From Candidatus Omnitrophota bacterium (lineage in GTDB: Bacteria > Omnitrophota > Gorgyraeia > Duberdicusellales > 4484-171), in the NCBI GenBank assembly GCA_043820815.1, contig JBDRDJ010000012.1, positions 41,952 through 105,951 of the forward strand: a stretch of DNA of 64,000 nt. The letters run 5' to 3'. This document shows, one piece after another, positions 1 to 64,000 of this stretch (positions within the stretch are counted from its first letter, which is position 1; each line of letters opens with the position of its first letter). The notes beneath the pieces were generated by a model that made no database searches, was not told the DNA's origin, and worked only from the letters and a program-made list of their open reading frames with translations. The translations under genes and the position numbers were made by a program.

Positions 1-1
1 T

Positions 2-280
2 ATTCCGGTTTACGATGCTAAGATAGACGAGGCTATTAATGAAGAAATAATTGATATTGCAAGGCAGGCAGGAAAGCTTCTGGGATGCCGCGGGTATTTC
101 CGTGTAGATTTACGTGAAAAAGACTCTAAGCTCTACATATTGGATGTTAACCCTAATCCAGACATAAATCGCGACAGCGGGCTCACCCGTCAAGCCTATC
201 TTAAAGATTATTCTTACAGCGATTTCATAGAAAATATTTTAACTCAAGCTCAAAAGACGAAAGCATTAATCCATGGCTGA
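2..280 (+). CDS. ATP-grasp ligase, D-alanine--D-alanine ligase family, C-terminal fragment (5' end outside window)
   Basis: Frame-2 translation IPVYDAKIDEAINEEIIDIARQAGKLLGCRGYFRVDLREKDSKLYILDVNPNPDINRDSGL resembles the C-terminal ATP-grasp half of Ddl-like ligases. Stop TGA 278-280 overlaps ATG 273 of the next gene. Confidence 0.6.
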   Translation: MPVYDAKIDEAINEEIIDIARQAGKLLGCRGYFRVDLREKDSKLYILDVNPNPDINRDSGLTRQAYLKDYSYSDFIENILTQAQKTKALIHG

Positions 281-731
281 TTTTGGAAACAATGTTTATT
301 TTAAGATAGCCCAGAGTACAGGGGTTTTTACCGCAGAGGAACTTGTAGTCCTGAAAGGAATGCTTGCGGAATGTCAAAGTAATCAAGAATTAAATTATAT
401 TCTTATCGACGAGGCGGATAAGGAAATTGTAAAAGGCTTTATAATTTTTGGCAGAACTCCCCTTACGGAATTTTGCTGGGATTTTTATTGGCTCGCGGTA
501 AGCAGCAATTTCCAGGGTAAAGGCACTGGAAAGAAGCTTTTGGAGAAAGCCGAGGATTTTATTCTGCGCAAAAACAAACAGGCGGTTATCCGCGTGGAAA
601 CTTCAGCGAGAAAAGAATATGCTCACGCCCGTAATTTGTACGTTCGCCGGGGTTTTAAAGAAGCGGGAAGAATTCATGGCTTTTATTCCATAAAAGATGA
701 CCTGGTAATTTTTTACAAGGAGTTTGGTTAG
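273..731 (+). CDS. GNAT family N-acetyltransferase
   Basis: 152 aa. Acetyl-CoA motif A QGKGTGKKLLEKAEDF is followed by a YVRRGF-type beta strand. 8-nt overlap with the upstream ATP-grasp gene. Confidence 0.8.
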   Translation: MADFGNNVYFKIAQSTGVFTAEELVVLKGMLAECQSNQELNYILIDEADKEIVKGFIIFGRTPLTEFCWDFYWLAVSSNFQGKGTGKKLLEKAEDFILRKNKQAVIRVETSARKEYAHARNLYVRRGFKEAGRIHGFYSIKDDLVIFYKEFG

Positions 732-805
732 GCAGATTGCGCCGCAGCGCCGGCTTCCCTTACGAGATGGCCGTTTTAGAAACATGGTAGGAATTATTGA
801 TTGAT

Positions 806-1789
806 ATGAGGGTAATCGATTTCGCTTTAGGATGGCCGGTTGAAGGCGATAATGATTTTTTTATAAATGTCCTTAAAGCTGAGTGCAGGGCAAGAAGATT
901 GAGCTTTGCCGTAATTTACGAAAGCGCCCTGGGCAAGCTAACTTCTCTTATAACGAAAGATAAAGTTAAAATATCCTTTTTTCTCGATATGGCTTCCGAA
1001 ACTTTTAACCCAAAAGATTCTTTTACTAAATTCATTTACTGCCTTAAGGATTCAGAGACGAAAGTGGTAGCAGACCCTGATTATGTTAAGTTTTCAGCGG
1101 ATAAATCCATAACTCATTTTAACTTAGCCCGTGCAAAAATTTCCGTTCCTTTCACGGTTATTATCCGAAACTGGGAGCCGACGCGGCGCTTGACAAAAGA
1201 TGAAAAAAAAGGCTTAGGGTTTCCTTTTGTTGTGAAACCTGCCTTAGGCTACGGCCAGAAGGGTGTCAAGATAATTAAGCAAAAGTTTTGCCTTAAGGAA
1301 ATAGCAGAAGCCCGCCAGTTTAACCCCGGAGATAATTTTCTCCTGCAGGAATTTATCGAACCGCCGCTTTTAAACGGAACAATGGGGTGGTTCAGGGTAT
1401 TTTATCTGTTTGGCGAGATTTTCCCATGCTGGTGGAATGCAAAAACAAATGTTTTCCGCCAGGTTACTTTAAGGGAGTACGAAGCTTACAAGTTAGCCCC
1501 GATGGCGCGGATAGCAACAGAAATCGCAAAGATTACGGGAATAGAATGGTTTTCCTGTGAGATTGCCATAAACGAAAAAACAAGAAAGTGCGTGGTTATC
1601 GATTACATGAATGACCAGTGCGCTGTCTATCCCCAGTCTCAGCATAAAGACGGTATCCCCGATGATTTGATTGTGCTTATTTGCCGAAGAATGGTTCAAA
1701 AAGCATGGGAATACATAAAAGGTAATTTTGTTCTTCCTTGCCGTGCGGTATGGTTTCCCAGTGTGAAATTGAAAGATGAGGATTCATAG
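806..1789 (+). CDS. ATP-grasp domain protein (uncharacterised ligase)
   Basis: GFPFVVKPALGYGQKGVKII and LLQEFIEPP are typical ATP-grasp strands. The ORF opens at TTG 797. ATG 806 has GGTAGGA 13 nt upstream, so it is the preferred start. Confidence 0.55.
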   Translation: MRVIDFALGWPVEGDNDFFINVLKAECRARRLSFAVIYESALGKLTSLITKDKVKISFFLDMASETFNPKDSFTKFIYCLKDSETKVVADPDYVKFSADKSITHFNLARAKISVPFTVIIRNWEPTRRLTKDEKKGLGFPFVVKPALGYGQKGVKIIKQKFCLKEIAEARQFNPGDNFLLQEFIEPPLLNGTMGWFRVFYLFGEIFPCWWNAKTNVFRQVTLREYEAYKLAPMARIATEIAKITGIEWFSCEIAINEKTRKCVVIDYMNDQCAVYPQSQHKDGIPDDLIVLICRRMVQKAWEYIKGNFVLPCRAVWFPSVKLKDEDS

Positions 1790-1861
1790 TTTTTCCCCTG
1801 TTTCATTAATGCCTTAAGATTTGAATAATTATCAGGTTTTTGTTATTTTGTTTATTAAATA

Positions 1862-1900
1862 AAGACATCCTGTAACGAGAAAATACGAGAAGGATGTCTT
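1862..1900 (+). repeat. Inverted repeat / hairpin after the ATP-grasp gene (10-bp perfect stem)
   Basis: AAGACATCCT (1862-1871) pairs with AGGATGTCTT (1891-1900). The 19-nt loop contains ACGAGA twice. No U-tract follows. Confidence 0.5.
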
Positions 1901-1923
1901 GATTAGAAATAGCCTTGATGGCT

Positions 1924-1966
1924 TAATCTCTGTAATCTATTAATAATCGTTGTAATCAGGTATAAT
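1924..1966 (+). promoter_or_regulatory. Candidate promoter with four helically phased TAATC motifs upstream of a TATAAT box
   Basis: TAATC starts at 1924, 1933, 1944 and 1953 (TGTAATC at 1931 and 1951, exactly 20 bp apart). TATAAT lies at 1961-1966. GAGGAG SD and ATG 2005 lie downstream. Confidence 0.3.
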
Positions 1967-2004
1967 TCAGATATTACTTGTTGTGATTATACCAGAGGAG
2001 AAAT

Positions 2005-2649
2005 ATGAGTAAATTCGAGTTTATGGGGTGTATAGAAATAAAAGAACTCCTGGGAAAAAGAGCCGACGATGAACAGGAGCTCTTAGAACTTATAGAAGAG
2101 GCTCCTTATGATTCTATCTATTACCACACCCACAGCTATTTCTTGAGGCATTTCTACATCGCCGGTTCTTATCCTAATGATTTCGCCACATGGGCGGTCA
2201 TTCAAGTTAGAGACAGAGTTTTAGGCGAGAAACTGGCTGTGATTACGCCTTCGGGAGATAAGGATATTGAAGATATACGTTATGAATTGGTTGATATAAT
2301 TGACGGCCATTTATCGGAATTAAAAACAGTGCCTTCGGTCGTATCCGGGTACCCGTTTTATTTTATGCAGTCTAAAATCATTGAAATTCCAACAGGTAAA
2401 ACCGCCGAAAATCTCGGTGAATTTGTGGAAATTTTAAAAACAATCGATGCCAGTGCGATTTACAATCATGTATATGAGGCCCGCCTGCGGGATAAAAAAG
2501 GGCGCAGTGATTTTTCTCACTGGATAGACGAAGTATTGGGGATGAACGAATTATCCAGAAAGATTGAGAAGATAGACAGTTATATGTACAGCCTGGAAGG
2601 CCTGCGCAGGCAGTTGGTAAATTTGTGCAGCCGTGAGGAAGGAAGATGA
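2005..2649 (+). CDS. Conserved hypothetical protein translationally coupled to treT-like gene
   Basis: 214-aa ORF with GAGGAG SD 8 nt upstream. Its stop overlaps the next start (ATGA at 2646-2649). I recognise no catalytic motif. Confidence 0.5.
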   Translation: MSKFEFMGCIEIKELLGKRADDEQELLELIEEAPYDSIYYHTHSYFLRHFYIAGSYPNDFATWAVIQVRDRVLGEKLAVITPSGDKDIEDIRYELVDIIDGHLSELKTVPSVVSGYPFYFMQSKIIEIPTGKTAENLGEFVEILKTIDASAIYNHVYEARLRDKKGRSDFSHWIDEVLGMNELSRKIEKIDSYMYSLEGLRRQLVNLCSREEGR

Positions 2650-3860
2650 ATCATTCTAACAGCATAACTCTTGAGTCCTACCGCAATATCGCCCCCGAAG
2701 GAACTGTAGATTTGATTTATAATTTGGCAAAACGCCTGCTGGGAAAATCAATTCTTCATGTAAATTCCACACGGTCCGGAGGCGGTGTTGCTGAGATGCT
2801 GCACAGGCTGATTCCCTTGTTCAACGATCTGGGAATAAATGCCCGCTGGGAAGTTATGGAAGGAACGCAGTTGTTTTATCAAACAACAAAAAGTTTTCAC
2901 AACGCGCTCCAGGGCCAAACACAGAGCATAACAGAAGAGATGCTCAAAGAATATAAGAAAGTAAACCAGAAGAATGCGCGAAAGTTGAACCTTGAATCTG
3001 ACTTAGCGGTTATACACGACCCTCAGCCGGCCGCCTTTATTTACAAGAAACCCAGCAGTGCAAAATGGTTATGGCGCTGCCATATCGATATATCTAAGCC
3101 CCAGCGTAAAGTATGGAGTTTCCTTAAAGATTACGTTTCAAAATATGACGGGGCGATATTTTCCTTGCCGAGTTTTGCTCAAAGGTTATCTATTCCCCAA
3201 TTTCTTTTATACCCTTCAATTGACCCTTTAAGCGATAAAAACAAGGAGTTGTCTAAAGAAGAAATCAATGCGGTTATGGATAAATATAATATTCCCAGGG
3301 ATAAACCGATGATCCTGCAGGTTTCCCGATTTGACCGGTTTAAAGACCCCTTAGGCGTTATCCGGGCATATCAACTGGCCAGGAAATATAATGATTGCTG
3401 TTTAGTTCTTGCCGGCGGAAGCGCTGCTGATGACCCTGAAGGGTTACAGGTATTGCAGGAGGTTAAAGAAGCCAGAGGCAGAGACGAGGATATATTTGTA
3501 CTCGATTTGCCTCCTGACGCTAATTTGGAAATTAACGCATTACAGAGGGCGGCAACGGTAGTTGTTCAGAAATCGATAAAAGAAGGATTCGGCCTTACGG
3601 TTGCTGAAGGTATGTGGAAAGGCAAGCCGGTTATAGGAGGGGCTGTTGGGGGAATAACTATTCAGATTATATACGGCGATACAGGGTTTGCCGTAAATTC
3701 CATAGAAGGCTGTGCTTACAGAATAAGGTATTTACTTAACAATCCCGAAATGTTAGTTAAAATGGGAGAAAGAGCAAAAGAATATACCCGCAGGAATTTT
3801 CTAATTACACGGCATCTTTGCGATTATCTTGCCTTGATGGTTCATATACTTAACGTCTAA
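2646..3860 (+). CDS. treT: Trehalose glycosyltransferring synthase-like GT4 glycosyltransferase (TreT family)
   Basis: 404 aa. The blocks HVNSTRSGGGVAEMLHRLIPL, FHNALQG, HDPQPAA, WLWRCHIDIS, PSIDPLSDKN, QVSRFDRFKDP, DDPEG and EGFGLTVAEGMWKGKPVIGGAVGG are collinear with archaeal and bacterial TreT as I recall it. Confidence 0.75.
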   Translation: MNHSNSITLESYRNIAPEGTVDLIYNLAKRLLGKSILHVNSTRSGGGVAEMLHRLIPLFNDLGINARWEVMEGTQLFYQTTKSFHNALQGQTQSITEEMLKEYKKVNQKNARKLNLESDLAVIHDPQPAAFIYKKPSSAKWLWRCHIDISKPQRKVWSFLKDYVSKYDGAIFSLPSFAQRLSIPQFLLYPSIDPLSDKNKELSKEEINAVMDKYNIPRDKPMILQVSRFDRFKDPLGVIRAYQLARKYNDCCLVLAGGSAADDPEGLQVLQEVKEARGRDEDIFVLDLPPDANLEINALQRAATVVVQKSIKEGFGLTVAEGMWKGKPVIGGAVGGITIQIIYGDTGFAVNSIEGCAYRIRYLLNNPEMLVKMGERAKEYTRRNFLITRHLCDYLALMVHILNV

Positions 3861-3932
3861 GCCCGCCTTTGGTAAATTATAGTAATATTAACAAGTTCAC
3901 AACGGCCTTACATTTTCCATCATATTCTTTTC

Positions 3933-3960
3933 TTGACTTAAATACATAATTATGTAAAAT
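3933..3960 (+). promoter_or_regulatory. Candidate sigma70-type promoter for the glmU operon
   Basis: TTGACT (3933-3938), 16-nt spacer, TAAAAT (3955-3960) preceded by TG. ATG 3970 lies only 9 nt after the -10 box, with no SD. Confidence 0.35.
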
Positions 3961-3969
3961 TATGAAGCA

Positions 3970-5241
3970 ATGTCTAAATTCACCGCAATAGTTCTGGCTG
4001 CAGGAAAAGGCGTTAGAATGGGTTCGCCCTTGCCTAAAGTTCTTCAGGATTTAAACGGCAAGCCCCTAATCCATTACGTTTTAAGAGAGGTCGTTGTTTT
4101 AAAGAAATATATATCCCAGATTATAGTTGTAGTTGGGTATAAAGGTAAAGAAGTCCAGAATTATATAAGCGGCAATTTCAATGGTATAAATTGCGTCTAT
4201 CAAGAAAACTTAAACGGCACTGCCGGAGCTTTAAAGTGCACAGAGCCTAAAGTGCAAAATCAGAATGTGCTCGTTATCTGCGGCGATGCTCCTTTGATAA
4301 CTAAAAAAACATTAGCTTTGTTTTTATCTTCCAGTTTAAAGAGCAAGAGCCCTTGTTCGATAGTCACTGCCTATATTTACGAGAGAAATGACCTTGGCAA
4401 AGTCATAAGAGATACCAGGGGAAATATATGTGCGATTCGTGAGCAATTGGATTTAGGCCGTGGCAATAGTTTAAACGAGATAAATAGCGGCATATACGCA
4501 TTTCAAAAAAAGATTCTTTTTAAAGCTTTAAAAAACGTTCCAAGGAATAAAAGGAAGGGCGAGTTCTATTTAACCGATGTTATTGAAATTCTTTATAAAT
4601 CTAAGAATTTTATTAAAAGTTTTATTTTGAAAGAAAGCGATGAAATTCTTGGAATCAACATTCCTTTAGATCTTATACGCGCACGTAAGATAATGCGTAT
4701 GAGGGTGTTAGAAGCGTTAGCTGTAAAAGGGGTAAACATTATAGATTGTGACTCTACCTTTATAGATGAGGGCGTAAAGGTCGGGCAAGGCACAACAATT
4801 TTCCCCTTTACCTTTATTGAAAAGAATGCTATAATTGGCAGCAATTGTTTTTTAGGTCCCTTTATCCACATTCGGGGAAAAACCCGCATTAAGGACAACA
4901 CCCGTATAGGTAATTTTACAGAAATAAACCGTTCCATGGTATCTTGCGGCGTCACCATGAAGCATTTTGGATATCTTGGAGATGTTACGGTGGGTGAGGG
5001 AGTTAATATAGGTGCCGGATGTGTGGTTGCCAATTATGACGGCAAGAGGAAGAATAAGAGTTCGATCGAAGAAGGGGCTTTTATCGGTTCCGATACTGTA
5101 ATTGTTGCTCCTGTTAAAATTGGAAAAGGCGCCCTAACGGGAGCCGGAAGTATTGTTACTAAAAACGTTAAGCCAAACACTATTGTAGCAGGAGTCCCTG
5201 CCCGCCCATTGAAAAAAAGAATAATAACAAATATTGTTTAA
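3970..5241 (+). CDS. glmU: Bifunctional UDP-N-acetylglucosamine pyrophosphorylase / glucosamine-1-phosphate N-acetyltransferase-like
   Basis: N-terminal LAAGKGVRMGSPLPKVL nucleotidyltransferase motif. C-terminal left-handed beta-helix hexapeptide repeats. Conserved glmU-prs-ctc-pth gene order. Confidence 0.85.
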   Translation: MSKFTAIVLAAGKGVRMGSPLPKVLQDLNGKPLIHYVLREVVVLKKYISQIIVVVGYKGKEVQNYISGNFNGINCVYQENLNGTAGALKCTEPKVQNQNVLVICGDAPLITKKTLALFLSSSLKSKSPCSIVTAYIYERNDLGKVIRDTRGNICAIREQLDLGRGNSLNEINSGIYAFQKKILFKALKNVPRNKRKGEFYLTDVIEILYKSKNFIKSFILKESDEILGINIPLDLIRARKIMRMRVLEALAVKGVNIIDCDSTFIDEGVKVGQGTTIFPFTFIEKNAIIGSNCFLGPFIHIRGKTRIKDNTRIGNFTEINRSMVSCGVTMKHFGYLGDVTVGEGVNIGAGCVVANYDGKRKNKSSIEEGAFIGSDTVIVAPVKIGKGALTGAGSIVTKNVKPNTIVAGVPARPLKKRIITNIV

Positions 5242-5288
5242 AGGTTATTTTTTAGAATTTGTTGAATGTAAGATGAGTAGGAGTCATC

Positions 5289-6236
5289 ATGGATAAGCTA
5301 GCGGTTTTCAGCGGAAACGCAAACAAGAAACTGGCACGCAGGATAATAAAACAGCTGAATATAAAAGAAACCATGGCACGCATTTCCCGTTTTAGTGACG
5401 GTGAAATAAAAGTGGAGATAGGTGAGAATGTCCGCGGTAAAGATGTTTTTGTAATTCAATCTATTTGTCCTCCGGTAAATGAAAATTTGATGGAGTTTTT
5501 AGTTATTATAGATGCCTTAAAAAGAGCTTCAGCTCAGAGGATAACAGCGGTAATACCTTATTTTGCCTATGCCCGCCAGGACAGAAAAGATCAACCAAGA
5601 GTTCCTATTACAGCAAAGCTCGTTGCAAACCTTTTAACTGTTGCCGGTGCAAACAGGGTGTTAACGCTTGATTTACATGCAGGCCAGGTTCAGGGGTTTT
5701 TCGATATTCCCCTTGATCATCTATATGCCATTAATGTTTTCCAGGAATATTTCGGCCGGTCCAAGATGAATAATCTTGTGATTGTATCGCCTGATGTGGG
5801 AGGGATAAAAATGGCCCGTGCGTATGCTAAGCGCTTCAGGGCCGGCTTAGCGATTGTTGATAAAAGAAGAAACAACCCTGAATCTACCGAGGTCATGCAT
5901 ATTTTAGGAGAAGTCAAGGGTAAGAATGTAATAATCGTCGATGATATCATTGCAACGGGCAGTTCTTTGATCGAGGCGGCAAGAGCTTTGAAGAAATCAG
6001 GAGCCAGGAAGATTTGTGCTGCCATAACCCACGGCATATTAACAAATAATGCGGTTGATAGAATTTCCAATTCCGACATCGATTTTCTGATAATTTCAGA
6101 CTCCATACCTTTAAGTTCCAAAAGACACAGTAAAAAGATTAAGGTTGTATCGGTAGATAAATTATTCGCTGAGGCGATAAAAAGAATTCACTTTGAGCAG
6201 TCAATAAGCGTTCTTTTTGATTCAGTGCACAGGTAA
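5289..6236 (+). CDS. prs: Ribose-phosphate pyrophosphokinase
   Basis: 315 aa. YFAYARQDRK and VIIVDDIIATGSSL PRPP-binding loop. Confidence 0.95.
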   Translation: MDKLAVFSGNANKKLARRIIKQLNIKETMARISRFSDGEIKVEIGENVRGKDVFVIQSICPPVNENLMEFLVIIDALKRASAQRITAVIPYFAYARQDRKDQPRVPITAKLVANLLTVAGANRVLTLDLHAGQVQGFFDIPLDHLYAINVFQEYFGRSKMNNLVIVSPDVGGIKMARAYAKRFRAGLAIVDKRRNNPESTEVMHILGEVKGKNVIIVDDIIATGSSLIEAARALKKSGARKICAAITHGILTNNAVDRISNSDIDFLIISDSIPLSSKRHSKKIKVVSVDKLFAEAIKRIHFEQSISVLFDSVHR

Positions 6237-6314
6237 AAATAATTCTAAATTCAATGCTTGTCAAATTATGATAAGCGTTGGTCTAGAAATGTAATCGAAT
6301 GAGAGGTAAAGATA

Positions 6315-6986
6315 ATGGAAAGAATTGGAATCAGCGTTAAAGTAAGAGAAAAGACGGGTAAGGGTATTGCCAGGAGGATCAGGGTTTCCCGGAGCATTCC
6401 GGCTATAATTTATGGCGATGGCCTCAATTTGCCGATTGAATTATCCGCCCAGGCCATTAAGGCTTTGCAGTCTATTCATTTTTCTGAGAGCACAATCGTA
6501 GATGTTGCCGTAGTTGATGCCTCCGGAGATGAAAAGGACAAGTTTGCTGTTGTGATTAAAGATATCCAGCATGACCCTTTAAGTGATCAGGTTATACACC
6601 TTGATTTTATGAAAGTTTCGCTCGATGAAGTTATACGGGTGAATGTTCCTCTTATTTTAAAAGGAGAGCCTAAGGGTGTTAAAGAAGGAGCTGTTTGCGA
6701 GCAGATTATGAGGGATGTTGAAGTAGAAGGGCTTCCTTTGGATATTCCTGAAAAAATCGAGGTTGATATTACGCATCTTGAGCAAGGGCATTCTTTGCAT
6801 ATGCGCGACATTAAAGTGCCGGATAAGATTAAAGTGATAACACAGCCTGAGAAAACTATCGCAACCCTTTTAATTAAGAAAGAAGAGGAAGAGGCCGCTC
6901 CCGAAGAAGAAATGCAAGCGGCGGAACCGGAAGTTATTAAAGAGAAGAAAGAAGAAGAGCCAAAAGCAAAAGAAAAGCAGGGCTGA
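6315..6986 (+). CDS. rplY: 50S ribosomal protein L25 / general stress protein Ctc
   Basis: 223 aa. GKGIARRIRVSRSIPAIIYG N-terminus and acidic/Lys-rich C-terminal tail typical of the long Ctc form. Confidence 0.9.
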   Translation: MERIGISVKVREKTGKGIARRIRVSRSIPAIIYGDGLNLPIELSAQAIKALQSIHFSESTIVDVAVVDASGDEKDKFAVVIKDIQHDPLSDQVIHLDFMKVSLDEVIRVNVPLILKGEPKGVKEGAVCEQIMRDVEVEGLPLDIPEKIEVDITHLEQGHSLHMRDIKVPDKIKVITQPEKTIATLLIKKEEEEAAPEEEMQAAEPEVIKEKKEEEPKAKEKQG

Positions 6987-7025
6987 TCTCTGTAAAAGAT
7001 CCATTCGCCTAAATTAGCGTACACA

Positions 7026-7589
7026 ATGAAACTAATTTTTGGCTTAGGCAATCCAGGTCGTTCTTATGCTAAAAACCGCCATAATATCGGCTATAGAGTT
7101 TTAGATAAGCTGTCTGAAAGGTTAGGGTTTAGGTTTAAAAGAAATCTCTTATGCCGTGCCCGGATGGCCCGGGTAAAAATTGCCGATCAGGATGTTTTGT
7201 TTGTTAAGCCGGCAACATACATGAATAAATCCGGAATATGCGCCCGCAGAGTTATAAAATCTTTCTCTGTCCCCCTAAAAGATTCCTTGTTTGTGTATGA
7301 TGATATTGATCTGCCTAAAGGGGCATTGCGCTTTAGAGAGAGCGGTTCCAGCGCAGGGCACAGAGGCATTGCTTCGGTTATAAATGCATTCCAAACTGAA
7401 CAGTTAAACAGGCTGCGATTGGGAATAGGTAGAAACGGTTCCCAGGACGCAGCGGACTATGTTTTATCTGATTTTATAAAAGAGGAAGAAGAAAACATCT
7501 CAGAAGTTATCGATAAGGCTTTAGCAGCATGTTTAGATTGGATAAAGTTTGGAAATGTCTATGTGATAAAAAATTGTAATAAACGTTAA
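7026..7589 (+). CDS. pth: Peptidyl-tRNA hydrolase
   Basis: MKLIFGLGNPGRSYAKNRHNIGY N-terminus and HRGIASV motif. Confidence 0.95.
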   Translation: MKLIFGLGNPGRSYAKNRHNIGYRVLDKLSERLGFRFKRNLLCRARMARVKIADQDVLFVKPATYMNKSGICARRVIKSFSVPLKDSLFVYDDIDLPKGALRFRESGSSAGHRGIASVINAFQTEQLNRLRLGIGRNGSQDAADYVLSDFIKEEEENISEVIDKALAACLDWIKFGNVYVIKNCNKR

Positions 7590-7604
7590 AAAGGAGATTA
7601 AACA

Positions 7605-7955
7605 ATGCGGCGGATGTATGAAAGTATGTTGATTATAAGGGTTGATTTAGAGCCGGCGGTTAAAGATGAAATCTGCAATAAGATTACCGGCAAAATTGAA
7701 GCTCTTGAGGGTAAGATCTTTAATTCCAAGGCTTGGGCTAAGGAGAGAAGTCTTTGTTTCCCCATAAGGAGCAAAGACGCTCAAAAGACAAAGTGTTTTA
7801 AAGGGCATTACCAGTTAATAACATTTGCCTTAGACACCGAGAAACTGCCCGATTTAAAAGAAGTAATACGCTTAGAAGAGCGTATTATAAGAAGTATAAT
7901 ATTCAGAAAAGAAGGGGCTGCTGAGGTTCTTGATACACCAGTTGAAATTGCATAA
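7605..7955 (+). CDS. rpsF: 30S ribosomal protein S6
   Basis: 116 aa. YESMLIIRVDL start. AGGAGA SD. First gene of the rpsF-ssb-rpsR-rplI block. Confidence 0.9.
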   Translation: MRRMYESMLIIRVDLEPAVKDEICNKITGKIEALEGKIFNSKAWAKERSLCFPIRSKDAQKTKCFKGHYQLITFALDTEKLPDLKEVIRLEERIIRSIIFRKEGAAEVLDTPVEIA

Positions 7956-7991
7956 AGAACAATAAAGATTTTTATCCAAGAATCAAAAGGG

Positions 7992-8015
7992 AACTTGTTA
8001 ACTTCACAAGTTTTT
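7992..8015 (+). terminator. Weak hairpin plus T-run between rpsF and ssb (possible attenuator)
   Basis: AACTTGT (7992-7998) pairs with ACAAGTT (8006-8012). 7-nt loop, followed by a T-run to 8015. Confidence 0.3.
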
Positions 8016-8057
8016 CGGCAATATATTTAAATTGATGCTCAAAGGAGGTTTTAGGGA

Positions 8058-8486
8058 ATGGTAAGCATGAATAAAGTATTTCTTGTAGGAAACTTAACTA
8101 AGGACCCTGAATTAAGGTATATCCCCCAGGGAACTGCGGTTGCAACGGTCAGGATCGCTGTAAACACCCCTTTTAAAGATAAGAACGACCAACAGCAGAA
8201 AGATACTTGTTTCATAAATGTAATTGCTTGGGGGAAGATGGCTGAGGTTTGCAACCAATATTTACAGAAAGGGGGTCAGGTTTTGGTGGAAGGCCGGCTC
8301 CAGTCACGTTCATGGCAGAATAACGAAGGCAAAACCCGCAGCACAATAGAAGTTAGAGCGGCAAGGATTCAATTTATGCCTCGAGCGGTAAAAGAGCCAG
8401 CAGAGGAGTTTGATTTAGGCGAGCGTCCCGAGGAAGTGCTGACTCTTGAAACAGACAGCGCACAAGATCGAGGAGAGGCGGTTTAA
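8058..8486 (+). CDS. ssb: Single-stranded DNA-binding protein
   Basis: OB-fold NKVFLVGNLTKDPELRYIPQGTAVATVRIAVN. AGGAGG SD at 8043-8048. Alternative start ATG 8067. The C-terminus lacks the canonical DDDIPF-type tip. Confidence 0.9.
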   Translation: MVSMNKVFLVGNLTKDPELRYIPQGTAVATVRIAVNTPFKDKNDQQQKDTCFINVIAWGKMAEVCNQYLQKGGQVLVEGRLQSRSWQNNEGKTRSTIEVRAARIQFMPRAVKEPAEEFDLGERPEEVLTLETDSAQDRGEAV

Positions 8487-8487
8487 G

Positions 8488-8727
8488 ATGATTGATAAAA
8501 AATTAGGAACAAATAAATTCAAAAAAAGCTGTGTATTCTGCAAGAAGGATTTAGCGACTGATTATAAAGATGTAGATCTTCTTTCGCGCTATCTTTCCGC
8601 TAAGGGGAAGGTTCTTTCTAGAAGAATAAGCGGAAATTGCGCAAAACATCAGAGAAAGTTGATGAGAGAAATTAAACGAGCCCGTTTTTTAAGCATGTTG
8701 CCTTACATAGGGCCCAGATCGCATTAA
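8488..8727 (+). CDS. rpsR: 30S ribosomal protein S18
   Basis: CVFCKK..DYKDVDLLSRYLS..GKVLSRRISGNCAKHQRKL is the S18 signature. The ORF opens at 8446, but ATG 8488 abuts the ssb stop and has GAGGAG upstream. Confidence 0.9.
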   Translation: MIDKKLGTNKFKKSCVFCKKDLATDYKDVDLLSRYLSAKGKVLSRRISGNCAKHQRKLMREIKRARFLSMLPYIGPRSH

Positions 8728-8805
8728 CTTTTCAGCAAGCTTTAAAGCATAGAGTCTCGGACATACCTGGGGGTTATGCTTTTTCTTGTAATACGAGGTG
8801 CAGTT

Positions 8806-9249
8806 ATGAAAGTAATAGTAATCAAGGAAGACGTAAAAATCGGAAAATTTGCCCAGACCGTTGAAGTAAAGGACGGTTATGCTCGGAATTTTCTTATTCC
8901 CCACGGCATTGCATTAGCGGCGACAAAAGAGAATATTAAAAAGCTTGATCAAATACGCAGGCAAAAACGTAAGAGTGAAGATGGCTTGAAACAGGAGTGT
9001 TTTGAATTAAAACATGAAATTGAAAAGATATCCTTGACGGTTACTGCCGAGGCCAAAGAGGACGAAGAGATTTACGGTTCTTTGCAGGAAGCCCAGATTC
9101 TAAAACTCTTAAGAGATGAGGGTATCGAATTAGGTAAAGGCAAGATGGATTTAAAGGAGCCCATTCGCAAATTAGGCGTCTATAATATAAGAGTTCAATT
9201 GCATCCAGAAGTTGAAGCTTCCTTGCGCGTATGGGTAGTGAAGAAGTAA
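8806..9249 (+). CDS. rplI: 50S ribosomal protein L9
   Basis: MKVIVIKEDVKIGKFAQTVEVKDGYARNFLIPHGIA N-terminus. The ORF opens at 8776, but L9 proteins start at the MKVI motif. Confidence 0.9.
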   Translation: MKVIVIKEDVKIGKFAQTVEVKDGYARNFLIPHGIALAATKENIKKLDQIRRQKRKSEDGLKQECFELKHEIEKISLTVTAEAKEDEEIYGSLQEAQILKLLRDEGIELGKGKMDLKEPIRKLGVYNIRVQLHPEVEASLRVWVVKK

Positions 9250-10607
9250 TGAGCACGACCGTATCCTCCCATAAACAGGGATTGGATAAACTGCCTCCTC
9301 AGAATATTGAAGCCGAGATGGCTACTTTAGGGAGTATGATCCTTGATGAGGACAGCATACCCGAGGTGCTTGAGTTTATCGGGCAGGATTTTTTTTATAA
9401 AGAAGAGCACAGGAATATTTTTGAAAGTATAGTTAACCTTTTCGACAACCGCAAGAAAGTTGACATACTTACCGTATCTGAAGAACTGTCAAAAAGGAAG
9501 CTGCTTGAAAAGGCAGGCGGAGCCGCATATCTTACTACCTTGGCTGATTTTGTTCCTACATCTGCTAATGCTCCCCATTATGCCCGTATCGTTAAAGAGA
9601 AATATATTTTACGTACCCTTGTAAGCAATGCCACCCGCATTGTTTCATTAGTGTATAAAGGCGAGGAAGACGTGGTTAGTATTCTTGATAAATCGGAGAA
9701 GTTGATCTTTGAGATCAGCGACCGAAGGGTAGAGGGAAGCTATGTCCATATAAAAGATATAATCAAAGACGGAATCGAGCTGATCGAGTCTCTTTACCAT
9801 AAAAAATCTCATGTAACCGGTATACCTGTGGGATTTCGTGATTTTGATATAAAGACGGCAGGTTTACAAAAAGGCGATTTGATTATTGTCGCCGGCAGGC
9901 CTTCTATGGGAAAGAGTGCCTTTATAATTTCTATAGCCGAACACGTTGCAGTTGAAGAAAATATACCGGTTGCAATATTCAGTTTAGAGATGTCAAAAGA
10001 ACAATTGATGCAAAGGTTTCTTTGTTCTCAGGCTAGAGTCGATATACATAAGCTCAGGACGGGATTTCTGGCCCCTTCAGAATGGCCGCTGTTAACAAGT
10101 GCAGCGGGCCGTCTTTCGGAGTCGCCCATTTACATAGATGACTCGCCGGCTATGAATGTCTTTGAGCTTAGAGCAAAGGCCCGGCGCCTTAAGGCTCATA
10201 GGAACATACAACTTCTCTTGGTTGACTATCTACAGCTGCTGCGGGGTGCCAGCCGCAGTGAAAGCCGGCAGCAGGAAATATCGGAAATTTCCCAGAGGCT
10301 AAAATCTCTTGCAAAGGAATTGAACATTCCTGTTATTGCTGTAAGCCAGCTTTCACGCGCAGTTGAATCCAGAGAAGGCCACAGGCCTAAGCTTTCAGAT
10401 TTACGTGAGTCAGGTGCTATTGAACAAGATGCAGATTTAGTTGTTCTTCTTTTCCGTGAAGAGTATTACAATCCTAACGATCAGAACAAAGGTATTGCCG
10501 AAGCAATTATTGCCAAGCAGCGCAACGGCCCCGTAGGCACAGTTCAACTTACCTTCTTAAAGGAGTATATGAAATTCGGGGACTTGTCCAGGCAGTCAGA
10601 GGATTGA
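9249..10607 (+). CDS. dnaB: Replicative DNA helicase DnaB
   Basis: PPQNIEAEMATLGSMI N-terminal motif, Walker A GRPSMGKSAF, Walker B LLLVDYLQLL, and SRAVESR/RESGAIEQDAD motifs. TAATG overlap with the rplI stop. Alternative start 9231. Confidence 0.95.
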   Translation: MSTTVSSHKQGLDKLPPQNIEAEMATLGSMILDEDSIPEVLEFIGQDFFYKEEHRNIFESIVNLFDNRKKVDILTVSEELSKRKLLEKAGGAAYLTTLADFVPTSANAPHYARIVKEKYILRTLVSNATRIVSLVYKGEEDVVSILDKSEKLIFEISDRRVEGSYVHIKDIIKDGIELIESLYHKKSHVTGIPVGFRDFDIKTAGLQKGDLIIVAGRPSMGKSAFIISIAEHVAVEENIPVAIFSLEMSKEQLMQRFLCSQARVDIHKLRTGFLAPSEWPLLTSAAGRLSESPIYIDDSPAMNVFELRAKARRLKAHRNIQLLLVDYLQLLRGASRSESRQQEISEISQRLKSLAKELNIPVIAVSQLSRAVESREGHRPKLSDLRESGAIEQDADLVVLLFREEYYNPNDQNKGIAEAIIAKQRNGPVGTVQLTFLKEYMKFGDLSRQSED

Positions 10608-10639
10608 CTTATACAGTGATTAAGGTTAAAATAGTTACC

Positions 10640-12913
10640 ATGAAAAGAATATTATTTATTTCATTGTTAGCGTTATTAATTTTACCTTCAGCTTTTTCTG
10701 AAAGTACAATATGTCGTATTGCTTTTGATGGCAACCGTATCATAAGCGACGCTACAGTCCTTTCTAAAATAAAAATTCGTGCCGGACAGGCGTATAATGA
10801 CAATATTGTAAATGAAGACATAAAATCTCTTATTGCGACAGGTTTTTTTGAGGATGTTGAGGTTGAACGTGATTTTGTACCTGAGGGGGCGGTAATAAAA
10901 TTCAAGCTCCGTGAGAAACCGCTGCTTAAGAAGGTTACTATAGAAGGAGCGCGCCGCATAAGAAGGCAGAAGATAGAAAAGGAGATAAGCCTTAAAGACG
11001 GTTCGTTTGTGGATGATTATGCTTTGAGTGATGCCGCTAATAAAATCCGTGATCTTTACAGAGACAAAGGGTTTACCCAAGCAAGTGTTTCCCATAGCAT
11101 GATTGTTTTAGACAGCCAAAAGAATGAAGTAGAGGTTAAATTTATTATTGAGGAAAGAGCTGTTTTAAAGGTCCGTGGTGTTGATATTGCAGGAATCAAC
11201 AGTATATCACCGAGGCGCATAAAACGCCTTATGAAGGTAAAGAAGAAATGGCTTTTTAATAGGGGGGTTTTTAACGAAAGCAGCCTTAGCGACGATGTAA
11301 AGCGCATTACCGATTTCTATCGACAAAAAGGGTTTGCTGATGTAAAAGTGAATACAGATATCCGTTATGATGAAAAGGGGGTATTCGTAACTGTAAAGAT
11401 TAACGAAGGTGAAGTTTACCATATAGGTTCGATTATTATTGAAGGTAACCGCGATATTGAACTTGATGAGTTAATAAGCGAGATCCAGCTTAAGGAAGGG
11501 GATATCTTTAGCCACGACAGCGTATATCAAGTTTCTTCTAAGCTGCGGGAAATTTATTTCAACAGGGGATACATCTTTTCTGCGGTAGACCCGATAAGTT
11601 CTTTTAATGAAGAGACCAATAAGGTTGATGTGGCCTATAAGATTGTTGAGAATAATGTTGCTCATATCGCCAGGGTAAATATAACCGGTAACGCAAGGAC
11701 TAAAGATGAAGTTATACGCAGAGAGCTCCGCGTGTATCCTAATGAGCGCTTTGACGGTGCGAAAGTTAAAAAGAGCAAAGAAAGGCTCGATAACCTTGAT
11801 TTTTTCGAAGAGGTAAGAATTGGTGCCGGGCCGAGTTCTGAACCTGACTGGGTAGATTTAAATATCGATGTTAAGGAAGCAAGGACCGGCCACTTTAGTT
11901 TTGGCGGCGGGTATAGTTCAGTTGATGAGCTTGTTGGTTTTGTAGAAGTAAGGCAGCGTAATTTCGACTATAAAAATTTATCTACCTTTACGGGTGCGGG
12001 ACAGGACTTAAGTGCTTATTTTAGTATGGGTACGGTGACCCAGCAGCTCCAGTTAAGTTTTACTAACCCCTGGATTTTTGACAGGCCTATTTCTTTTGGT
12101 TTCGATGCGTATAAAAAAGGCCACCAGCGCGAAGAAGATGTTGGCTATGGCTATGAGAAAGATATAAGAGGGGGCGTGTTGCGTTTAGGCAGAGAGTTTA
12201 GCGATAGATTAAAAGGCGGGATCGGCTATAGGCTCGAAACTGTTACTATAGGAGATGTTATTGATACGGCAAGTGATGAACTAAAGAGCGAAGTCGGAAG
12301 AAATGATTTAAGCAGCTTAGAGACAAATTTAGCTTTTGATACCCGTGATAATGTATTTTCACCTACAAAAGGTATTTATTTCTACAATTTTCTTAAATTT
12401 ACAGGCGGCCCATTGGCAGGAGACAAAGATTACTTCAAATATATAGCCAGATTAAGCCATTATATCCTAGCCGTTAACCAATCAGTGTTAGAATTTAGAG
12501 TGAGAGGAGGAATCGCTGACCCCTTCTCAAGTACTGAAAAAATCCCTATTTATGACAGGTTTTTTGCCGGAGGCGCCGATACCATTAGAGGATACAATGA
12601 GAGAAAAGTCGGCCCCATTGATCCAGTGACAGAAGACCCCATAGGAGGAGAAGCTCTTTTTGTCGGGAACATCGAGTTTACATACCCGGTGGCTGATTTT
12701 GTAAAAGCGGCGGTATTCTTTGATACCGGTAACGTATGGAAAGATAAGAGTGATTTTTTTCAAGGCGGTTTTAAATCAAGTATAGGTTTGGGCTTAAGGG
12801 TTAAAACACCGGTTGGCCCCGTAAGCATTGATTACGGATGGCCGTTGAATACTGAGCCCGGCGAAGAGGAAAAGGGAGGCAAATTGCATTTTAGTGTAAG
12901 CAGAGGTTTCTAG
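10640..12913 (+). CDS. bamA: Outer membrane protein assembly factor BamA
   Basis: Signal peptide MKRILFISLLALLILPSAFS, POTRA-type repeats, a C-terminal beta-barrel and terminal F (SVSRGF). The ORF opens at 10604. Confidence 0.9.
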   Translation: MKRILFISLLALLILPSAFSESTICRIAFDGNRIISDATVLSKIKIRAGQAYNDNIVNEDIKSLIATGFFEDVEVERDFVPEGAVIKFKLREKPLLKKVTIEGARRIRRQKIEKEISLKDGSFVDDYALSDAANKIRDLYRDKGFTQASVSHSMIVLDSQKNEVEVKFIIEERAVLKVRGVDIAGINSISPRRIKRLMKVKKKWLFNRGVFNESSLSDDVKRITDFYRQKGFADVKVNTDIRYDEKGVFVTVKINEGEVYHIGSIIIEGNRDIELDELISEIQLKEGDIFSHDSVYQVSSKLREIYFNRGYIFSAVDPISSFNEETNKVDVAYKIVENNVAHIARVNITGNARTKDEVIRRELRVYPNERFDGAKVKKSKERLDNLDFFEEVRIGAGPSSEPDWVDLNIDVKEARTGHFSFGGGYSSVDELVGFVEVRQRNFDYKNLSTFTGAGQDLSAYFSMGTVTQQLQLSFTNPWIFDRPISFGFDAYKKGHQREEDVGYGYEKDIRGGVLRLGREFSDRLKGGIGYRLETVTIGDVIDTASDELKSEVGRNDLSSLETNLAFDTRDNVFSPTKGIYFYNFLKFTGGPLAGDKDYFKYIARLSHYILAVNQSVLEFRVRGGIADPFSSTEKIPIYDRFFAGGADTIRGYNERKVGPIDPVTEDPIGGEALFVGNIEFTYPVADFVKAAVFFDTGNVWKDKSDFFQGGFKSSIGLGLRVKTPVGPVSIDYGWPLNTEPGEEEKGGKLHFSVSRGF

Positions 12914-12986
12914 CGTAATTAGAATTCCTGCTTTTATGTTTTAAATTATCATTTAGCATGTGCCAACAGAGAAAAGGAGGAGCGGT

Positions 12987-13535
12987 ATGAGAAAAAGAGT
13001 TGCATCATTTATTTTGATTTCCGGTTTACTGTTTTTGTTTTTGTCAGTGTCATTCGCAGAGGATTTAAAAATCGTAATCGTTGATTTCCTTGAAGTTTTT
13101 AATGAATACGAGAAGACAAAACAGTATGATCAGGATTTAGAGAAGAAAAAAAGCGCCAGAGAAAAAGAACTGGAAGCAAAAAGAGAAGAAATAGAAAATA
13201 TGCAGAATAAGTTAAGCCTGCTTAAAGAAAATGAACAGGAAAAAGAGAAAGCAAATATAGCCGAAGCCGTTAAATCGTTTAAAGATATGCAAAGAGAAAT
13301 GCTCGTTGATTTACAAAAAGAAAGAGATGAGAAAATGAAGTTGATAGTTTCGGACATCGAAAAGACAATTGGTGATTACGCTAAGAAAAATGAATACGAT
13401 CTTGTTGTTAGCAAGAATGCCGTTTTATACTCAAAAGAAACAATGGATATAACTTCTAAGATTTTAAATATTGTGAACAGCAAACATGATAAAATCAGTA
13501 AAACTACAATAGAGAAGAAAACAAAGAAAAAGTAG
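12987..13535 (+). CDS. skp: Periplasmic chaperone Skp (OmpH family)
   Basis: Signal peptide then a long Lys/Glu coiled coil. AGGAGG SD before ATG 12987. Position between bamA and lpxD. Confidence 0.75.
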   Translation: MRKRVASFILISGLLFLFLSVSFAEDLKIVIVDFLEVFNEYEKTKQYDQDLEKKKSAREKELEAKREEIENMQNKLSLLKENEQEKEKANIAEAVKSFKDMQREMLVDLQKERDEKMKLIVSDIEKTIGDYAKKNEYDLVVSKNAVLYSKETMDITSKILNIVNSKHDKISKTTIEKKTKKK

Positions 13536-13624
13536 TTTTACTGATAGATGTGTCTCAAGGCAGATTTGACCCTTAATTTAGATAAAATAATTCTGTCTTT
13601 ATTTGAGAAGGAAGCTTAAAGGCC

Positions 13625-14689
13625 GTGAAGTTAATATTAGGTGAAATCGCTAAGCTGGTTAACGGGGAATTATTCGGTGAAGCAAATATTGTTATTACCG
13701 GGATTTCAGGTATTAACGAAGCAAAGAAAGGGGATATTACTTTCTTAGCAAATTCTAAATATGCTTCGTTGATGCAAATAACGAAAGCCGCGGCAATAAT
13801 AGTTTCTCGTGACGTTGATTATTTTGATAAACCTATTATTAAAACGGACGATCCTTCTTTGGCTTTTACTAAAGTTGTTAATATTGTTGCCCCAAATAAC
13901 ATAAAGCATCCTAAGGGGATTCACCCAACGGCTATAATATCCGATAAGGCTAAGATCGCTGACGGTGTTTCAATCGGTGCTTACACTATTATAGAGGAAA
14001 GCTCGACAATCGGCAGCGGTACTGTGATTTACGGAGGCTGCTTTATCGGGCATCATGTTAATATCGGTAAGGGCTGCCTTATCTATCCCCATGTTTCTAT
14101 CAGAGAGCGGATAGATATCGGAAATAGAGTAATCATCCATTCAGGTGCGGTTATAGGAAGCGACGGGTTTGGTTTTGCTGCTGTTAAGGGAGCTCAGGAA
14201 AAAATACCTCAAATAGGCACTGTGTCAATTGAGGATGATGTTGAAATTGGAGCCAACGTCACCATAGACAGGGCAAGATTTGACAAGACAGTAATAGGCA
14301 AAGGAACAAAAATAGATAATCTTGTTCAAATAGCGCACAATGTCGTAGTGGGAGAAAACTGTATAATTGTTGCTCAAACAGGTGTTTCGGGAAGCACTGT
14401 TTTAGGTAAGGGCGTAATTCTGGCCGGCCAATCGGGCGTTGCTGGCCATATTACCATAGGCGATGGGGCAATAGTAGCCGCCCGGGCAGGGGTTACAAAA
14501 TCAGTGCCTTCTAAATTTAAAGTTTCAGGCTTTCCGGCAAAGCCGCATAGTGTTGCTAAAAGGGTAAATGCCTGTGTGCAGAGGCTGCCTGAGGCATACA
14601 AGCGCATTCATCAACTTGAAGAAAAAATAAAAATGCTTGAGAAGCAAGTTAAAGGAGATAGCCTAAATGGAGATGCAAAGGACAATTAA
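13625..14689 (+). CDS. lpxD: UDP-3-O-acylglucosamine N-acyltransferase
   Basis: N-terminal ITFLANSKY motif followed by an extended hexapeptide-repeat beta-helix. GTG start. Confidence 0.9.
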
Positions 14690-15977
14690 GAAAAAAATAA
14701 AATTTGAGGGGATTGGGCTCCATACAGGTTTAAAAACTAAATTGGAAATCCTGCCTTCTTTCTGCAACAGCGGTGTTATTTTCTCAAGGAAAGATATTCC
14801 TTCAACTTTAATTAAGGCTGATTTTAATTCCGTGCTGGATTCGGGAAGGTACCCCCGGCGCACCTCTGTAGGAGCTAACGGCGTTTACGTCCACACCATC
14901 GAACATCTTATGGCGGCTTTTAACCTTTTGCGTATCGATAACGTTGAAGTTAATCTTTGGGGCGAGGAAATCCCTGGTTTAGACGGAAGCGCTAAGGGGT
15001 TTATCGAAGAGATGAGAAAAGCCGGGATTGTAGAACAAGGAACTCCGCGGAATTATTTATCCACAAAGGAACCCTTATGGGTTGAGGAAGGCCAGTCAAG
15101 TATAGTTATTCTGCCTTACCCCCATTTACGTGTGTCTTATTCTTTAAAATACGATGACCCTCTTGTCGGTTCAAGTTATCTGGATATAACGCTTAACGGT
15201 GAAATTAAGGATAATATTTATGAAGCGCGGACTTTTTGTCTCGAAGATGAAGTTAAGACGCTGATGGATATGGGGTTAGGTAAAGGTGCTAATTACGAGA
15301 ATACCCTCGTTGTTTCTGAGGGAGGGGTAATCGAGAACGAATTAAGGTTTCCTGATGAATTCGTCAAACATAAAGTTCTAGATTTAATCGGCGACCTTTA
15401 TCTCGCAGGGCCGCTTAAGGGCCATGTTATTGCCGTAAAAAGCGGCCACTCACTAAATATAAAACTGCTGACAAAATTACGCAAACATCAGCAAGAATTA
15501 AGGCGCGGCGGTGTCGGTTCTCAAGAATCTTTTGTGCCCAAAGACAATGAGCTTAGTATTGAGGAAATCATGAAGATTCTGCCTCACCGTTATCCGTTTC
15601 TTTTGGTCGATAAGATTGTGCATCTTGAAAAGGGCGAAAAAGCCATAGGTATCAAGAACGTTACTTTTAACGAACATTTCTTTCAGGGGCATTTTCCCAG
15701 CCGTCCGGTTATGCCGGGTGTGCTCATTATTGAAGCCATGGCTCAAATAGGAGGAGTGCTTATGCTTGCCTGCGAGGAGCATAGGGGAAAACTTGCCTAT
15801 TTTATGGCTGCCAACCATGTAAAATTCAGGAAAACAGTTTCTCCCGGCGACCAGCTTTTTATAGAAGTAATCAAAGGAAAAATAAGAAGTAGAACAGGCT
15901 CTGTCATCGCAAAAGCCCGCGTGCACGGGAAAGTCGTTGCCGAAGGCGAACTCATGTTTGCATTGGTCGACTCTTAG
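14667..15977 (+). CDS. lpxC: Bifunctional UDP-3-O-acyl-GlcNAc deacetylase / 3-hydroxyacyl-ACP dehydratase (LpxC-FabZ fusion)
   Basis: The N-terminal half ([26 protein letters not shown]) is LpxC. The C-terminal half ([36 protein letters not shown]) is FabZ. Confidence 0.9.
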
Positions 15978-15978
15978 G

Positions 15979-16058
15979 ACGCTGATATACGCTGAAAGCG
16001 GATTTACGCTGATTAGATTTCAGCGTAAATCAGTGCCGATATCAGCGTAATTCAGCGT
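15979..16058 (+). repeat. Nested word-hairpin: ACGCTGA x3 followed by TCAGCGT x3
   Basis: Perfect 12-bp inner stem GATTTACGCTGA (16001-16012) with TCAGCGTAAATC (16020-16031). Outer stem ACGCTGATAT (15979-15988) with ATATCAGCGT (16039-16048). A further TCAGCGT lies at 16052-16058. Confidence 0.75.
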
Positions 16059-16073
16059 AAAATAAGAAATACA

Positions 16074-16880
16074 ATGAGTGCAAATATCGATTCAAGGGCT
16101 ATCATAAACCCTAAGGCTCAAATAGGTAATGATGTCACAATCGGCCCCTATGCCGTAATCGCCGAGCACGTAAAAATAGGAAATTCATGTGTTATTGACT
16201 CTTTTGCCCAGGTGCTTGGATATACCGAAATAGGTAAGTCTTGTCATATTTTTCCCTATGCCGTTGTTGGTAATATTCCTCAGGATGCCAAATATAAGGG
16301 GGAGAGAAGTTTTCTTATAATAGGGGCCAATAATCGTATCCGCGAATTCGTAACCATTAATCCCGGCACAGAAAAGGACTCAAAAACCGTCATAGGCGAC
16401 GATAACCTTATTATGGCATATTCGCATGTAGCTCATGATTGTATAATAGGCAATGATAACATCTTGGCAAACGGCGCAACGTTAGCAGGCTATGTAGATG
16501 TTGGAAACAGGGTTGTCATTGGAGGGTTAGTTGCTGTGCATCAATTCTGCCGGCTGGGTAATTTTTCCATTGTCGGAGGCTGTTCTAAGGTAGTTCAGGA
16601 TATTCCGCCTTATTCTATGTGTGACGGCCACCCCGCTAAAGTCTGCGGCCTTAACTTAACCGGTTTAAAAAGAGCCGGCGTCCTGGCAGGTACCATAAAG
16701 GCTGTCAAAGAGGCTTACAAGACGCTCTTTTTTGACGAACATTCCTTAGGGGTTGCCAAAGAGATCGTTAGAAACAACTCACCTTCAATAAATGAGATTC
16801 AATATTTACTGAATTTCATTTCTTCATCTAAAAGAGGCATAAGTAAAACTCAAAAGCATAATAATGCAATTAGCGTATGA
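16074..16880 (+). CDS. lpxA: Acyl-ACP--UDP-N-acetylglucosamine O-acyltransferase
   Basis: 268 aa. Hexapeptide-repeat beta-helix plus a helical C-terminal domain. Position after lpxD and fabZ. Confidence 0.9.
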   Translation: MSANIDSRAIINPKAQIGNDVTIGPYAVIAEHVKIGNSCVIDSFAQVLGYTEIGKSCHIFPYAVVGNIPQDAKYKGERSFLIIGANNRIREFVTINPGTEKDSKTVIGDDNLIMAYSHVAHDCIIGNDNILANGATLAGYVDVGNRVVIGGLVAVHQFCRLGNFSIVGGCSKVVQDIPPYSMCDGHPAKVCGLNLTGLKRAGVLAGTIKAVKEAYKTLFFDEHSLGVAKEIVRNNSPSINEIQYLLNFISSSKRGISKTQKHNNAISV

Positions 16881-17689
16881 AGCTTGGTATTTTAGCCGGT
16901 AACCGCCTTCTTCCCATACTTCTTGCAAAGAATATTAAAGAAAAAGATAGCAGTTTCGAGTTAGTCGCTGTATGTTTTAAGGGGGAAACTTCAAAGGCCA
17001 TTGTGCGTTATGTAGACAGGGTGCGCTGGGTAAGCCCTGCTAATTTAGGCCAGCTGCGTCAGGCTATATGCGTTGAATCTTTAAACAAGTGGATAATGGC
17101 GGGCCAGGTTAACCCTTTAAGGATTTTTAACCCTAAATCCTTTGATGAGGAACTTAGTTCCCTGGTTAATACAATTTCGGATTTTCGCCCCCACAATATA
17201 TTTAGTGAAATTATCCGTTATCTTGAGCGCGACGGTGTTAAGTTCCTGGATTCTACTCTTTATATGAGAGAATTTCTGGCTGAAGGAGGAGTCTTAAATA
17301 ATGCGGAGATAGATGATAAGATATCTAAAGATATTGATTTTGGAGCCAGCTTAATAAGCCGTTTTGTTGAATTAGATGTAGGCCAAACCATTGTAATAAA
17401 AGAGAAAACAGCTGTTGCCCTTGAGGGCTTAGAGGGGACAGACAGAACTATCAAGAGGGCTTTTAAAATAGCCGGCTGCGGATTAACTGTGTTAAAATTT
17501 GCAAAGCATAATCAGGATGTACGTTTTGACGTGCCTGTTGTCGGCATGGCGACTTTAAATTTACTGAGAAAAATCAAAGCAAAGGCTATTGTGTTAGAGA
17601 AAGATAAGGTAATAATCCTGCAAAAAGATGAGTTTCTCTCAAGCGCCAGAAAATGGGGAATCGCTGTTGTGGGAAGGGAAAGGGTGTGA
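16877..17689 (+). CDS. lpxI: UDP-2,3-diacylglucosamine diphosphatase LpxI (DUF1009 family)
   Basis: MKLGILAGNRLLPILLA N-terminus and DVGQTIVIKEKTAVALEGLEGTDRTIKR match the LpxI pattern (D-x-GQ..V......AVEA.EGTD). ATGA overlap with lpxA. Confidence 0.8.
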   Translation: MKLGILAGNRLLPILLAKNIKEKDSSFELVAVCFKGETSKAIVRYVDRVRWVSPANLGQLRQAICVESLNKWIMAGQVNPLRIFNPKSFDEELSSLVNTISDFRPHNIFSEIIRYLERDGVKFLDSTLYMREFLAEGGVLNNAEIDDKISKDIDFGASLISRFVELDVGQTIVIKEKTAVALEGLEGTDRTIKRAFKIAGCGLTVLKFAKHNQDVRFDVPVVGMATLNLLRKIKAKAIVLEKDKVIILQKDEFLSSARKWGIAVVGRERV

Positions 17690-17718
17690 ACTTTCCGGTG
17701 TTTTTTACGTGAGTCGGG

Positions 17719-17768
17719 GTGACTTATGAAAATCTTCGATTTTCATAAGTCACCTGCTCATTGGAGGT
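17719..17768 (+). promoter_or_regulatory. Palindromic leader element, copy 1 (upstream of the small EF-like gene)
   Basis: Perfect 16-bp stem GTGACTTATGAAAATC (17719-17734) with GATTTTCATAAGTCAC (17738-17753) and a 3-nt loop. It is followed by CTGCTCATTGGAGG containing the SD. ATG at 17775. Confidence 0.65.
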
Positions 17769-17774
17769 TTTATC

Positions 17775-18029
17775 ATGGAGGAGAAAGAGATCGGAGTCGT
17801 GGCTCATTATTTCAGTAAGATTTGCGTAGGTATTATCCAGCTAAGCGATGTGTTGAAGATTGGCGATACAATTCATGTAAAAGGCGCTCATGACGATTTC
17901 AGCCAAATTATTGATTCCATACAGGTTGAGCATGAAAGCGTTAGCGAAGCAAAAAAAGGCGATGCGGCAGGGATAAAAGTGGCCCAGAAGGTGCATCCCA
18001 ACGATAAAGTGTTTAAAATCATCGAATAG
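17775..18029 (+). CDS. Small beta-barrel protein resembling translation elongation factor domain 2 (EF-like protein)
   Basis: 84 aa. The IGDTIHVKGAHDDFSQIIDSIQVEHESVSEAKKGDAAGIKV pattern resembles the EF-Tu domain-2 barrel. GGAGG SD. Confidence 0.5.
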   Translation: MEEKEIGVVAHYFSKICVGIIQLSDVLKIGDTIHVKGAHDDFSQIIDSIQVEHESVSEAKKGDAAGIKVAQKVHPNDKVFKIIE

Positions 18030-18045
18030 CTTTCTTAAATGACCT

Positions 18046-19962
18046 ATGCGCCCTTATATCATTTCTTGCTTAGCCGCTTTCTTAATGCCTTATTTTATCT
18101 ATGCCCAGGATTGCTTATTTGAAAATATGTTTGATTCTGCCGCATGTTTAGTTGACGGCATGCAGTATGAAAAAGCCAAAGAAATTTCCAAAGCCAAGCT
18201 TAAAGATTACAATGACGATGATGGATTGCTGTTTCTTTCAAAGATTTTTTATCTTTCTTCTGATTTAAATTCTGCCCGCATTGCTCTTGAGCGCATTAAA
18301 GACAAGGATTGGCTTACTTATTTTTATTTTGGATTGATTTTTGAAGATACCGGCGACCTTTCATCAGCCGTAAGCAATTATGAAAAGTCTCTGAATTTAA
18401 AGCATAACAGCCCCGCAATGTACCGTTTAGCAAAAATATACTTTGCCAAGCGGGATTACAAATCAGCTTCAACTTATTTTAGCCTCCTTATCAGCCTTGA
18501 CCCCAGCTGGCGCCTTGCATATTATTACTTAGGAGAGTGTTATTTAAAATTATCTAATTATACGGAAGCCTATAAATACCTTGCAAAAGCGCTTAATTTC
18601 TATCCTGATAAAGAATCGATTAAAGAGAAAATATCAAAGGTAAAAGAAAAGTTAGGGCTGTCTTTCTTTGAAAAACGAGAAATTGAGGAACAAAACAGGC
18701 GAAGCAAGGCAAAGCTTAAGAGCTACAGAAAGAAAACCGATATTGCTTTGGTTCGCGTTGGAATTGCCGAGAAACTAAAAGAATTCACTTTTCGCTCCGG
18801 AGGCGATTTTATTGTCTCCGGTAAAAAAAACCGCATATTGGCCAGAGCCAATGTTTTCTACACTTTTGTTTTTAAGGATGAAAAATGCCTGTTTTACGAC
18901 GGCAAAGAAAATAAACTTCAGGGAACCTTTGAGTTTCCGGTTGAAATATCTCCGGTTCCCTCAACCAACCGCTTAGATAATAATCAATTTAAAGAATATT
19001 TGCCCTTTTACGTTCTCGATTTGACATACGGAGAAGGTTCATTCTGGCATAAGAAAATTGACAGAATTCTGCGCGGTAACCTAAAACTTATCGCTAAAGG
19101 CAAATCTATGACTCTTTTAAATGTATTAAGCATTGAAGAATATCTCTATGGTGTTGTTCCCGCTGAAATATCGAGCAATTCGCCCCACGAGGCATTAAAG
19201 GCGCAGGCTATAGCCGCGCGCACAATCGCCCTGCGCAGGTATAACAGCCATAAAAAAGACGGCTTTGACCTTTGTGCTGATGTTCATTGTCAAGTATACC
19301 ATGGTATGTCAGTTGAATCAAAATCAGCAAACAGAGCGGTAGACGAAACCGCGGATCAGATTCTCGTTTATGAGGGAAGACCCATTGAGGCATTTTATCA
19401 TTCAAACTGCGGCGGGTGCTTAAGGAGCGATACTTTTGGCGACATCCCGTACTTAGAGGATAAATTTGATTCAACCGAAAGCAATTTCGAACCGTCTCCT
19501 TATAATAAAGAGCTATGGTTTATGAGGCCGCAGCAAGCATATTGCGATACAACGGCCGGCGATAAATTCCGCTGGCAGAGGATTTATGATGCGGAAGATT
19601 TCTTTTTTGCATTTGGTTATTCATTAAATGAGCTTAAGGCCATAGTTTCCGCTAAAAACGGTAATTGTTTTCATAATGGAAAAGTCGAAATCATTAAATC
19701 CGGCCAAAATATATTTCTTAACAGCGATTATAAAATGCGTAATTATTTTGATCAGTTAAAAAGCAGCTCTTTTAATGTTGAGCTAAAAAGAAATTTAAAT
19801 AACGAACCTGAGTTTCTTTTTTTCTGGGGCGCGGGTTTCGGCCACGCCAGCGGCCTTTGTCAGGAAGGTGCAATCGGTATGGCAAAGGAAGGGTTTAATT
19901 ACAGGCAAATATTAAAGCATTATTATCCCGGGGCAAGCATAAAGAAAGGATACCGGCAATGA
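18046..19962 (+). CDS. SpoIID/LytB-domain protein with N-terminal TPR repeats
   Basis: Signal-like N-terminus, then TPR-like AxxYY/LG repeats (aa 60-190). C-terminal EEYLYGVVPAEIS..EALKAQAIAARTIAL, CADVHCQVYHG and YHSNCGG are SpoIID hallmarks. Confidence 0.8.
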   Translation: MRPYIISCLAAFLMPYFIYAQDCLFENMFDSAACLVDGMQYEKAKEISKAKLKDYNDDDGLLFLSKIFYLSSDLNSARIALERIKDKDWLTYFYFGLIFEDTGDLSSAVSNYEKSLNLKHNSPAMYRLAKIYFAKRDYKSASTYFSLLISLDPSWRLAYYYLGECYLKLSNYTEAYKYLAKALNFYPDKESIKEKISKVKEKLGLSFFEKREIEEQNRRSKAKLKSYRKKTDIALVRVGIAEKLKEFTFRSGGDFIVSGKKNRILARANVFYTFVFKDEKCLFYDGKENKLQGTFEFPVEISPVPSTNRLDNNQFKEYLPFYVLDLTYGEGSFWHKKIDRILRGNLKLIAKGKSMTLLNVLSIEEYLYGVVPAEISSNSPHEALKAQAIAARTIALRRYNSHKKDGFDLCADVHCQVYHGMSVESKSANRAVDETADQILVYEGRPIEAFYHSNCGGCLRSDTFGDIPYLEDKFDSTESNFEPSPYNKELWFMRPQQAYCDTTAGDKFRWQRIYDAEDFFFAFGYSLNELKAIVSAKNGNCFHNGKVEIIKSGQNIFLNSDYKMRNYFDQLKSSSFNVELKRNLNNEPEFLFFWGAGFGHASGLCQEGAIGMAKEGFNYRQILKHYYPGASIKKGYRQ

Positions 19963-21074
19963 AAATAACTATAACCTGGTTTTTAATTTGTCTTTTTGGT
20001 TTTCTTTGTTCGGTATGTATGGCTGATATGATTTACTTGAAAAACGGCCGCAATATTGAAGGTAAAATCATTAAAGAAGACAGCCAGCGGATAACTATAG
20101 ACGTAGGCATCGGAAAGATGTCTTTAGAAAGAGAAGATATTGAGCGCATTGAGCGCTACGGGCATGCTGACCAGACGCTTCTAAATGATAAATGGGGCAA
20201 GTTATACTATGACCACCCTGATTTTGTGCCCGAAAGGTTGAAAGATATTCTGGATGCATTTAATGACCTTAAAAAGGCAAGGGCTGATGCCCGTCGTGCC
20301 CGTGACGATAGAGATACTACCGTTAAGAAAATAGATAAATTAAATATTGAAATCCATGAGATCAATATTAAATTAAGCAGCATAAGCAATGGCCTATCTG
20401 AAGCAGATCCCAAAAAGAACGTCAACCATTACAATTCTTTAGTAAAAGAGCACAACAGCCTTATTGCCAACATTAAACTTATCCAGGATGAAACAGCTGA
20501 GTTGAAGAAACAACTCAGCGAGCTTGAGGGTGCGGTTTCCGGATATGTAGATAAAGCCCAGGCTTTTAAGGCAATGCTTATAGAAAGGAGAAGCCATCTT
20601 TCAGCCAGCTTAAGCAGCCAGGAGAAGTTTTTCTTTAGTGAAATGGAGAGTTCGCTTTCTATGGTGGATGATGACTTTACCAAATATGAGGTAGGTTACA
20701 GCAATACCTCCGGCGGTATAGTCGTAAATGCCTTGTTGGACCGCTCGGTAAGGGCAAATTTTTTAGTCGATACCGGCGCAACCCACACAACCATATCATC
20801 TGATATTGCAAGGCGCCTTGGCAGAAGCCCGGAAAAAGATACGGCTTATTTTTTTGCAACCGTTGCAGACGGAAGAAAAGCAAAGGCTTACCCTCTAATA
20901 CTTGAAAGTTTAAGAGTAGGAGGCGTTGAGATGCAAAACGTCGAGGCCGCAGTTTTAGAGGGCCAGGAGTCTCTCGGCGTAGATGGTCTTTTAGGGATGA
21001 ATTTCTTAGGTAATTTTGTAATGGAAATAGATTCAAAGAGCAATAAATTGATTTTGAAAGAGTTTAATCCATAA
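19959..21074 (+). CDS. Secreted retropepsin-like (clan AA) aspartic protease with coiled-coil region
   Basis: Signal peptide and central coiled coil. C-terminal FLVDTGATHTTIS (DTG active site) and GLLGMNFL flap-like motif. ATGA overlap with the upstream gene. Confidence 0.7.
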   Translation: MKITITWFLICLFGFLCSVCMADMIYLKNGRNIEGKIIKEDSQRITIDVGIGKMSLEREDIERIERYGHADQTLLNDKWGKLYYDHPDFVPERLKDILDAFNDLKKARADARRARDDRDTTVKKIDKLNIEIHEINIKLSSISNGLSEADPKKNVNHYNSLVKEHNSLIANIKLIQDETAELKKQLSELEGAVSGYVDKAQAFKAMLIERRSHLSASLSSQEKFFFSEMESSLSMVDDDFTKYEVGYSNTSGGIVVNALLDRSVRANFLVDTGATHTTISSDIARRLGRSPEKDTAYFFATVADGRKAKAYPLILESLRVGGVEMQNVEAAVLEGQESLGVDGLLGMNFLGNFVMEIDSKSNKLILKEFNP

Positions 21075-21132
21075 ATTAAACCCCAGACCTTAATTGTGCT
21101 ATTCACGCGCTATGTTTACAGATTATTAGTTA

Positions 21133-21243
21133 AATCCGAAATCCTAATATCGAAACAAATTTATCAATAAAACAGAATTATTACCCGTTTAGGATTTCGT
21201 ATTTCGATATTGTTTCGAATTTCGTATTTCGAGATTCGAATTT
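21133..21243. repeat. TTTCG/CGAAA word-repeat cluster between convergent genes (likely bidirectional terminator)
   Basis: AATCCGAAATCCTAA (21133-21147) pairs 14/15 with TTAGGATTTCGTATT (21189-21203). It is followed by tandem ATTTCG-containing words to 21243. Confidence 0.6.
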
Positions 21244-21249
21244 ACCTTG

Positions 21250-21630
21250 TTAATGTTTAAAGAGGGTGAGGAGTTTGGGGGTAAAGATGATTAAGCCGAT
21301 TATGATTGAAGCGATTGAGGCAACCAATACGGCGGCAGATGAGATATCTTTTAATACTTTTACATGGGGGTCGTCTTGAGGCTTGATTATATCAAGGATA
21401 TTTTCAACCAGAGTATTAATTACTTCGCAAATTATAACACTTGTTATAACGACTAAGATAATTAGAATTTCTTTACTGTCACAGCCTAATAAAATTCCCG
21501 CCGCAAGCACAAAAATCCCAAGAATAAATATCAAGCGGGCATTACGCTCAGTTTTAAGCATTACCCTGAGACCGCAGAGCGCGCCTGCTAAGCTTTCCTT
21601 CATATTTTTATGTTGCCATACCTTCTTCAT
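21250..21630 (-). CDS. dgkA: Diacylglycerol kinase / undecaprenol kinase family protein
   Basis: 126 aa with three TM segments. The LKTERNARLIF and EVINTLVENILD motifs are typical of DgkA. Confidence 0.85.
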   Translation of the reverse strand: MKKVWQHKNMKESLAGALCGLRVMLKTERNARLIFILGIFVLAAGILLGCDSKEILIILVVITSVIICEVINTLVENILDIIKPQDDPHVKVLKDISSAAVLVASIASIIIGLIIFTPKLLTLFKH

Positions 21631-23009
21631 ATTTGCTTGAGAATATAACTTTCTATATCTTTACTTGATTTGAATCTATCTCCTAAGGCTTCCCACATTT
21701 TCTTATTTTCCATACATAGATAAACAGGTGTCTTTGTATCGTGTTCACGTATCCATTTTACCATATTTTCATAGATTTCTCTTCTTAAAAATTCAGGATA
21801 CCTTAGTTTTTTATCCTTTCCGATAAAGAGCTCACCGTAAAAAATATTACTTTCGGGCAATCTCTTTTCAACAGCACTTTTAAGATTCCTGTGCGAGCGC
21901 AGTGTGCCTAAGCTTATCCAGCTAAAAGGAGCCGATACTGAGTTGTATAACTGTTCAAGCATATTTTTATATAAAGCCTTCCAGTTTTCTGAGTGGATAA
22001 TCGGGTCAAAGTGAAAGGCTATTCTGAAACCTTTTTTTTGCACTGTCTTTGCCGCATTTAGCCGCTCTTTTAAAGACGGAGCGCCGCGCTCTTCTTTATC
22101 AGATGTATCTTTGGGGTTAAGGGACCAGGATATAACAATATTTTTAGACGCTTCAATTGAGAGAATATTTTCTATTTGTGTGCTTTTGGTTTTAAGCTCA
22201 AATAATAAATTTTTATCCTTAAAGTAAGGCACGAGCTTCTTTGAGTATCCGGTTAAATGGTCAAGCGCAAGAGAATCGCAGAATTCACCTGTTCCTATAC
22301 GGATAGGTTTTTTTATTTTCTTTAGGAATGCGTCAAACTTTTCAAAGAAATCTTCAACATTTGCAGGGAGAATTATGCCGGGAAAATTAGAATATTGCTG
22401 CAGAAAGCAATACGAACAGTCATAGGGGCAGCCGAAACTTAAGTTAAATATCCAGTATCCGCAAGGCAGGTGGCCTTTTGTGCAGGGGCAGGGTTTTATA
22501 AAATCCCATTTTTCTTTTACAATGAAAACAATAGGTTTTTTAAGATCTGATAGCTTAAATTTATTTTTCTTAAGATATTCACTTTGATAATCAAGCTCGC
22601 TAATAGGAATTTTAGGAAACTTGCCTTTGATTTGCGAGGCAAATTTGCTACTCGCTACTTCCTTTTCTATGAATATATGGAGGGGTTTAAAATCATTTTT
22701 AACCTGATAATTATCGGTTAATGGGCTTTGGATAGGATTTAGGAAGATTTTTTCAGTGTCAATTATCTCCCTAGAAGAAGTAAGGGGAAAGCGCTTTTTT
22801 ACCAGCGAGTTTTTAATACCGTAAAATATGTTTCCCCCGGTGTACTTATGGAGTTGGGCGGATTGGTCTAAGTAATTAACTATTTCATCAAGCGAGACAT
22901 TCTCCCTTCGCATTATTTCAAAAATCAGCCGCTCGATATCTTTTAATTGATTCTTATTAGGCCTGAAATGAAATTTAGTTTCAAGAATCTGCCTGATATT
23001 TTCTAACAT
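21627..23009 (-). CDS. Radical SAM protein, spore-photoproduct-lyase-like family, with about 150-aa N-terminal extension
   Basis: CPYDCSYC CxxxCxxC cluster motif preceded by FIKPCPCT. Its stop overlaps the dgkA start by 4 nt. Confidence 0.7.
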   Translation of the reverse strand: MLENIRQILETKFHFRPNKNQLKDIERLIFEIMRRENVSLDEIVNYLDQSAQLHKYTGGNIFYGIKNSLVKKRFPLTSSREIIDTEKIFLNPIQSPLTDNYQVKNDFKPLHIFIEKEVASSKFASQIKGKFPKIPISELDYQSEYLKKNKFKLSDLKKPIVFIVKEKWDFIKPCPCTKGHLPCGYWIFNLSFGCPYDCSYCFLQQYSNFPGIILPANVEDFFEKFDAFLKKIKKPIRIGTGEFCDSLALDHLTGYSKKLVPYFKDKNLLFELKTKSTQIENILSIEASKNIVISWSLNPKDTSDKEERGAPSLKERLNAAKTVQKKGFRIAFHFDPIIHSENWKALYKNMLEQLYNSVSAPFSWISLGTLRSHRNLKSAVEKRLPESNIFYGELFIGKDKKLRYPEFLRREIYENMVKWIREHDTKTPVYLCMENKKMWEALGDRFKSSKDIESYILKQI

Positions 23010-23010
23010 A

Positions 23011-23868
23011 TTAGATTAATGGTCGATTTTCGTACTTTGAATTTACCTTAGAAGTAAGTTCCCGGTAGTAGTTGGCTTCGGAAGTTTTGCCGCGTTTTTC
23101 TGCGCCATGGATATATATTTGGCATTTTTTCTTAAGCTCAAGAGCTGCTATTTCATGGTTTTTGCGTGATAACTTGCCGCTTTCAATGATCTTTTTAAGC
23201 GCATATATCCGGAATCTATCCATTGCCTCGTATTTCTTAGACTGCTGGTCAAAGTGGCCGCCTTCTTTTATGGTCAGGCTTTTATTGATAAGATAAAATG
23301 GATATTTTGCAGCAGTTCTCAGCCAGAAATCGTAATCTTCGCAGGCAGGCATGGTTTCGTCAAATAAACCAATATCTTTAAATATGCTTTTATGAACCGC
23401 GGAAGTCGAAATACCTATACAACAAATCGTAACAGCATTATTAAACACCCAGCCGGTTGGTTTTTTGTGGTATATTTTCTGGCCCAAAATCTTTCCGTTA
23501 CGGTACCATATTTCTTCAGTATGAAATATTTTATATTCAGGGTGTTTTTCAATATATTCTTTTGCAATTTCAAGTTTTCTTTGAACGAATCGGTCATCTG
23601 AATCTAAGAAACATATGAATTCACCCCTTGCTTCTTTTACGCCGTTGTTTCGCGAAGATGAAACTCCCCTGTGGGGTTGGTGAATATAACGAATCCTTTT
23701 GTCTGGAAAAGAGGAGATGGTGTTTTTTGTTTCATCAGAAGAGCCGTCGTCAACAATAATAAGCTCGAAATCATCGAAACTTTGGGAAAGCACTGATTGA
23801 GCGGCAATTTTTAAGAACCCCGCCCGGTTATAGGTTGGAATAATAACAGAGAAGAAAGGCCTGTCCAT
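23011..23868 (-). CDS. Family 2 glycosyltransferase
   Basis: FFSVIIPTYNRAGFL, LIIVDDGSSD, FLDSDD and EDYDFWLR motifs. The ORF extends to 23964, but the GT2 fold begins at MDRPFFSVIIP (ATG 23868). Confidence 0.8.
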   Translation of the reverse strand: MDRPFFSVIIPTYNRAGFLKIAAQSVLSQSFDDFELIIVDDGSSDETKNTISSFPDKRIRYIHQPHRGVSSSRNNGVKEARGEFICFLDSDDRFVQRKLEIAKEYIEKHPEYKIFHTEEIWYRNGKILGQKIYHKKPTGWVFNNAVTICCIGISTSAVHKSIFKDIGLFDETMPACEDYDFWLRTAAKYPFYLINKSLTIKEGGHFDQQSKKYEAMDRFRIYALKKIIESGKLSRKNHEIAALELKKKCQIYIHGAEKRGKTSEANYYRELTSKVNSKYENRPLI

Positions 23869-24010
23869 AGCGGTTTCTATTATAAAATATAAAATAATAT
23901 TGGCAAGAATTATAAACACTGCAGGGGCAATTCGTGAATTTCCTCTGTCCGCTACAAAAACCAATCATATTCACGGAATTTTAATTATTAACAACATTGA
24001 TATTAATTAT

Positions 24011-24150
24011 CGGACAGCCGCAAGGGCCGGTCCTACAATATCCGATATTATTGGTTCGTTTAAATCAAAAACATCAGTTGAATATCTAAAATATATAAAA
24101 CATTAGGTCAAATCCGCCAATATATCATAAATAACCCCTCCGGCCACGCC
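24011..24150 (+). pseudogene. Decayed remnant of a RAYT/IS200-like Y1 transposase-family gene (catalytic core deleted, frameshifted)
   Basis: Frame A reads RTAARAGPTISDIIGSFKSKTSVEYLKYIKH-stop (24011-24106). A second frame reads QIRQYIINNPSGH (24109-24147). Intact family members, as I recall them, run GSAPT..IIG.FKS...WQRNYYEHIIRNE...YI.NNP..W. The WQRNYYEHIIR core is missing here. Confidence 0.35.
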
Positions 24151-24463
24151 TATCCCACACTTCCTTTTGTACAATTTCCTATATTATATGTAATACAAAA
24201 TAACCGGCCCTCTTATATAAAAGACGTATAAGAAACCCAAATTCTTTCAAATATTTTGCCTTTTTATTGCATTTTCCTCAAAAAAGTGCTATTTTCTATG
24301 TAGGGCCTCAGAAAATATGGTATACGTATATTAATCGTTATCTTTAAAAAATAATAAATAATTGGGCGGCTGCTATGTCAAAAAGTTGTTACAAATAGTG
24401 CGATTCGTTGTTGGTTGATATAACGGGGTTAACAATCACCAAAGGAAAATAGAAAAGAAATAA

Positions 24464-24552
24464 TCACACAAAGACACAGAGCCACAAAGAATAAGACTAG
24501 AAAAGAATATCGATAGTTAAAACCTTTGTGATCTTTGTGCCTCAGTGTGAGA
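24464..24552. repeat. Imperfect inverted repeat of CACAAAG-type words
   Basis: TCACAC (24464-24469) pairs with GTGTGA (24545-24550). GCCACAAAGA (24481-24490) pairs with TCTTTGTGCC (24532-24541) with one mismatch at the third base of each arm (8 of 10 positions pair). The arms are asymmetric. Confidence 0.35.
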
Positions 24553-24585
24553 ATAAGAAAATAATAAAAAGATAACCTCTTCATC

Positions 24586-24630
24586 CAGCCGACCCTACTT
24601 CGCCCTTTCAGGGCTTCGTAGGAGCGGCTG
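24586..24630 (+). repeat. Structured hairpin upstream of the MNT/HEPN pair
   Basis: CAGCCG (24586-24591) pairs with CGGCTG (24625-24630). Inner stems are CCTAC with GTAGG and GCCC with GGGC. It contains CTTCG words. Confidence 0.5.
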
Positions 24631-24686
24631 ATGCAGGGGTTATAGGCAAAAATGTTTTAAAAAAAATAGATAATAATGACTATAAA

Positions 24687-24695
24687 TGGTATAAT
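24687..24695 (+). promoter_or_regulatory. Extended -10 box TGgTATAAT, 6 nt upstream of the MNT start codon (possible leaderless mRNA)
   Basis: TG at 24687-24688, TATAAT at 24690-24695, ATG at 24702. No SD lies in between. Confidence 0.35.
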
Positions 24696-24701
24696 TAATC
24701 C

Positions 24702-24971
24702 ATGATTGCGGAAAAAGATAAAGAAACAATTCGGAAAATATCGGAAAAATACCATATAAAACGGGTATTATTATTTGGATCAAGTTTGGATGCAGCCAAA
24801 GAAAGCCGTGATATTGATATTGCTATAGAAGGAATTGACCCCGGTGATTTCTTTGATTATTATGGTGAGTTATTGCTAAAATTATCTAAACCAATAGATG
24901 TAATTGATCTTTCTGAAGCATCAAAGTTTGTAACTTTAGTCAAAAAAGAGGGTATCGCAATCTATGGCTAA
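24702..24971 (+). CDS. Minimal nucleotidyltransferase (MNT) antitoxin of a HEPN/MNT module
   Basis: 89 aa. LLFGSSLDAAKESRDIDIAIEG is the GS-x10-DxD NTase motif. Confidence 0.8.
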   Translation: MIAEKDKETIRKISEKYHIKRVLLFGSSLDAAKESRDIDIAIEGIDPGDFFDYYGELLLKLSKPIDVIDLSEASKFVTLVKKEGIAIYG

Positions 24972-25380
24972 TTATAAAGAGCGGATTGAAGCAGAGTATG
25001 AGGCGATTGAAAAAACACTTTCTACCCTGCCTGAAAGGCCACTTTTAGAGTTATCTGAATTAGAGCTCGCCGGGATAGCAACTTTATTAAATAACTTTTA
25101 TAATGGCTTGGAGAATATAATAAGACAGATTTTTCAGAAACAATTAATTGAACTTTCTGACGGTCCTGCTTGGCACCAAAATCTTATTATTCTTGCATTG
25201 CAGAAAAATATAATTTCTGAAAGCTTGGCGAATGATATCAAGAAATACTTAAGTTTCAGACATTTTGCCGCCCATGGTTATGCTTTTAACTTAAGCCCCG
25301 AAAGATTAGAAAAACTCACAAATAATATCCGCGAAGTATTTAATAATTTTAAGGTAGAAATAAATAGAATTATTGTCTAG
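24964..25380 (+). CDS. HEPN-domain toxin (nucleotidyltransferase substrate-binding / HI0074-like)
   Basis: 138 aa and all-helical. R-x4-H motif in SFRHFAAHGY. 8-nt overlap with the MNT gene. Confidence 0.7.
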   Translation: MANYKERIEAEYEAIEKTLSTLPERPLLELSELELAGIATLLNNFYNGLENIIRQIFQKQLIELSDGPAWHQNLIILALQKNIISESLANDIKKYLSFRHFAAHGYAFNLSPERLEKLTNNIREVFNNFKVEINRIIV

Positions 25381-25398
25381 TAGACGGACAATCCTCGC

Positions 25399-25448
25399 CG
25401 CTTCTGCTTCGTCCCTCCGAAGCTTTAGCGAAGGAGGACTTCGCAGCG
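25399..25448 (+). repeat. Imperfect hairpin downstream of the HEPN gene
   Basis: The 5' arm CGCTTCTGCTTCGTCCCTCCGAAGC (25399-25423) faces the 3' arm GCGAAGGAGGACTTCGCAGCG (25428-25448). Stems CGCT..GC with GCAGCG and TCCCTCC with GGAGGA. It shares CTTCG words with 24586-24630. Confidence 0.45.
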
Positions 25449-25488
25449 ATGAATTTGCTCGGATTGCCGCAGGGTTCTTGAATAAGTG

Positions 25489-25899
25489 ATGAAAAAGGTA
25501 TTGTTACTAATTTATTCTGCAATTTTTCTTTCTTTCTTTGCCTGGCCTCAGGAGGAATTTGATTTCGAACCTTATTCTCTGGATAAGTATTATGAGGAGG
25601 AGGTTGAGCGCTTAGAGGAAGATGAGGGCGTTGAGGTTTCTGATGATGAAAAGGCAGCTTTAGAGGCGGAAAATCAGGACGAACCTGTATCAAATGAGTC
25701 ATCGAACTATGATCCCTATACCGGCCAATGGAGTTATGAAAATAACACATCATCAAACAGTTACAACCCTGTAACAGGCGAATGGGAAGAATCTGAAGCA
25801 GGCAAGGATTTGAAGTATGACCCTTTAACCGAAGATTGGTCGTATGATGAGCCGGCAAGCGGGTTAAGGTATAATCCTTACACTGATACGTGGGAGTGA
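25489..25899 (+). CDS. Secreted acidic protein with four tandem 18-residue Y-[DN]-P-x-T-x-x-W repeats
   Basis: Signal peptide MKKVLLLIYSAIFLSFFAWPQ. Repeats begin at Y75, Y93, Y111 and Y129 (YDPYTGQW, YNPVTGEW, YDPLTEDW, YNPYTDTW), at nt 25708-25896. GTG 25486 is an alternative start. Confidence 0.6.
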   Translation: MKKVLLLIYSAIFLSFFAWPQEEFDFEPYSLDKYYEEEVERLEEDEGVEVSDDEKAALEAENQDEPVSNESSNYDPYTGQWSYENNTSSNSYNPVTGEWEESEAGKDLKYDPLTEDWSYDEPASGLRYNPYTDTWE

Positions 25900-25947
25900 G
25901 TAGTAACTTTCTCTTTTAAGATCTCTCGCTTCGCTCGAGATCAATTC

Positions 25948-26005
25948 GGACTTATGACCTATGTTCGCTATCGCTCCATAAGTCATGTCCTCATTGAAGG
26001 AGGTT
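25948..26005 (+). promoter_or_regulatory. Palindromic leader element, copy 3 (upstream of SPFH gene)
   Basis: GACTTATG (25949-25956) pairs with CATAAGTC (25977-25984). It is followed by ATGTCCTCATTGAAGGAGG with the SD. ATG at 26009. Confidence 0.55.
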
Positions 26006-26008
26006 GGT

Positions 26009-26872
26009 ATGGGTATTGCTACGTTTTCCATTTGTGCTATTATTTTTATATTTTTCTTAGGTATCAGGATTGTAAGGCCTACGCATCGCGGTTTGATTGA
26101 GACTCTTGGAAAATATAACAACTTTGCAAATCCCGGTTTTCACTGGATTATTCCTATTATTCAGAGAATGTTTATGGTAAATGTTACAGAGCAGATGATT
26201 GATGCCCAGCCGCAGGAGATAATTACTTTTGACAATTTAAACGCCCGCGTAGATGCCCAGGTATATTTTAAAGTTAAGAACGATGAAGAAAACGTAAAAA
26301 ACAGCCAGTATAATGTTAATGATTACCAGTATCAGATTGTAAATTTAGCAAGAACCACCCTTAGAAATATAATCGGAACTCTTACCTTAAAATCAGCTAA
26401 CAGCGAAAGAGGAAAAATTAATAACGGGCTTCATGAAACCTTAAGGGAGGAGACAGGCAACTGGGGTATTGAGATTGTGCGCACTGAGCTTAAAGAAATC
26501 GATCCGCCAAAAGACGTTCAGGACACAATGAATAAGGTTGTTAAAGCCGAGAATGAGAAAATTTCCGCAATCGACTTTGCAACAGCAAGAGAAACCGTAG
26601 CTGACGGCGAAAAGCGGGCAAAAATAAAAGAAGCCGAAGGTGTTAAACGGGCAAAGATACTTCAGGCAGAAGGAGATTCTGAGGCAATAAAATTAGTGAA
26701 TGAAGCCGCAGAGAAATATTTTGTAGGTAACGCTCAAGTTTTAAGGAAGCTTCAGGCAGTTGAAAATGCCTTAAGGGATAACGCAAAAGTAGTAATTCCT
26801 ACAAATGCGGAATTGGTAAATGTTATCGGTGAATTAGCGGGGATATTGCCGCTTAAAAGAAAAGAAGATTAA
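26009..26872 (+). CDS. SPFH/band-7 (stomatin/prohibitin-like) membrane protein
   Basis: N-terminal TM followed by RIVRPTHRGLIETLGKY, and a C-terminal coiled coil (EAEGVKRAKILQAEGDSEA). AGGAGG SD before ATG 26009. The ORF opens at 25985. Confidence 0.85.
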   Translation: MGIATFSICAIIFIFFLGIRIVRPTHRGLIETLGKYNNFANPGFHWIIPIIQRMFMVNVTEQMIDAQPQEIITFDNLNARVDAQVYFKVKNDEENVKNSQYNVNDYQYQIVNLARTTLRNIIGTLTLKSANSERGKINNGLHETLREETGNWGIEIVRTELKEIDPPKDVQDTMNKVVKAENEKISAIDFATARETVADGEKRAKIKEAEGVKRAKILQAEGDSEAIKLVNEAAEKYFVGNAQVLRKLQAVENALRDNAKVVIPTNAELVNVIGELAGILPLKRKED

Positions 26873-26877
26873 TCATT

Positions 26878-27309
26878 ATGGCGAATATTACAAAGAAAAT
26901 AGTTATTGATGCCCCTTTAGAGGGAGTATTTTCCTATGCATCGCAGTGGCAGAACTGGGTTGATTTTTTTGAGGGTGCCGGCAGTTTTGAACCCACAACG
27001 AAAGTTACCCGCGGCAATGGGGCCAGGTATGCCTACAAGGCAAAAATGATAGGGTTAAAGGTGGCCGCCGAGCTCGAGATTAAAGATTTTATTGAGAATA
27101 AAGGCTGGTGTGCCCTTGGAACAAAAGGAGTATCTAACCGGATAAATTGGGAGTTTGCAAAGGACAATAACACAACAGAAATTACCTACACTCTTGAATA
27201 TAAAGTCCCGATCCCCATTCTGGGTGCATTACTTGACCGGTTATTTATAAAGAAGCAATGGGAGGGGATAATTGAGAGGTCGCTTTCTAATTTAAAGGCG
27301 CGCTTTTAA
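26878..27309 (+). CDS. SRPBCC (START/polyketide-cyclase-like) family protein
   Basis: 143 aa. KKIVIDAPLEGVFSYASQWQNW start and overall beta-alpha pattern are typical of SRPBCC ligand-binding proteins. Confidence 0.65.
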   Translation: MANITKKIVIDAPLEGVFSYASQWQNWVDFFEGAGSFEPTTKVTRGNGARYAYKAKMIGLKVAAELEIKDFIENKGWCALGTKGVSNRINWEFAKDNNTTEITYTLEYKVPIPILGALLDRLFIKKQWEGIIERSLSNLKARF

Positions 27310-27332
27310 AGCTAATACGCCTTTTGATTGTT

Positions 27333-28190
27333 TTATTTGATTTCGGCGCCGTAATCTATACGGCTGCTGTAGTAGTCATTGAAATCAGGAACAATATAGA
27401 ACAATTTAATGTCTTTGCCTTTAACTTTCTTTAACGCATGTCCTTTTAGGTTTTCGCTGTATTTAAGGTAGCTTTCCCGGCTTGAGTATACACTCTCTAA
27501 ATTACCGGCGCATTCACATCTTAAATTTTTCCTTACAATAGATAGAATTTTATTAAAGTTACCCATAGTATTATGGTATAGTTCTATCTCAATTTCTTTT
27601 GCCTTTTTAGGGATGAGTCCAAAGCTGTAATCTAAATCCGAAACAAAAGGGATAAAAGGTCCTAAGTGAAGGCGTAAATCAATACCCGCTCTCAGTATAT
27701 CTTCAATCGCCTTAATCCGCTCCAAAACTGCGGGTGATTTCTTTTCAAAAAGTCTCAGGGTATCTCCAGGAAACGGCGAAAGGGTAAAGTAAATCTTATT
27801 TTTTTTATTCTTCGAAATCAAAGAAAGGCAGCGGGTTATGTAATGAGATTTAGTCAGAATAGTGTAAGGAATCGAATACTCGTTTAGTATGTTTAGAACT
27901 TTTTCAGTTACTTTGTATTTAAGCTCGGCTTCCTGGAAGCACTCTGTAACCGAGCCTAAGAGCACCCGTTTGGGCCGAGTATACCTTAATTCTCTTTGTA
28001 GAATTTGAGGCGAGTTTTCCTTGACCCCTAATCTGCCGCGGTCATAGCCGTTTTTTATGTTTTTATTTTCGCGGGAATAACAATAGAGGCATTTAAAGCC
28101 GCAGCCGCGGTAGGGGTTTATGACATAATCGGCAATACTTATCTGGGTCGGGCAGAGAACTTTTTGTGTTTGGATGAGTTTAATTTCCAT
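27333..28190 (-). CDS. Radical SAM protein (COG1533/SplB-like small form)
   Basis: 285 aa. NPYRGCGFKCLYCY CxxxCxxC motif. Confidence 0.75.
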   Translation of the reverse strand: MEIKLIQTQKVLCPTQISIADYVINPYRGCGFKCLYCYSRENKNIKNGYDRGRLGVKENSPQILQRELRYTRPKRVLLGSVTECFQEAELKYKVTEKVLNILNEYSIPYTILTKSHYITRCLSLISKNKKNKIYFTLSPFPGDTLRLFEKKSPAVLERIKAIEDILRAGIDLRLHLGPFIPFVSDLDYSFGLIPKKAKEIEIELYHNTMGNFNKILSIVRKNLRCECAGNLESVYSSRESYLKYSENLKGHALKKVKGKDIKLFYIVPDFNDYYSSRIDYGAEIK

Positions 28191-28197
28191 ATAGGCG

Positions 28198-29457
28198 TTA
28201 TCCGTAAATCAGATTGTTGATAAAACTTTTTGTATACTTGATTTTATTGTCTTCGGCTGCGCTTAAGAATTTTTGAATTCTTTGTTTTGCTTCGGGAGCA
28301 GGAAAGCTAAGATGGGGAAAATTGCCTAAATAGTCCACAAAAGGATTAGCCTGGGCAATTTTGGGTATAATTTGGCGATTCCCTATAATAAAATTAAGTG
28401 TTTCTTTAAAATCTTTATCTTCTTCTTTAGGATATCCAAAAATTAAGCTTACTTCGAAATGTAAGCCTTCCTTGGTTAGGATTTTAAAGAAATCTAAAGC
28501 CGCATCTGTTGTAAAACCTTTATTCATAAGGGAAAGCATCCGGTCCGAGCCGCTTTCAAGGCCTATAAAAATATTGTAGCAGCCGCTTAGCTTAAGCTTC
28601 CTTGCAAGAGACCGCGGAAAATCTTCTTTGATTCTCATTTGCGCTTCCCATTTGATACCGATATTTTTTCTAATAATAAGGGCAGAAAAATCATTCAGCC
28701 ACCGGTCGTTATAGTTAAGTTGTGAATCACAGAAGATAAAGCGGTTAATTGAATATTTCTTCTGTAGATATGATATTTGGTCTACCGTATATTGAGCAGA
28801 GTGCTGTCGGAATTTACGATATAGTTTTCGCTCAGAACAAAAAACACATTTGTGAGTGCATCCGCGCGAGGAAAGAACAGGTAAAGCCGGCGAATATGCC
28901 TTAAGGTTTAAGGGTGAAAAGTCAAGAAAGCCGAGGGTATCGAGATCGTCAATTTCGAAGAAGCGGTAAACATTTTTAATCTTTTTATCCGTCAATATTT
29001 TTAAAAGAGAAATTTCTCCTTCGCCTATTACCCATGAGTAATCAGGCAGGAGTTCTTTGCGGCGCTCAAGAAAGAAGGTATGCGGGCCGCCCATAACAAT
29101 TTTTTTCTCGGGAAATTTGTCTTTTATGCGGCGGGCCAGCTCGAAAGAAAATGCCCGGTTTCTTTTAGTCAGCGTAAAGCCAATGACCGGGAAATCATTT
29201 AAGGTTTTATAAATATTCTCGAGCAGGTAAGGGAAAGTCTTTTCAGTAAGAGGAAAAAGATTTTTTTCTAAGTTTTCATTAAGGCAGAGCCACTCTTTTT
29301 GTGCAGGGGCAAATAATTGAAAAACAGCAGTATTTAAATCAAGGATTCTTACCCCGGCACCATTATTTTTCAAATATTTGTTAAGATATAGAAGAGAAAG
29401 AGGAGGCGTTTTAACCCATCCCGGCGGACAATTAATAATATAGACTGAATTTCCCAT
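28198..29457 (-). CDS. B12-binding-domain radical SAM protein (class B)
   Basis: N-terminal Rossmann-like VYIINCPPGW...IVMGGPHTFF and SSRGCTHKCVFCSE cluster motif. The ORF reaches 29541. Alternative starts at 29520 (MKKF) and 29541. Confidence 0.75.
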   Translation of the reverse strand: MGNSVYIINCPPGWVKTPPLSLLYLNKYLKNNGAGVRILDLNTAVFQLFAPAQKEWLCLNENLEKNLFPLTEKTFPYLLENIYKTLNDFPVIGFTLTKRNRAFSFELARRIKDKFPEKKIVMGGPHTFFLERRKELLPDYSWVIGEGEISLLKILTDKKIKNVYRFFEIDDLDTLGFLDFSPLNLKAYSPALPVLSSRGCTHKCVFCSERKLYRKFRQHSAQYTVDQISYLQKKYSINRFIFCDSQLNYNDRWLNDFSALIIRKNIGIKWEAQMRIKEDFPRSLARKLKLSGCYNIFIGLESGSDRMLSLMNKGFTTDAALDFFKILTKEGLHFEVSLIFGYPKEEDKDFKETLNFIIGNRQIIPKIAQANPFVDYLGNFPHLSFPAPEAKQRIQKFLSAAEDNKIKYTKSFINNLIYG

Positions 29458-29520
29458 TTGCGTATAATAATAAAAACGAGCTGTGCCGATATAATTATAA
29501 CATAACAGGAATTTTTTCAT

Positions 29521-30642
29521 ATGAGCGGTTTGTATATCCACATTCCCTTTTGCCGCAGTAAATGCCCGTATTGTGATTTTTACAGTGTTGGCTATGAATA
29601 TAACTTGGCATCCCGCTATATCAGGGCAATATCAAAGCAAATAAAAGAATTACACGTAAGCCCCGAAACAATTTATATAGGAGGAGGAACGCCTACGGTA
29701 TTGCCTTTAATTACTTTAAAAATTCTTTTTAACAAATTAAAAGTTTTTATAAACAAAGCAGACGAAATTACGGTTGAGGCTAATCCTGAGAGCATTGATG
29801 GGGATAAGCTTAAATATTTTCTCGATTCCGGAGTAAACAGAATCAGCATAGGAGTCCAGTCTTTTAATCAAAGAAAGCTTACAAGGTTGGGCCGTCCCCA
29901 CAGCGGCCGGCAAGCCCGTGATTCAGTTTTTTATGCAAGAAAAAAAGGTTTTATGAACATAAGCATAGATTTGATTTTCGGCGTTGAGGCAGAGAATTTA
30001 AATATCTGGAAAGATGATTTAAAGATATCAGTTGATTTGCCCATTGAGCATATATCAGCATATTCGTTAGCCTATGAAAGAGGGGCACAGTTAAGCCGTG
30101 CAGCAGCGGCTAAGAAAGTAATCCCGCTTGATGATAAGAAAACTGCAGATATGTATAAATTAACCCTTTCTTATTTGCCCGCTAAAGGATTTACCCAATA
30201 CGAGGTCTCTAATTTTTCTAAGAGAGGGTATGCCTGCCGCCATAACTTAAACTGCTGGGAAAATAATCCCTATACGGGCCTCGGGGCATCAGCAGTTTCA
30301 TATGCATGCGGGGTTAGAGAAAGAAATGTTTCAAAGTTAGAACAGTATATTAATATGGCTAAAAAAGGAATTAAGCCTGTTGAGTCAAGCGAGCGGCTTT
30401 CTGCTTTAAAAAGAGCTAAGGAAACAGCAGCCTTAAAAATACGCACAAAAGAAGGCATTGATTTCAGAAAGTTTAAAGATAAAACCGGTTTTGACATTCT
30501 TAAAATAAGGGGTCTTGAATTGAGTCAACTTGCAGGCCGGAAATTATGCCGTTGGCGTTTTAAAAACGGTAAGAAAATAGGCATATTCCCAACCCGCCGG
30601 GGGTTCTTATTCTGCGACACGCTTTCGTCAAGCATGCTCTGA
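29521..30642 (+). CDS. hemW: Radical SAM heme chaperone HemW (HemN-like, oxygen-independent coproporphyrinogen oxidase family)
   Basis: LYIHIPFCRSKCPYCDFYS N-terminus, GGGTPT motif and HemN C-terminal domain. Confidence 0.85.
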   Translation: MSGLYIHIPFCRSKCPYCDFYSVGYEYNLASRYIRAISKQIKELHVSPETIYIGGGTPTVLPLITLKILFNKLKVFINKADEITVEANPESIDGDKLKYFLDSGVNRISIGVQSFNQRKLTRLGRPHSGRQARDSVFYARKKGFMNISIDLIFGVEAENLNIWKDDLKISVDLPIEHISAYSLAYERGAQLSRAAAAKKVIPLDDKKTADMYKLTLSYLPAKGFTQYEVSNFSKRGYACRHNLNCWENNPYTGLGASAVSYACGVRERNVSKLEQYINMAKKGIKPVESSERLSALKRAKETAALKIRTKEGIDFRKFKDKTGFDILKIRGLELSQLAGRKLCRWRFKNGKKIGIFPTRRGFLFCDTLSSSML

Positions 30643-30693
30643 CTTCCATCACCAATTTTTATATTCAGTTATCACCATAGCCTGATTTAAGTG

Positions 30694-30721
30694 TAGATTT
30701 TTTCTCATAGGATGGTATAAT
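30694..30721 (+). promoter_or_regulatory. Candidate promoter of the heptose/Kdo/lpt operon
   Basis: TAGATT (30694-30699), 16-nt spacer including TG at 30713-30714, TATAAT (30716-30721). GAAGGAG SD and ATG 30749 lie downstream. Confidence 0.4.
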
Positions 30722-30748
30722 TGTTTGGCTGGATAGAAGGAGTTTCAG

Positions 30749-31729
30749 ATGAAAATCAGTGCAAAAAGGCTTAAAAACATCGCATCGCGTTTTAAATCAA
30801 AGAATATCCTTGTTGTCGGAGATGTTATTTTAGACCACTACATTTTCGGCAGTGTTAACAGGATTTCTCCTGAGGCGCCTGTGCCTGTTGTATGGGCTAA
30901 CGGCGAGAATTTCGTTTGCGGAGGCTCGGCTAATGTTGGTTTAAACCTTATTTCTTTAGGGGCAAATGCCAGCTTATGCGGTGTGCTCGGCAATGACCAC
31001 TTCGGCGGAGTTCTTCTTAATTTGGCAAAAAGCAGGAAAATAGCCACTGGTCTGCTTATTAAAGACAGCCGCAGGCCGACTACTTTAAAAACACGAATTA
31101 TAGCTAACCATCAGCAAGTTGTAAGGCTTGACTGGGAATCAGTAGAATACCTGGAGTTAAAAACAAATAGTAAAATTTACAACAGGGTGCTTAAAAGCAT
31201 CAACAGTTTTGATGCCGTAATTATCGAGGACTACGGCAAAGGCGTGATAAATCCCTCATTGGTTGATAAATTAGTTCAACTTTGCAAAAAAAAGAATAAA
31301 ATTATTACAGTAGACCCTAAAGAGGATCATTTTGATTATTACCGCGATGTCACTGCGCTTACCCCGAATCTCAAAGAGGCTGAAGCCGCAGCAAGCTTTA
31401 AAGTCCGCGGTAAAGAGCAGATTGCTTTGCTCGGCGATATTATAAAAGATAAATTGAACCCGAAAGCCCTGCTTATTACATTAGGCGAAGGCGGCATGAT
31501 GCTTTTTGAAGGTAAGAGGCGCCACCATATTCCAACGGCGGCACTTGAGGTATTTGACGTAAGCGGAGCAGGGGATACTGTGATAGCGGCTTTTACACTT
31601 GCTCTTTGCTGCGGTGCTGCATTTTATGAAGCGGCTGTAATTGCTAATTTTTGCGCCGGCATAGTTGTAGGAAAATCTGGCACTGCCACGGCTTCTCAAA
31701 GGGAACTGAAAAAGAAAATATCCGAATGA
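30749..31729 (+). CDS. hldA: D-glycero-beta-D-manno-heptose-7-phosphate kinase (RfaE domain I / PfkB family)
   Basis: 326 aa. ILVVGDVILDHYIFGSVNRISPEAPVPV N-terminus and DVSGAGDTV PfkB signature. Confidence 0.8.
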   Translation: MKISAKRLKNIASRFKSKNILVVGDVILDHYIFGSVNRISPEAPVPVVWANGENFVCGGSANVGLNLISLGANASLCGVLGNDHFGGVLLNLAKSRKIATGLLIKDSRRPTTLKTRIIANHQQVVRLDWESVEYLELKTNSKIYNRVLKSINSFDAVIIEDYGKGVINPSLVDKLVQLCKKKNKIITVDPKEDHFDYYRDVTALTPNLKEAEAAASFKVRGKEQIALLGDIIKDKLNPKALLITLGEGGMMLFEGKRRHHIPTAALEVFDVSGAGDTVIAAFTLALCCGAAFYEAAVIANFCAGIVVGKSGTATASQRELKKKISE

Positions 31730-32463
31730 ATGTAATAGGCGTTATTCCTGCCCGCTATGAGTCAACCAGGTGTGCGCATAAGCTTGTAAGAGAGGTTTTT
31801 GGTAAGCCTCTTATTCAGTGGACATGGGAGAATGCTAAGTGTGCCCATCTTCTTGATAAGTTGATTATCGCAACCGACAGCCCGGTTATCGCCGGTTTAG
31901 CAAAAGAGTTTAATACTGAAGCTGTTTTAACTTCTGTTGAGCACCCATCGGGGACAGACAGGATTGCAGAGGCTGTTAGGGATATTGAAGCCAAGATTGT
32001 TATAAACATCCAGGCCGATGAGCCCCTGGTGCATCCTTCTGTGATTAATTCTGTTGCGCAAGTGCTGCTTGATAATCCGCAACTTGTGATGGCAACGGCT
32101 ATCAAGAAAATAGATGACCCTCGGCAGATGCGTGACCCGAATGTTGTAAAAGTTATAGCCGACAGAGACGGATATGCTATGTATTTTTCGCGCTTTCCCA
32201 TCCCTTATTACCGTAACAGCCAGGCAAACAAATTACATTACAAACATATAGGAGTATATGGATATACTAAAGACTTCCTCTTTACTTTTAAGAATCTTTT
32301 GCCGTCACCCTTAGAAAAAGCCGAAAAACTTGAGCAGTTGAGAGCCATTGAAGCGGGATATAAGATAAAGCTTACCGAAACTCAATTCGAATCCTGGGGT
32401 GTTGACTCGGATGATGACTTTGACAAAATAGAACAATTGCTCAAGGAAAGAAAATATGTTTAA
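31726..32463 (+). CDS. kdsB: 3-deoxy-manno-octulosonate cytidylyltransferase
   Basis: MNVIGVIPARYESTRCAHKL start, and IQADEPL and HIGVYGY motifs. ATGA overlap with hldA. The ORF opens at 31651. Confidence 0.9.
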   Translation: MNVIGVIPARYESTRCAHKLVREVFGKPLIQWTWENAKCAHLLDKLIIATDSPVIAGLAKEFNTEAVLTSVEHPSGTDRIAEAVRDIEAKIVINIQADEPLVHPSVINSVAQVLLDNPQLVMATAIKKIDDPRQMRDPNVVKVIADRDGYAMYFSRFPIPYYRNSQANKLHYKHIGVYGYTKDFLFTFKNLLPSPLEKAEKLEQLRAIEAGYKIKLTETQFESWGVDSDDDFDKIEQLLKERKYV

Positions 32464-32504
32464 GAGCCTTACAGGATATTCAGAAATTATCTGGTTTAAA
32501 CAAT

Positions 32505-33299
32505 ATGTTACTTTATAAAAATAAATTTTTATTTATTGCCGGGCCTTGCGTAATTGAAAGCCGAAATCTTACCTTAGATATCGCTCTGCGGCTCAAGGAG
32601 ATTTGCTCAAATCTAGACGTTTTGTTTATTTTCAAGGCTAGTTTCGATAAGGCTAACCGCACATCTGTTTCTTCTTTCAGGGGCCCCGGCCTCAGTCAAG
32701 GAATTAGAATTTTAGAGATTGTTAAAAAGAAAGTAAAAGTTCCCGTTGTCAGCGATGTCCATTGCCCGCACCAGGTTAAAGACGTCAAAGACGTGCTTGA
32801 TGTAATTCAGATTCCTGCTTTTTTGTGCCGCCAGACCGATCTTCTTCTTGCGGCAGGGCGTTCCGGCAAGGTTGTTAATATCAAGAAAGGCCAGTTCCTT
32901 TCGCCTTCTGATATGCGCTATGCAGTTAAGAAAGTCGAGTCAACGGGAAATAAGGCAATCTTCATTACGGAGCGGGGGACTTGTTTTGGATACAATAATC
33001 TTGTAGTCGATTTTAGGTCTTTTTTATTCTTAAAGGAGATGGGGTATCCGGTAATTTTTGATGTTACCCATTCATTACAGCGGCCTTCTTTAAAGAGGGG
33101 AGTTTCCGGCGGCGACATAAAATATGCGCCTGATATGGCTTTGGCAGCTTTAGGCTGCGGGGTAAACGGTATTTTCATGGAAGTCCATCCTGACCCTAAA
33201 CGAGCCCTCTCCGATAAATTTACGTCATTTCCCTTGAGTAAACTTAAAAGTCTGCTTAAGAGAATAGTCAGAGCCAGAGAATTTCTAAGCACAGTTTAA
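32505..33299 (+). CDS. kdsA: 3-deoxy-8-phosphooctulonate synthase
   Basis: FIAGPCVIES, FKASFDKANRTS, QIPAFLCRQTDLL and FDVTHSLQ motifs. Confidence 0.9.
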   Translation: MLLYKNKFLFIAGPCVIESRNLTLDIALRLKEICSNLDVLFIFKASFDKANRTSVSSFRGPGLSQGIRILEIVKKKVKVPVVSDVHCPHQVKDVKDVLDVIQIPAFLCRQTDLLLAAGRSGKVVNIKKGQFLSPSDMRYAVKKVESTGNKAIFITERGTCFGYNNLVVDFRSFLFLKEMGYPVIFDVTHSLQRPSLKRGVSGGDIKYAPDMALAALGCGVNGIFMEVHPDPKRALSDKFTSFPLSKLKSLLKRIVRAREFLSTV

Positions 33300-33339
33300 T
33301 ATAGTTTTTATTTTGTAAATCTAATAATCTAAAAATATT

Positions 33340-34341
33340 ATGAAAACGGAGGTCATAGAGTTGAGAAAATATAAAGAGAAAGATATTTTAATTTGGGCCC
33401 GTGATGTATTAGACATTGAAGCCCAGGGGATACTTGACGCCAAGAAGAATTTAAGCGTTGGTTTTATAATGGCCGTAAGTACCATGGCAGTTTGTCAGGG
33501 CAGGATTGTTGTAACAGGCATGGGCAAAGCCGGCATCATCGGACAGAAATTTTCAGCAACGCTGTCATCAACCGGGACTTCAAGCTTCTGGCTTCATGCC
33601 GCAGAAGCCGTGCACGGAGACTTAGGAAGAATCCGTGAGGATGATGTTGTTGTTGTTATCTCTTACAGCGGGGAAACCGAAGAGATAAAGAATTTAATAC
33701 CTTTTATTGAAAAAATAGGCGCAAAAATAATCGCTGTGACAGGCAACGTTAAATCGCACCTTGCGCGTTATGCGGATAATGTTATCAATGTTACCGTTGA
33801 TAAAGAAGCATGCGCCCTGGGGCTGGCGCCTACAACTTCAACAACGGTAATGCTTGCTTTATGCGATGCAATAGCGGTTGTCCTTATGAAAATAAAAGGT
33901 TTTAAGGAGAAAGATTTTGCTTTTTTCCATCCCCGTGGTTCGCTGGGAAGAAAGTTACTTCTTACCGTTAAAGATATTATGCGAAAAGGCAAACTTAACC
34001 CGGTAGTAAAAGAGAACACATTAATAAAAGATGTTCTTTTAAAGATAACCTCTTTGCATGCCGGGGCGGCGGTTGTTATAAATGCAAAAGGCAGGCTTAT
34101 AGGAATTTTTACCGACGGAGATTTGCGCAGAAATCTGGAAACACACCCGCATATTTTAAAAGAAAAGGTAAAGAATATAATGACAAAGAACCCAATTGTA
34201 GTCAGAGAAAGCGACCTTGCCACGGGAGCTTTAAAAGTTCTCGAGAAAAGAAAAATTGACGAGGTTCCCGTTGTAGATGATAAATACCGCCCTGTGGGTA
34301 TGATTGATGTCCAGGATTTAATCGTTGCAGGAATCGTATAA
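33340..34341 (+). CDS. kdsD: Arabinose-5-phosphate isomerase (KpsF/GutQ/KdsD family)
   Basis: SIS domain (GMGKAGIIGQKFSATLSSTGT) plus two C-terminal CBS domains. Confidence 0.85.
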   Translation: MKTEVIELRKYKEKDILIWARDVLDIEAQGILDAKKNLSVGFIMAVSTMAVCQGRIVVTGMGKAGIIGQKFSATLSSTGTSSFWLHAAEAVHGDLGRIREDDVVVVISYSGETEEIKNLIPFIEKIGAKIIAVTGNVKSHLARYADNVINVTVDKEACALGLAPTTSTTVMLALCDAIAVVLMKIKGFKEKDFAFFHPRGSLGRKLLLTVKDIMRKGKLNPVVKENTLIKDVLLKITSLHAGAAVVINAKGRLIGIFTDGDLRRNLETHPHILKEKVKNIMTKNPIVVRESDLATGALKVLEKRKIDEVPVVDDKYRPVGMIDVQDLIVAGIV

Positions 34342-34372
34342 GCCCGGTTCAGTATATACAGCTGCTATTTCT

Positions 34373-34915
34373 ATGGCAAAAAAGATATTAGATAAATTAT
34401 TCGGCAGAGTTAAACTTTTGATCCTTGATGTCGACGGTGTCTTGACAAAAGGAGAAATCATATATGATGATACAGGCAGAGAGCTTAAAATTTTTAATGT
34501 TAAAGACGGCCTGGGCATATTTCTTCTAAAATTTGCGGGGGTTAAAACAATATTGCTTACGGCTAAAGATGGAGCGGTTGTCCGTAAACGGGCAAAGGAT
34601 ATGAGAGTCGAACAGGTAATCGCAGGTGTGCTTCCAAAAGAAAAAGCTATTTCAGGTATTCTAAAACGCTACAGCGTTGCCACGGATGAAATTTGTTTTG
34701 TAGGCGATGACCTTATTGATATAGGCATGATGCAGAAAGTCGGCTTGCCTGTCGCGGTAAACGATGCTCCCTTGGCGGTTAAAAAGCACGCCGTTTATAT
34801 TACCAAAAATAAGGGCGGTTGCGGAGCGGTTAGGGAAGTGATTGATAAAATAATATCTTACAGAAAATTAGGTAATAAAATCAATGCTTTCTTAAAGAAC
34901 CCAACACTTTTGTAA
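34373..34915 (+). CDS. kdsC: 3-deoxy-D-manno-octulosonate 8-phosphate phosphatase (HAD, YrbI family)
   Basis: LLILDVDGVLTKGEIIYD and FVGDDLIDIGMM motifs. The ORF opens at TTG 34325, but ATG 34373 gives a typical length. Confidence 0.8.
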   Translation: MAKKILDKLFGRVKLLILDVDGVLTKGEIIYDDTGRELKIFNVKDGLGIFLLKFAGVKTILLTAKDGAVVRKRAKDMRVEQVIAGVLPKEKAISGILKRYSVATDEICFVGDDLIDIGMMQKVGLPVAVNDAPLAVKKHAVYITKNKGGCGAVREVIDKIISYRKLGNKINAFLKNPTLL

Positions 34916-34940
34916 TTTTTCTTTGACTTTTATGGTATAT

Positions 34941-34969
34941 TTGTTATATTACGATGTTTTTGGTATAAT
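34941..34969 (+). promoter_or_regulatory. Candidate internal promoter upstream of lptC/A-like gene
   Basis: TTGTTA (34941-34946), 17-nt spacer ending in TGg, TATAAT (34964-34969). ATG 34981 lies 11 nt downstream, with no SD. Confidence 0.4.
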
Positions 34970-34980
34970 GATTACAATAT

Positions 34981-35787
34981 ATGAATATATATAAAACAAC
35001 CCTATTAGCTTTGATGTATATTTCCTGTATTAGCTATCCGCTATACCCGCAGGAGAAAATCAAGGATTTTTATCTTTCTAACCTTAACGAGCAAGGTTCT
35101 TGCGATTGGGAAGTTAAGGGCGATGAGGCTTTGATCAGCAATGAGCACGTCGACATAAAGGAAATGGATGCCAAATATTATACCGAAAAAGACACAATCA
35201 AAGTCACCTCCAAGAAAGCTAAATTAAATAAAGAAAATATGGATGTTCATCTCCAAGACGATGTCCAGATCGAAAACGCAGAAGGAATGACTTTGATTAC
35301 CGATTCTTTAGACTGGAAGCAAAAGAATAATTCTATCGCAACTGAGGATCCGGTAGAAATCAACAATGATTCAATGTATATAAAAGCCAAAGGTATGCAG
35401 GCTGATACAGCCCTTAAAAATGTTGATTTCAAAGAAGATATTGAAGTTAGAGTTCCCGATAAAGAGAATAAGGACTTTACGACAATCACCTGTAAGGGGC
35501 CGTTAGAGATAGAATATTCAACAGGCACGGCTGTATTTTATAAAGATGTAATTGTTGAAAACGAACAAGCTACTCTTTTTTCCGATAAGACCACTATGTT
35601 TTTCGACACTCAGCTTAAAAAAATAATAAAAATAGTTTCAGAGGGCAACGTTAAGATAGTCAAAGACGAAAACGTGACATTCTCCGAGAAGGCTACTTAT
35701 TGGAATGAGCAGGAGAGAATTGTTTTGGAAGGAAGACCCCGCCTTATTTATTTCTCAAAAAAAGGCGAAAAGGCCGGCCGGCCGTAG
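34981..35787 (+). CDS. LPS export periplasmic protein with LptC-like N-terminal half and LptA/OstA-like C-terminal half
   Basis: N-terminal anchor, then two OstA-type beta-jellyroll-like halves (aa 30-130 and 135-260). Position between kdsC and lptB, where lptC and lptA normally sit. Confidence 0.65.
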   Translation: MNIYKTTLLALMYISCISYPLYPQEKIKDFYLSNLNEQGSCDWEVKGDEALISNEHVDIKEMDAKYYTEKDTIKVTSKKAKLNKENMDVHLQDDVQIENAEGMTLITDSLDWKQKNNSIATEDPVEINNDSMYIKAKGMQADTALKNVDFKEDIEVRVPDKENKDFTTITCKGPLEIEYSTGTAVFYKDVIVENEQATLFSDKTTMFFDTQLKKIIKIVSEGNVKIVKDENVTFSEKATYWNEQERIVLEGRPRLIYFSKKGEKAGRP

Positions 35788-35792
35788 ATTAT

Positions 35793-35882
35793 TATACGTA
35801 AGACCCCGTATTCAAAACTTAAGATCCCATACTTTTGACAAGCTTATTTATGTTTTGAATTTTGAGCTTTGTCTTGCGTATG
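35793..35882 (+). repeat. Two-tier hairpin between lptC/A-like gene and lptB
   Basis: The outer stem pairs TATACGTAAGAC (35793-35804) with GTCTTGCGTATG (35871-35882), 10 Watson-Crick plus 2 G-U pairs. The inner perfect 9-bp stem pairs ATTCAAAAC (35810-35818) with GTTTTGAAT (35852-35860). Confidence 0.65.
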
Positions 35883-35902
35883 GAGATAGGAGCCTTTAAA
35901 AG

Positions 35903-36625
35903 ATGAGATTACTTGAAGTACATAATTTAGCAAAATCGTATAACGGCAGGGCAGTAGTTAAAGGGGTTTCTATTGCGGTTCGAAGAGGAGAGATCGTTGG
36001 ATTGCTTGGGCCTAACGGAGCCGGAAAAACAACCAGTTTCTATATGATCGTAGGTATAGTTGCCCCCGATGCGGGCCGGATTCTTTTTGATAATCAGGAT
36101 TTGACGCGTTTGCCTATTCATGTGCGGGCTAGATACGGAGTGGGGTATCTTTCACAGGAGCCTTCTGTATTCAGGAAGCTGACCGTTGAGGAAAATATAA
36201 TGGCGGTGCTGGAGACTCTTAATCTGACAAGAATAGAAAGGCTTAAACGTTTGGATGAACTGTTGCGGGAATTGAAAATCGCACATTTACGAAAGAATAA
36301 AGCATATACTTTAAGCGGCGGGGAGACGCGGAGGCTTGAGATAACGCGTGCATTGGTGACTAACCCGTCTTTTTTGCTTTTAGATGAACCATTTTCCGGT
36401 ATTGACCCTATCGTTGTTAAAGAGGCAAAAGAGATAATTTCTGATTTAAGGGATAAAGGAATCGGTGTGCTTGTCACAGATCATAATGTCCGGGAAACCC
36501 TCTCTATTACCGACCGGGCTTACCTTATTGCCGATGGCAGCATTTTGATTTCAGGAACTTCTAATGATTTGATAAATAATCCCAAGGCTAAAGAGATTTA
36601 CCTGGGTAAAGATTTTAGAATGTAA
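35903..36625 (+). CDS. lptB: LPS export ABC transporter ATP-binding protein LptB
   Basis: Walker A GPNGAGKTT, signature LSGGETRR, Walker B LLLDEPFSGIDP. 240 aa. Confidence 0.9.
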   Translation: MRLLEVHNLAKSYNGRAVVKGVSIAVRRGEIVGLLGPNGAGKTTSFYMIVGIVAPDAGRILFDNQDLTRLPIHVRARYGVGYLSQEPSVFRKLTVEENIMAVLETLNLTRIERLKRLDELLRELKIAHLRKNKAYTLSGGETRRLEITRALVTNPSFLLLDEPFSGIDPIVVKEAKEIISDLRDKGIGVLVTDHNVRETLSITDRAYLIADGSILISGTSNDLINNPKAKEIYLGKDFRM

Positions 36626-36633
36626 ATGAGGCC

Positions 36634-36687
36634 ATGACTTATGAAAATCTCTGATTTTCATAAATCTTCTGCTCATTGAGGAGAAAG
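36634..36687 (+). promoter_or_regulatory. Palindromic leader element, copy 2 (upstream of trigger factor)
   Basis: GACTTATGAAAATC (36636-36649) pairs with GATTTTCATAAATC (36653-36666), 13 of 14 bp with a 3-nt loop. It is followed by TTCTGCTCATTGAGGAG with the SD. ATG at 36689. Confidence 0.65.
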
Positions 36688-36688
36688 C

Positions 36689-37576
36689 ATGAAAGTCGAA
36701 GTTACAAAGTTAGACAAGTTAAAAAGAAAGGTAAAAATATTCACAGACGGAGAGGATTTTGGCAAGATGAAAACCGAGATTTATCTCGAAATAGGCAAGC
36801 AGTTAAAAGTGCCGGGATTCAGGCCGGGAACCGCCCCTTTAGAGGTTTTAACGAAACATCATGCGAAGCTGCTCAAGGAAGAATACTTAAAAAAGGCATT
36901 GCCTTATTACTATAGCTTTGGTTTAAAAGAGAAGAATATTTTTCCTGCAAGTTTACCGCATATTTTTGATATTGAACTGGATGATAAGAGCCTTACTTTT
37001 TGTGCTGAATTTGAGGCAAAACCGGAGATAGAAATGAGCGGCAATGATTACAAAGGAATTAAGATTAAAGATACCGATACCGATGTTAAAGAGGACGAAA
37101 TAGAAAAAGCCCGCGAGTCTTTGAAGGATAATATTAAGAAAATATACGATAAAGAACCTGATGATTTGTCTTTAGCTAAATGGTCAGGATATTCTAATGC
37201 TGAAAAGCTAAAAGAGGCTCTTAAGGCTGAATTGCACCTTGAGAAATTGCGCCAGCGCCGTCAAAATATTGAAGTTCAAATCAGCAGGCATCTCTTGGAC
37301 AATGTTAAAGTAGATGTACCTGGTTCAGAAATTAAAAGGAGAAGTGAAGAGCTTCTTAACAGCAAAATTTATGAGTTGAAGAACAACGGTGTTTCGGATG
37401 AAGATATCAATAAGTATAGAGATGATTTAAAAGAAAAATTACAATCGGTGGCAGAGCATGAAGTTAAACTTTCTTATATTTTAGAGGCTATAGCTAAAAA
37501 AGAAAATATAAATGCAGAGAATAATCTTGGCCATACGGCGCTTGGTTTTATTCTAAGCTGTGCAAAGTATGAGTAG
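36689..37576 (+). CDS. tig: Trigger factor lacking the FKBP-type PPIase domain
   Basis: The N-terminal ribosome-binding domain has the GFRPGTAP signature, and the C-terminal helical arm domain is present. At only 295 aa (about 430 is canonical), no FKBP segment lies between them. Confidence 0.75.
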   Translation: MKVEVTKLDKLKRKVKIFTDGEDFGKMKTEIYLEIGKQLKVPGFRPGTAPLEVLTKHHAKLLKEEYLKKALPYYYSFGLKEKNIFPASLPHIFDIELDDKSLTFCAEFEAKPEIEMSGNDYKGIKIKDTDTDVKEDEIEKARESLKDNIKKIYDKEPDDLSLAKWSGYSNAEKLKEALKAELHLEKLRQRRQNIEVQISRHLLDNVKVDVPGSEIKRRSEELLNSKIYELKNNGVSDEDINKYRDDLKEKLQSVAEHEVKLSYILEAIAKKENINAENNLGHTALGFILSCAKYE

Positions 37577-37645
37577 TGTGTTTGTGCGGTTTTTTTGCAA
37601 AAGGGATAAGTTGAATTTTTTTGAGAAAATTTAGGAGGTGTAGCA

Positions 37646-38251
37646 ATGAATAATCAGTATGTTCCAATTGTTGTTGAGCAAAGCGGGAGAGTTGAACGCG
37701 CATATGATATTTATTCAAGGTTATTAAAAGACAGAATTATTTTTGTAGGGACTTCCATCGATGATTCAATTGCTAACGTTGTCATAGCGCAAATGTTATT
37801 TTTACAGATGGAAGATATGAATAAGGATATTAATCTCTATATTAATACGCCCGGAGGCGCAATAACCGCAGGTTTAGCGATATACGATACTATGCAATTT
37901 GTAAAGTGCGAGGTTGCGACTTATTGCGTAGGCCAGGCTGCTTCATTGGGTGCGCTTTTGCTTTGTGCCGGTGCCAACGGGAAAAGGTTTACCCTTCCAA
38001 ATTCACGTATTATGGTGCATCAGCCATGGGGCGGCGTTCAAGGCACCGCCGAAGATATTTCAATACAGACGAAGGAAATCTTGCGTTTACGTGAGAAGGT
38101 AAATGAGATTTTATCAAAACATACAGGAAAAACTGTAGATAAAATTAAAGAAGATACCGACAGGGATTATTTTATGACTTCCCATGAGGCGAAAGATTAC
38201 GGTATTGTTGATGAAGTAATCATCCCGACAAAAACATCCGGCAAAAAATGA
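37646..38251 (+). CDS. clpP: ATP-dependent Clp protease proteolytic subunit
   Basis: [28 protein letters not shown] start, catalytic [11 protein letters not shown] (Ser) and MVHQP (His). Confidence 0.95.
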
Positions 38252-38342
38252 AAGTAAAATAAACCGAAGCTACCCGCCCCTTTAAGTTTTAAGAAATTTT
38301 GGGTACTTTCTTAAAGGCTAACATTAAACCAGGAGGAAGGCA

Positions 38343-41340
<2,998 letters not shown>

Positions 41341-41349
41341 GAGGAATAA

Positions 41350-43452
41350 ATGAATACAGCAGCTGTGCTTGGGCTTGTTTTCTTGGGATCAATGGTTGCA
41401 ATCTGTTTCGCTCTATTTCTCATCTGGCGTTTGTTTAAGCTTTCCGAAGGTACCGAATCAATGAAACGCATTTCTTCGTATATTCAAGAGGGAGCTTTAA
41501 GCTATCTCAAACAGCAATATAAAATAGTTTCTATTTTCTTTGCCGTAGTTTTCTTAATTCTTGTTTGGATGGCTTTTTTTATGAATGTTCTTTCAAAGTT
41601 CGTTCCTTTCGCTTTTTTTACGGGCGGCCTTTGGTCGGGCCTGTGCGGATTTATCGGTATGTATGTTGCAACCAGGTCAAATGCCCGAACCGCTTTCGCA
41701 GCTAAAGACAGTTTAAACAAGGGTTTAAGAGCAGCCTTTAGCGGCGGCTGCGTTATGGGCCTTATGGTTGTTGGATTGGGGCTTTTAGATTTAGTTTTAT
41801 GGTTTGCTATCCTTAAATTGTGTTATGCTAATGGCATTTGGGTAAGAGGAATGGATGAGATGACTGCAATAACCCAGACTATGCTTTGTTTCGGGATGGG
41901 TGCCTCAAGCTATGCGCTTTTTGCCCGTGTCGGAGGAGGAATATATACTAAAGCAGCCGATGTTGGAGCGGATTTGGTTGGTAAAGTTGAGGCTGGTATT
42001 CCTGAGGACGACCCCCGTAATCCTGCGGTTATTGCCGATCTGGTAGGAGATAACGTAGGAGATGTCGCGGGAATGGGGGCAGATTTGTATGAGTCTTACG
42101 TAGGCTCTATAGTTGCGACAATGGCATTGGCAGTTACGGCAAATCTTCATTTTAAGGGTGTGGCGTTGCCCATGCTGGTTGCCGCGGCAGGTGTCTTAGC
42201 TTCAATAATTGGCTTTTTTTCGGTCCGCTCTAAAAGTGAAAAACAGAGGGATTTGATAAATGCTCTAAGAAAAGGGGTATTTACAACAGCCATTTTAGTG
42301 GTTATAGCATCAGCCGTCATAGTAAGGATGTTTATGGGAGGGGCGTATTGGGGTTTCTGGTGGTCTATTGTTTGCGGGCTTGTGGCGGGAGTTCTTTTGG
42401 GATTATCTACGGAATATTACACGTCTTCGTCATTCTCCCCGGTGCGTAAACTTTCGGAAAGTTCAAAAACAGGGCCGGCGACAATTATCATAAGCGGAAT
42501 GTCTCTGGGCATGATGTCTACCGCGCTGCCGGTGCTTCTTATTTGTGCGGCAGTGTTTTTTAGTTTCATGTTTGCGGGAGGTTTTAGCAATCCCGAACAG
42601 GGGCTTTACGGAATCGGTATTGCTGCTGTCGGGCTTCTTTCAACCCTTGGTATTACTTTGGCATCTGATGCCTACGGGCCGATTGCCGATAATGCAGGAG
42701 GGATAGCCGAGATGTCTGATTTGCCAAAAGAGGTAAGAAACAGGACAGATCAGTTAGATGCCTTAGGCAACACTACTGCTGCAACCGGTAAAGGTTTTGC
42801 AATAGGAAGTGCCGCCTTAACAGCACTGGCTCTTATAGTGGCGTATAAGGAGCGTGTTGAGATATTTGGTAAACCTTTGATTCTTTCTTTGCTCGATGTT
42901 AAGCTTATAATCGGTTTATTTTTAGGTGCAGTTATGCCTTTTATTTTTTGCGCATTAACATTAAGTTCCGTTGGCAAGGCTGCGGAACTTATTGTGGAGG
43001 AAGTAAGAAGGCAGTTTGCCCAGATAAAGGGTTTGCTTGAAGGAGAAGCAAAAGCAGATTATTCCACTTGCGTAAAAATTACTACGCAGTCGGCACAGAG
43101 AAAAATGATTTTACCGGCTTTGCTTGCAATTATTTCTCCTATTGCCGTAGGGCTGCTTTTTGGGCCTGAGGCTGTGGCAGGATTTCTTGTAGGCTCTCTT
43201 ATTTGCGGTTTTGTTCTTGCAGTTATGATGGCAAATTCCGGAGGAGCATGGGATAATGCTAAAAAGTATATAGAGCAGGGTAACCTCGGGGGTAAAGGTT
43301 CTTTAGCTCATAAAGCGTCAATCGTAGGAGATACTGTTGGCGACCCTTTTAAAGATACAGCCGGCCCGTCTCTTAATATCCTTCTTAAGTTAATGGCCAT
43401 GGTTTCTATTGTCTTTAGCCAGTTTATCTTAACGTATTCTATTTTTAAATAG
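41350..43452 (+). CDS. hppA: Membrane-bound proton/sodium-translocating pyrophosphatase
   Basis: 700 aa and polytopic. GGGIYTKAADVGADLVGKVE, DNVGDNVGDVAGMGADL, and the DAYGPIADNAGG and GDTVGDPFKDTAGPSLN motifs. Confidence 0.95.
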   Translation: MNTAAVLGLVFLGSMVAICFALFLIWRLFKLSEGTESMKRISSYIQEGALSYLKQQYKIVSIFFAVVFLILVWMAFFMNVLSKFVPFAFFTGGLWSGLCGFIGMYVATRSNARTAFAAKDSLNKGLRAAFSGGCVMGLMVVGLGLLDLVLWFAILKLCYANGIWVRGMDEMTAITQTMLCFGMGASSYALFARVGGGIYTKAADVGADLVGKVEAGIPEDDPRNPAVIADLVGDNVGDVAGMGADLYESYVGSIVATMALAVTANLHFKGVALPMLVAAAGVLASIIGFFSVRSKSEKQRDLINALRKGVFTTAILVVIASAVIVRMFMGGAYWGFWWSIVCGLVAGVLLGLSTEYYTSSSFSPVRKLSESSKTGPATIIISGMSLGMMSTALPVLLICAAVFFSFMFAGGFSNPEQGLYGIGIAAVGLLSTLGITLASDAYGPIADNAGGIAEMSDLPKEVRNRTDQLDALGNTTAATGKGFAIGSAALTALALIVAYKERVEIFGKPLILSLLDVKLIIGLFLGAVMPFIFCALTLSSVGKAAELIVEEVRRQFAQIKGLLEGEAKADYSTCVKITTQSAQRKMILPALLAIISPIAVGLLFGPEAVAGFLVGSLICGFVLAVMMANSGGAWDNAKKYIEQGNLGGKGSLAHKASIVGDTVGDPFKDTAGPSLNILLKLMAMVSIVFSQFILTYSIFK

Positions 43453-43472
43453 TTAATTTCAGGAAAGAGGCG

Positions 43473-43796
43473 TTGAGTTCTATTTGCGAAAATAAATATC
43501 AAGAATACTTCAAAGAACAAGAAAAGAAGCGGGAGTCTTTTTGCGTTCGCTGCGGAGGCTGCTGCGGTTCTTTTGATGATCCCTGCCTGCATTTAAAGAA
43601 AGACATCCGAAATCAATATCGCTGTGAGATATATTCTAAAAGGTTCGGTTTGCGCAAAACAATTAACGGAGAGAAATTCTATTGCGTACCCCTTAGAGAA
43701 ATAATCAACAGTTATTGGGAAAATGATTATCTTTGCGCGTATAAGAAAAGTAAGAAATATTCATGGATGGCATCCGGGAAACAATTAAGTCAGTAA
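43473..43796 (+). CDS. YkgJ-family cysteine-cluster protein
   Basis: 107 aa. CVRCGGCCGSFDDPC CxxCxxCC motif. TTG start. Confidence 0.55.
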   Translation: MSSICENKYQEYFKEQEKKRESFCVRCGGCCGSFDDPCLHLKKDIRNQYRCEIYSKRFGLRKTINGEKFYCVPLREIINSYWENDYLCAYKKSKKYSWMASGKQLSQ

Positions 43797-44410
43797 AAAA
43801 GCAAGTTGCTCTCTACATTCTTCCTTCTGTAACCGTGATTTCCAGGCAAAATGATCCTTATAGAGTTCTTGTGTCATGCATGCTTAGCTTAAGGACCAAG
43901 GACGAAGTAACAATGCTGGCTGCCGATAAGCTTTTTAAAGCTGCCGGTTCCATAAATAATATGGTTCGTTTATCTTGCGGCCGTATTGAGAAATTAATAT
44001 ATCCGGTAGGGTTTTACCGCACAAAAGCCCGGGCCATACTAAAAACAAACAAGAAAATTCTGGATTATTATGGAGGAAAAGTACCCTGTAATATTGAGAA
44101 ATTACTTTCTTTAAGCGGCGTAGGAAGAAAAACGGCAAATCTTGTTATGGGCTTGGCCTGCAATATTCCTGCGATATGCGTTGATACCCATGTTCACCGT
44201 ATGTCTAACCGGTTAGGCTGGGTGAATTCAAAGAGGCCTGATGAAACCGAGGAACAATTAAAAAAGGTTGTGCCAAAGAAATATTGGATAAGTCTAAATA
44301 CTATTTTTGTTTCCTTCGGCAGAAATATCTGCAAGCCGGTTTCTCCCCATTGCAGTGCGTGTTCAGTTTCTAAACATTGCAGGAAGATCGGCGTTAAACG
44401 CTCACGCTGA
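43763..44410 (+). CDS. nth: Endonuclease III (DNA glycosylase/AP lyase)
   Basis: HhH-GPD LSGVGRKTANLV, the catalytic-region motif VDTHVHR and a C-terminal 4Fe-4S motif CKPVSPHCSACSVSKHC. Confidence 0.85.
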   Translation: MDGIRETIKSVKKQVALYILPSVTVISRQNDPYRVLVSCMLSLRTKDEVTMLAADKLFKAAGSINNMVRLSCGRIEKLIYPVGFYRTKARAILKTNKKILDYYGGKVPCNIEKLLSLSGVGRKTANLVMGLACNIPAICVDTHVHRMSNRLGWVNSKRPDETEEQLKKVVPKKYWISLNTIFVSFGRNICKPVSPHCSACSVSKHCRKIGVKRSR

Positions 44411-44421
44411 AAAAATTAAAA

Positions 44422-45591
44422 ATGACGAATACCGAATACCGATTAAAAGGGGTTAACCTGGGCGGTTGGCTTCTCATGGAAGGCTATATTTTGGGAGGCA
44501 GGAATATTCCCGAGAGTGAGTTTAAGCGTGCCTTTGCCGGGTTAAACGGTAAAAAAGAATTAACCGTATTTGAGAAGATTTTCAGGGATAATTTCATACA
44601 GGAAGATGATATAAAAAATATAGCCAGCTTAGGGGCAAATGCAGTCAGGCTGCCTTTTAACTTCAGGTTAATCGAAAAAAAGCCCTATTGTTACATAGAA
44701 GAAGGATTTTTGTATATTGAAAGAATTTTACGCTGGGCTGACAAGTATAACATCGCGGTAGTTTTAGATTTGCATGCCGCCCCCGGGGCGCAAAATTGCG
44801 ACTGGCACGCCGACTCAAGCGGAAAGGCTGATTTCTGGAATAAGAAAGCCTATAGAGACAGAACCGTAAGGCTTTGGCAAGAGATTGCCGCAAGGTTTAA
44901 AGATTCAAGTTCTCTGGCTGGCTACGATATTATAAATGAGCCGGTTCTTGGAAAAAGATCCGTAAATATTCTAAAAAATTTCTACTCTAAGGCAATAAAA
45001 GTAATCAGGGCGATTGACAAGAAGCATACAATTTTCTTAGAGGGTGATATCTGGGCCCAACGGATAGATTTCTTGAGAGATTTAATTTCAGATAACATAT
45101 CTATAAGTGTGCATACCTACCAGCCATTAGAGTATGTATTCAATTTTACTCCGCAGAATAAGTTTCCCGGTGACATTAAGAAAGAAAAATGGAGTAAAGA
45201 TAATATTTATAAGTATCTTGAGCCTTTTTGGAAGTTTTCAAAGGACAACAACGTAAGAATCTTAGTCGGAGAATTTGGCATCAACTGGCGCGGTGGTTTT
45301 TACGGTGAGGCCCAATGGCTTGATACAATTCTTAGCGCTTTTAAGGATTACGGTTTTGACTACACATATTGGACGTATAAGGCAATTGCTAACCATGTTT
45401 TTCCTGATGGAATTTACCAGTATGTGGATAACAGCTCTTATATAAGAAGGGAAGGCCCTGTTTACGGCTGGGAAAATTATATTGGTTTGTGGAAAAAAGA
45501 AAAAACAAAGATAAAAGATTTCTGGAATACTAAGAATTATACCTTGAATAAGAAAATTGCCGAAACTTTAAGCAGACACTTTAGAGATTAA
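44422..45591 (+). CDS. Glycoside hydrolase family 5 protein
   Basis: GVNLGGWLLMEGY, the catalytic acid context IINEP and the nucleophile context LVGEFG. No obvious signal peptide. Confidence 0.8.
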   Translation: MTNTEYRLKGVNLGGWLLMEGYILGGRNIPESEFKRAFAGLNGKKELTVFEKIFRDNFIQEDDIKNIASLGANAVRLPFNFRLIEKKPYCYIEEGFLYIERILRWADKYNIAVVLDLHAAPGAQNCDWHADSSGKADFWNKKAYRDRTVRLWQEIAARFKDSSSLAGYDIINEPVLGKRSVNILKNFYSKAIKVIRAIDKKHTIFLEGDIWAQRIDFLRDLISDNISISVHTYQPLEYVFNFTPQNKFPGDIKKEKWSKDNIYKYLEPFWKFSKDNNVRILVGEFGINWRGGFYGEAQWLDTILSAFKDYGFDYTYWTYKAIANHVFPDGIYQYVDNSSYIRREGPVYGWENYIGLWKKEKTKIKDFWNTKNYTLNKKIAETLSRHFRD

Positions 45592-45650
45592 GCGTCAGAC
45601 ATAAAACCTATTCTACTAATAGGGTCTTAATAAAAAGAAAAGGAGCAAAA

Positions 45651-46286
45651 ATGATAGTGCCGGCATTGCTTACAAACAATGAAGGAAGTTTTAGGAGAAT
45701 GGTTGATAAATGCGCGAGTTTTGCCGATTTCATTCAAATTGACATTATGGACGGCGAGTTCGTTCCTTCAAAGAGTGTCGGTAAAGAGGCAATAAAAAAT
45801 ATTAAGTTTCCTGTTCCCAGCGAAGCTCACCTTATGGTCAAAGACCCCCTTGGGTGGGTTGATTTATTTAAAAGTGCAGGAAGCAGGCGTATAATTTTCC
45901 ATTTTGAGATTGGCGGCGGCCTTCTGCCCGTTATAGAAGGGATTAAACAAAAAGGGCTTGAGGTTGGTATTGCAATTAACCCCCCGACTGATATTTCTGA
46001 ATTTGAATATTTAACCGATAAAGTTGATGTATTTCTTTTCCTATCGGTAAATCCCGGTTTTTACGGATCTGCTTTTATACCCGGTGTATTAGATAAAATC
46101 AGAGATTTCAAAAAGCGGTATCCTAAAAAAATTGTCGGAATCGACGGAGGAGTAAAACTTGATAACTTAAAGTCAATAGCCCAAACATGCGTAGACTACA
46201 TATGTGTAGGCAGCGCTATTATGGCGCAGGATGCCCCCGCCGGCGCCTATTTGCAATTTAAAAAAATTGTAAGCCCGCAGCCTTAA
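45651..46286 (+). CDS. Ribulose-phosphate 3-epimerase family protein
   Basis: IQIDIMDGEFVPSKSVG and AHLMVKDP resemble RPE TIM-barrel motifs. The protein is divergent. Confidence 0.6.
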   Translation: MIVPALLTNNEGSFRRMVDKCASFADFIQIDIMDGEFVPSKSVGKEAIKNIKFPVPSEAHLMVKDPLGWVDLFKSAGSRRIIFHFEIGGGLLPVIEGIKQKGLEVGIAINPPTDISEFEYLTDKVDVFLFLSVNPGFYGSAFIPGVLDKIRDFKKRYPKKIVGIDGGVKLDNLKSIAQTCVDYICVGSAIMAQDAPAGAYLQFKKIVSPQP

Positions 46287-46297
46287 GGCTAAAAGCT

Positions 46298-47167
46298 ATG
46301 AATAAATACCTACGGTTGCTTCTTTTCATTTTTTTAATATCTGTGCCTATTTTCTTTTATAAGGCTTCTACCAACCAGCCTAAGCAAGAGAAGAAGACAA
46401 TATCTGTGCGAACCATAAGTAAGATACCGGGGAAGATTACTCCTAAAGGTTCCGGGACAGAAAACGATATTAATAAACCGCAGGTAAGTAACGATGAAAA
46501 TGACGCAAGAACAAAGATAGCTTTGATTTTTGATGATTTGGGCGAGAGTTTAAATGAGCTTAAAGATATATATTCTCTTGATATCCCTCTTACAATTTCA
46601 GTCATTCCCGGGTTAAAGTTTTCCCGTAACATAGCACATATCGGCATGCGTTCCGGATACACAGTTTTAATTCATTTGCCTTTTGAACCTAAACAAAGAC
46701 AGTTAAAAAATAACAAGTTTAGATATATAAGCGGCTCGCTTAAAGAAAAGGAAGTTAAGTCTCTCTTAAGAAGTTATTTAAACCATATAAAGATTGCTAA
46801 GGGAGTCAATAACCATATGGGGTCAAAAGCCACAGAAAACCCTAAGCTTATGCGTATTGTTTTTGAAGAATTAAAAAAAAGGGATTTGATTTTTATCGAT
46901 AGCAGGACTTCCCTTGATTCCGTAGCCTACAATATAGCCCAACAGATGGATGTGCGCTCTGCTTACAATGAAGGATTCATCGATTCTTTAAACGATCCAA
47001 GAAATATTTCTGAGCGCATTAAAGAATTGGTTAAGATTGCAAAGAATAAGGGAAGAATAATAGTTATCGCACATCCAAAGAAAAATACGATAGAGGTTCT
47101 ACGGAAAGAAATACCCCAACTTAAAAGCGAGATTCACTTTATAACAATAGAAGAATACTTTAAATGA
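46298..47167 (+). CDS. Divergent polysaccharide deacetylase (YibQ family)
   Basis: N-terminal anchor. The blocks IALIFDDLGESL, PLTISVIPG, VLIHLPFEP, NNHMGSKAT and IDSRTS are typical of YibQ-like proteins. Confidence 0.75.
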   Translation: MNKYLRLLLFIFLISVPIFFYKASTNQPKQEKKTISVRTISKIPGKITPKGSGTENDINKPQVSNDENDARTKIALIFDDLGESLNELKDIYSLDIPLTISVIPGLKFSRNIAHIGMRSGYTVLIHLPFEPKQRQLKNNKFRYISGSLKEKEVKSLLRSYLNHIKIAKGVNNHMGSKATENPKLMRIVFEELKKRDLIFIDSRTSLDSVAYNIAQQMDVRSAYNEGFIDSLNDPRNISERIKELVKIAKNKGRIIVIAHPKKNTIEVLRKEIPQLKSEIHFITIEEYFK

Positions 47168-47727
47168 AAAACGTGCTTTTACATATATGCTGCGGGGTTT
47201 GTGCAATTTATTCCATAGAACAGCTTAAAGCTAAAGGATTTCAGGTTACGGGTTTTTTCTTTAATCCCAATATTTATCCTGAGAGTGAATATGAAAAGAG
47301 AAGGCAGGCCGCTAGATTGATAACGGATGAATCCGGAATCAGGTTAATAGAAGAAAATTATGATAATAATTTGTGGCAGGATATTTGCGGGAAATATAAA
47401 AGCGACAAAGAAGGTTCAAGGAGATGCTGTTTTTGTTATGAGTTTCGCCTTAAGAGAGCGTTTGAAGTAAGCAGGTTTGGTAATTATGATTATATTTGTA
47501 CGACTTTAACTATAAGCCCTCATAAAAACTTTAAAAACATTATTGTAATCGGCAATCAGATAGCAGGAGATGTTTTTTTGCCCATAGATTTTAAAAAACA
47601 TGATGGTTTCAAAAAGACAATCACAAAAGCCAAAGAGTTTGGCATTTATAGACAGAATTACTGCGGCTGTATCTATTCAAGACCAAAGAGAATGACAAAT
47701 GACCAAATCCCAATGACAAATGGATAA
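47164..47727 (+). CDS. queH: Epoxyqueuosine reductase QueH (DUF208)
   Basis: LLHICCGVCAIY, FFFNPNIYPESEYEKR, CCFCYEFRL, TTLTISPHKN and YRQNYCGCIYS. The last 12 codons run into the repeat at 47691. Confidence 0.8.
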   Translation: MKNVLLHICCGVCAIYSIEQLKAKGFQVTGFFFNPNIYPESEYEKRRQAARLITDESGIRLIEENYDNNLWQDICGKYKSDKEGSRRCCFCYEFRLKRAFEVSRFGNYDYICTTLTISPHKNFKNIIVIGNQIAGDVFLPIDFKKHDGFKKTITKAKEFGIYRQNYCGCIYSRPKRMTNDQIPMTNG

Positions 47728-47775
47728 TACATTTACATTTGACATTTGTAATTTGACATTTGTAATCGGTCATTT
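47691..47775 (+). repeat. ATGACAAATG / CATTTGTCAT word-hairpin spanning the queH stop codon
   Basis: Forward words are AATGACAAATGACC (47691-47704) and CAATGACAAATGG (47711-47723). Reverse words are CATTTGACATTTGTAATTTGACATTTGTAATCGGTCATTT (47736-47775). AAATGACC pairs with GGTCATTT. Confidence 0.6.
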
Positions 47776-47786
47776 ACCAAAGACCT

Positions 47787-48716
47787 ATGCGTGAGAAATA
47801 TTATTCCTTCAACCATTACCTTAAAGAGAAGTTTGGCCAGAGAGTGCATCGCATAAGCATTGATGCCGGGTTTGATTGCCCTAATATCGACGGGACATTA
47901 AGCAAAGACGGGTGTTCCTATTGTAACAATAAAGGGTTTTCTGTGAACACGGGAAAATTAAAATCAATTGAGGATCAAATTGAGGAGGCTATTGCATTTT
48001 ATCCTAAACGCTTTAAAGTGCAAAAATTTATTGCCTATTTTCAGCCTAACACCAATACATACGCTGACGTGGAAACTTTACGTGAGAAATACGATATAAT
48101 AAAGAAATACCCGCAAATAATAGGTTTATTTATTTCAACCAGGCCGGATTGTGTTGACGATGAAAAGATAAAACTCCTTTCTTCTTATGCCAAGAAATAC
48201 CTGGTATGGGTTGAATACGGATTACAAACAACCGATGACCGGTTGCTAATCGAAATTAACCGTAATCATACTTATGAAGATTTCTTATCCGCGCTTAATT
48301 TAACAAGGAGATACGGCATTAACGTAGCGGCCCATTTAATTTTTGGCTTGCCGGGGCAGAATCATGAAAAGATAATGGAGGATGCCAGGAGGCTTTCGAA
48401 TCTCGATATTCAGGGTATAAAATTTCATATTCTTCATGTGCTAAAGAAAACTAAGTTAGAAGGCCGTTACAATAAAGGCGGCTTCAAACTGTTAAGTGAG
48501 GCCGAGTATGTAAGGCTAATTTGTGATTTTTTAGAGAGGCTGCCGTCAGATTTAGCGGTTTTAAGGCTGGTTTCAACGGCAAACCCCGATTATCTTATAG
48601 CGCCGAAATGGATAAACAATAAGCATGCTGTTATTGACGCGATTAATAGAGAATTTATAAGGCGAGGAACATGCCAGGGTTTTTGCAAAACCCGAGAACA
48701 AATGCAAAATACGTAG
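47787..48716 (+). CDS. Radical SAM protein, TIGR01212 (YhcC-like) family
   Basis: HRISIDAGFDCPNIDGTLSKDGCSYCNNKGF N-terminal cluster motif characteristic of this family. Confidence 0.8.
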   Translation: MREKYYSFNHYLKEKFGQRVHRISIDAGFDCPNIDGTLSKDGCSYCNNKGFSVNTGKLKSIEDQIEEAIAFYPKRFKVQKFIAYFQPNTNTYADVETLREKYDIIKKYPQIIGLFISTRPDCVDDEKIKLLSSYAKKYLVWVEYGLQTTDDRLLIEINRNHTYEDFLSALNLTRRYGINVAAHLIFGLPGQNHEKIMEDARRLSNLDIQGIKFHILHVLKKTKLEGRYNKGGFKLLSEAEYVRLICDFLERLPSDLAVLRLVSTANPDYLIAPKWINNKHAVIDAINREFIRRGTCQGFCKTREQMQNT

Positions 48717-48770
48717 GGGCGGCCCTTGTGACCGAAGGCAACCCTGAGTATTCCTGAAGGGCGGCCGCCC
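48716..48770 (+). repeat. GC-rich imperfect hairpin between the radical SAM gene and dtd
   Basis: GGGCGG (48717-48722) pairs with CCGCCC (48765-48770). CCCTT (48723-48727) pairs with AAGGG (48757-48761). 3-nt bulge and 29-nt loop. Confidence 0.45.
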
Positions 48771-48785
48771 GTGATAATTCTTGTC

Positions 48786-49223
48786 ATGAAAATATTAGTA
48801 GTCCGAATCAATAAAGGGTCAATTTCGGTTGAAGGTAAGGTTGTTGCCTCAGTCGGTAAAGGTATAGCTCTCTTTGTCGGCATAGAAAAAGATGACACAA
48901 ATGAGAAATTTATCTCAATTGCCGATAAGATAATTAATTTAAGAATTTTCGAGAATGATCAGGGAAAAATGTATTATTCTGTTAAAGATAAGAATTATCA
49001 AGTTTTAAGTATACCCAATTTTACCCTGTGCGCCAGCACTGAAAAAGGCAGGCGCCCTTCTTTTGAGCTTTCAAAAGATCCAGGCGAAGCAAAGAAAATG
49101 TTTGAAGATTTAAATTTGATTATCTCTTCAGCGGGTGTTAGCCTTGAGCCGGGCGTTTTTGGTGCTCATATGGATATTGACCTTGTGCTTGACGGCCCGG
49201 TCAACATAATTCTGAATTTTTAA
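48786..49223 (+). CDS. dtd: D-aminoacyl-tRNA deacylase
   Basis: MKILVVRINKGSISVEG..GKGIALFVGI, NLRIFEND, GRRPSF and LDGPVNIILNF match the Dtd pattern. The ORF opens at GTG 48771. Confidence 0.9.
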   Translation: MKILVVRINKGSISVEGKVVASVGKGIALFVGIEKDDTNEKFISIADKIINLRIFENDQGKMYYSVKDKNYQVLSIPNFTLCASTEKGRRPSFELSKDPGEAKKMFEDLNLIISSAGVSLEPGVFGAHMDIDLVLDGPVNIILNF

Positions 49224-49251
49224 TTTTCGATATTTAATATTTAATTTTACT

Positions 49252-50007
49252 ATGTATCCGGTATTATTCAAAATCGGCCCCATTTCAATATACACTTACG
49301 GAGTATTTGTCTGTTTAGGGGTAATTTCAGGATTTTTTGTTTCAGAGCGTTACGCGTTGAAATCAGCTATTGATAAGCAGACTTTTAGAGAGGTGGCTTT
49401 CTGGGTAATTGTTTCTTCGTTCGCGGGGGCAAGGCTTTTTTATTGTATAATAGAATTTCCCGCTTTTTTATCTGACCCCTTTGGGTTATTGCTGGGCAGG
49501 AGCGGTTTTGTATTCTATGGAGGGTTTATCTGTGGCTTTCTCTCGTTATATTTATTATCCAGGAAGTTCAAAATAAGCTACTCAAAGTTATTAGACGTAT
49601 TTTCTCTTGGCCTTCCCCTGGGGCATTCCTTAGGCAGAATCGGTTGTTTTTTTTACGGGTGCTGCTACGGAAGGGTCACCGATTCTTTCTTTGGGGTTGT
49701 TTTCTCTCCCGAAAGCCCCGCAGGTTATTTAGGCCGGAAAATCATACCGACACAGCTTATATCTTCCTTTTTTCTTTTCATGATTTTTTTAACCTTGTTT
49801 TTTTTAAAACGTAAAAAGTTATTCACAGGCCGGCTATTTTTAACCTATGTTTTTCTTTACGGTTCTTTCAGGTTCGTTATTGAGTTTTTCCGGGCAGACC
49901 CCAGAGGAACAACTGGTCCCTTATCAACATCTCAGTTTATTGCAGTTATCGCTATATTTATAGGGATTTTTTTATGGTTTGATTGGAGGAAGAAATCTTT
50001 GTCTTGA
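49252..50007 (+). CDS. lgt: Prolipoprotein diacylglyceryl transferase
   Basis: Polytopic. GPISIYTYGVFVCLG, GARLFY, and the GHSLGRIGCFFYGCCYG and IPTQLISS motifs. Confidence 0.9.
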   Translation: MYPVLFKIGPISIYTYGVFVCLGVISGFFVSERYALKSAIDKQTFREVAFWVIVSSFAGARLFYCIIEFPAFLSDPFGLLLGRSGFVFYGGFICGFLSLYLLSRKFKISYSKLLDVFSLGLPLGHSLGRIGCFFYGCCYGRVTDSFFGVVFSPESPAGYLGRKIIPTQLISSFFLFMIFLTLFFLKRKKLFTGRLFLTYVFLYGSFRFVIEFFRADPRGTTGPLSTSQFIAVIAIFIGIFLWFDWRKKSLS

Positions 50008-50015
50008 TTGTTATT

Positions 50016-50029
50016 TATATATATATATA
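50016..50029. repeat. (TA)7 microsatellite upstream of nadE, overlapping a TATAAT hexamer
   Basis: TATATATATATATA at 50016-50029. TATAAT at 50026-50031. ATG 50043 lies 11 nt later, with no SD. Confidence 0.8.
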
Positions 50030-50042
50030 ATGGATTTCCAAT

Positions 50043-51650
50043 ATGATTAAAATAGCGTTAGCTCAAATTAATTTTATTGTTGGCGACTTAGAGGGAAATT
50101 CTTATAAAATAACGCAAACTATTGGTAAATCGCGCAAAAATGGAGTTGATATCGTTATTTTCCCTGAGCTCGCCCTTGTCGGTTATCCTCCCGAAGACCT
50201 TCTGCATAAGCCCCACTTTGTTGAGAAGAATTTATCCTGCCTTAACGCTATAGCTAAAGAATGCTCTGATATAGTTGCAATGATTGGTTTTGTTGATACT
50301 TATAAAGGGCGAATTTATAATGCCTGCGCTTTAATTCAGGATAGAAAAGTAGTGGATGTATACCGTAAAATAAACTTACCGAATTACGGCGTATTTGATG
50401 AAAAGCGGTATTTTTCTGCCGGAGACAGCCTTTCTTTTTACGAAATCGGCGCCTACAAGTTTGCGGTAAGCATCTGCGAAGATATCTGGTGTAATAATTT
50501 CGTAAGTGCGTTAAAAGGTAAAGATATTGATTTTGCCGTAAATATCTCAGCCTCTCCGTTTCATCTTGGTAAAACATTACAGAGAGAAAAAGCGTTGTCT
50601 AAGGCTGCGAAAGAAACAGGAGCATTCGTTTTCTATTGCAATCTAACAGGCGGCCAGGATGAACTTGTTTTTGACGGAACAAGTAAAGTGTACTCTCCGA
50701 AAGGTATTTTAGCTAAGCGGGCAAAAAGATTTACCGATGATTTTCTCACATTCAATTTAACAAAAAATAAAGAATATGAACTGTTTAAATGCAGAAAAAT
50801 TCACGAAACCGAAGAGGCTTATCTGGCTTTAGAGCTCGGGCTTAAGGATTATGTCAGAAAGAACGGTTTTTCTAAAGTTGTCGTTGGGGTAAGCGGCGGT
50901 ATAGACTCGGCGGTGGTTGCCGCACTTTCTGCTTTGGCTCTCGGGAAAAGTAACGTTTACGGCCTTATTATGCCTTCTCGTTACACATCTTCGGATACTT
51001 TTAATGACGCTAAAAAGATTTGTGGAAATATCGGCATAAAGTATAAAATAATTGATATTGAGGAAGCCTTTAAATCATTTATTAATTCTTTGAGGCTGGC
51101 TTTCGGCGGTAAAGTACGTGATATAACCGAAGAAAATCTTCAAGCCCGGATCAGAGGCAGTATCCTTATGGCTTTCTCGAATAATTTCGGTTATCTTGTG
51201 TTAAACACCGGAAACAAGAGTGAGGTTTCCTGCGGTTATTGCACGTTATATGGAGATATGGTTGGAGGATTCGGCCTCTTAAAGGATGTTCCTAAGACCT
51301 TAGTGTATAAACTTGCCCGTCATATGAATAAGGCTGCAGGCCGTAATATTATTCCGCTTTCTGTCATGCGCCGGGCACCTTCGGCAGAGCTTAAGCCAAA
51401 CCAGAAAGACAGTGACAGCCTTCCCGAATACGGCTTGTTAGACCCTATCTTGAAGTTATATGTAGAAGACGATTGCTCTATAGATGATATTGTAAAAAAG
51501 GGATTTAAGAAAAACATGGTTTCGCGGGTTATTAAAATGGTTGATTCAAATGAATATAAAAGGCGTCAAGGCCCCATTGGAATAAAGATTACACCGCGTT
51601 CATTCGGAAAGGACAGAAGGATGCCGATCACCAACAAATTTTCCGTTTAG
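50043..51650 (+). CDS. nadE: Glutamine-dependent NAD+ synthetase
   Basis: N-terminal CN-hydrolase domain (FPELALVGYPPEDL, ICEDIW) and C-terminal NAD synthase domain (GVSGGIDSAV). Confidence 0.9.
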   Translation: MIKIALAQINFIVGDLEGNSYKITQTIGKSRKNGVDIVIFPELALVGYPPEDLLHKPHFVEKNLSCLNAIAKECSDIVAMIGFVDTYKGRIYNACALIQDRKVVDVYRKINLPNYGVFDEKRYFSAGDSLSFYEIGAYKFAVSICEDIWCNNFVSALKGKDIDFAVNISASPFHLGKTLQREKALSKAAKETGAFVFYCNLTGGQDELVFDGTSKVYSPKGILAKRAKRFTDDFLTFNLTKNKEYELFKCRKIHETEEAYLALELGLKDYVRKNGFSKVVVGVSGGIDSAVVAALSALALGKSNVYGLIMPSRYTSSDTFNDAKKICGNIGIKYKIIDIEEAFKSFINSLRLAFGGKVRDITEENLQARIRGSILMAFSNNFGYLVLNTGNKSEVSCGYCTLYGDMVGGFGLLKDVPKTLVYKLARHMNKAAGRNIIPLSVMRRAPSAELKPNQKDSDSLPEYGLLDPILKLYVEDDCSIDDIVKKGFKKNMVSRVIKMVDSNEYKRRQGPIGIKITPRSFGKDRRMPITNKFSV

Positions 51651-51653
51651 GTA

Positions 51654-51675
51654 CGGACGCGATTCATCGCGTCCG
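51654..51675 (+). repeat. Perfect 9-bp hairpin between nadE and eno
   Basis: CGGACGCGA (51654-51662) pairs with TCGCGTCCG (51667-51675). The loop is TTCA. No U-tract follows, and the AAGGAG SD of eno comes next. Confidence 0.6.
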
Positions 51676-51692
51676 CAAGAAAGGAGAAAAAC

Positions 51693-52976
51693 ATGAGCAA
51701 AATTAAGAAAGTAAAGGCAAGAGAGGTTCTTGATTCAAGAGGCAATCCCACAGTTGAGGTTGATGTTTTGCTTGCAGGAGGCGCATTCGGCCGCGCGATT
51801 GTCCCCTCAGGGGCTTCAACCGGTGAACATGAAGCTATTGAATTACGGGACGAAGATCCGAAGCGCTACTCGGGAAAAGGTGTCTTAAAGGCGGTAGATA
51901 ATGTAAGCACGAAAATATTTGCCCGCATTAAAGGCATGGAATCTGATTTTCGAAAGATCGACAAAGTCCTTTTGGAGCTCGACGGAACGGTAAATAAGTC
52001 AAAATTAGGCGCCAATGCTATTTTGGGCGTATCAATGGCAGTTGCTAAAGCAGCGGCTAACGAGAGGAAAATATCACTTTATAAATACTTTGGTAAGTCA
52101 AAAGCGGTAATCCTTCCGGTTCCGCTTATGAATATTTTAAACGGCGGAATGCACGCAGATAATAATCTTGATATACAGGAATTTATGATTGTGCCTTCAG
52201 GGTTTAAGACTTTTAAGCGGGCGCTTCAAGCGGCAGCAGAGGTTTTTCACAGTTTAAAATCAATTCTTAAGAAAGATATGCTCTCGACTTCAGTGGGTGA
52301 TGAAGGAGGTTTTGCTCCCAGCCTTAAGGCTAACGAGCAAGCGCTTGAGTTGATGCTCGATGCTATCACTAAAGCAGGCTATAAGCCCGGCAAAGAGGTT
52401 TCGTTTGCTCTTGATGTAGCAGCAAGTTCATTTTACAAGAAAAGTTCCTATATATTTGAAGGAAATCCCGTTAATTCTGATTATCTTATTAACTACTATG
52501 GCAAATTGTTAGATAAATACCCCATTGTGTCCATAGAGGATGGTTTGGATGAAAATGACTGGGGTGGATGGGCAAAGCTTACTAAGGAATTGGGTAAAAG
52601 GGCTCAGCTTGTAGGTGATGACCTTTTTGTTACTAATACCAAAATGTTAAAAAGAGGCATTTCAGAAGGAATTGCAAATTCAATACTTATTAAAGTAAAC
52701 CAGATAGGAACACTTTCTGAAACCTTTGATGCTGTTAACACTGCTTTGAAGAATAAGTATACGGCTGTGATATCGCATCGTTCAGGCGAGACAGAGGATA
52801 CGATAATTTCCCATTTAGCGGTTGCAACAGGCTGCGGCCAGATAAAAACCGGTTCATTGTCCCGAACCGACAGGATTGCCAAATACAATGAGCTTTTAAG
52901 AATCGAGGAGGAATTAGGGGCAAAGGCGTGTTATGATGGCAGGGCTCTTACCTACAAGGTTTATCAGATGGTTTAA
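51693..52976 (+). CDS. eno: Enolase (phosphopyruvate hydratase)
   Basis: [40 protein letters not shown] and SHRSGETED. Confidence 0.97.
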
Positions 52977-53229
52977 AATAGCCGCTGTTTTAAGCGCAGT
53001 TATTGTTTTTGCCATGGTTGTCTATTTTCCTAACCTTTCCAAGCTAAAGCAGCTGAGGGCGGAAAATGCCAAGCTGGCAAAAGAACAGGATAATTTGCGA
53101 GTCAAGATAAACGAGCTGCGTGAAAATATTGAAGCGGTAAAAACCGACCCTTCTCTTTTTGAACAGCTTGCGCGTGACACCATAGGAGTCGCCAAAGAAG
53201 ACGAAATAGTTATTGACATAGAGGAATAA
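52933..53229 (+). CDS. ftsB: Septum formation initiator FtsB/DivIC family protein
   Basis: 98 aa. One TM, then a coiled coil ([30 protein letters not shown]) and [22 protein letters not shown]. Conserved eno-ftsB adjacency. 44-nt overlap with eno. Confidence 0.7.
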
Positions 53230-53268
53230 ATTGTTAGAATACGCAATACGAATTGTTGTTTGAAATTT

Positions 53269-53345
53269 CGCGGGGTGGAGCAGCCAGGTAGCTCGCAAGG
53301 CTCATAACCTTGAGGTCGTCAGTTCAACTCTGACCCCCGCAACCA
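53269..53345 (+). tRNA. Initiator tRNA-fMet (anticodon CAT), CCA encoded
   Basis: The 77-nt cloverleaf was folded by hand: acceptor CGCGGGG/CCCCGCA with a C1-A72 mismatch, an A11-U24 pair, anticodon loop CTCATAA and T-loop TTCAACT. It is near-identical in layout to E. coli tRNA-fMet. Confidence 0.9.
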
Positions 53346-53359
53346 TTGTTTTAGTTTAG

Positions 53360-53395
53360 AAGGCCTTGGTTTTATAGCCAAGGCCTTATTTATTT
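53360..53395 (+). terminator. Rho-independent terminator after the tRNA
   Basis: Perfect 10-bp stem AAGGCCTTGG (53360-53369) with CCAAGGCCTT (53378-53387). 8-nt loop, followed by ATTTATTT. Confidence 0.7.
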
Positions 53396-53503
53396 GAAGC
53401 CCGCCCAAGCCCCTGCCCCTAACTTTTTTAGATTAAAACTTTCAACCTTCCCCCGGGCATAATTTCCTTATAATTAGCTTATATTTATAGTATAATATTA
53501 ATT

Positions 53504-54643
53504 ATGGTTTTAGAAAACTATGAAGTTTCAGTGGTTTTGCCCTGCTATAACGAGCAGGAGTCAATAGCAGCCTGTGTAGAGAAGATAAAAGGTGTTTTTG
53601 CCAAAGAAAATATACACGGAGAAATCATAGTAGTTGATAATAATTCAACCGATTCTTCAGCCCGTATTGCTAAGCAGTCAGGTGCTGAAATAGTTTTTCA
53701 GCCGATAAAGGGATACGGTGCCGCATATATCAAAGGTTTAGAAACGGCCCGCGCCCCTTTTATTATTATGGGTGATGCAGATAACACTTATGATTTTAAT
53801 GATATTCCCAGGTTTTTAGAGAAGCTGCGTAGTGGCTATGGCCTTGTGATGGGCTCACGTTTTAAAGGTAAAATCCACAAGGGTGCAATGCCATGGGCTA
53901 ACCGTTATATAGGCAATCCTATCCTTTCAGGGCTGTGCAGGTTGTTTTTCCGGACAAAACTTTCAGATATACACTGCGGAATGCGCGGATTTACAAAAGA
54001 GGCTTATCTTGTTATGAATCTGAGGTGCCTTGGAATGGAGTTTGCCACAGAAATGGTAATGGAGGCTTTGCAGAAAAAGTTAAAGATAACCGAAATACCC
54101 ATAGATTATTATCCAAGGGGAGGCGAGTCAAAATTAAGGCCAATAAGGGATGCCTGGCGGCACATGCGCTTTATGCTTATTTTTTGCCCAACATGGCTTT
54201 ATCTTTTTCCCGGGCTGTTTCTTACTGTTTTTGGAATATTAGGATTGTTTTTGCTTGCCCCGGGGCCGTTTATGTTTTTAGGAAGGTTTTGGGATATCCA
54301 TGTTATGGTATTGTGCTCTCTTTTAAGTATATTCGGCTATCAGCTTATGAGCATGGGTATGTTTGCCAAAACCTTTGCCGTAAAAGAAGGGTATCTTGCA
54401 GAGGATAAAACATTTTCCTTTTTAGCTAAGAATTTCAAACTCGAAACAGGGTTATTTTTAGGTTTTGTCTTTTTCTTATTTGGTTTTTCAATTAACTTTC
54501 TTATTTTTATCGAGTGGTGGCAGAAAGCATTCGGAGCTCTTTTTAGAATAAGAGAAACAATCCTTGCAGTCACCCTTATGATAGTAGGCTTACAAACTAT
54601 GTTTTCTTCATTTTTTGTCAGTCTTATCGTTATTGAAAGATAA
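53504..54643 (+). CDS. GT2 polyprenyl-phosphate sugar synthase-like glycosyltransferase (DPM1/GtrB/ArnC type) with C-terminal TM bundle
   Basis: VSVVLPCYNEQESI, VVDNNSTDSS and MGDADNTYD (DxD). The C-terminal third has about four hydrophobic helices. Confidence 0.8.
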   Translation: MVLENYEVSVVLPCYNEQESIAACVEKIKGVFAKENIHGEIIVVDNNSTDSSARIAKQSGAEIVFQPIKGYGAAYIKGLETARAPFIIMGDADNTYDFNDIPRFLEKLRSGYGLVMGSRFKGKIHKGAMPWANRYIGNPILSGLCRLFFRTKLSDIHCGMRGFTKEAYLVMNLRCLGMEFATEMVMEALQKKLKITEIPIDYYPRGGESKLRPIRDAWRHMRFMLIFCPTWLYLFPGLFLTVFGILGLFLLAPGPFMFLGRFWDIHVMVLCSLLSIFGYQLMSMGMFAKTFAVKEGYLAEDKTFSFLAKNFKLETGLFLGFVFFLFGFSINFLIFIEWWQKAFGALFRIRETILAVTLMIVGLQTMFSSFFVSLIVIER

Positions 54644-54666
54644 AGTGTTTTAAAGTTGATTTCAAG

Positions 54667-57264
54667 ATGATAAAGCAATTATTCACGATAAAGAAATTGG
54701 CAAAAACCCCGGTTGTCAGGAAAATTGCTCTGATAGCCGTATTCAGCTTCTGTATAGGTATTAATCTTTACCTTAGGATGTTCCTTGCCTATTTTCCTCA
54801 GTTGAAAACTCAAGCGCGGACTGAAGTTGAGAATAAAATTTCCAAAGATTCCATAGAAAAAGCCCAGGGGCTGTTCCCTGATTATAATTCTTATGCTCAA
54901 GACGAAATGGCTGTCGAGTTTTTTAAGGAAGCCGTAAAGGGCAAGAAAATATTCAACCGGCAGGTTAGCGAAAAATATACAGAGTTAAAAAGTAAATATC
55001 AGGATGAAACCGGCCAGACTTATCTTTTAGAGCTTGACCCCTATCAGTGGATGCGCTATACGGAAAACGTAGTAAAATACGGTCATCCCGGAGATAGAAA
55101 AGTAAAAGGAAAAAGTTATGACACTCACATGTTAGCCCCTGTAGGCATGCATATAGGGCCGGTGCGGTTTTTATTTTATTTTTCCGCACATCTTTATAAA
55201 GCAATCACTTTTTTCTATAAGGGGTTGTCATTTTATAAATATCTTTTCTACTTACCTCTTTTTTATACCTTTGTTTTTTTATTTATTGTTTATGTTTTTT
55301 CAGTCAAACTGTTTTCTCATTGGGGGGCGTTTGTTGCAACTCTTTTTATAGGATTAAACAGTATTTTTATCCGCAGAAGCTGTGCCGGCTGGTATGATTA
55401 TGATACGTTGAGCCTTATTGTGCCTTTACTTTTAGTTTGGTGCTTGTTTACCGCTTTATCAGGAAGAGTAAACTTAAGAAGGCTTACCATATATTCTATC
55501 ATTGCTTCATTCTTGCAGGGATTATACTCTTTTACCTGGGTAGGGTGGTGGTTTATTTTTCTTGTCGTATCATGTTTTTTTCTTTGCATGATTCTTAATA
55601 ATTACTGTCTTTATTATAAAGATTTAAGAAATGCCCACAGGCAGAATGCTCCTTACTTTATCTCGGCAATAATCTTTACGGCGGGAAGTATTTTATTCTG
55701 CTTTCTTATTTCCCGAATAAATCTTTTAACTTTTATTATTTCCAGTATAAAAGAGAACTTAAACCTGGGTAAATCCCTGTCGGTGTCTATCTGGCCCAAT
55801 ACTAATTATACAATAGGAGAATTGAAACCAGCGGACATGCTTAGAATAGCAGAAAATCTCCATGGTTTGTTGATGTTTGTTTTGTCTTTGTTCGGCATGC
55901 TTTGGTTCTATTCCAAGGAGAAAAGAGGAAGGCGCAAAGATTTTGTGTATATTATGCTTTTCTGGTTTTTATTTATGATCTTTGCTTCTTCTCGCAGTAT
56001 ACGTTTTGTGATATATCTGGCGGTTCCCTTAGGTTTTTTTCTGGGAGGATTTACAGATAACATTGTTAAAATAATTGGCGAAAAAAAATACCTTAAGGTT
56101 GGATTCCGGCATGCTTCTTATATAGGTTTTTTTCTGGCAATATGCCTTTTCACATGGATTGTTTTATCTTCAGGCATTAAGAGCTGCAAGCAGGTTTACC
56201 CGTTAATGGATGATGGCTGGCATAGAGTGCTTATGCGTATAAGAGCAGAAACCCCTTCCAATGCTGTTGTAAATTCCTGGTGGGATTATGGAAATTTCTT
56301 TAAGACAACGGCCGGGAGGCGGGTAATATTTGACGGCCAGTCTCAGAGCGGCACTCTTACTTATTGGATGGGAAAAGCCCTTGTGAGCGAGGACGAGAAT
56401 TCAGCCATGCGTATACTGAGGATGATAAACAACGCCTCTGACGGCACATTTAATTCTCTAAATAGCTACATTATAGATCCCTATAAAACTCTTGGGACTC
56501 TTGAACAATTATTGCTTTTGGATAGAGATAAAGGAGAAAATCTTTTACGCAAGAACAAAATACCCGCGAATATTATCAGTAAAGTAATGGATGATTTGCA
56601 TAAGGTGCCTGACCCGGCATATTTTATCGTTGATAGTACTATGGTAGGTAAAATGAGCCCGATTTCTTTTTTAGGCAATTGGGACGTTAAAAAACTTTAT
56701 ATTTATAAGAATATCAATGAGTCGAAGGCTGATGTCTTGAATGCGTTGCGTAGTATTTTTGGACTTTCCCCGGAAAGTGCCCAAAGCTATTATAACGAGA
56801 TAACCATAACGCCTGAGGGTAAACCTGTTTATGAGAGCTTATCGCAGAGATACTTCTACAATGGATATGCCGCCAAGGCAACAAAAACCGGAAATCTCAT
56901 CCATTTTGATAACGGGTTTTTATACAATTTTGATGCAAAGCAGGGGATTTTGTATTCTATAATGAATTTATCTTTCAAGAAGCCAAAGACGATTGTTGTT
57001 ACCGATGAGCATTCGCAAGAAAAGATTAAAACGGATGATGGCGATTATGAGAGAGCGGTGTGGATGTTTAAGGTTGATGATCAGTACCAGTCTATAATTC
57101 TAAACGAACCTCTGGCAAACTCGTTATTTTCCCGCTTATATTTTATAAAAGGAAGAGGGCTTAAGTGTTTTACGCCGTTTATAATGGATACAGAAGCAAA
57201 AATCTTTGTGTATAAGATAGAGTGGGATAAGGCCTGTGAAGATGCTGATAATTTGAGCGAATAG
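54667..57264 (+). CDS. STT3/AglB/PglB-family oligosaccharyltransferase (GT-C)
   Basis: 865 aa and polytopic. ELDPYQWMRY (55030-55059), WYDYD (55390-55404), TIGE (55810-55821) and WWDYG (56278-56292) occur in the order expected for OST catalytic subunits. A large C-terminal soluble domain follows. Confidence 0.8.
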   Translation: MIKQLFTIKKLAKTPVVRKIALIAVFSFCIGINLYLRMFLAYFPQLKTQARTEVENKISKDSIEKAQGLFPDYNSYAQDEMAVEFFKEAVKGKKIFNRQVSEKYTELKSKYQDETGQTYLLELDPYQWMRYTENVVKYGHPGDRKVKGKSYDTHMLAPVGMHIGPVRFLFYFSAHLYKAITFFYKGLSFYKYLFYLPLFYTFVFLFIVYVFSVKLFSHWGAFVATLFIGLNSIFIRRSCAGWYDYDTLSLIVPLLLVWCLFTALSGRVNLRRLTIYSIIASFLQGLYSFTWVGWWFIFLVVSCFFLCMILNNYCLYYKDLRNAHRQNAPYFISAIIFTAGSILFCFLISRINLLTFIISSIKENLNLGKSLSVSIWPNTNYTIGELKPADMLRIAENLHGLLMFVLSLFGMLWFYSKEKRGRRKDFVYIMLFWFLFMIFASSRSIRFVIYLAVPLGFFLGGFTDNIVKIIGEKKYLKVGFRHASYIGFFLAICLFTWIVLSSGIKSCKQVYPLMDDGWHRVLMRIRAETPSNAVVNSWWDYGNFFKTTAGRRVIFDGQSQSGTLTYWMGKALVSEDENSAMRILRMINNASDGTFNSLNSYIIDPYKTLGTLEQLLLLDRDKGENLLRKNKIPANIISKVMDDLHKVPDPAYFIVDSTMVGKMSPISFLGNWDVKKLYIYKNINESKADVLNALRSIFGLSPESAQSYYNEITITPEGKPVYESLSQRYFYNGYAAKATKTGNLIHFDNGFLYNFDAKQGILYSIMNLSFKKPKTIVVTDEHSQEKIKTDDGDYERAVWMFKVDDQYQSIILNEPLANSLFSRLYFIKGRGLKCFTPFIMDTEAKIFVYKIEWDKACEDADNLSE

Positions 57265-57299
57265 GCCGCCTGCCTTCATCGAGGCTGTTGTGATTGTCA

Positions 57300-58259
57300 A
57301 TGAGCAATAAGAATAAAATATGTATAATCGTTCCCGCCAAAGGAAATCCCTCAACACTTATTTCTTGTATTGAAAGCCTTATTAACTTGGACTACCGGCC
57401 TTTTGAGATTAGTATTGTTGATGACGGTCTGAGTGCTGATTCCGTGAAACTTCTTGAGCGCTTTGCAGGCAGAATAAATATTTTGCACAGCGATTCCCGC
57501 GGCCCCTCAAGCGCCCGCAACATGGCCGTTTACAATACCGATGTGCCATTTGTTGCTTTCACGGATTGCGATTGTATTGTAGACAAACAATGGCTGTTTG
57601 AATTAGCCAGGGGTTTTCAGGAATTTCCCCAAGCAGCCGCCTGCGGCGGGATTCAAGAAATCCCTGAAGATACAGGGCAATTTGAGAAAAAAGTTAATTT
57701 GCTGATGCAAAAAGCAAGCTGCGTTACTGATTACATGCGAAGCCCCAATACCGATAAGATCACCGAAGTAAAACATAATGCATCTTGCTGCGCTATGTAT
57801 AAGCGGGATGTTTTCTTAAAGGAAAAGGGTTTTTCAGAGGGGTTATGGCCGGGGGAGGATGTTGAATTTGATTGCCGGTTACGGAAAAAAGGGTATAAGA
57901 TTTTTTGCAACCCAAAAGCAGTTGTATATCATTACCGGACAAAAGACAGGGCAGCGTTTAATAGTATGATGTTTCGATACGGGAGAGCCCAGGGGATTCT
58001 GGTGAGGAAATATAATATTTTAAGAACAATACATATAGTGCCGTTATTGAGCTTGTTTATGATTGCTTTATTTATTTTAAGTTTGCAGTTTAATTTTTCA
58101 TTACTCTATTTAATCGTTATAACCGCATTGGGGTTGTCTCTTTGGGCTTATCTAAGGTTTGATTGGCGTATGTTGGAATTGGCGTTTAAAGGAGCTATAT
58201 ATTGGAATTGTGGGTTTTTTAAGGGTTTGATATCTAACAGGGCTGGGTATGGTATATGA
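57300..58259 (+). CDS. Family 2 glycosyltransferase with C-terminal membrane segments
   Basis: ICIIVPAKGN, ISIVDDGLS and FTDCDC (DxD-like). Two C-terminal hydrophobic helices. The ORF opens at TTG 57294. Confidence 0.8.
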   Translation: MSNKNKICIIVPAKGNPSTLISCIESLINLDYRPFEISIVDDGLSADSVKLLERFAGRINILHSDSRGPSSARNMAVYNTDVPFVAFTDCDCIVDKQWLFELARGFQEFPQAAACGGIQEIPEDTGQFEKKVNLLMQKASCVTDYMRSPNTDKITEVKHNASCCAMYKRDVFLKEKGFSEGLWPGEDVEFDCRLRKKGYKIFCNPKAVVYHYRTKDRAAFNSMMFRYGRAQGILVRKYNILRTIHIVPLLSLFMIALFILSLQFNFSLLYLIVITALGLSLWAYLRFDWRMLELAFKGAIYWNCGFFKGLISNRAGYGI

Positions 58260-59731
58260 GTTTAAGACAGAGTGAAGCAATGAAAATACTTGTTATCAAT
58301 GAGCCTTTTGTGCCGGATTTTTGCCGCACCCAGCGTTGGGCCGCGCGCACACGAGGAAGGGTTTTACGCGCACCTGACTGGCTGGCGTATGCAGCTTCTG
58401 TTCTTGAAAGAGATGGTTTTGATGTTGAACTGTATGATTTTTGTGCTTTAAGATGGGAGAAAGGAAAAATAGCTTCTTTAGCGAATGAGAAGAAACCCGA
58501 TTTCGTTATTCTTGATTCAACTACGCCTTCGATTTATTCTGATATAGAATGTGCGAAAATAATAAAAGATAATTCTAATGCCCGCGTAATCATGGTTGGG
58601 CCGCATGTTTCTGCTCTGCCGGATGAGGTGCTAAGAGATGCCCGGGGAGCGGTTGATGCAGCCTGTATAGGTGAATACGATTACACAGTCCGGGATGCCG
58701 TGCGTAATTTTGATAATTTAGAAAGAGTCCCGGGTATTGCCTGGTTTAATAGGGGGCTGATAAAGAAGACTTCGCCGCGGCCCCTCATAGAAAATCTTGA
58801 CGAAATTCCTTTTCCTGCCTGGCATCATTTAGATTTGATGAAATATTTTGACGGAGGAAAGCTGTACCCGTATATCGATGTTATTTCCGGCAGAGGCTGC
58901 CCGAATCGCTGCTCTTTTTGCCTTTGGCCGCAGGTTATGCATGGGTTTAAGTACCGCTTAAGGAGCCCATGCAATGTTGTTGATGAATTAGAATACGATA
59001 TAAAATTGTGCCCGAGGGTGCTAAAAGGCGAATTTTTCTTTGAGGACGATACGTTTACTGTTGATAGAGAACGTGCGATATTGATTTGCGAGGAGATTCT
59101 AAAGAGAGGTTTAAAGATTAATTTTTCCGTAAATGCCAGGGCTGACAGCGCTGACTTAGAAATGTTTAAGGTTATGAAGAAGGCCGGTTGCCGGGAACTT
59201 TTGGTTGGATTTGAGTCGGGAGTTCAGCAAATTCTGGATAATGTAAATAAAAACATAAAAGTTGAAGATTCATATAGATTTGTGGAGTTAGCTAAAAAAG
59301 CCAAATTACAGGTTCATGGATGCTTTGTTATTGGCTTGCCTGGTGAAACAGAGGAAACGGCTAAAAAAACCGTTGATTTCGCTTTATCTTTAGGCTGCGA
59401 TACTTTGCAATTTTCAGGAGCCGTGCCTTTTCCGGGAACAAAATTTTTTGAGCTGGCTGAATCGTCGGGATGGCTTAAATCCAGGGACTGGGCACAGTGG
59501 TTAGGCAGCGGAGAACAGAAAGGCATTATTTCTTATCCCGGTATTTCAGAAGACGCGGTTAATCATTATGTTGATCTGGGGTTACGCAAGTTTTATTTCA
59601 GGCCGATGTATATGTTGAAATTCCTTTTTGATACTCATTCAGTTTCAGATTTATATCGTAAATTAAGAGGGGCCTGCAATTTTGTTAATTATAATTTTGA
59701 GAAGGTTGTTTGCCGCCGCAAGAATTGTTAA
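58256..59731 (+). CDS. B12-binding-domain radical SAM protein (class B, putative methyltransferase)
   Basis: N-terminal cobalamin-binding-like domain (KILVINEPF...VIMVGPHVSALP) and SGRGCPNRCSFCLWPQ cluster motif. ATGA overlap with the upstream GT2. Confidence 0.8.
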   Translation: MSLRQSEAMKILVINEPFVPDFCRTQRWAARTRGRVLRAPDWLAYAASVLERDGFDVELYDFCALRWEKGKIASLANEKKPDFVILDSTTPSIYSDIECAKIIKDNSNARVIMVGPHVSALPDEVLRDARGAVDAACIGEYDYTVRDAVRNFDNLERVPGIAWFNRGLIKKTSPRPLIENLDEIPFPAWHHLDLMKYFDGGKLYPYIDVISGRGCPNRCSFCLWPQVMHGFKYRLRSPCNVVDELEYDIKLCPRVLKGEFFFEDDTFTVDRERAILICEEILKRGLKINFSVNARADSADLEMFKVMKKAGCRELLVGFESGVQQILDNVNKNIKVEDSYRFVELAKKAKLQVHGCFVIGLPGETEETAKKTVDFALSLGCDTLQFSGAVPFPGTKFFELAESSGWLKSRDWAQWLGSGEQKGIISYPGISEDAVNHYVDLGLRKFYFRPMYMLKFLFDTHSVSDLYRKLRGACNFVNYNFEKVVCRRKNC

Positions 59732-59999
59732 CTCCAAGAACATATCAAGTATTTATAGAGGAAGGCGTTTCTTGAATTTCATCTGTGCCCGCGGATATTG
59801 CGGAGTTTTTGCCTGGAATATCGTTTTTGGAAAGGATTATTTAAATCAGGATCGTTATCACGGAACTAAATATAAGTATCTTGAGTGATTTTAAAAAAGG
59901 TGAAAGCGAGCGGCTGTTGTTTTCTTTCTTAAAAAATGATAGACTTTTTAAAATTTCATTTTTTACCTTTAACTAAAGGCGTCATTCAGGGAGTTCAAC

Positions 60000-61001
60000 A
60001 TGATTCAGTTTGATAAGAATAAACTAAAAGAAATTCATCAAGACATATTAATTGATCTTTACAGGATAATGTTACGGATCAGAATGATTGAAGACGCGAT
60101 AGGAGAGGAATACCCAAAGGATGAAATGAAAACGCCTATACATCTTTGCACCGGCCAGGAGGCGATTCCCGCGGGTGTTTGTAAATATCTTAAAAAGGAT
60201 GATTATGTTTTAAGTAATTATAGAGGACACGGTCATTATCTTGCTAAGGGGGGGGATTTAAGATCTCTCATAGCCGAGCTTTACGGAAGAGATACCGGTT
60301 GCTGCCGCGGAAGAGGCGGTTCCATGCATATAGTTGATGTTTCAGTGGGGATTGTAGGGACTTCCGCCATTGTAGGAGGAGGTGTTCCAATCGCAACAGG
60401 AATTGGATTAGCTTCTGTTTTAGAGAAGAACTCCCGGGTATCAGTTGTGTTTTTTGGCGACGGAGCTGTTGATGAGGGTGTGTTGTATGAGAGCATAAAT
60501 TTTTCCATGCTCAAGAAGCTGCCGGTTATTTACGCTTGCGAGAACAATTTTTACGCGGTGTGCTCTCATCAGAGTAAACGTCAGCCCCGGGATAATATTT
60601 ATTGCCGGTTTCAGGGATGCGGAATCCCCGGTTATAGAGTCGACGGCAATAATGTGATTGAGGTTTATCAGATAGCGAAAAATGTTATAGATAATGCCCG
60701 CCGAGGAGGAGGCCCGGCTTTCATAGAATTCAGAACATACCGGTGGAAAGGCCATTCCGGAAATGATTCGGATGTGAGTTTAGGGTATCGGACGCAGGAA
60801 GAACTCGATGAATGGGTAAAACGATGCCCCTTGAAAAATTTCGAAAATTTCTTATTAGATGAAAGAATTATTGCTAAGGAACAAATACGTTTATTTGAGC
60901 AGGATATTGATAAGGAGATACAGGAAGCATTTGAGTTCGCGCAAAAAAGCCCTTTCCCTGATGAGGAGAGTATTATGGATTATCTTTATAAAGAAAAGTA
61001 G
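60000..61001 (+). CDS. Thiamine-diphosphate-dependent dehydrogenase E1 component, alpha subunit
   Basis: YRGHGHYLAKGGD, GRGGSMHI and the TPP motif GDGAVDEGVLYESINFSMLKKLPVIYACENN. Confidence 0.85.
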   Translation: MIQFDKNKLKEIHQDILIDLYRIMLRIRMIEDAIGEEYPKDEMKTPIHLCTGQEAIPAGVCKYLKKDDYVLSNYRGHGHYLAKGGDLRSLIAELYGRDTGCCRGRGGSMHIVDVSVGIVGTSAIVGGGVPIATGIGLASVLEKNSRVSVVFFGDGAVDEGVLYESINFSMLKKLPVIYACENNFYAVCSHQSKRQPRDNIYCRFQGCGIPGYRVDGNNVIEVYQIAKNVIDNARRGGGPAFIEFRTYRWKGHSGNDSDVSLGYRTQEELDEWVKRCPLKNFENFLLDERIIAKEQIRLFEQDIDKEIQEAFEFAQKSPFPDEESIMDYLYKEK

Positions 61002-61007
61002 GGTTAT

Positions 61008-62060
61008 ATGGGTATAAGTTTTGACTGGGATAAAAAGAGTATCGAAAGAGAAGAACCCGGGTTTGAAGATGTGTTAAAGCATGGCGGCCGGAAAATAAAA
61101 TATGCAGAGGCTCTTCATGAGGCTTTTGACGAGATTTTGGCGACAAATGATAAAGTGTTTGTTATGGGGCAGGGGGCAGATGACCCTTTTGGCATGTTCG
61201 GAAGCATTTTAGATTTATATAAAAAATACGGGAATGAAAGGATTTTTGATACCCCTTTGTCAGAAGATTCTTTAACCGGGGTTGCTGTGGGAGCGGCTCT
61301 TGCGGGCCTGCGGCCTGTTTATATGCATAACCGGCCGGATTTTTTACTGCTTGCCATGGATCAAATCGTTAATCACGCTTCCAAATGGCATTACATGTTT
61401 GGAGGAAAGATCAGCGTTCCTTTAGTAATCTGGGCGGTAATCGGCAGGGGGTGGGGATCTGCGGCTCAACATTCTCAATGTATCCAGGGTTTATTGATGC
61501 ATATTCCCGGATTAAAGATTGTTATGCCTTCTACTCCGTATGATTCCAAAGGATTATTGGTTTCCAGCATATTCGATGATAACCCGGTTATTATTTTAGA
61601 ACACCGGTGGTTGTTGAAAGGCAGCGGCTATGTTCCTAAGGGATTATATACCATTCCTTTTGGAAAGGGAGTTGTTAAAAGGGGTGGTAAAGATGTTACT
61701 ATTGTCGGTACATCTTACATGATAGTAGAAGCGATACGTGCGGCAGAAGAATTAAGCAGGGAGAACATTGAAGTCGAAGTTATAGATTTGCGCACCTTAA
61801 AGCCGCTAGATGAAGCCATTATTTTAGAATCCGTAAAAAAAACCGGGCGTCTTGTAATTACTGATGTGGGATGGAAAACAGCGGGCGTAACAGCTGAGAT
61901 TGCCGCAGTTGTAGCAGAAAAAGGTTTTTCTTATCTTAAAAGGCCTATTAAAAGAGCGGCGTCTTTAGATATTCCTACTCCCGCATGCCATATATTAGAG
62001 AAAAAGTTTTATGCTGATGTAAAAGATATTATTTCATCCGTAAAGGAGCTTATGAAATGA
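61008..62060 (+). CDS. E1 component beta subunit (transketolase-like pyrimidine-binding and C-terminal domains)
   Basis: VFVMGQGADDPFG, FDTPLSEDSLTGVAVGAALAGLRPV and VIDLRTLKPLD. Confidence 0.85.
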   Translation: MGISFDWDKKSIEREEPGFEDVLKHGGRKIKYAEALHEAFDEILATNDKVFVMGQGADDPFGMFGSILDLYKKYGNERIFDTPLSEDSLTGVAVGAALAGLRPVYMHNRPDFLLLAMDQIVNHASKWHYMFGGKISVPLVIWAVIGRGWGSAAQHSQCIQGLLMHIPGLKIVMPSTPYDSKGLLVSSIFDDNPVIILEHRWLLKGSGYVPKGLYTIPFGKGVVKRGGKDVTIVGTSYMIVEAIRAAEELSRENIEVEVIDLRTLKPLDEAIILESVKKTGRLVITDVGWKTAGVTAEIAAVVAEKGFSYLKRPIKRAASLDIPTPACHILEKKFYADVKDIISSVKELMK

Positions 62061-62989
62061 AGATATTGGTTACGGGAGGAGCAGGGTATATTGGTTCGGT
62101 TCTGGTCGCGGAATTAATTAAATCCGGGTACGAAGCGGTTGTTATCGATAATTTCATGTATAATCAAACCTCTCTTCTGGATTGTTGTTATGATAAAAAA
62201 TTGACCGTAGTCCGCGGGGATGTAAGAAATACAAAATTAATTTTAGAATGGGTGAAAAAGACTGACGCGTTCTTCCCTTTAGCCTGTTTAACCGGAGCCC
62301 CGATATGCAATGAACGGCCTTATGAGGCAAAATCAATTATTGTCGATGCCGTAAAAACAGTATTAGATGAACGCAGTAAGAATCAGCCGATAATTTTTCC
62401 CACAACGAATAGCGGCTACGGTATAGGGCAGAAAGGTACTTTCTGTACGGAAGAAACGCCTTTAAATCCTGTTTCTATCTACGGGAAACTAAAAGTAGAG
62501 GCGGAAAAAATCCTTCTTGATGCTGGCAACTGTATTACATTAAGGCTGGCAACCGCGTTTGGCATCAGCCCTCGGATGAGGCTTGATCTTCTTGTAAATG
62601 ATTTTGTTTACCGCGCGGTAAATGACCGGTTTATTATTGTTTTTCAGGCGGCTTTTAAACGCAATTATATACATGTCCGTGATGTGGCTAAGGCCTTTAT
62701 CCATTCTTTAGAAAATTACGAAAGCATGAAAAATAATTGTTATAACGTAGGCTTAAGCGACGCGAATTTAAGTAAATTGGAGTTATGCGAAGAAATAAAA
62801 AAACATCTCCCGGATTTTTATTTTGTTGAAGCCCAGGTAGGTGAAGACCCGGATAAAAGAGATTATGTTGTCAGTAATGATAAAATTGAAAAGACAGGTT
62901 TTATGCCCGATTTTTCATTGCCGGCCGGGATCGCCGAACTTATAAAAGGTTTTCAGGTTATACGGAGAAATAATTTTTCAAATCTGTAA
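62057..62989 (+). CDS. NAD-dependent epimerase/dehydratase (extended SDR)
   Basis: MKILVTGGAGYIGS Rossmann motif and the YGKLK catalytic YxxxK. ATGA overlap with E1 beta. Confidence 0.85.
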   Translation: MKILVTGGAGYIGSVLVAELIKSGYEAVVIDNFMYNQTSLLDCCYDKKLTVVRGDVRNTKLILEWVKKTDAFFPLACLTGAPICNERPYEAKSIIVDAVKTVLDERSKNQPIIFPTTNSGYGIGQKGTFCTEETPLNPVSIYGKLKVEAEKILLDAGNCITLRLATAFGISPRMRLDLLVNDFVYRAVNDRFIIVFQAAFKRNYIHVRDVAKAFIHSLENYESMKNNCYNVGLSDANLSKLELCEEIKKHLPDFYFVEAQVGEDPDKRDYVVSNDKIEKTGFMPDFSLPAGIAELIKGFQVIRRNNFSNL

Positions 62990-63043
62990 AACGGGGATTA
63001 AAAAATATTTACCCCGTTAGAGAACTACGTCCTCTAACGGGGT
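62990..63043 (+). repeat. Two overlapping, mutually exclusive hairpins (AACGGGG / CCCCGTTAGAG / CTCTAACGGGG)
   Basis: Hairpin A pairs AACGGGG (62990-62996) with CCCCGTT (63012-63018). Hairpin B is a perfect 12-bp stem, ACCCCGTTAGAG (63011-63022) with CTCTAACGGGGT (63032-63043). Confidence 0.65.
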
Positions 63044-63074
63044 TTACCGGTAATAAAATAATGGAGATTATCTT

Positions 63075-64000
63075 ATGATTATTAGCCGTACGCCGTTTCG
63101 TATATCATTTTTTGGAGGAGGAACCGATTACCCGATTTGGTACCGCAAACACGGCGGCGCAGTTTTAGCTACGACAATAAACAAATATTGTTATATCAGC
63201 TGCAGGTATTTACCTCCCTTTTTTCCCCATAAATACCGTATTATTTATTCTCAGATAGAGCTTGTCAAGAATATTTCTGAGATTAATCATCCTTCCGTCC
63301 GAGAGGGTTTGAAGTTTATGAAGATAAAAAGAGGATTGGAAGTTCATCATGACGCCGATCTTCCTGCCCGTACGGGGTTAGGGTCAAGTTCTTCTTTCAC
63401 GGTGGGCTTATTGCATACATTAAACGCGATTAAAGGGAGTATATCGACAAAGCGGCAGCTGGCGCTTGATGCCATATATCTTGAACAGGAGATGATGAAG
63501 GAGAATGTTGGATCTCAGGATCAGGTATCGGCTTCCTTTGGGGGGATGAACTATATAAAATTTAACAGTCATCAGGATATTGAAGTCCATCCGATTACTA
63601 TAACAGCTAAGAGAATGAGTTTGTTTCACAGCCATTTAATGCTTTTTTTTACCGGTTTCTCAAGGATAGCTTCTGATATAGCCGCGGAGCAGATAAAAAC
63701 AATTCATTCAAAAACTAAAGAGCTTCGCCAGATACATGATATGGTTGACGCGTCTTTGCAAATTTTAACCGGTAAATCTGATTTTATCAAATTCGGGAAA
63801 TTACTGCATGAGCATTGGAAGATTAAGCGCGGTTTATCGAAGAAGATATCAACGCCTCTCATAGATGAGATGTATACAACGGCTTTAAGGGCAGGAGCAA
63901 TAGGAGGGAAAATACTAGGTGCCGGGGGAGGAGGGTTTTTATTGATTTTTGCTAAGCCCCAGGATCAAGCTCGCATTAAAGAGAAGTTAAAGAAACTCTT
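63075..64000 (+). CDS. GHMP-family sugar kinase (HddA-like D-glycero-D-manno-heptose 7-phosphate kinase type), 3' end outside window
   Basis: This ORF is not in the supplied track because no stop is reached. It reads MIISRTPFRISFFGGGTDYP and LPARTGLGSSSSF (GHMP motif), then GGKILGAGGGGF. GGAG SD at 63063-63066. Confidence 0.75.
   Translation, partial: MIISRTPFRISFFGGGTDYPIWYRKHGGAVLATTINKYCYISCRYLPPFFPHKYRIIYSQIELVKNISEINHPSVREGLKFMKIKRGLEVHHDADLPARTGLGSSSSFTVGLLHTLNAIKGSISTKRQLALDAIYLEQEMMKENVGSQDQVSASFGGMNYIKFNSHQDIEVHPITITAKRMSLFHSHLMLFFTGFSRIASDIAAEQIKTIHSKTKELRQIHDMVDASLQILTGKSDFIKFGKLLHEHWKIKRGLSKKISTPLIDEMYTTALRAGAIGGKILGAGGGGFLLIFAKPQDQARIKEKLKKL

Follow-up and report, generated by a model that had tools for sequence, protein, structure and literature searches.

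A gene cluster centered on an STT3-family oligosaccharyltransferase (OST) in a Candidatus Omnitrophota MAG probably encodes a native N-linked protein glycosylation system of archaeal (Agl-like) design, which would act, again probably, on pilins. All of its steps are inferred, and no experiment on any Omnitrophota protein supports them. In the proposed model, a glycosyltransferase of family GT2 (GT2a) would transfer a hexose from a nucleotide sugar to polyprenyl phosphate on the cytoplasmic side of the membrane, a second one (GT2b; in relatives also more GT2/GT4 enzymes) would lengthen the lipid-linked glycan, and a HpnJ-like B12 radical-SAM enzyme (rSAM) would alter one sugar of the lipid-linked intermediate. 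The glycan would then be flipped by a component that is missing from the window, i.e., the whole stretch of 64,000 nt that was analyzed (GCA_043820815.1 JBDRDJ010000012.1:41952-105951), and in the periplasm STT3 would attach it to the sequon Asn (N-x-S/T), with type IV pilins/pseudopilins as the likeliest acceptors. A second unit (E1 alpha/beta, SDR and GHMP kinase) would provide an unusual activated sugar that varies by lineage and is probably heptose-type or two-carbon-branched.

The sequence-only reading had placed eight genes and their domains at 53504-64000, and ORF calls together with Pfam bore this out, each domain assignment in the locus exceeding the Pfam gathering score. The genes, and the features that bound them upstream, are as follows:

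53269-53345, + strand: tRNA-Met (CAT), probably initiator, upstream locus boundary (ARAGORN; Rfam tRNA, 58.9 bits)
53360-53387, + strand: intrinsic-terminator-like hairpin 3′ of the tRNA (12-bp stem, 6 G:C pairs, T-rich tail)
53504-54643, + strand: GT2a, a GT2 with a C-terminal TM bundle (ORF and Pfam)
54667-57264, + strand: STT3-family oligosaccharyltransferase, 865 aa (ORF and Pfam)
57294-58259, + strand: GT2b, a second GT2 with C-terminal TM helices (ORF and Pfam)
58256-59731, + strand: rSAM, B12-binding radical SAM, HpnJ-like paralog (Pfam B12-binding, Radical_SAM)
60000-61001, + strand: E1 alpha-like subunit, ThDP-dependent (Pfam E1_dh)
61008-62060, + strand: E1 beta-like subunit (Pfam Transket_pyr, Transketolase_C)
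62057-62989, + strand: SDR-type NDP-sugar epimerase/dehydratase (Pfam Epimerase)
63072 to beyond 64000, + strand: GHMP sugar kinase, HddA-like, cut by the window end (Pfam GHMP_kinases_N, _C)

The genes had been described as a single co-directional run, which is correct as to strand. GT2a and STT3 are separated by 24 bp, STT3 and GT2b by 30 bp, and the GT2b stop and the rSAM start overlap by 4 bp; further downstream, E1 alpha and E1 beta are 7 bp apart, E1 beta and the SDR overlap by 4 bp, and the SDR and the GHMP kinase are 82 bp apart. A gap of 269 bp separates rSAM from E1 alpha, and together with a weak terminator-like site at 59789-59803 it suggests two predicted transcription units rather than one, namely GT2a-STT3-GT2b-rSAM and then E1 alpha/beta-SDR-GHMP. 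When the region from 53 to 64 kb, including this gap, was searched with Rfam, the tRNA was the sole match and no riboswitch was found. No integrase, flippase, initiating phosphoglycosyltransferase, WaaL or Wzy was found within 41-64 kb, and no nucleotidyltransferase gene in the window; the earlier remark that neither a flippase nor UDP-diNAcBac genes could be seen also held for the window locus in a domain search. That a pilin gene, a flippase and a nucleotidyltransferase are all missing from the window speaks against the proposed model.

GT2a (Pfam Glycos_transf_2, 93.6 bits) had AglJ as its best NCBIfam match (TIGR04182, 172 bits, below the cut-off of 325). Its nearest solved relatives were the P. 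furiosus Dol-P-Man synthase (5MLZ, E 6e-15) and, in second place, ArnC (E 2.5e-11), with the match spanning residues 7-289. The DAD motif (DxD) of GT2a aligned with that of PfDPMS, four hydrophobic segments at about residues 225-379 (read from the translation) make up its C-terminal TM bundle, and its orthologs bear Pfam GT2_TM_C. The criteria for a putative polyprenyl-phosphate hexosyltransferase-like GT2 of the DPM1/AglJ/ArnC type are met in this way, the activity itself being an inference from sequence. GT2b is likewise a Glycos_transf_2 protein (89.3 bits), and in relatives as well as in Elusimicrobiota its orthologs (36-57% identity) are neighbors of the rSAM ortholog.

The HpnJ model (TIGR03471) matched rSAM over its full length with 363.8 bits, below the cut-off of 577.6, with GT2 genes and STT3 around it and no hpn genes; judged by this score and by the lack of hopanoid context, rSAM does not appear to be a HpnJ equivalog. 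Its nearest solved structure is AprD4, a sugar diol-dehydratase, and its orthologs share 57-77% identity in Omnitrophota and ~70% in other phyla. The enzyme probably modifies a sugar or a lipid-linked sugar, a function that is inferred. HpnI and HpnJ, which serve the hopanoid side chain, are a GT2 and a B12 radical-SAM enzyme working on lipid-linked glucosamine. The locus resembles this pair in that a GT2 gene is translationally coupled to a HpnJ-like rSAM, and it differs in the low rSAM score, in the lack of any HpnI match of GT2b, in the absence of hopanoid genes nearby, and in the rSAM substrate, which we presume, by inference, to be a polyprenyl-linked sugar.

We compared 80 related loci. 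A GT2a ortholog was found directly 3′ of STT3 in 44 of the 64 that could be assessed, and in a further subset the rSAM and GT2b orthologs were located ≤10 kb from STT3; GT2a, rSAM and GT2b orthologs occurred all together in 10/41 loci. The gene order of the window, with GT2a 5′ of STT3 and GT2b before rSAM, differs from that of the relatives. The idea that the eight genes form one conserved locus could be kept only in part, i.e., STT3 and GT2a, often with rSAM and GT2b, are co-conserved, whereas the E1, SDR and GHMP genes are variable.

The same comparison bears on another explanation, according to which STT3 does act as an N-OST but draws on a pyrophosphate-linked oligosaccharide that genes elsewhere in the genome assemble, while the polyprenyl-monophosphate sugar made by GT2a (with rSAM and GT2b) serves another GT-C enzyme of the periplasm. 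The latter would decorate the transferred glycan or some other envelope polymer, as in a GtrB/ArnC three-component system or as AglD/AglS do. A PMT_2-type GT-C is present in 26/80 related loci, directly 3′ of GT2a in two of them (L021 and L033) and often preceded by a second, soluble DPM1-like GT2, and where present it may be the enzyme that actually consumes what GT2a makes. The GT2a-rSAM-GT2b trio is found without STT3 in other phyla (Elusimicrobiota), so that the product of the trio need not be the OST donor, and one locus (L087) carries a Wzm/Wzt-like ABC transporter, a type that typically exports pyrophosphate-linked glycans. However, no PMT_2 homolog was detected by tblastn in the whole 64-kb window, even though GT2a stands only 24 bp from STT3 there, no pgl-type genes, including an initiating phosphoglycosyltransferase, were found in the locus or among the annotated recurrent neighbor families, and the STT3-then-GT2 adjacency is common to DPANN archaea. 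We regard this arrangement, in both of its parts taken jointly, as unlikely, without setting it aside. Whether the carrier is a mono- or a diphosphate cannot be read from the sequence, which is a weakness of the monophosphate-based model that we prefer.

The identity of STT3 as an N-OST (family GT66) rests on domain, motif and fold evidence. The protein matched Pfam STT3 (PF02516) with 78.5 bits (cut-off 24.5) and STT3-PglB_core (PF21436) with 30.9 bits (cut-off 23). Its AlphaFold (AF2) model (pLDDT 87.2, pTM 0.83) has 13 long TM helices before residue 510, followed by a periplasmic domain, and the EL5 loop is disordered in it, with low confidence at residues 365-400. When this model was compared with the PDB by Foldseek, ranks 1-19 were all N-OST catalytic subunits (PglB, STT3A/B, yeast Stt3, AglB), with PglB as the best match (E 2e-21, TM 0.54-0.64); other GT-C enzymes appeared only below rank 19, and ArnT, AftA and DPY19 far lower. 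The sequence identity to any characterized OST is 13-15%, equally low for AglB, PglB and eukaryotic STT3.

The catalytic acidic residues of OSTs are D56 and D154/D156 in PglB, and D47 and D161/H163 in AfAglB. Acidic residues of EL1/EL2 in STT3, D124 (23/23 homologs), D244 (20/23) and D246 (21/23), aligned with AfAglB D47 and D161/H163. The EL5 motif T382-I-G-E385 lies in the predicted EL5 loop and is well kept (T382 in 22/23, I/V at 383, E385 in 23/23 homologs), and we infer, from position and not from an alignment, that E385 is the equivalent of PglB E319. The WWDYG motif, which forms the +2 Ser/Thr pocket of OSTs, is found at residues 538-542 (W538 in 22, W539 in 23, D540 in 22, Y/F541 in 23 and G542 in 23 of 23 homologs) and aligned with the WWDYG of AfAglB and human STT3A. 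R446, present in all 23 homologs, aligned with AfAglB R426, the conserved Arg that touches the carrier phosphate. After the core β-strand, known OSTs carry either a DK motif (DxxKxxxM/I) or a MI motif (MxxIxxxI/V/W). At the site that we take to correspond, placed by eye against the published yeast and PglB patterns, STT3 has M659xxK662xxxI666 (19, 19 and 21 of 23 homologs), a DK/MI hybrid that is not known from characterized OSTs. STT3 has the predicted catalytic and sequon-binding motifs of an N-OST, the DK/MI position being atypical, and by Pfam, motifs, AF2 and Foldseek the earlier description of an OST-centered protein-glycosylation locus passed the sequence and fold tests; transfer to the Asn of N-x-S/T is inferred, with indirect support only. 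Automated annotation already names these proteins STT3; what is new concerns the system with its context and predicted targets, rather than recognition of the domain.

The indirect support comes from the genes that flank STT3 in relatives. In 21 of 55 assessable related loci a pilin-like ORF was located ≤3 kb upstream of STT3, where it ends a PilMN-secretin-T2SSE-T2SSF-pilin operon (type IV pilus/type II secretion). The mature parts of these pilins contain 226 N-x-S/T sequons in 7,671 residues, versus 94.8±8.6 after shuffling, and the control patterns gave 113 (reversed motif) and 93 (N-x-x-S/T). In the remaining long ORFs of these loci, sequons were about as frequent as expected (0.38 per 100 aa). 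When each 40%-identity cluster was represented by a single pilin, 79 sequons were counted versus 35.6±5.4, and 0/500 shuffles reached 79. The positions of the sequons turn over among pilin homologs, and D/E was present at position -2 in 18/226, so that no bias towards D/E-x-N-x-S/T was observed. This evidence was obtained from relatives whose STT3 shares just 29-46% identity, and no pilin or T2SS/T4P homologs were found in the window by tblastn and a scan for the pilin N-terminal motif. As acceptors for STT3, type IV pilins and pseudopilins are thus the best candidates, Asn transfer being inferred.

The sequon-specific excess in adjacent pilins would be hard to account for if the STT3-like protein were not a protein N-glycosyltransferase, i.e., if it used a non-protein acceptor (LPS core, lipid or polysaccharide) or another amino acid and the locus were an envelope-polysaccharide cluster. 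Such an interpretation could draw on the low identity to characterized OSTs, on the atypical DK/MI motif, and on the fact that GT2, SDR and kinase neighbors are equally usual in polysaccharide loci. We consider it very unlikely, in view also of the conservation of WWDYG (22-23/23 homologs) and of the K and I of the DK/MI position, of the top fold matches, which are N-OSTs throughout with ArnT, AftA and DPY19 far below, and of the fact that neither WaaL nor Wzy was seen in the window.

Read as an N-OST system, the locus is most readily compared with the archaeal Agl pathway (AglB plus AglJ/AglG-type GT2 on dolichyl phosphate, e.g., in Haloferax volcanii), which likewise has a single-subunit STT3 OST beside a DPM1/AglJ-like GT2, together with further GT2 enzymes. 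In both, a GT2a-type enzyme would start the glycan on a polyprenyl monophosphate, and the likely type IV pilin-like targets and the short N-x-S/T sequon are alike; the second Dol-P-sugar synthase and the PMT_2 GT-C of the relatives resemble AglD/AglS. The differences are that the Omnitrophota host is a diderm bacterium, that STT3 reaches only 50 bits with AglB TIGR04154 (cut-off 450) and GT2a falls short of AglJ, and that the DK-position motif is MxxKxxxI and a HpnJ-like rSAM is a conserved partner. STT3 and GT2a are inferred to work like AglB and AglJ, but they have not been shown to belong to these equivalog families. We know of no B12 radical-SAM enzyme of the HpnJ-like kind in a characterized Agl pathway. 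The lipid carrier of Omnitrophota is presumably undecaprenyl-type and not dolichol, which is an inference.

The closest relatives of STT3 outside Omnitrophota are the uncharacterized STT3s of DPANN archaea (Woesearchaeota/Nanoarchaeota), which score 550-680 bits with the Omnitrophota profile. Their genes have a GT2 directly downstream, an STT3-then-GT2 adjacency that is shared with Omnitrophota, plus a small membrane protein, DUF2304. In a neighbor-joining tree the Omnitrophota and DPANN STT3 clades were sister groups and Nitrososphaerota AglB branched at a great distance from both; the tree contained no PglB, no eukaryotic STT3 and no wider sample of AglB, and the sister-clade topology leaves the direction of interdomain transfer unpolarized. 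Since the identity to AglB is as low as that to PglB and eukaryotic STT3, what justifies the term "archaeal-type" is the kinship with DPANN STT3s and the nature of the partner genes. The view that the locus is closer to Agl than to pgl was accordingly supported by DPANN kinship, an AglJ/PfDPMS-like GT2a, the lack of pgl genes and the lack of a D/E-sequon bias, but not by identity to AglB.

The pgl system of Campylobacter jejuni/lari (PglB) is alike in being bacterial and periplasmic and in using a single-subunit STT3-family OST. It differs in that STT3 and PglB share ~14-15% identity, that the Omnitrophota locus lacks a PglC-type enzyme, diNAcBac genes and a PglK flippase, that the Omnitrophota donor probably passes through a GT2-made monophosphate intermediate, and that the extended sequon is not favored in the pilins. 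Three-component systems (a GtrB/ArnC GT2, a flippase, and a GT-C such as ArnT/Gtr) also have a TM-tailed GT2 beside a GT-C, and GT2a has ArnC as its closest solved relative after 5MLZ; in contrast, the GT-C of the locus is an STT3 with WWDYG, not of the ArnT/PMT type, and a flippase resembling GtrA was not seen.

The E1 alpha/beta, SDR and GHMP genes are sugar-precursor genes that differ by lineage. E1 alpha (Pfam E1_dh, 238.8 bits) scored 333.9 bits with the PDH E1 alpha model, below its cut-off of 393.85, and E1 beta scored 325.2 bits with NF006667, above its cut-off of 321. A pyruvate dehydrogenase complex was rejected, because no E2 or E3 gene was found near the pair within 41-64 kb and because an E1 ortholog/pair recurs within a glycan cluster in a relative (L038). 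PDH-E1-like pairs without E2/E3 are found beside an SDR in sugar gene sets of actinomycete antibiotic clusters (AviB1/AviB2 and Pau11/Pau12), where the proposal is that they attach a branch of two carbons, taken from pyruvate, to a 4-keto sugar (PMC4425429); we drew this likeness without a direct sequence comparison. The SDR (Pfam Epimerase, 98.5 bits) has a 52%-identical ortholog in another glycan cluster (L048). The best NCBIfam match of the GHMP kinase was the HddA heptose-7-phosphate kinase (NF049969), at 135 bits for the truncated gene versus a cut-off of 600. In L021 and L033 its orthologs (39-42% identity) stand beside a GmhA-like SIS protein, a nucleotidyltransferase-HAD fusion, a transaldolase and an SDR, i.e., in GDP-heptose-like gene sets. 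The equivalog cut-offs of AglJ, AglB, HpnJ and HddA were all missed by the proteins of the locus, and this counts against the model.

To our knowledge, the characterized OST-dependent N-glycosylation of bacteria is limited to PglB systems, in Campylobacterota and a few Desulfobacterota and Deferribacterota, and we know of bacterial pilin glycosylation only as O-linked. A full-text literature search, limited to searchable texts, returned no relevant paper linking Omnitrophota with STT3, oligosaccharyltransferase or dolichyl, and none of the papers listed by a narrower, combined full-text search that included AglB and PglB mentioned Omnitrophota. Omnitrophota are ultra-small bacteria, at least one of which preys on archaea. 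We entertain, with more doubt than conviction, the wider proposal that Omnitrophota N-glycosylate type IV pili/pseudopilins by means of an OST lineage that they share specifically with DPANN and that was exchanged between the domains along with its partner GT2, using a monophosphate-linked donor with an rSAM-remodeled sugar. On this view bacteria would possess a second type of N-glycosylation system, independent of the known one, and these would be the first bacterial pilins to carry N-linked glycans. If true, an evolutionarily separate, phylum-wide OST lineage would broaden the range of bacterial N-glycosylation, an STT3 lineage common to bacteria and DPANN would bear on the spread of N-glycosylation among domains, and N-glycosylated type IV pili would be expected in bacteria; short-sequon single-subunit OSTs and an uncharacterized sugar-modifying radical-SAM enzyme would also become available as glycoengineering tools.

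The locus is native to the Omnitrophota genome. Its GC (0.398 versus 0.3965 in the rest of the window) and GC3 (0.388 versus 0.389) do not deviate, and its tetranucleotide distance lies inside the range of the other window chunks. The genes upstream are housekeeping ones (enolase, FtsB/DivIC, NadE, Lgt), which together with the composition marks the locus as native, and the STT3 family occurs in at least 106 genomes counted at species level, almost all of them from Omnitrophota (scan of genome contigs; best match 52% identity). The sequence-only reading, which had held that the locus may be core rather than mobile and had seen neither an integrase nor a second tRNA 3′ end in the window, was right on each of these points. 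A mobile island recently gained and inserted at the tRNA gene, which the start of the locus right behind a tRNA and its gene order unlike that of the relatives might suggest, is scarcely tenable and was rejected on composition, codon usage and gene context, including the absence of an integrase and of a repeat of the tRNA 3′ end from the window, the phylum-wide family, and the enolase ortholog of L031, which likewise precedes STT3 there, by ~4 kb.

A C1xA72 mismatch and A11:U24 are the usual marks of bacterial initiator tRNAs, and both could be read from the sequence of the tRNA-Met, in agreement with its designation as tRNA-fMet, with only 2/3 of the canonical G:C pairs in the anticodon stem. 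The terminator reported behind it at 53360-53395 is present but ends at 53387, and a promoter-like site with 11/12 matches was found ahead of the tRNA-Met, at 53213-53240.

We infer, on the evidence of sequence, predicted structure, gene context and sequon statistics, that bacteria have a second type of STT3-based N-glycosylation, represented by this locus, with DPANN-related enzymes, a radical-SAM partner and predicted pilin targets. The STT3-type label has already been given to Omnitrophota proteins by the NCBI and JGI pipelines, and a preprint on the giant genes of Omnitrophota touches on glycosylation in passing only; full-text literature searches revealed no paper discussing oligosaccharyltransferases (OSTs) or N-glycosylation in this phylum. 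The eight co-directional genes of the sequence-only reading were recovered as ORFs at the same coordinates (53.5-64 kb), and all eight domain calls, made with Pfam, exceeded the gathering score.

Features of the locus and its upstream border
53269-53345, forward strand: tRNA-Met(CAT), upstream of the locus
53360-53387, forward strand: terminator hairpin with a 12-bp stem, 3′ of the tRNA
53504-54643, forward strand: glycosyltransferase family 2 (GT2a)
54667-57264, forward strand: STT3 and STT3/PglB core domain (STT3)
57294-58259, forward strand: second GT2 (GT2b)
58256-59731, forward strand: B12-binding and Radical_SAM domains (rSAM)
60000-61001, forward strand: E1_dh (E1 alpha)
61008-62060, forward strand: Transket_pyr and Transketolase_C (E1 beta)
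62057-62989, forward strand: Epimerase (SDR)
63072 to the window end, forward strand: GHMP kinase, N and C domains

By inspection, the tRNA has the C1xA72 mismatch and the A11:U24 pair that are hallmarks of initiators, and only 2/3 of the anticodon-stem G:C pairs. A near-consensus sigma-70 promoter-like site (53213-53240; TTGACA, 16-nt spacer, TAGAAT, extended TG) lies 29 bp 5′ of the tRNA gene. GT2a, STT3, GT2b and rSAM are tightly spaced, with gaps of 24 and 30 bp and then an overlap of 4 bp. The 269 bp between rSAM and E1 alpha include a weak terminator-like site, so that two transcription units are likelier than a single one. The locus region yielded neither a riboswitch nor any other known RNA. 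The 82-bp SDR-GHMP gap contains a hairpin (63011-63043) with a perfect 15-bp stem (8 G:C pairs) and a T-run on the minus strand.

The nearest NCBIfam model of GT2a was AglJ (172 bits, under the cut-off), its nearest solved structures were the Pyrococcus Dol-P-Man synthase and ArnC, with the DAD motif aligned, and its orthologs bear Pfam GT2_TM_C. The rSAM protein matched the HpnJ model over its full length (363.8 bits, under the 577.6 cut-off), and its nearest solved relative is AprD4, a sugar diol-dehydratase; from these likenesses it is predicted to modify a sugar. Its conservation is striking: proteins about 70% identical to rSAM occur in Elusimicrobiota, Endomicrobiia, Caldiserica, Margulisiibacteriota and others, and in Elusimicrobiota/Endomicrobiales a GT2(GT2_TM_C)-rSAM-GT2 trio was found without STT3 nearby (loci L081, 5939-10451, and L082, 6874-10433). 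Hence, the trio is an older and wider module, of unknown chemistry, that Omnitrophota joined to an OST. In L084 (233-2660), a contig binned as Aenigmatarchaeota whose neighbouring genes appear bacterial, the view is limited to the rSAM-GT2 pair, since the contig begins just upstream. The E1 pair, which has no E2 or E3, is not the first of its kind: AviB1/B2 and Pau11/12 are proposed to transfer two carbons of pyruvate, as a branch, to a 4-keto sugar (PMC4425429).

When the window proteins were compared by BLAST with the ORFs of 80 related loci, a GT2a ortholog (46-68% identity) began at most a few hundred bases 3′ of STT3 in 44 of the 64 loci with sufficient downstream sequence, and a weaker GT2 took this position in 4 more. 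Where 8 kb or more of sequence followed STT3 (41 loci), rSAM was present in 12, GT2b in 13 and all three partners in 10. The usual order in relatives is STT3, GT2a, an optional soluble GT2 and PMT_2-type GT-C, then rSAM and GT2b, and it is rearranged in the window (GT2a, STT3, GT2b, rSAM). In the 80 loci, the E1 pair recurred only in L038, the SDR only in L048 and the GHMP kinase in L021, L033 and L048, among other sugar-nucleotide genes (sugar C-methyltransferase, GmhA-like SIS protein, nucleotidyltransferase-HAD fusion, transaldolase, methyltransferases); this half of the locus is therefore a lineage-variable precursor module. Thus, of the eight-gene locus first proposed, STT3/GT2a is co-conserved, rSAM/GT2b in a subset, and the E1/SDR/GHMP part is not.

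The best-supported model, in which function is inferred, is an Agl-like pathway. GT2a would begin the glycan on polyprenyl phosphate, GT2b would extend it and rSAM modify it, an unidentified flippase would carry it to the periplasmic face, and STT3 would pass it to Asn. In L087, the nearest relative from JGI (STT3 49% identical), the last two genes of the STT3-GT2a-rSAM-GT2 cluster encode an ABC-2 membrane protein and an ATPase (Wzm/Wzt-like, 19746-21897), and this pair might export or flip the lipid-linked glycan. The main alternative is that STT3 is an OST, but GT2a and its product serve a separate PMT_2-type GT-C. Such a GT-C is encoded in 26 of the 80 related loci, whereas none is present in the window, where only 24 bp separate GT2a from STT3.

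A profile built from 23 STT3 homologs matched, among solved structures, A. fulgidus AglB (63.6 bits), human STT3A (51 bits) and C. lari PglB (40 bits). The alignment with AglB paired D124 with D47, D244/D246 with D161/H163, R446 with R426, and WWDYG with WWDYG.

Conservation of STT3 residues in the 23 homologs
D124: 23/23
D244 and D246: 20/23 and 21/23
T382 and E385 (TIxE-like motif): 22/23 and 23/23
R446: 23/23
W538, W539, D540 and G542: 22, 23, 22 and 23 of 23
M659xxK662xxxI666 (DK/MI position): 19, 19 and 21 of 23

The last motif mixes both known forms (DK and MI). The AlphaFold2 model was confident (pLDDT 87.2, pTM 0.83); it has 13 TM helices, its EL5 loop is of low confidence, and its periplasmic domain mixes alpha and beta structure. 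In Foldseek against the PDB its best 19 matches were all N-OST catalytic subunits, PglB (E 2e-21) preceding STT3A/B, yeast Stt3 and AglB, and DPY19, AftA and ArnT ranked below all of them.

Clustering of STT3 neighbours revealed small proteins recurring upstream. In L038 (287-9943) these are five pilins with the N-terminal methylation motif, preceded by PilM/N, secretin, T2SSE and T2SSF, the last pilin gene lying ~20 bp from the STT3 start. Of the 55 loci that could be assessed, 21 had a pilin-like ORF no more than 3 kb upstream of STT3; none was found in the window. STT3 ends a PilMN-secretin-T2SSE-T2SSF-pilin operon in L038 and 20 other loci (e.g., L024, L037, L052, L076). The mature parts of 69 pilin-like ORFs (7,671 residues) held 226 N-x-S/T sequons (x not P), ~2.4-fold over the 94.8±8.6 of composition-preserving shuffles; the counts were 113 for the reversed S/T-x-N, 93 for N-x-x-S/T and 68 for N-S/T. 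With one pilin per 40%-identity cluster, 79 were counted vs 35.6±5.4 expected, a value reached by 0/500 shuffles, and the remaining long ORFs of these loci, 624 in number, contained N-x-S/T about as often as expected (0.38 per 100 aa, z -2). Within single clusters the sequons spread over 24-26 alignment columns: their number is kept and their positions turn over between homologs. N-x-T (154) exceeded N-x-S (72) and, unlike in PglB substrates, D/E stood at -2 in only 18/226. This excess is a separate, in-silico line of support for a functional N-OST, and type IV pilins or pseudopilins are inferred to be among its targets. That the STT3-like gene encodes something other than an OST, which was part of a condition set for refuting the sequence-only reading, is unlikely as far as sequence and fold can show, given the conserved catalytic and WWDYG motifs, the top 19 fold matches and the pilin sequons; activity itself is inferred.

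The STT3 family is abundant in Omnitrophota, with 76 matches in a word-indexed search (those with a named source were almost all Omnitrophota) and 106 confirmed loci in species-representative genomes, several of which carry two paralogs. Examples are L015 (JAJYOP), L007/L039 (JBDRAN), L056/L078 (DAONEO) and L036/L069 (MHGF01); in the last three only one paralog adjoins GT2a(-rSAM-GT2b) genes. In a related JGI contig (L088, 1-3519) an intein-interrupted RtcB gene lies 5′ of STT3. In an exhaustive profile search of 1.84 billion representatives, 5,036 proteins passed E≤1e-3, of which 1,355 also passed E≤1e-30; Omnitrophota-sized proteins ranked first, followed by proteins of 900-1,190 aa at 550-680 bits, which, where identified in other searches, form a large Woesearchaeota/Nanoarchaeota (DPANN) family. 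In a neighbour-joining tree the Omnitrophota and DPANN clades were sisters, far from Nitrososphaerota AglB, with the direction of transfer unresolved. In two DPANN loci the genes next after STT3 encode a 220-aa GT2 and a DUF2304 membrane protein, the same STT3-GT2 adjacency as in Omnitrophota. Directly 5′ of STT3 both have a FAD-dependent reductase-like gene (FAD_binding_3/GIDA families; L085, 6863-7948, and L086, 6693-7790), for which the polyprenol carrier is a possible substrate. Peptidyl-prolyl isomerase domains (rotamase, cyclophilin, FKBP) are fused to the DPANN homologs P0067, P0069, P0072 and P0312, which suggests a physical link between OST and folding catalyst in several DPANN STT3s.

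The locus is native, as had been suspected, and a mobile island is unlikely: GC (0.398 vs 0.3965), GC3 (0.388 vs 0.389) and tetranucleotide distance (10.9 vs 6.7-12.2 for other 10.5-kb chunks) of 53.5-64 kb do not deviate from the rest of the window, and the ten upstream ORFs are housekeeping (H+-PPase, endonuclease III, GH5, Rpe, deacetylase, radical SAM protein, Lgt, NadE, enolase, FtsB/DivIC), with no integrase among them. An STT3 protein of 100% identity is recorded from a Candidatus Omnitrophota MAG. At 5-7 kb upstream of the locus lie a divergent polysaccharide deacetylase (Polysacc_deac_2, 46298-47164) and a second radical SAM protein (Radical_SAM_C, 47787-48716).

Follow-up and report, generated by a model that had tools for sequence, protein, structure and literature searches.

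What is the function of a TPP-dependent E1 alpha/beta pair that lies within a glycan locus? This question is raised by a 64 kb stretch of DNA (the window) from a Candidatus Omnitrophota MAG. The original prediction combined the E1 pair, a translationally coupled SDR epimerase/dehydratase, and a class-B radical SAM (rSAM) enzyme coupled to a GT2 into one route to a branched or C-methylated sugar. All of these open reading frames were found at the coordinates given, and both ATGA start/stop overlaps can be read in the sequence (58256-58259 for GT2/rSAM, 62057-62060 for E1beta/SDR). The four flagged genes are not one unit. They are split over two conserved glycan modules, which follow one another in the same orientation on the + strand, downstream of a tRNA-Met (CAT) gene (53269..53345, +; Rfam tRNA 58.9 bits, also found by ARAGORN). 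The tRNA gene directly precedes the glycan locus, and a terminator-like hairpin is located 3' of it (53360-53387). The modules are separated by a non-coding gap of 268 bp (59732..59999, +), which contains a terminator-like hairpin (59789-59803) between the rSAM gene and E1alpha. An Rfam search detected no riboswitch in this gap, and its fold was not significant (z = -0.82).

Module 2 (60000 to beyond 64000) starts with the gene for the TPP-binding E1 alpha subunit (60000..61001, +; PF00676, 239 bits), followed after 6 nt by E1 beta with its pyrimidine-binding and transketolase-C domains (61008..62060, +; PF02779, PF02780). The best family and structure matches of the pair are PDH E1 subunits. 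E1alpha scored 334 bits against TIGR03182, below the equivalog cut-off of 394, and 188 bits against human PDH E1alpha, and E1beta scored 325 bits against the subfamily model NF006667 (cut-off 321). Fold, domains, the TPP motif (GDG...NN), and the catalytic His are shared with the E1 of pyruvate and acetoin dehydrogenases (PdhAB, AcoAB), and the active site of E1alpha showed no change specific to its clade that would point to a new reaction. The pair differs from PdhAB and AcoAB in the sub-threshold alpha score, in its separation from the clade of E2-linked relatives, and in the lack of a partner: phmmer searches with E. coli AceF and Lpd as queries detected no E2 or E3 within the 64 kb.

The E1beta gene overlaps with the gene for an extended SDR (62057..62989, +; PF01370), the product of which matched PDB entries 6VO6/6VO8 with 402 bits and 57.8% identity over 308 ungapped residues. 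We take 6VO6 to be Cj1427, the GDP-heptose C4-dehydrogenase of Campylobacter jejuni; the sequence cluster nearest to the 6VO6 chain, with 96% identity, is from this species. The close homology to the 6VO6 protein rules out a generic epimerase/dehydratase, whereas the other half of the prediction stands: this Cj1427-type NDP-heptose C4-dehydrogenase very probably forms a 4-keto sugar. It follows from the same homology that the sugar would be a heptose with O-6 retained rather than a 6-deoxyhexose. An 85-bp spacer with a hairpin of a 15-bp stem (63011..63043) separates the dehydrogenase gene from that for a GHMP sugar kinase of the heptose-7-phosphate kinase (HddA/WcbL) family (63075..64000, +; PF00288, PF08544), of which 308 codons precede the window end. 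This partial kinase scored 135 bits against the HddA model NF049969, far below the equivalog cut-off of 600, and its best PDB matches, at about 108-117 bits, were 4USM/4USK (presumably WcbL), 3K85, and 4N3O. Because of this low score, and because GmhA and GmhB are absent from the loci closest to the window's cassette, the sugar could be one other than heptose.

Conservation was analyzed for 110 E1-related loci of at least 8 kb each. Sugar-nucleotide or glycan genes were present in 67 loci and E2 in 10, and none of the 110 contained both. In an NJ tree of E1alpha, calculated without bootstrap support values, 13 out of 13 E2-linked sequences fell into a single 18-leaf clade distant from that of the window's E1alpha, which belongs to a separate 19-leaf clade. 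The pair is thus a true orphan, as had been predicted, and its co-conserved partners are sugar-nucleotide genes, not E2/E3. The two E1 genes do not belong to a pyruvate dehydrogenase. Within the 19-leaf clade, 10 members are accompanied by a Cj1427-like gene, 8 by the kinase, 10 by DegT, and 12 by a B12-rSAM; in 6 of 20 loci, no more than 150 bp separate the Cj1427-like gene from the E1 pair. E1 and heptose genes are found together repeatedly, in Omnitrophota, Planctomycetota, Chloroflexota, Desulfovibrionia, and Pelagibacter, among others.

With module 2 begins a heptose-modification cassette that is widespread. Along with the window's E1 clade, genes for heptose activation, a 3-dehydratase of the E1-dehydrase/ColD type, an Fcl-like reductase, and a cassette-specific B12-rSAM are conserved. 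Related cassettes encode GmhA (NF010546, 201 bits), GmhB (NF006506, 162 bits), an HddC/ManC-like transferase, and an Fcl-like SDR (366-434 bits), and in one protein (P0103) GmhB is fused to E1alpha. The best PDB matches of the cassette DegT proteins are the Yersinia E1 dehydrase 3BCX and ColD. The DegT proteins carry a His in place of the PLP-binding Lys of aminotransferases, and this His aligns with a residue that the variant entry 3BB8 has as Lys. The conserved cassette genes include none for an acyltransferase, an ACP, or an E2-like carrier. On plasmid pDMC1 of Solidesulfovibrio magneticus RS-1 the whole cassette forms a single operon-like run, which includes an L-2-hydroxyglutarate oxidase (LhgO; 328 versus an equivalog cut-off of 299). 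This enzyme fits by-product recycling for a Cj1427-type dehydrogenase. Four cassette genes are visible in the window, and synteny in relatives suggests that the 3-dehydratase, nucleotidyltransferase, reductase, and cassette rSAM follow beyond its end.

On balance, we consider it probable that the E1 pair acts within this cassette as a carboligase, joining an acyl group derived from a 2-oxoacid to C-4 of the sugar as a branch. The HddA-like kinase would activate D-glycero-D-manno-heptose toward the nucleotide sugar; relatives would supply the HddC/ManC-like nucleotidyltransferase, and some loci also GmhA and GmhB. The Cj1427-type SDR would oxidize C-4, yielding an NDP-4-keto-heptose, and its tightly bound NADH would be re-oxidized by 2-oxoglutarate, the oxidant needed by Cj1427, the function of which has been described (PMC10680097). 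O-3 would be removed by the E1-dehydrase/ColD-type PMP enzyme found in relatives; the E1-dehydrase type makes the 3-deoxy-4-keto acceptor on which YerE, the TPP enzyme of yersiniose synthesis, acts (PMC9306805). With TPP, E1alpha/beta would decarboxylate pyruvate, or another 2-oxoacid, and the resulting acyl anion would be added to the C-4 ketone. The 4-C-acyl-branched heptose would then be tailored by the Fcl-like reductase and the cassette-specific B12-rSAM, and GT2 and GT-C transferases would carry the sugar to its acceptor. While the gene identities, the co-conservation, and the lack of E2/E3 are observed, we infer the C-4 acyl branching, the donor substrate, the order of the steps, and the final sugar.

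Yersinia pseudotuberculosis makes yersiniose A with E1 dehydrase/E3, followed by the TPP enzyme YerE and then by the reductase YerF; ErwE and MyGE are longer-branch relatives. The TPP enzyme of the cassette differs in being a split E1alpha/beta pair, which presumably belongs to another TPP-enzyme family than YerE. As in the proposed cassette, an NDP-4-keto sugar loses O-3 through a His-type PMP 3-dehydratase, a TPP enzyme attaches a 2-oxoacid-derived acyl anion at C-4, and a reductase completes the branch (PMC9306805). The putative sugar of the cassette is a heptose that is oxidized by a Cj1427-type C4-dehydrogenase and keeps O-6, whereas Yersinia uses a CDP-6-deoxyhexose formed via a 4,6-dehydratase, and the cassette has a B12-rSAM as an added conserved member.

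The AviB1/AviB2 precedent cited in the original prediction is present in the literature as a proposal: AviB1/B2 (avilamycin) and Pau11/12 (paulomycin) have been proposed to install C-4 acetyl branches from pyruvate in antibiotic sugars (PMC4753412). Compared by shared Pfam families, these and the window's genes are E2-less E1alpha/beta pairs within sugar-biosynthesis clusters. The former are tailoring enzymes of actinomycete antibiotics and act on deoxy-sugars, whereas the cassette occurs in cell-surface glycan loci of many phyla. A further E2-less E1 pair, on Streptomyces griseofuscus pSGRIFU1, adjoins NRPS, ACP, and KS genes.

Capsular heptose modification in C. jejuni HS:2 and HS:5 involves HddA, HddC, GmhA, Cj1427, and Cj1428, and in HS:5 a C3-dehydratase. 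The cassette resembles this system in its heptose kinase family, its C4-dehydrogenase (58% identical to the chain of 6VO6), its Fcl-like C4-reductase, and its PLP/PMP 3-dehydratase. However, C. jejuni has neither a TPP enzyme nor a B12-rSAM and produces heptose epimers without a branch. In Campylobacter, an O-6-keeping 3-deoxy-4-keto heptose has been formed only in vitro, when enzymes of two serotypes were combined (PMC10680097).

The co-conservation data do not specify the reaction. It is therefore conceivable, though rather unlikely, that the E1 pair catalyzes another TPP reaction in the heptose pathway: non-oxidative decarboxylation of a sugar 2-oxoacid, DXS- or transketolase-like extension of a chain at an aldehyde, or supply of acyl or hydroxyalkyl groups for N- or O-substitution. 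E2-less E1 pairs have further roles in secondary metabolism, as exemplified by pSGRIFU1, and we know of no natural 4-C-branched heptose. However, the C4-dehydrogenase and the E1-dehydrase/ColD-type 3-dehydratase of the cassette are exactly the makers of the canonical acceptor for TPP-dependent branching, and its reductase could fill the role of YerF. The lack of a conserved acyl carrier or acyltransferase argues in the same direction.

Module 1 (53504-59731) is an independent unit, apart from the E1 cassette. Its first gene encodes a GT2 with C-terminal membrane helices (53504..54643, +; PF00535, 93.6 bits) that resembles AglJ and polyprenyl-phosphate hexose synthases (172 bits against TIGR04182 AglJ, below the cut-off of 325). 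It is followed by genes for an STT3/AglB-like oligosaccharyltransferase of 865 aa with a GT-C fold (54667..57264, +; PF02516, 78.5 bits; PF21436, 30.9 bits), a GT2 of 321 aa (57294..58259, +; PF00535, PF13641, PF13632), and the ATGA-coupled HpnJ-like B12-binding rSAM enzyme (58256..59731, +; PF02310, PF04055). The latter aligned end-to-end with TIGR03471 HpnJ at 364 bits. This coupling of a GT2 to an rSAM enzyme resembles HpnI/HpnJ of hopanoid cyclitol-ether biosynthesis, but the rSAM score is below the HpnJ cut-off (578), the GT2 matches no HpnI model, and the context is STT3/PMT glycosylation, not hopanoid genes.

Orthologs of this rSAM (69-77% identity) occur in several phyla together with GT2, GT2_TM_C, and STT3 or PMT genes, and in none of five independent neighbourhoods was an E1 pair found beside them. 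The ortholog adjoins a GT2 of 309-335 aa in L166, L167, L168, and L171; in L172 the two are separated by a methyltransferase gene, and in L170 the neighbouring gene (320 aa) is without Pfam data. The ortholog loci also carry GT2 genes of 376-380 aa annotated PF26629 (GT2_TM_C), likened by size to the first GT2 of module 1, and L168 holds an STT3 of 853 aa. A single pathway of the rSAM at 58256, the E1 pair, and the SDR, yielding a sugar both branched and C-methylated, is improbable, although the genes lie side by side on one strand and B12-rSAM genes are frequent in E1 loci (32 of 110). The 268-bp gap with its hairpin separates them, and the cassette rSAM belongs to a different family, with 470-554 bits among cassettes versus 116 bits against the window's rSAM (about 100-220 bits for cassette B12-rSAMs; self-score 1154). 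Ortholog neighbourhoods and family difference argue against the gene at 58256 as a cassette member; the idea of a class-B rSAM acting on the same sugar holds for the cassette family, with its own B12-rSAM.

That the pair is the E1 of an ordinary catabolic pyruvate, acetoin, or branched-chain 2-oxoacid dehydrogenase, coincidentally placed in a glycan locus and with E2/E3 elsewhere in the genome, is very unlikely. Its PDH-type best matches, with E1beta just above the NF006667 cut-off, and the conserved TPP motif and catalytic His are outweighed by the alpha score below the equivalog cut-off, the lack of E2/E3 in the window, the separate clade of E2-linked relatives with zero loci combining E2 and sugar genes, the translational coupling to a sugar-nucleotide dehydrogenase, and the recurrent association with heptose genes across phyla. 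Equally unlikely is a role solely on the 2-oxoacid side of the Cj1427-type ping-pong, with removal or conversion of 2-oxoglutarate or another 2-oxoacid co-substrate and the sugar untouched, as, despite the need of Cj1427 for this oxidant and the overlap of the E1beta and dehydrogenase genes, decarboxylation of the oxidant would counteract the dehydrogenase, LhgO does the recycling wherever it is encoded, and Cj1427 works in Campylobacter without an E1 pair (PMC10680097).

C-4 acyl branching by the E1 pair thus remains our preferred reading. In its enzyme logic, the widespread cassette to which the pair belongs would then follow the yersiniose pathway, with a heptose as the sugar and an E1 pair of the AviB1/B2 type as the TPP enzyme.

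The genes under study are arranged in two modules on the forward strand. The first includes an STT3/AglB-type oligosaccharyltransferase of 865 aa (54667-57264), a GT2 (57294-58259) and a B12-binding radical SAM protein (58256-59731), while the second comprises E1alpha (60000-61001, PF00676), E1beta (61008-62060, PF02779 and PF02780), an extended SDR of 310 aa (62057-62989) and a GHMP kinase that starts at 63075 and is truncated where the window ends. The original prediction had placed the GT2, the radical SAM gene, both E1 genes and the SDR at these positions, and Pfam agreed for all five. Both ATGA overlaps, at the radical SAM and SDR starts, were read directly in the sequence. E1alpha and E1beta are spaced by 6 nt, E1beta overlaps the SDR gene, indicating translational coupling, and the kinase, of the HddA family, follows directly downstream of the SDR. 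The radical SAM gene and E1alpha are separated by a gap of 268 bp in which a terminator-like hairpin is located; a search of this gap for riboswitches or structured RNAs yielded no Rfam match, and its fold had a z of -0.82. Another hairpin, with a 15-bp stem (63011-63043), is found in the 85 bp that separate the SDR gene from the kinase gene, with a T-run on the minus strand only. Immediately 5' of the glycan locus is a tRNA-Met (53269-53345), which is preceded by a promoter-like site close to the consensus and followed by a terminator-like hairpin with a 12-bp stem (53213-53387 in total). Further upstream, the genes resemble housekeeping genes (Lgt, NadE, enolase and FtsB-like; by eye from their translations).

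The partners of the E1 pair point to a heptose. The SDR matched the PDB entries 6VO6 and 6VO8 over its full length (402 bits, 57.8% identity over 308 positions, ungapped). We take 6VO6 to be Cj1427, on the basis of the PDB entry, of the depositor's molecule name (a Cj1427c annotation) and of its Campylobacter jejuni origin; in a homology search, the sequence cluster nearest to the 6VO6 chain was a C. jejuni protein of 313 aa. The SDR is thus a putative 4-keto-forming GDP-heptose C4-dehydrogenase of the Cj1427 type. Readings as a 4,6-dehydratase or as a branch ketoreductase were dropped because of the 6VO6 match. The best PDB matches of the kinase were 3K85 and 4N3O, named heptose phosphate kinases by their depositors, and 4USM/4USK, deposited as 'putative sugar kinase' and presumably WcbL of Burkholderia pseudomallei; its score was well below the HddA equivalog cut-off. 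GmhA, GmhB and an HddC/ManC-like nucleotidyltransferase were found in related cassettes, together with a GDP-fucose-synthase-like (Fcl-like) SDR and a DegT-family protein. One natural fusion protein (P0103, 513 aa) joins a GmhB-type heptose bisphosphate phosphatase to an E1alpha of the window's family.

Related cassettes were found in Omnitrophota, Planctomycetota, Chloroflexota, Nitrospirota-like MAGs, Pelagibacter and on a plasmid of Solidesulfovibrio magneticus RS-1. At the level of sequence, these comparisons establish the identities of the genes and their co-conservation: the arrangement of an E1 pair with sugar-nucleotide genes is kept across phyla. Only the E1 pair, the putative C4-dehydrogenase and the kinase are visible in the window, and the cassette genes expected after 64000 are deduced from synteny in relatives. 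In the loci L006, L008 and L028, for instance, the kinase is succeeded by a nucleotidyltransferase, a His-type DegT 3-dehydratase, an Fcl-like SDR and the B12-radical SAM protein of the cassette type. The S. magneticus plasmid pDMC1 (NC_012797.1; locus L173, 7100-24249) carries a complete cassette in a single run, in the order GT2, GT2, B12-radical SAM, NUDIX, kinase, E1alpha, E1beta, Fcl-like SDR, DegT, Cj1427-like SDR, nucleotidyltransferase, GT-C transferase, two hypothetical genes, L-2-hydroxyglutarate oxidase (LhgO) and SIS/GmhA. The E1 pair in this run is DMR_RS21995 and DMR_RS22000. IS66 transposase genes lie upstream of the cassette. LhgO, which was seen on pDMC1 and not in the window, scored above its equivalog cut-off. 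Its presence independently supports the Cj1427-type assignment, because such a dehydrogenase would need L-2-hydroxyglutarate to be re-oxidized. Indirectly, this fits a possible ping-pong use of 2-oxoglutarate by the window SDR, which would have L-2-hydroxyglutarate as its product. In one Omnitrophota-type locus (L002/L003, 1-21014), the E1 pair is surrounded by at least six B12-radical SAM genes, two further radical SAM genes, two additional pairs of E1-like or transketolase-like genes, aminotransferase genes and an HMGL-like gene, which suggests a far more elaborate modification pathway.

The DegT-family protein of the related cassettes has a His at the position of the PLP-binding Lys (SLYVAH or SFYYAHH). 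Its best structural relatives were the Yersinia CDP-6-deoxy-4-hexulose 3-dehydrase (E1 dehydrase) and ColD. The His aligns with a His of 3BCX, and a Lys occupies this position in the otherwise identical 3BB8, which we take to be the H220K mutant. A role as a C-4 aminotransferase was ruled out because His replaces the PLP-binding Lys, as in E1 dehydrase and ColD. A 3-dehydratase of this type was seen in related cassettes only. In two of these, L001 (12035-13246) and L173 of pDMC1 (15005-16210), the 3-dehydratase has a Cys-rich stretch, HGRxCxCxxC, downstream of the active-site His. The stretch aligns with a similarly Cys-rich part of the Yersinia E1 dehydrase, presumably its [2Fe-2S]-binding region, and for this reason the cassette 3-dehydratases may be iron-sulfur enzymes dependent on a partner reductase.

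In the yersiniose pathway, an NDP-4-keto sugar loses O-3, a TPP enzyme adds an acyl group at C-4, and the branch is reduced (PMC9306805). The enzyme logic of the cassette is the same. By analogy, an NDP-4-keto sugar would be made, O-3 would be removed by the His-type PMP dehydratase, an acyl anion derived from a 2-oxoacid would be joined to C-4 by the E1 pair, and the branch would then be reduced; reaction, donor, step order and product are all proposed on this basis. The cassette differs from the yersiniose pathway in that its core would be a heptose keeping O-6, and in having a split E1 pair as its TPP enzyme. Split pairs have a precedent, as the original prediction had noted for avilamycin: AviB1/B2 and Pau11/12 of paulomycin are described, as a proposal, as enzymes of this type (PMC4753412). 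Like these, the window pair is an E1alpha/beta pair devoid of E2 inside a nucleotide-sugar cluster that would supply an NDP-4-keto (3-deoxy) acceptor, in the window via the Cj1427-type enzyme; the likeness is one of literature description and gene context. Because the cassette repeats the yersiniose logic with an AviB/Pau-type E1 pair, we infer that formation of a C-4 acyl branch on an NDP-4-keto(-3-deoxy)-heptose is the best explanation for the pair. Our tentative proposal, which we regard as quite possible, is that a new class of cell-surface sugar is the product of this widespread, so far undescribed cassette: a 3-deoxy-heptose with O-6 retained and with an E1-installed C-4 acyl or hydroxyalkyl branch, possibly C-methylated by a dedicated B12-radical SAM enzyme. 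GT2 and GT-C enzymes would transfer this sugar to proteins or lipids.

The strongest alternative is that the E1 pair catalyzes a different TPP reaction within the same heptose pathway. Synteny does not fix chemistry and, to our knowledge, no naturally occurring 4-C-branched heptose has been described; the parallel to yersiniose formation speaks for C-4 branching, and we consider a different reaction rather unlikely.

The original prediction had also drawn the radical SAM gene at 58256 into one pathway with the E1 pair and the SDR, leading to a branched or C-methylated sugar. The best model for its product was HpnJ (TIGR03471), matched end-to-end with 364 bits, which falls short of the cut-off of 578. 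In contrast to the hopanoid association of HpnJ, the neighbors are GT2, STT3/PMT and methyltransferase genes and not hopanoid genes. Orthologs with 69-77% identity were found in Omnitrophota, Elusimicrobiota, Endomicrobiia, Margulisiibacteriota and one Aenigmatarchaeota archaeon. In five independent neighborhoods of such orthologs (among loci L166-L172), a GT2 of 309-335 aa is adjacent or one gene away, and a GT2_TM_C protein and STT3/PMT are often present; the window has the identical arrangement. None of the five contained an E1 pair. The related cassettes have a conserved B12-radical SAM protein of their own, which fitted none of the curated families. Comparisons of this protein between cassettes gave 470-554 bits, whereas its score with the window protein was only 116 bits. 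The cassette family thus does have a class-B radical SAM enzyme, as the original prediction supposed, whereas the gene at 58256 belongs elsewhere, and a single pathway uniting it with the E1 pair and the SDR is improbable. The module to which it belongs (53504-59731) is formally HpnI/HpnJ-like, yet its context is one of glycosylation. In this bacterial (Omnitrophota) genome, the STT3/AglB-type transferase (54667-57264) adjoins an AglJ-like GT2, and this pair is N-glycosylation machinery of archaeal flavor. The HpnJ-like radical SAM/GT2/STT3 module may remodel a lipid-linked sugar ahead of N-glycosylation.

The E1 pair shares the alpha and beta domains, the TPP motif and the catalytic His with the E1 of dehydrogenase complexes. 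The GDG...NN motif is visible in the E1alpha translation, and H252, invariant in the family, aligns with the His of the HGHS motif of human PDH E1alpha, which we take to be the active-site His. However, the scores of E1alpha were below the cut-offs of the PDH equivalog TIGR03182 (334 versus 394 bits) and of TIGR03181 (218 versus 411 bits), and E1beta barely passed a subfamily model (325 versus 321) and failed the equivalog NF008854 (299 versus 454). In addition, genes for the lipoyl-bearing E2 and for E3 usually share the operon of such an E1, whereas phmmer searches with E. coli AceF and Lpd retrieved neither in the 64-kb window, and the loci of the window's E1alpha clade contained no AceF or Lpd homolog. 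The comparison covered 160 related loci, taken from species-representative genomes and metagenomes, as well as loci of close homologs, with ORFs scored against the window's proteins and E. coli E2 and E3; the relatives retrieved by the genome and metagenome scans were at most 70% identical, and look-ups of the exact E1alpha and radical SAM proteins of the window matched no record. Sugar-nucleotide or glycan genes were present in 67 of the 110 loci with a length of 8 kb or more, and E2 in 10; no locus had both. In a neighbor-joining tree, which carries no support values, all 13 E2-linked E1alpha proteins fell into one clade of 18 leaves, mainly from Bathyarchaeia and some Deltaproteobacteria, and the window E1alpha fell into a separate clade of 19 leaves rich in heptose-cassette partners. 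Because no locus combined E2 with sugar genes and the clades were separate, neither of the patterns named beforehand as contradicting a sugar role, i.e. E2/E3 operon partners or clustering with dehydrogenases without glycan co-conservation, was found. A clade-specific active-site change was not detected between the E2-linked and heptose clades of E1alpha: only 4 columns differed, and the catalytic His was kept. Two of these columns (74 and 101) were mapped onto human PDH E1alpha, and at both the heptose clades have the human residue. As judged from these comparisons, the pair is not the E1 of a dehydrogenase complex, and a conventional dehydrogenase with E2 and E3 encoded at a distance is very improbable. 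That the pair handles a 2-oxoacid co-substrate of the pathway, in which the putative C4-dehydrogenase would itself use 2-oxoglutarate, we regard as equally improbable.

Two other contexts of E1 pairs were observed. On pSGRIFU1 of Streptomyces griseofuscus (L174, 11986-14032), an E1alpha/beta pair without E2, 44% identical, adjoins genes for an NRPS condensation domain, ACP, KS and a thioesterase; E1 pairs have therefore evidently been recruited into non-sugar secondary metabolism, too. In six loci (L014, L023, L025, L032, L053 and L083) of Microcoleus, Legionellaceae, Paraglaciecola and others, the pair is accompanied by a more distant SDR and two Lys-type DegT aminotransferases, the latter in most cases immediately after the pair. 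This arrangement may represent a different branched or amino sugar pathway.

The literature searched contained nothing relevant on E1 pairs in heptose clusters. Each of the enzyme types is known; their combination, across many phyla, in a heptose-based cassette for E1-type branching is absent from that literature. Sugars with an acyl branch, for example yersiniose, erwiniose, caryophyllose and the antibiotic octoses, are rare; they are relevant to immunology and pharmacology, and all those known to us are built on 3,6-dideoxyhexose cores. Tertiary-alcohol-forming TPP enzymes are also wanted as biocatalysts. Because a cultured organism, S. magneticus RS-1, has the cassette on one of its plasmids, the prediction is directly testable. 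If true, it would assign a role to thousands of genes that now bear the annotation "thiamine pyrophosphate-dependent dehydrogenase E1 component", an annotation that inflates pyruvate and acetoin dehydrogenase predictions in metabolic reconstructions of MAGs. With a heptose as the core, such branching would broaden the chemistry known from the surface glycans of bacteria, and E1-type TPP branching would occur in many uncultivated phyla and in abundant marine bacteria.
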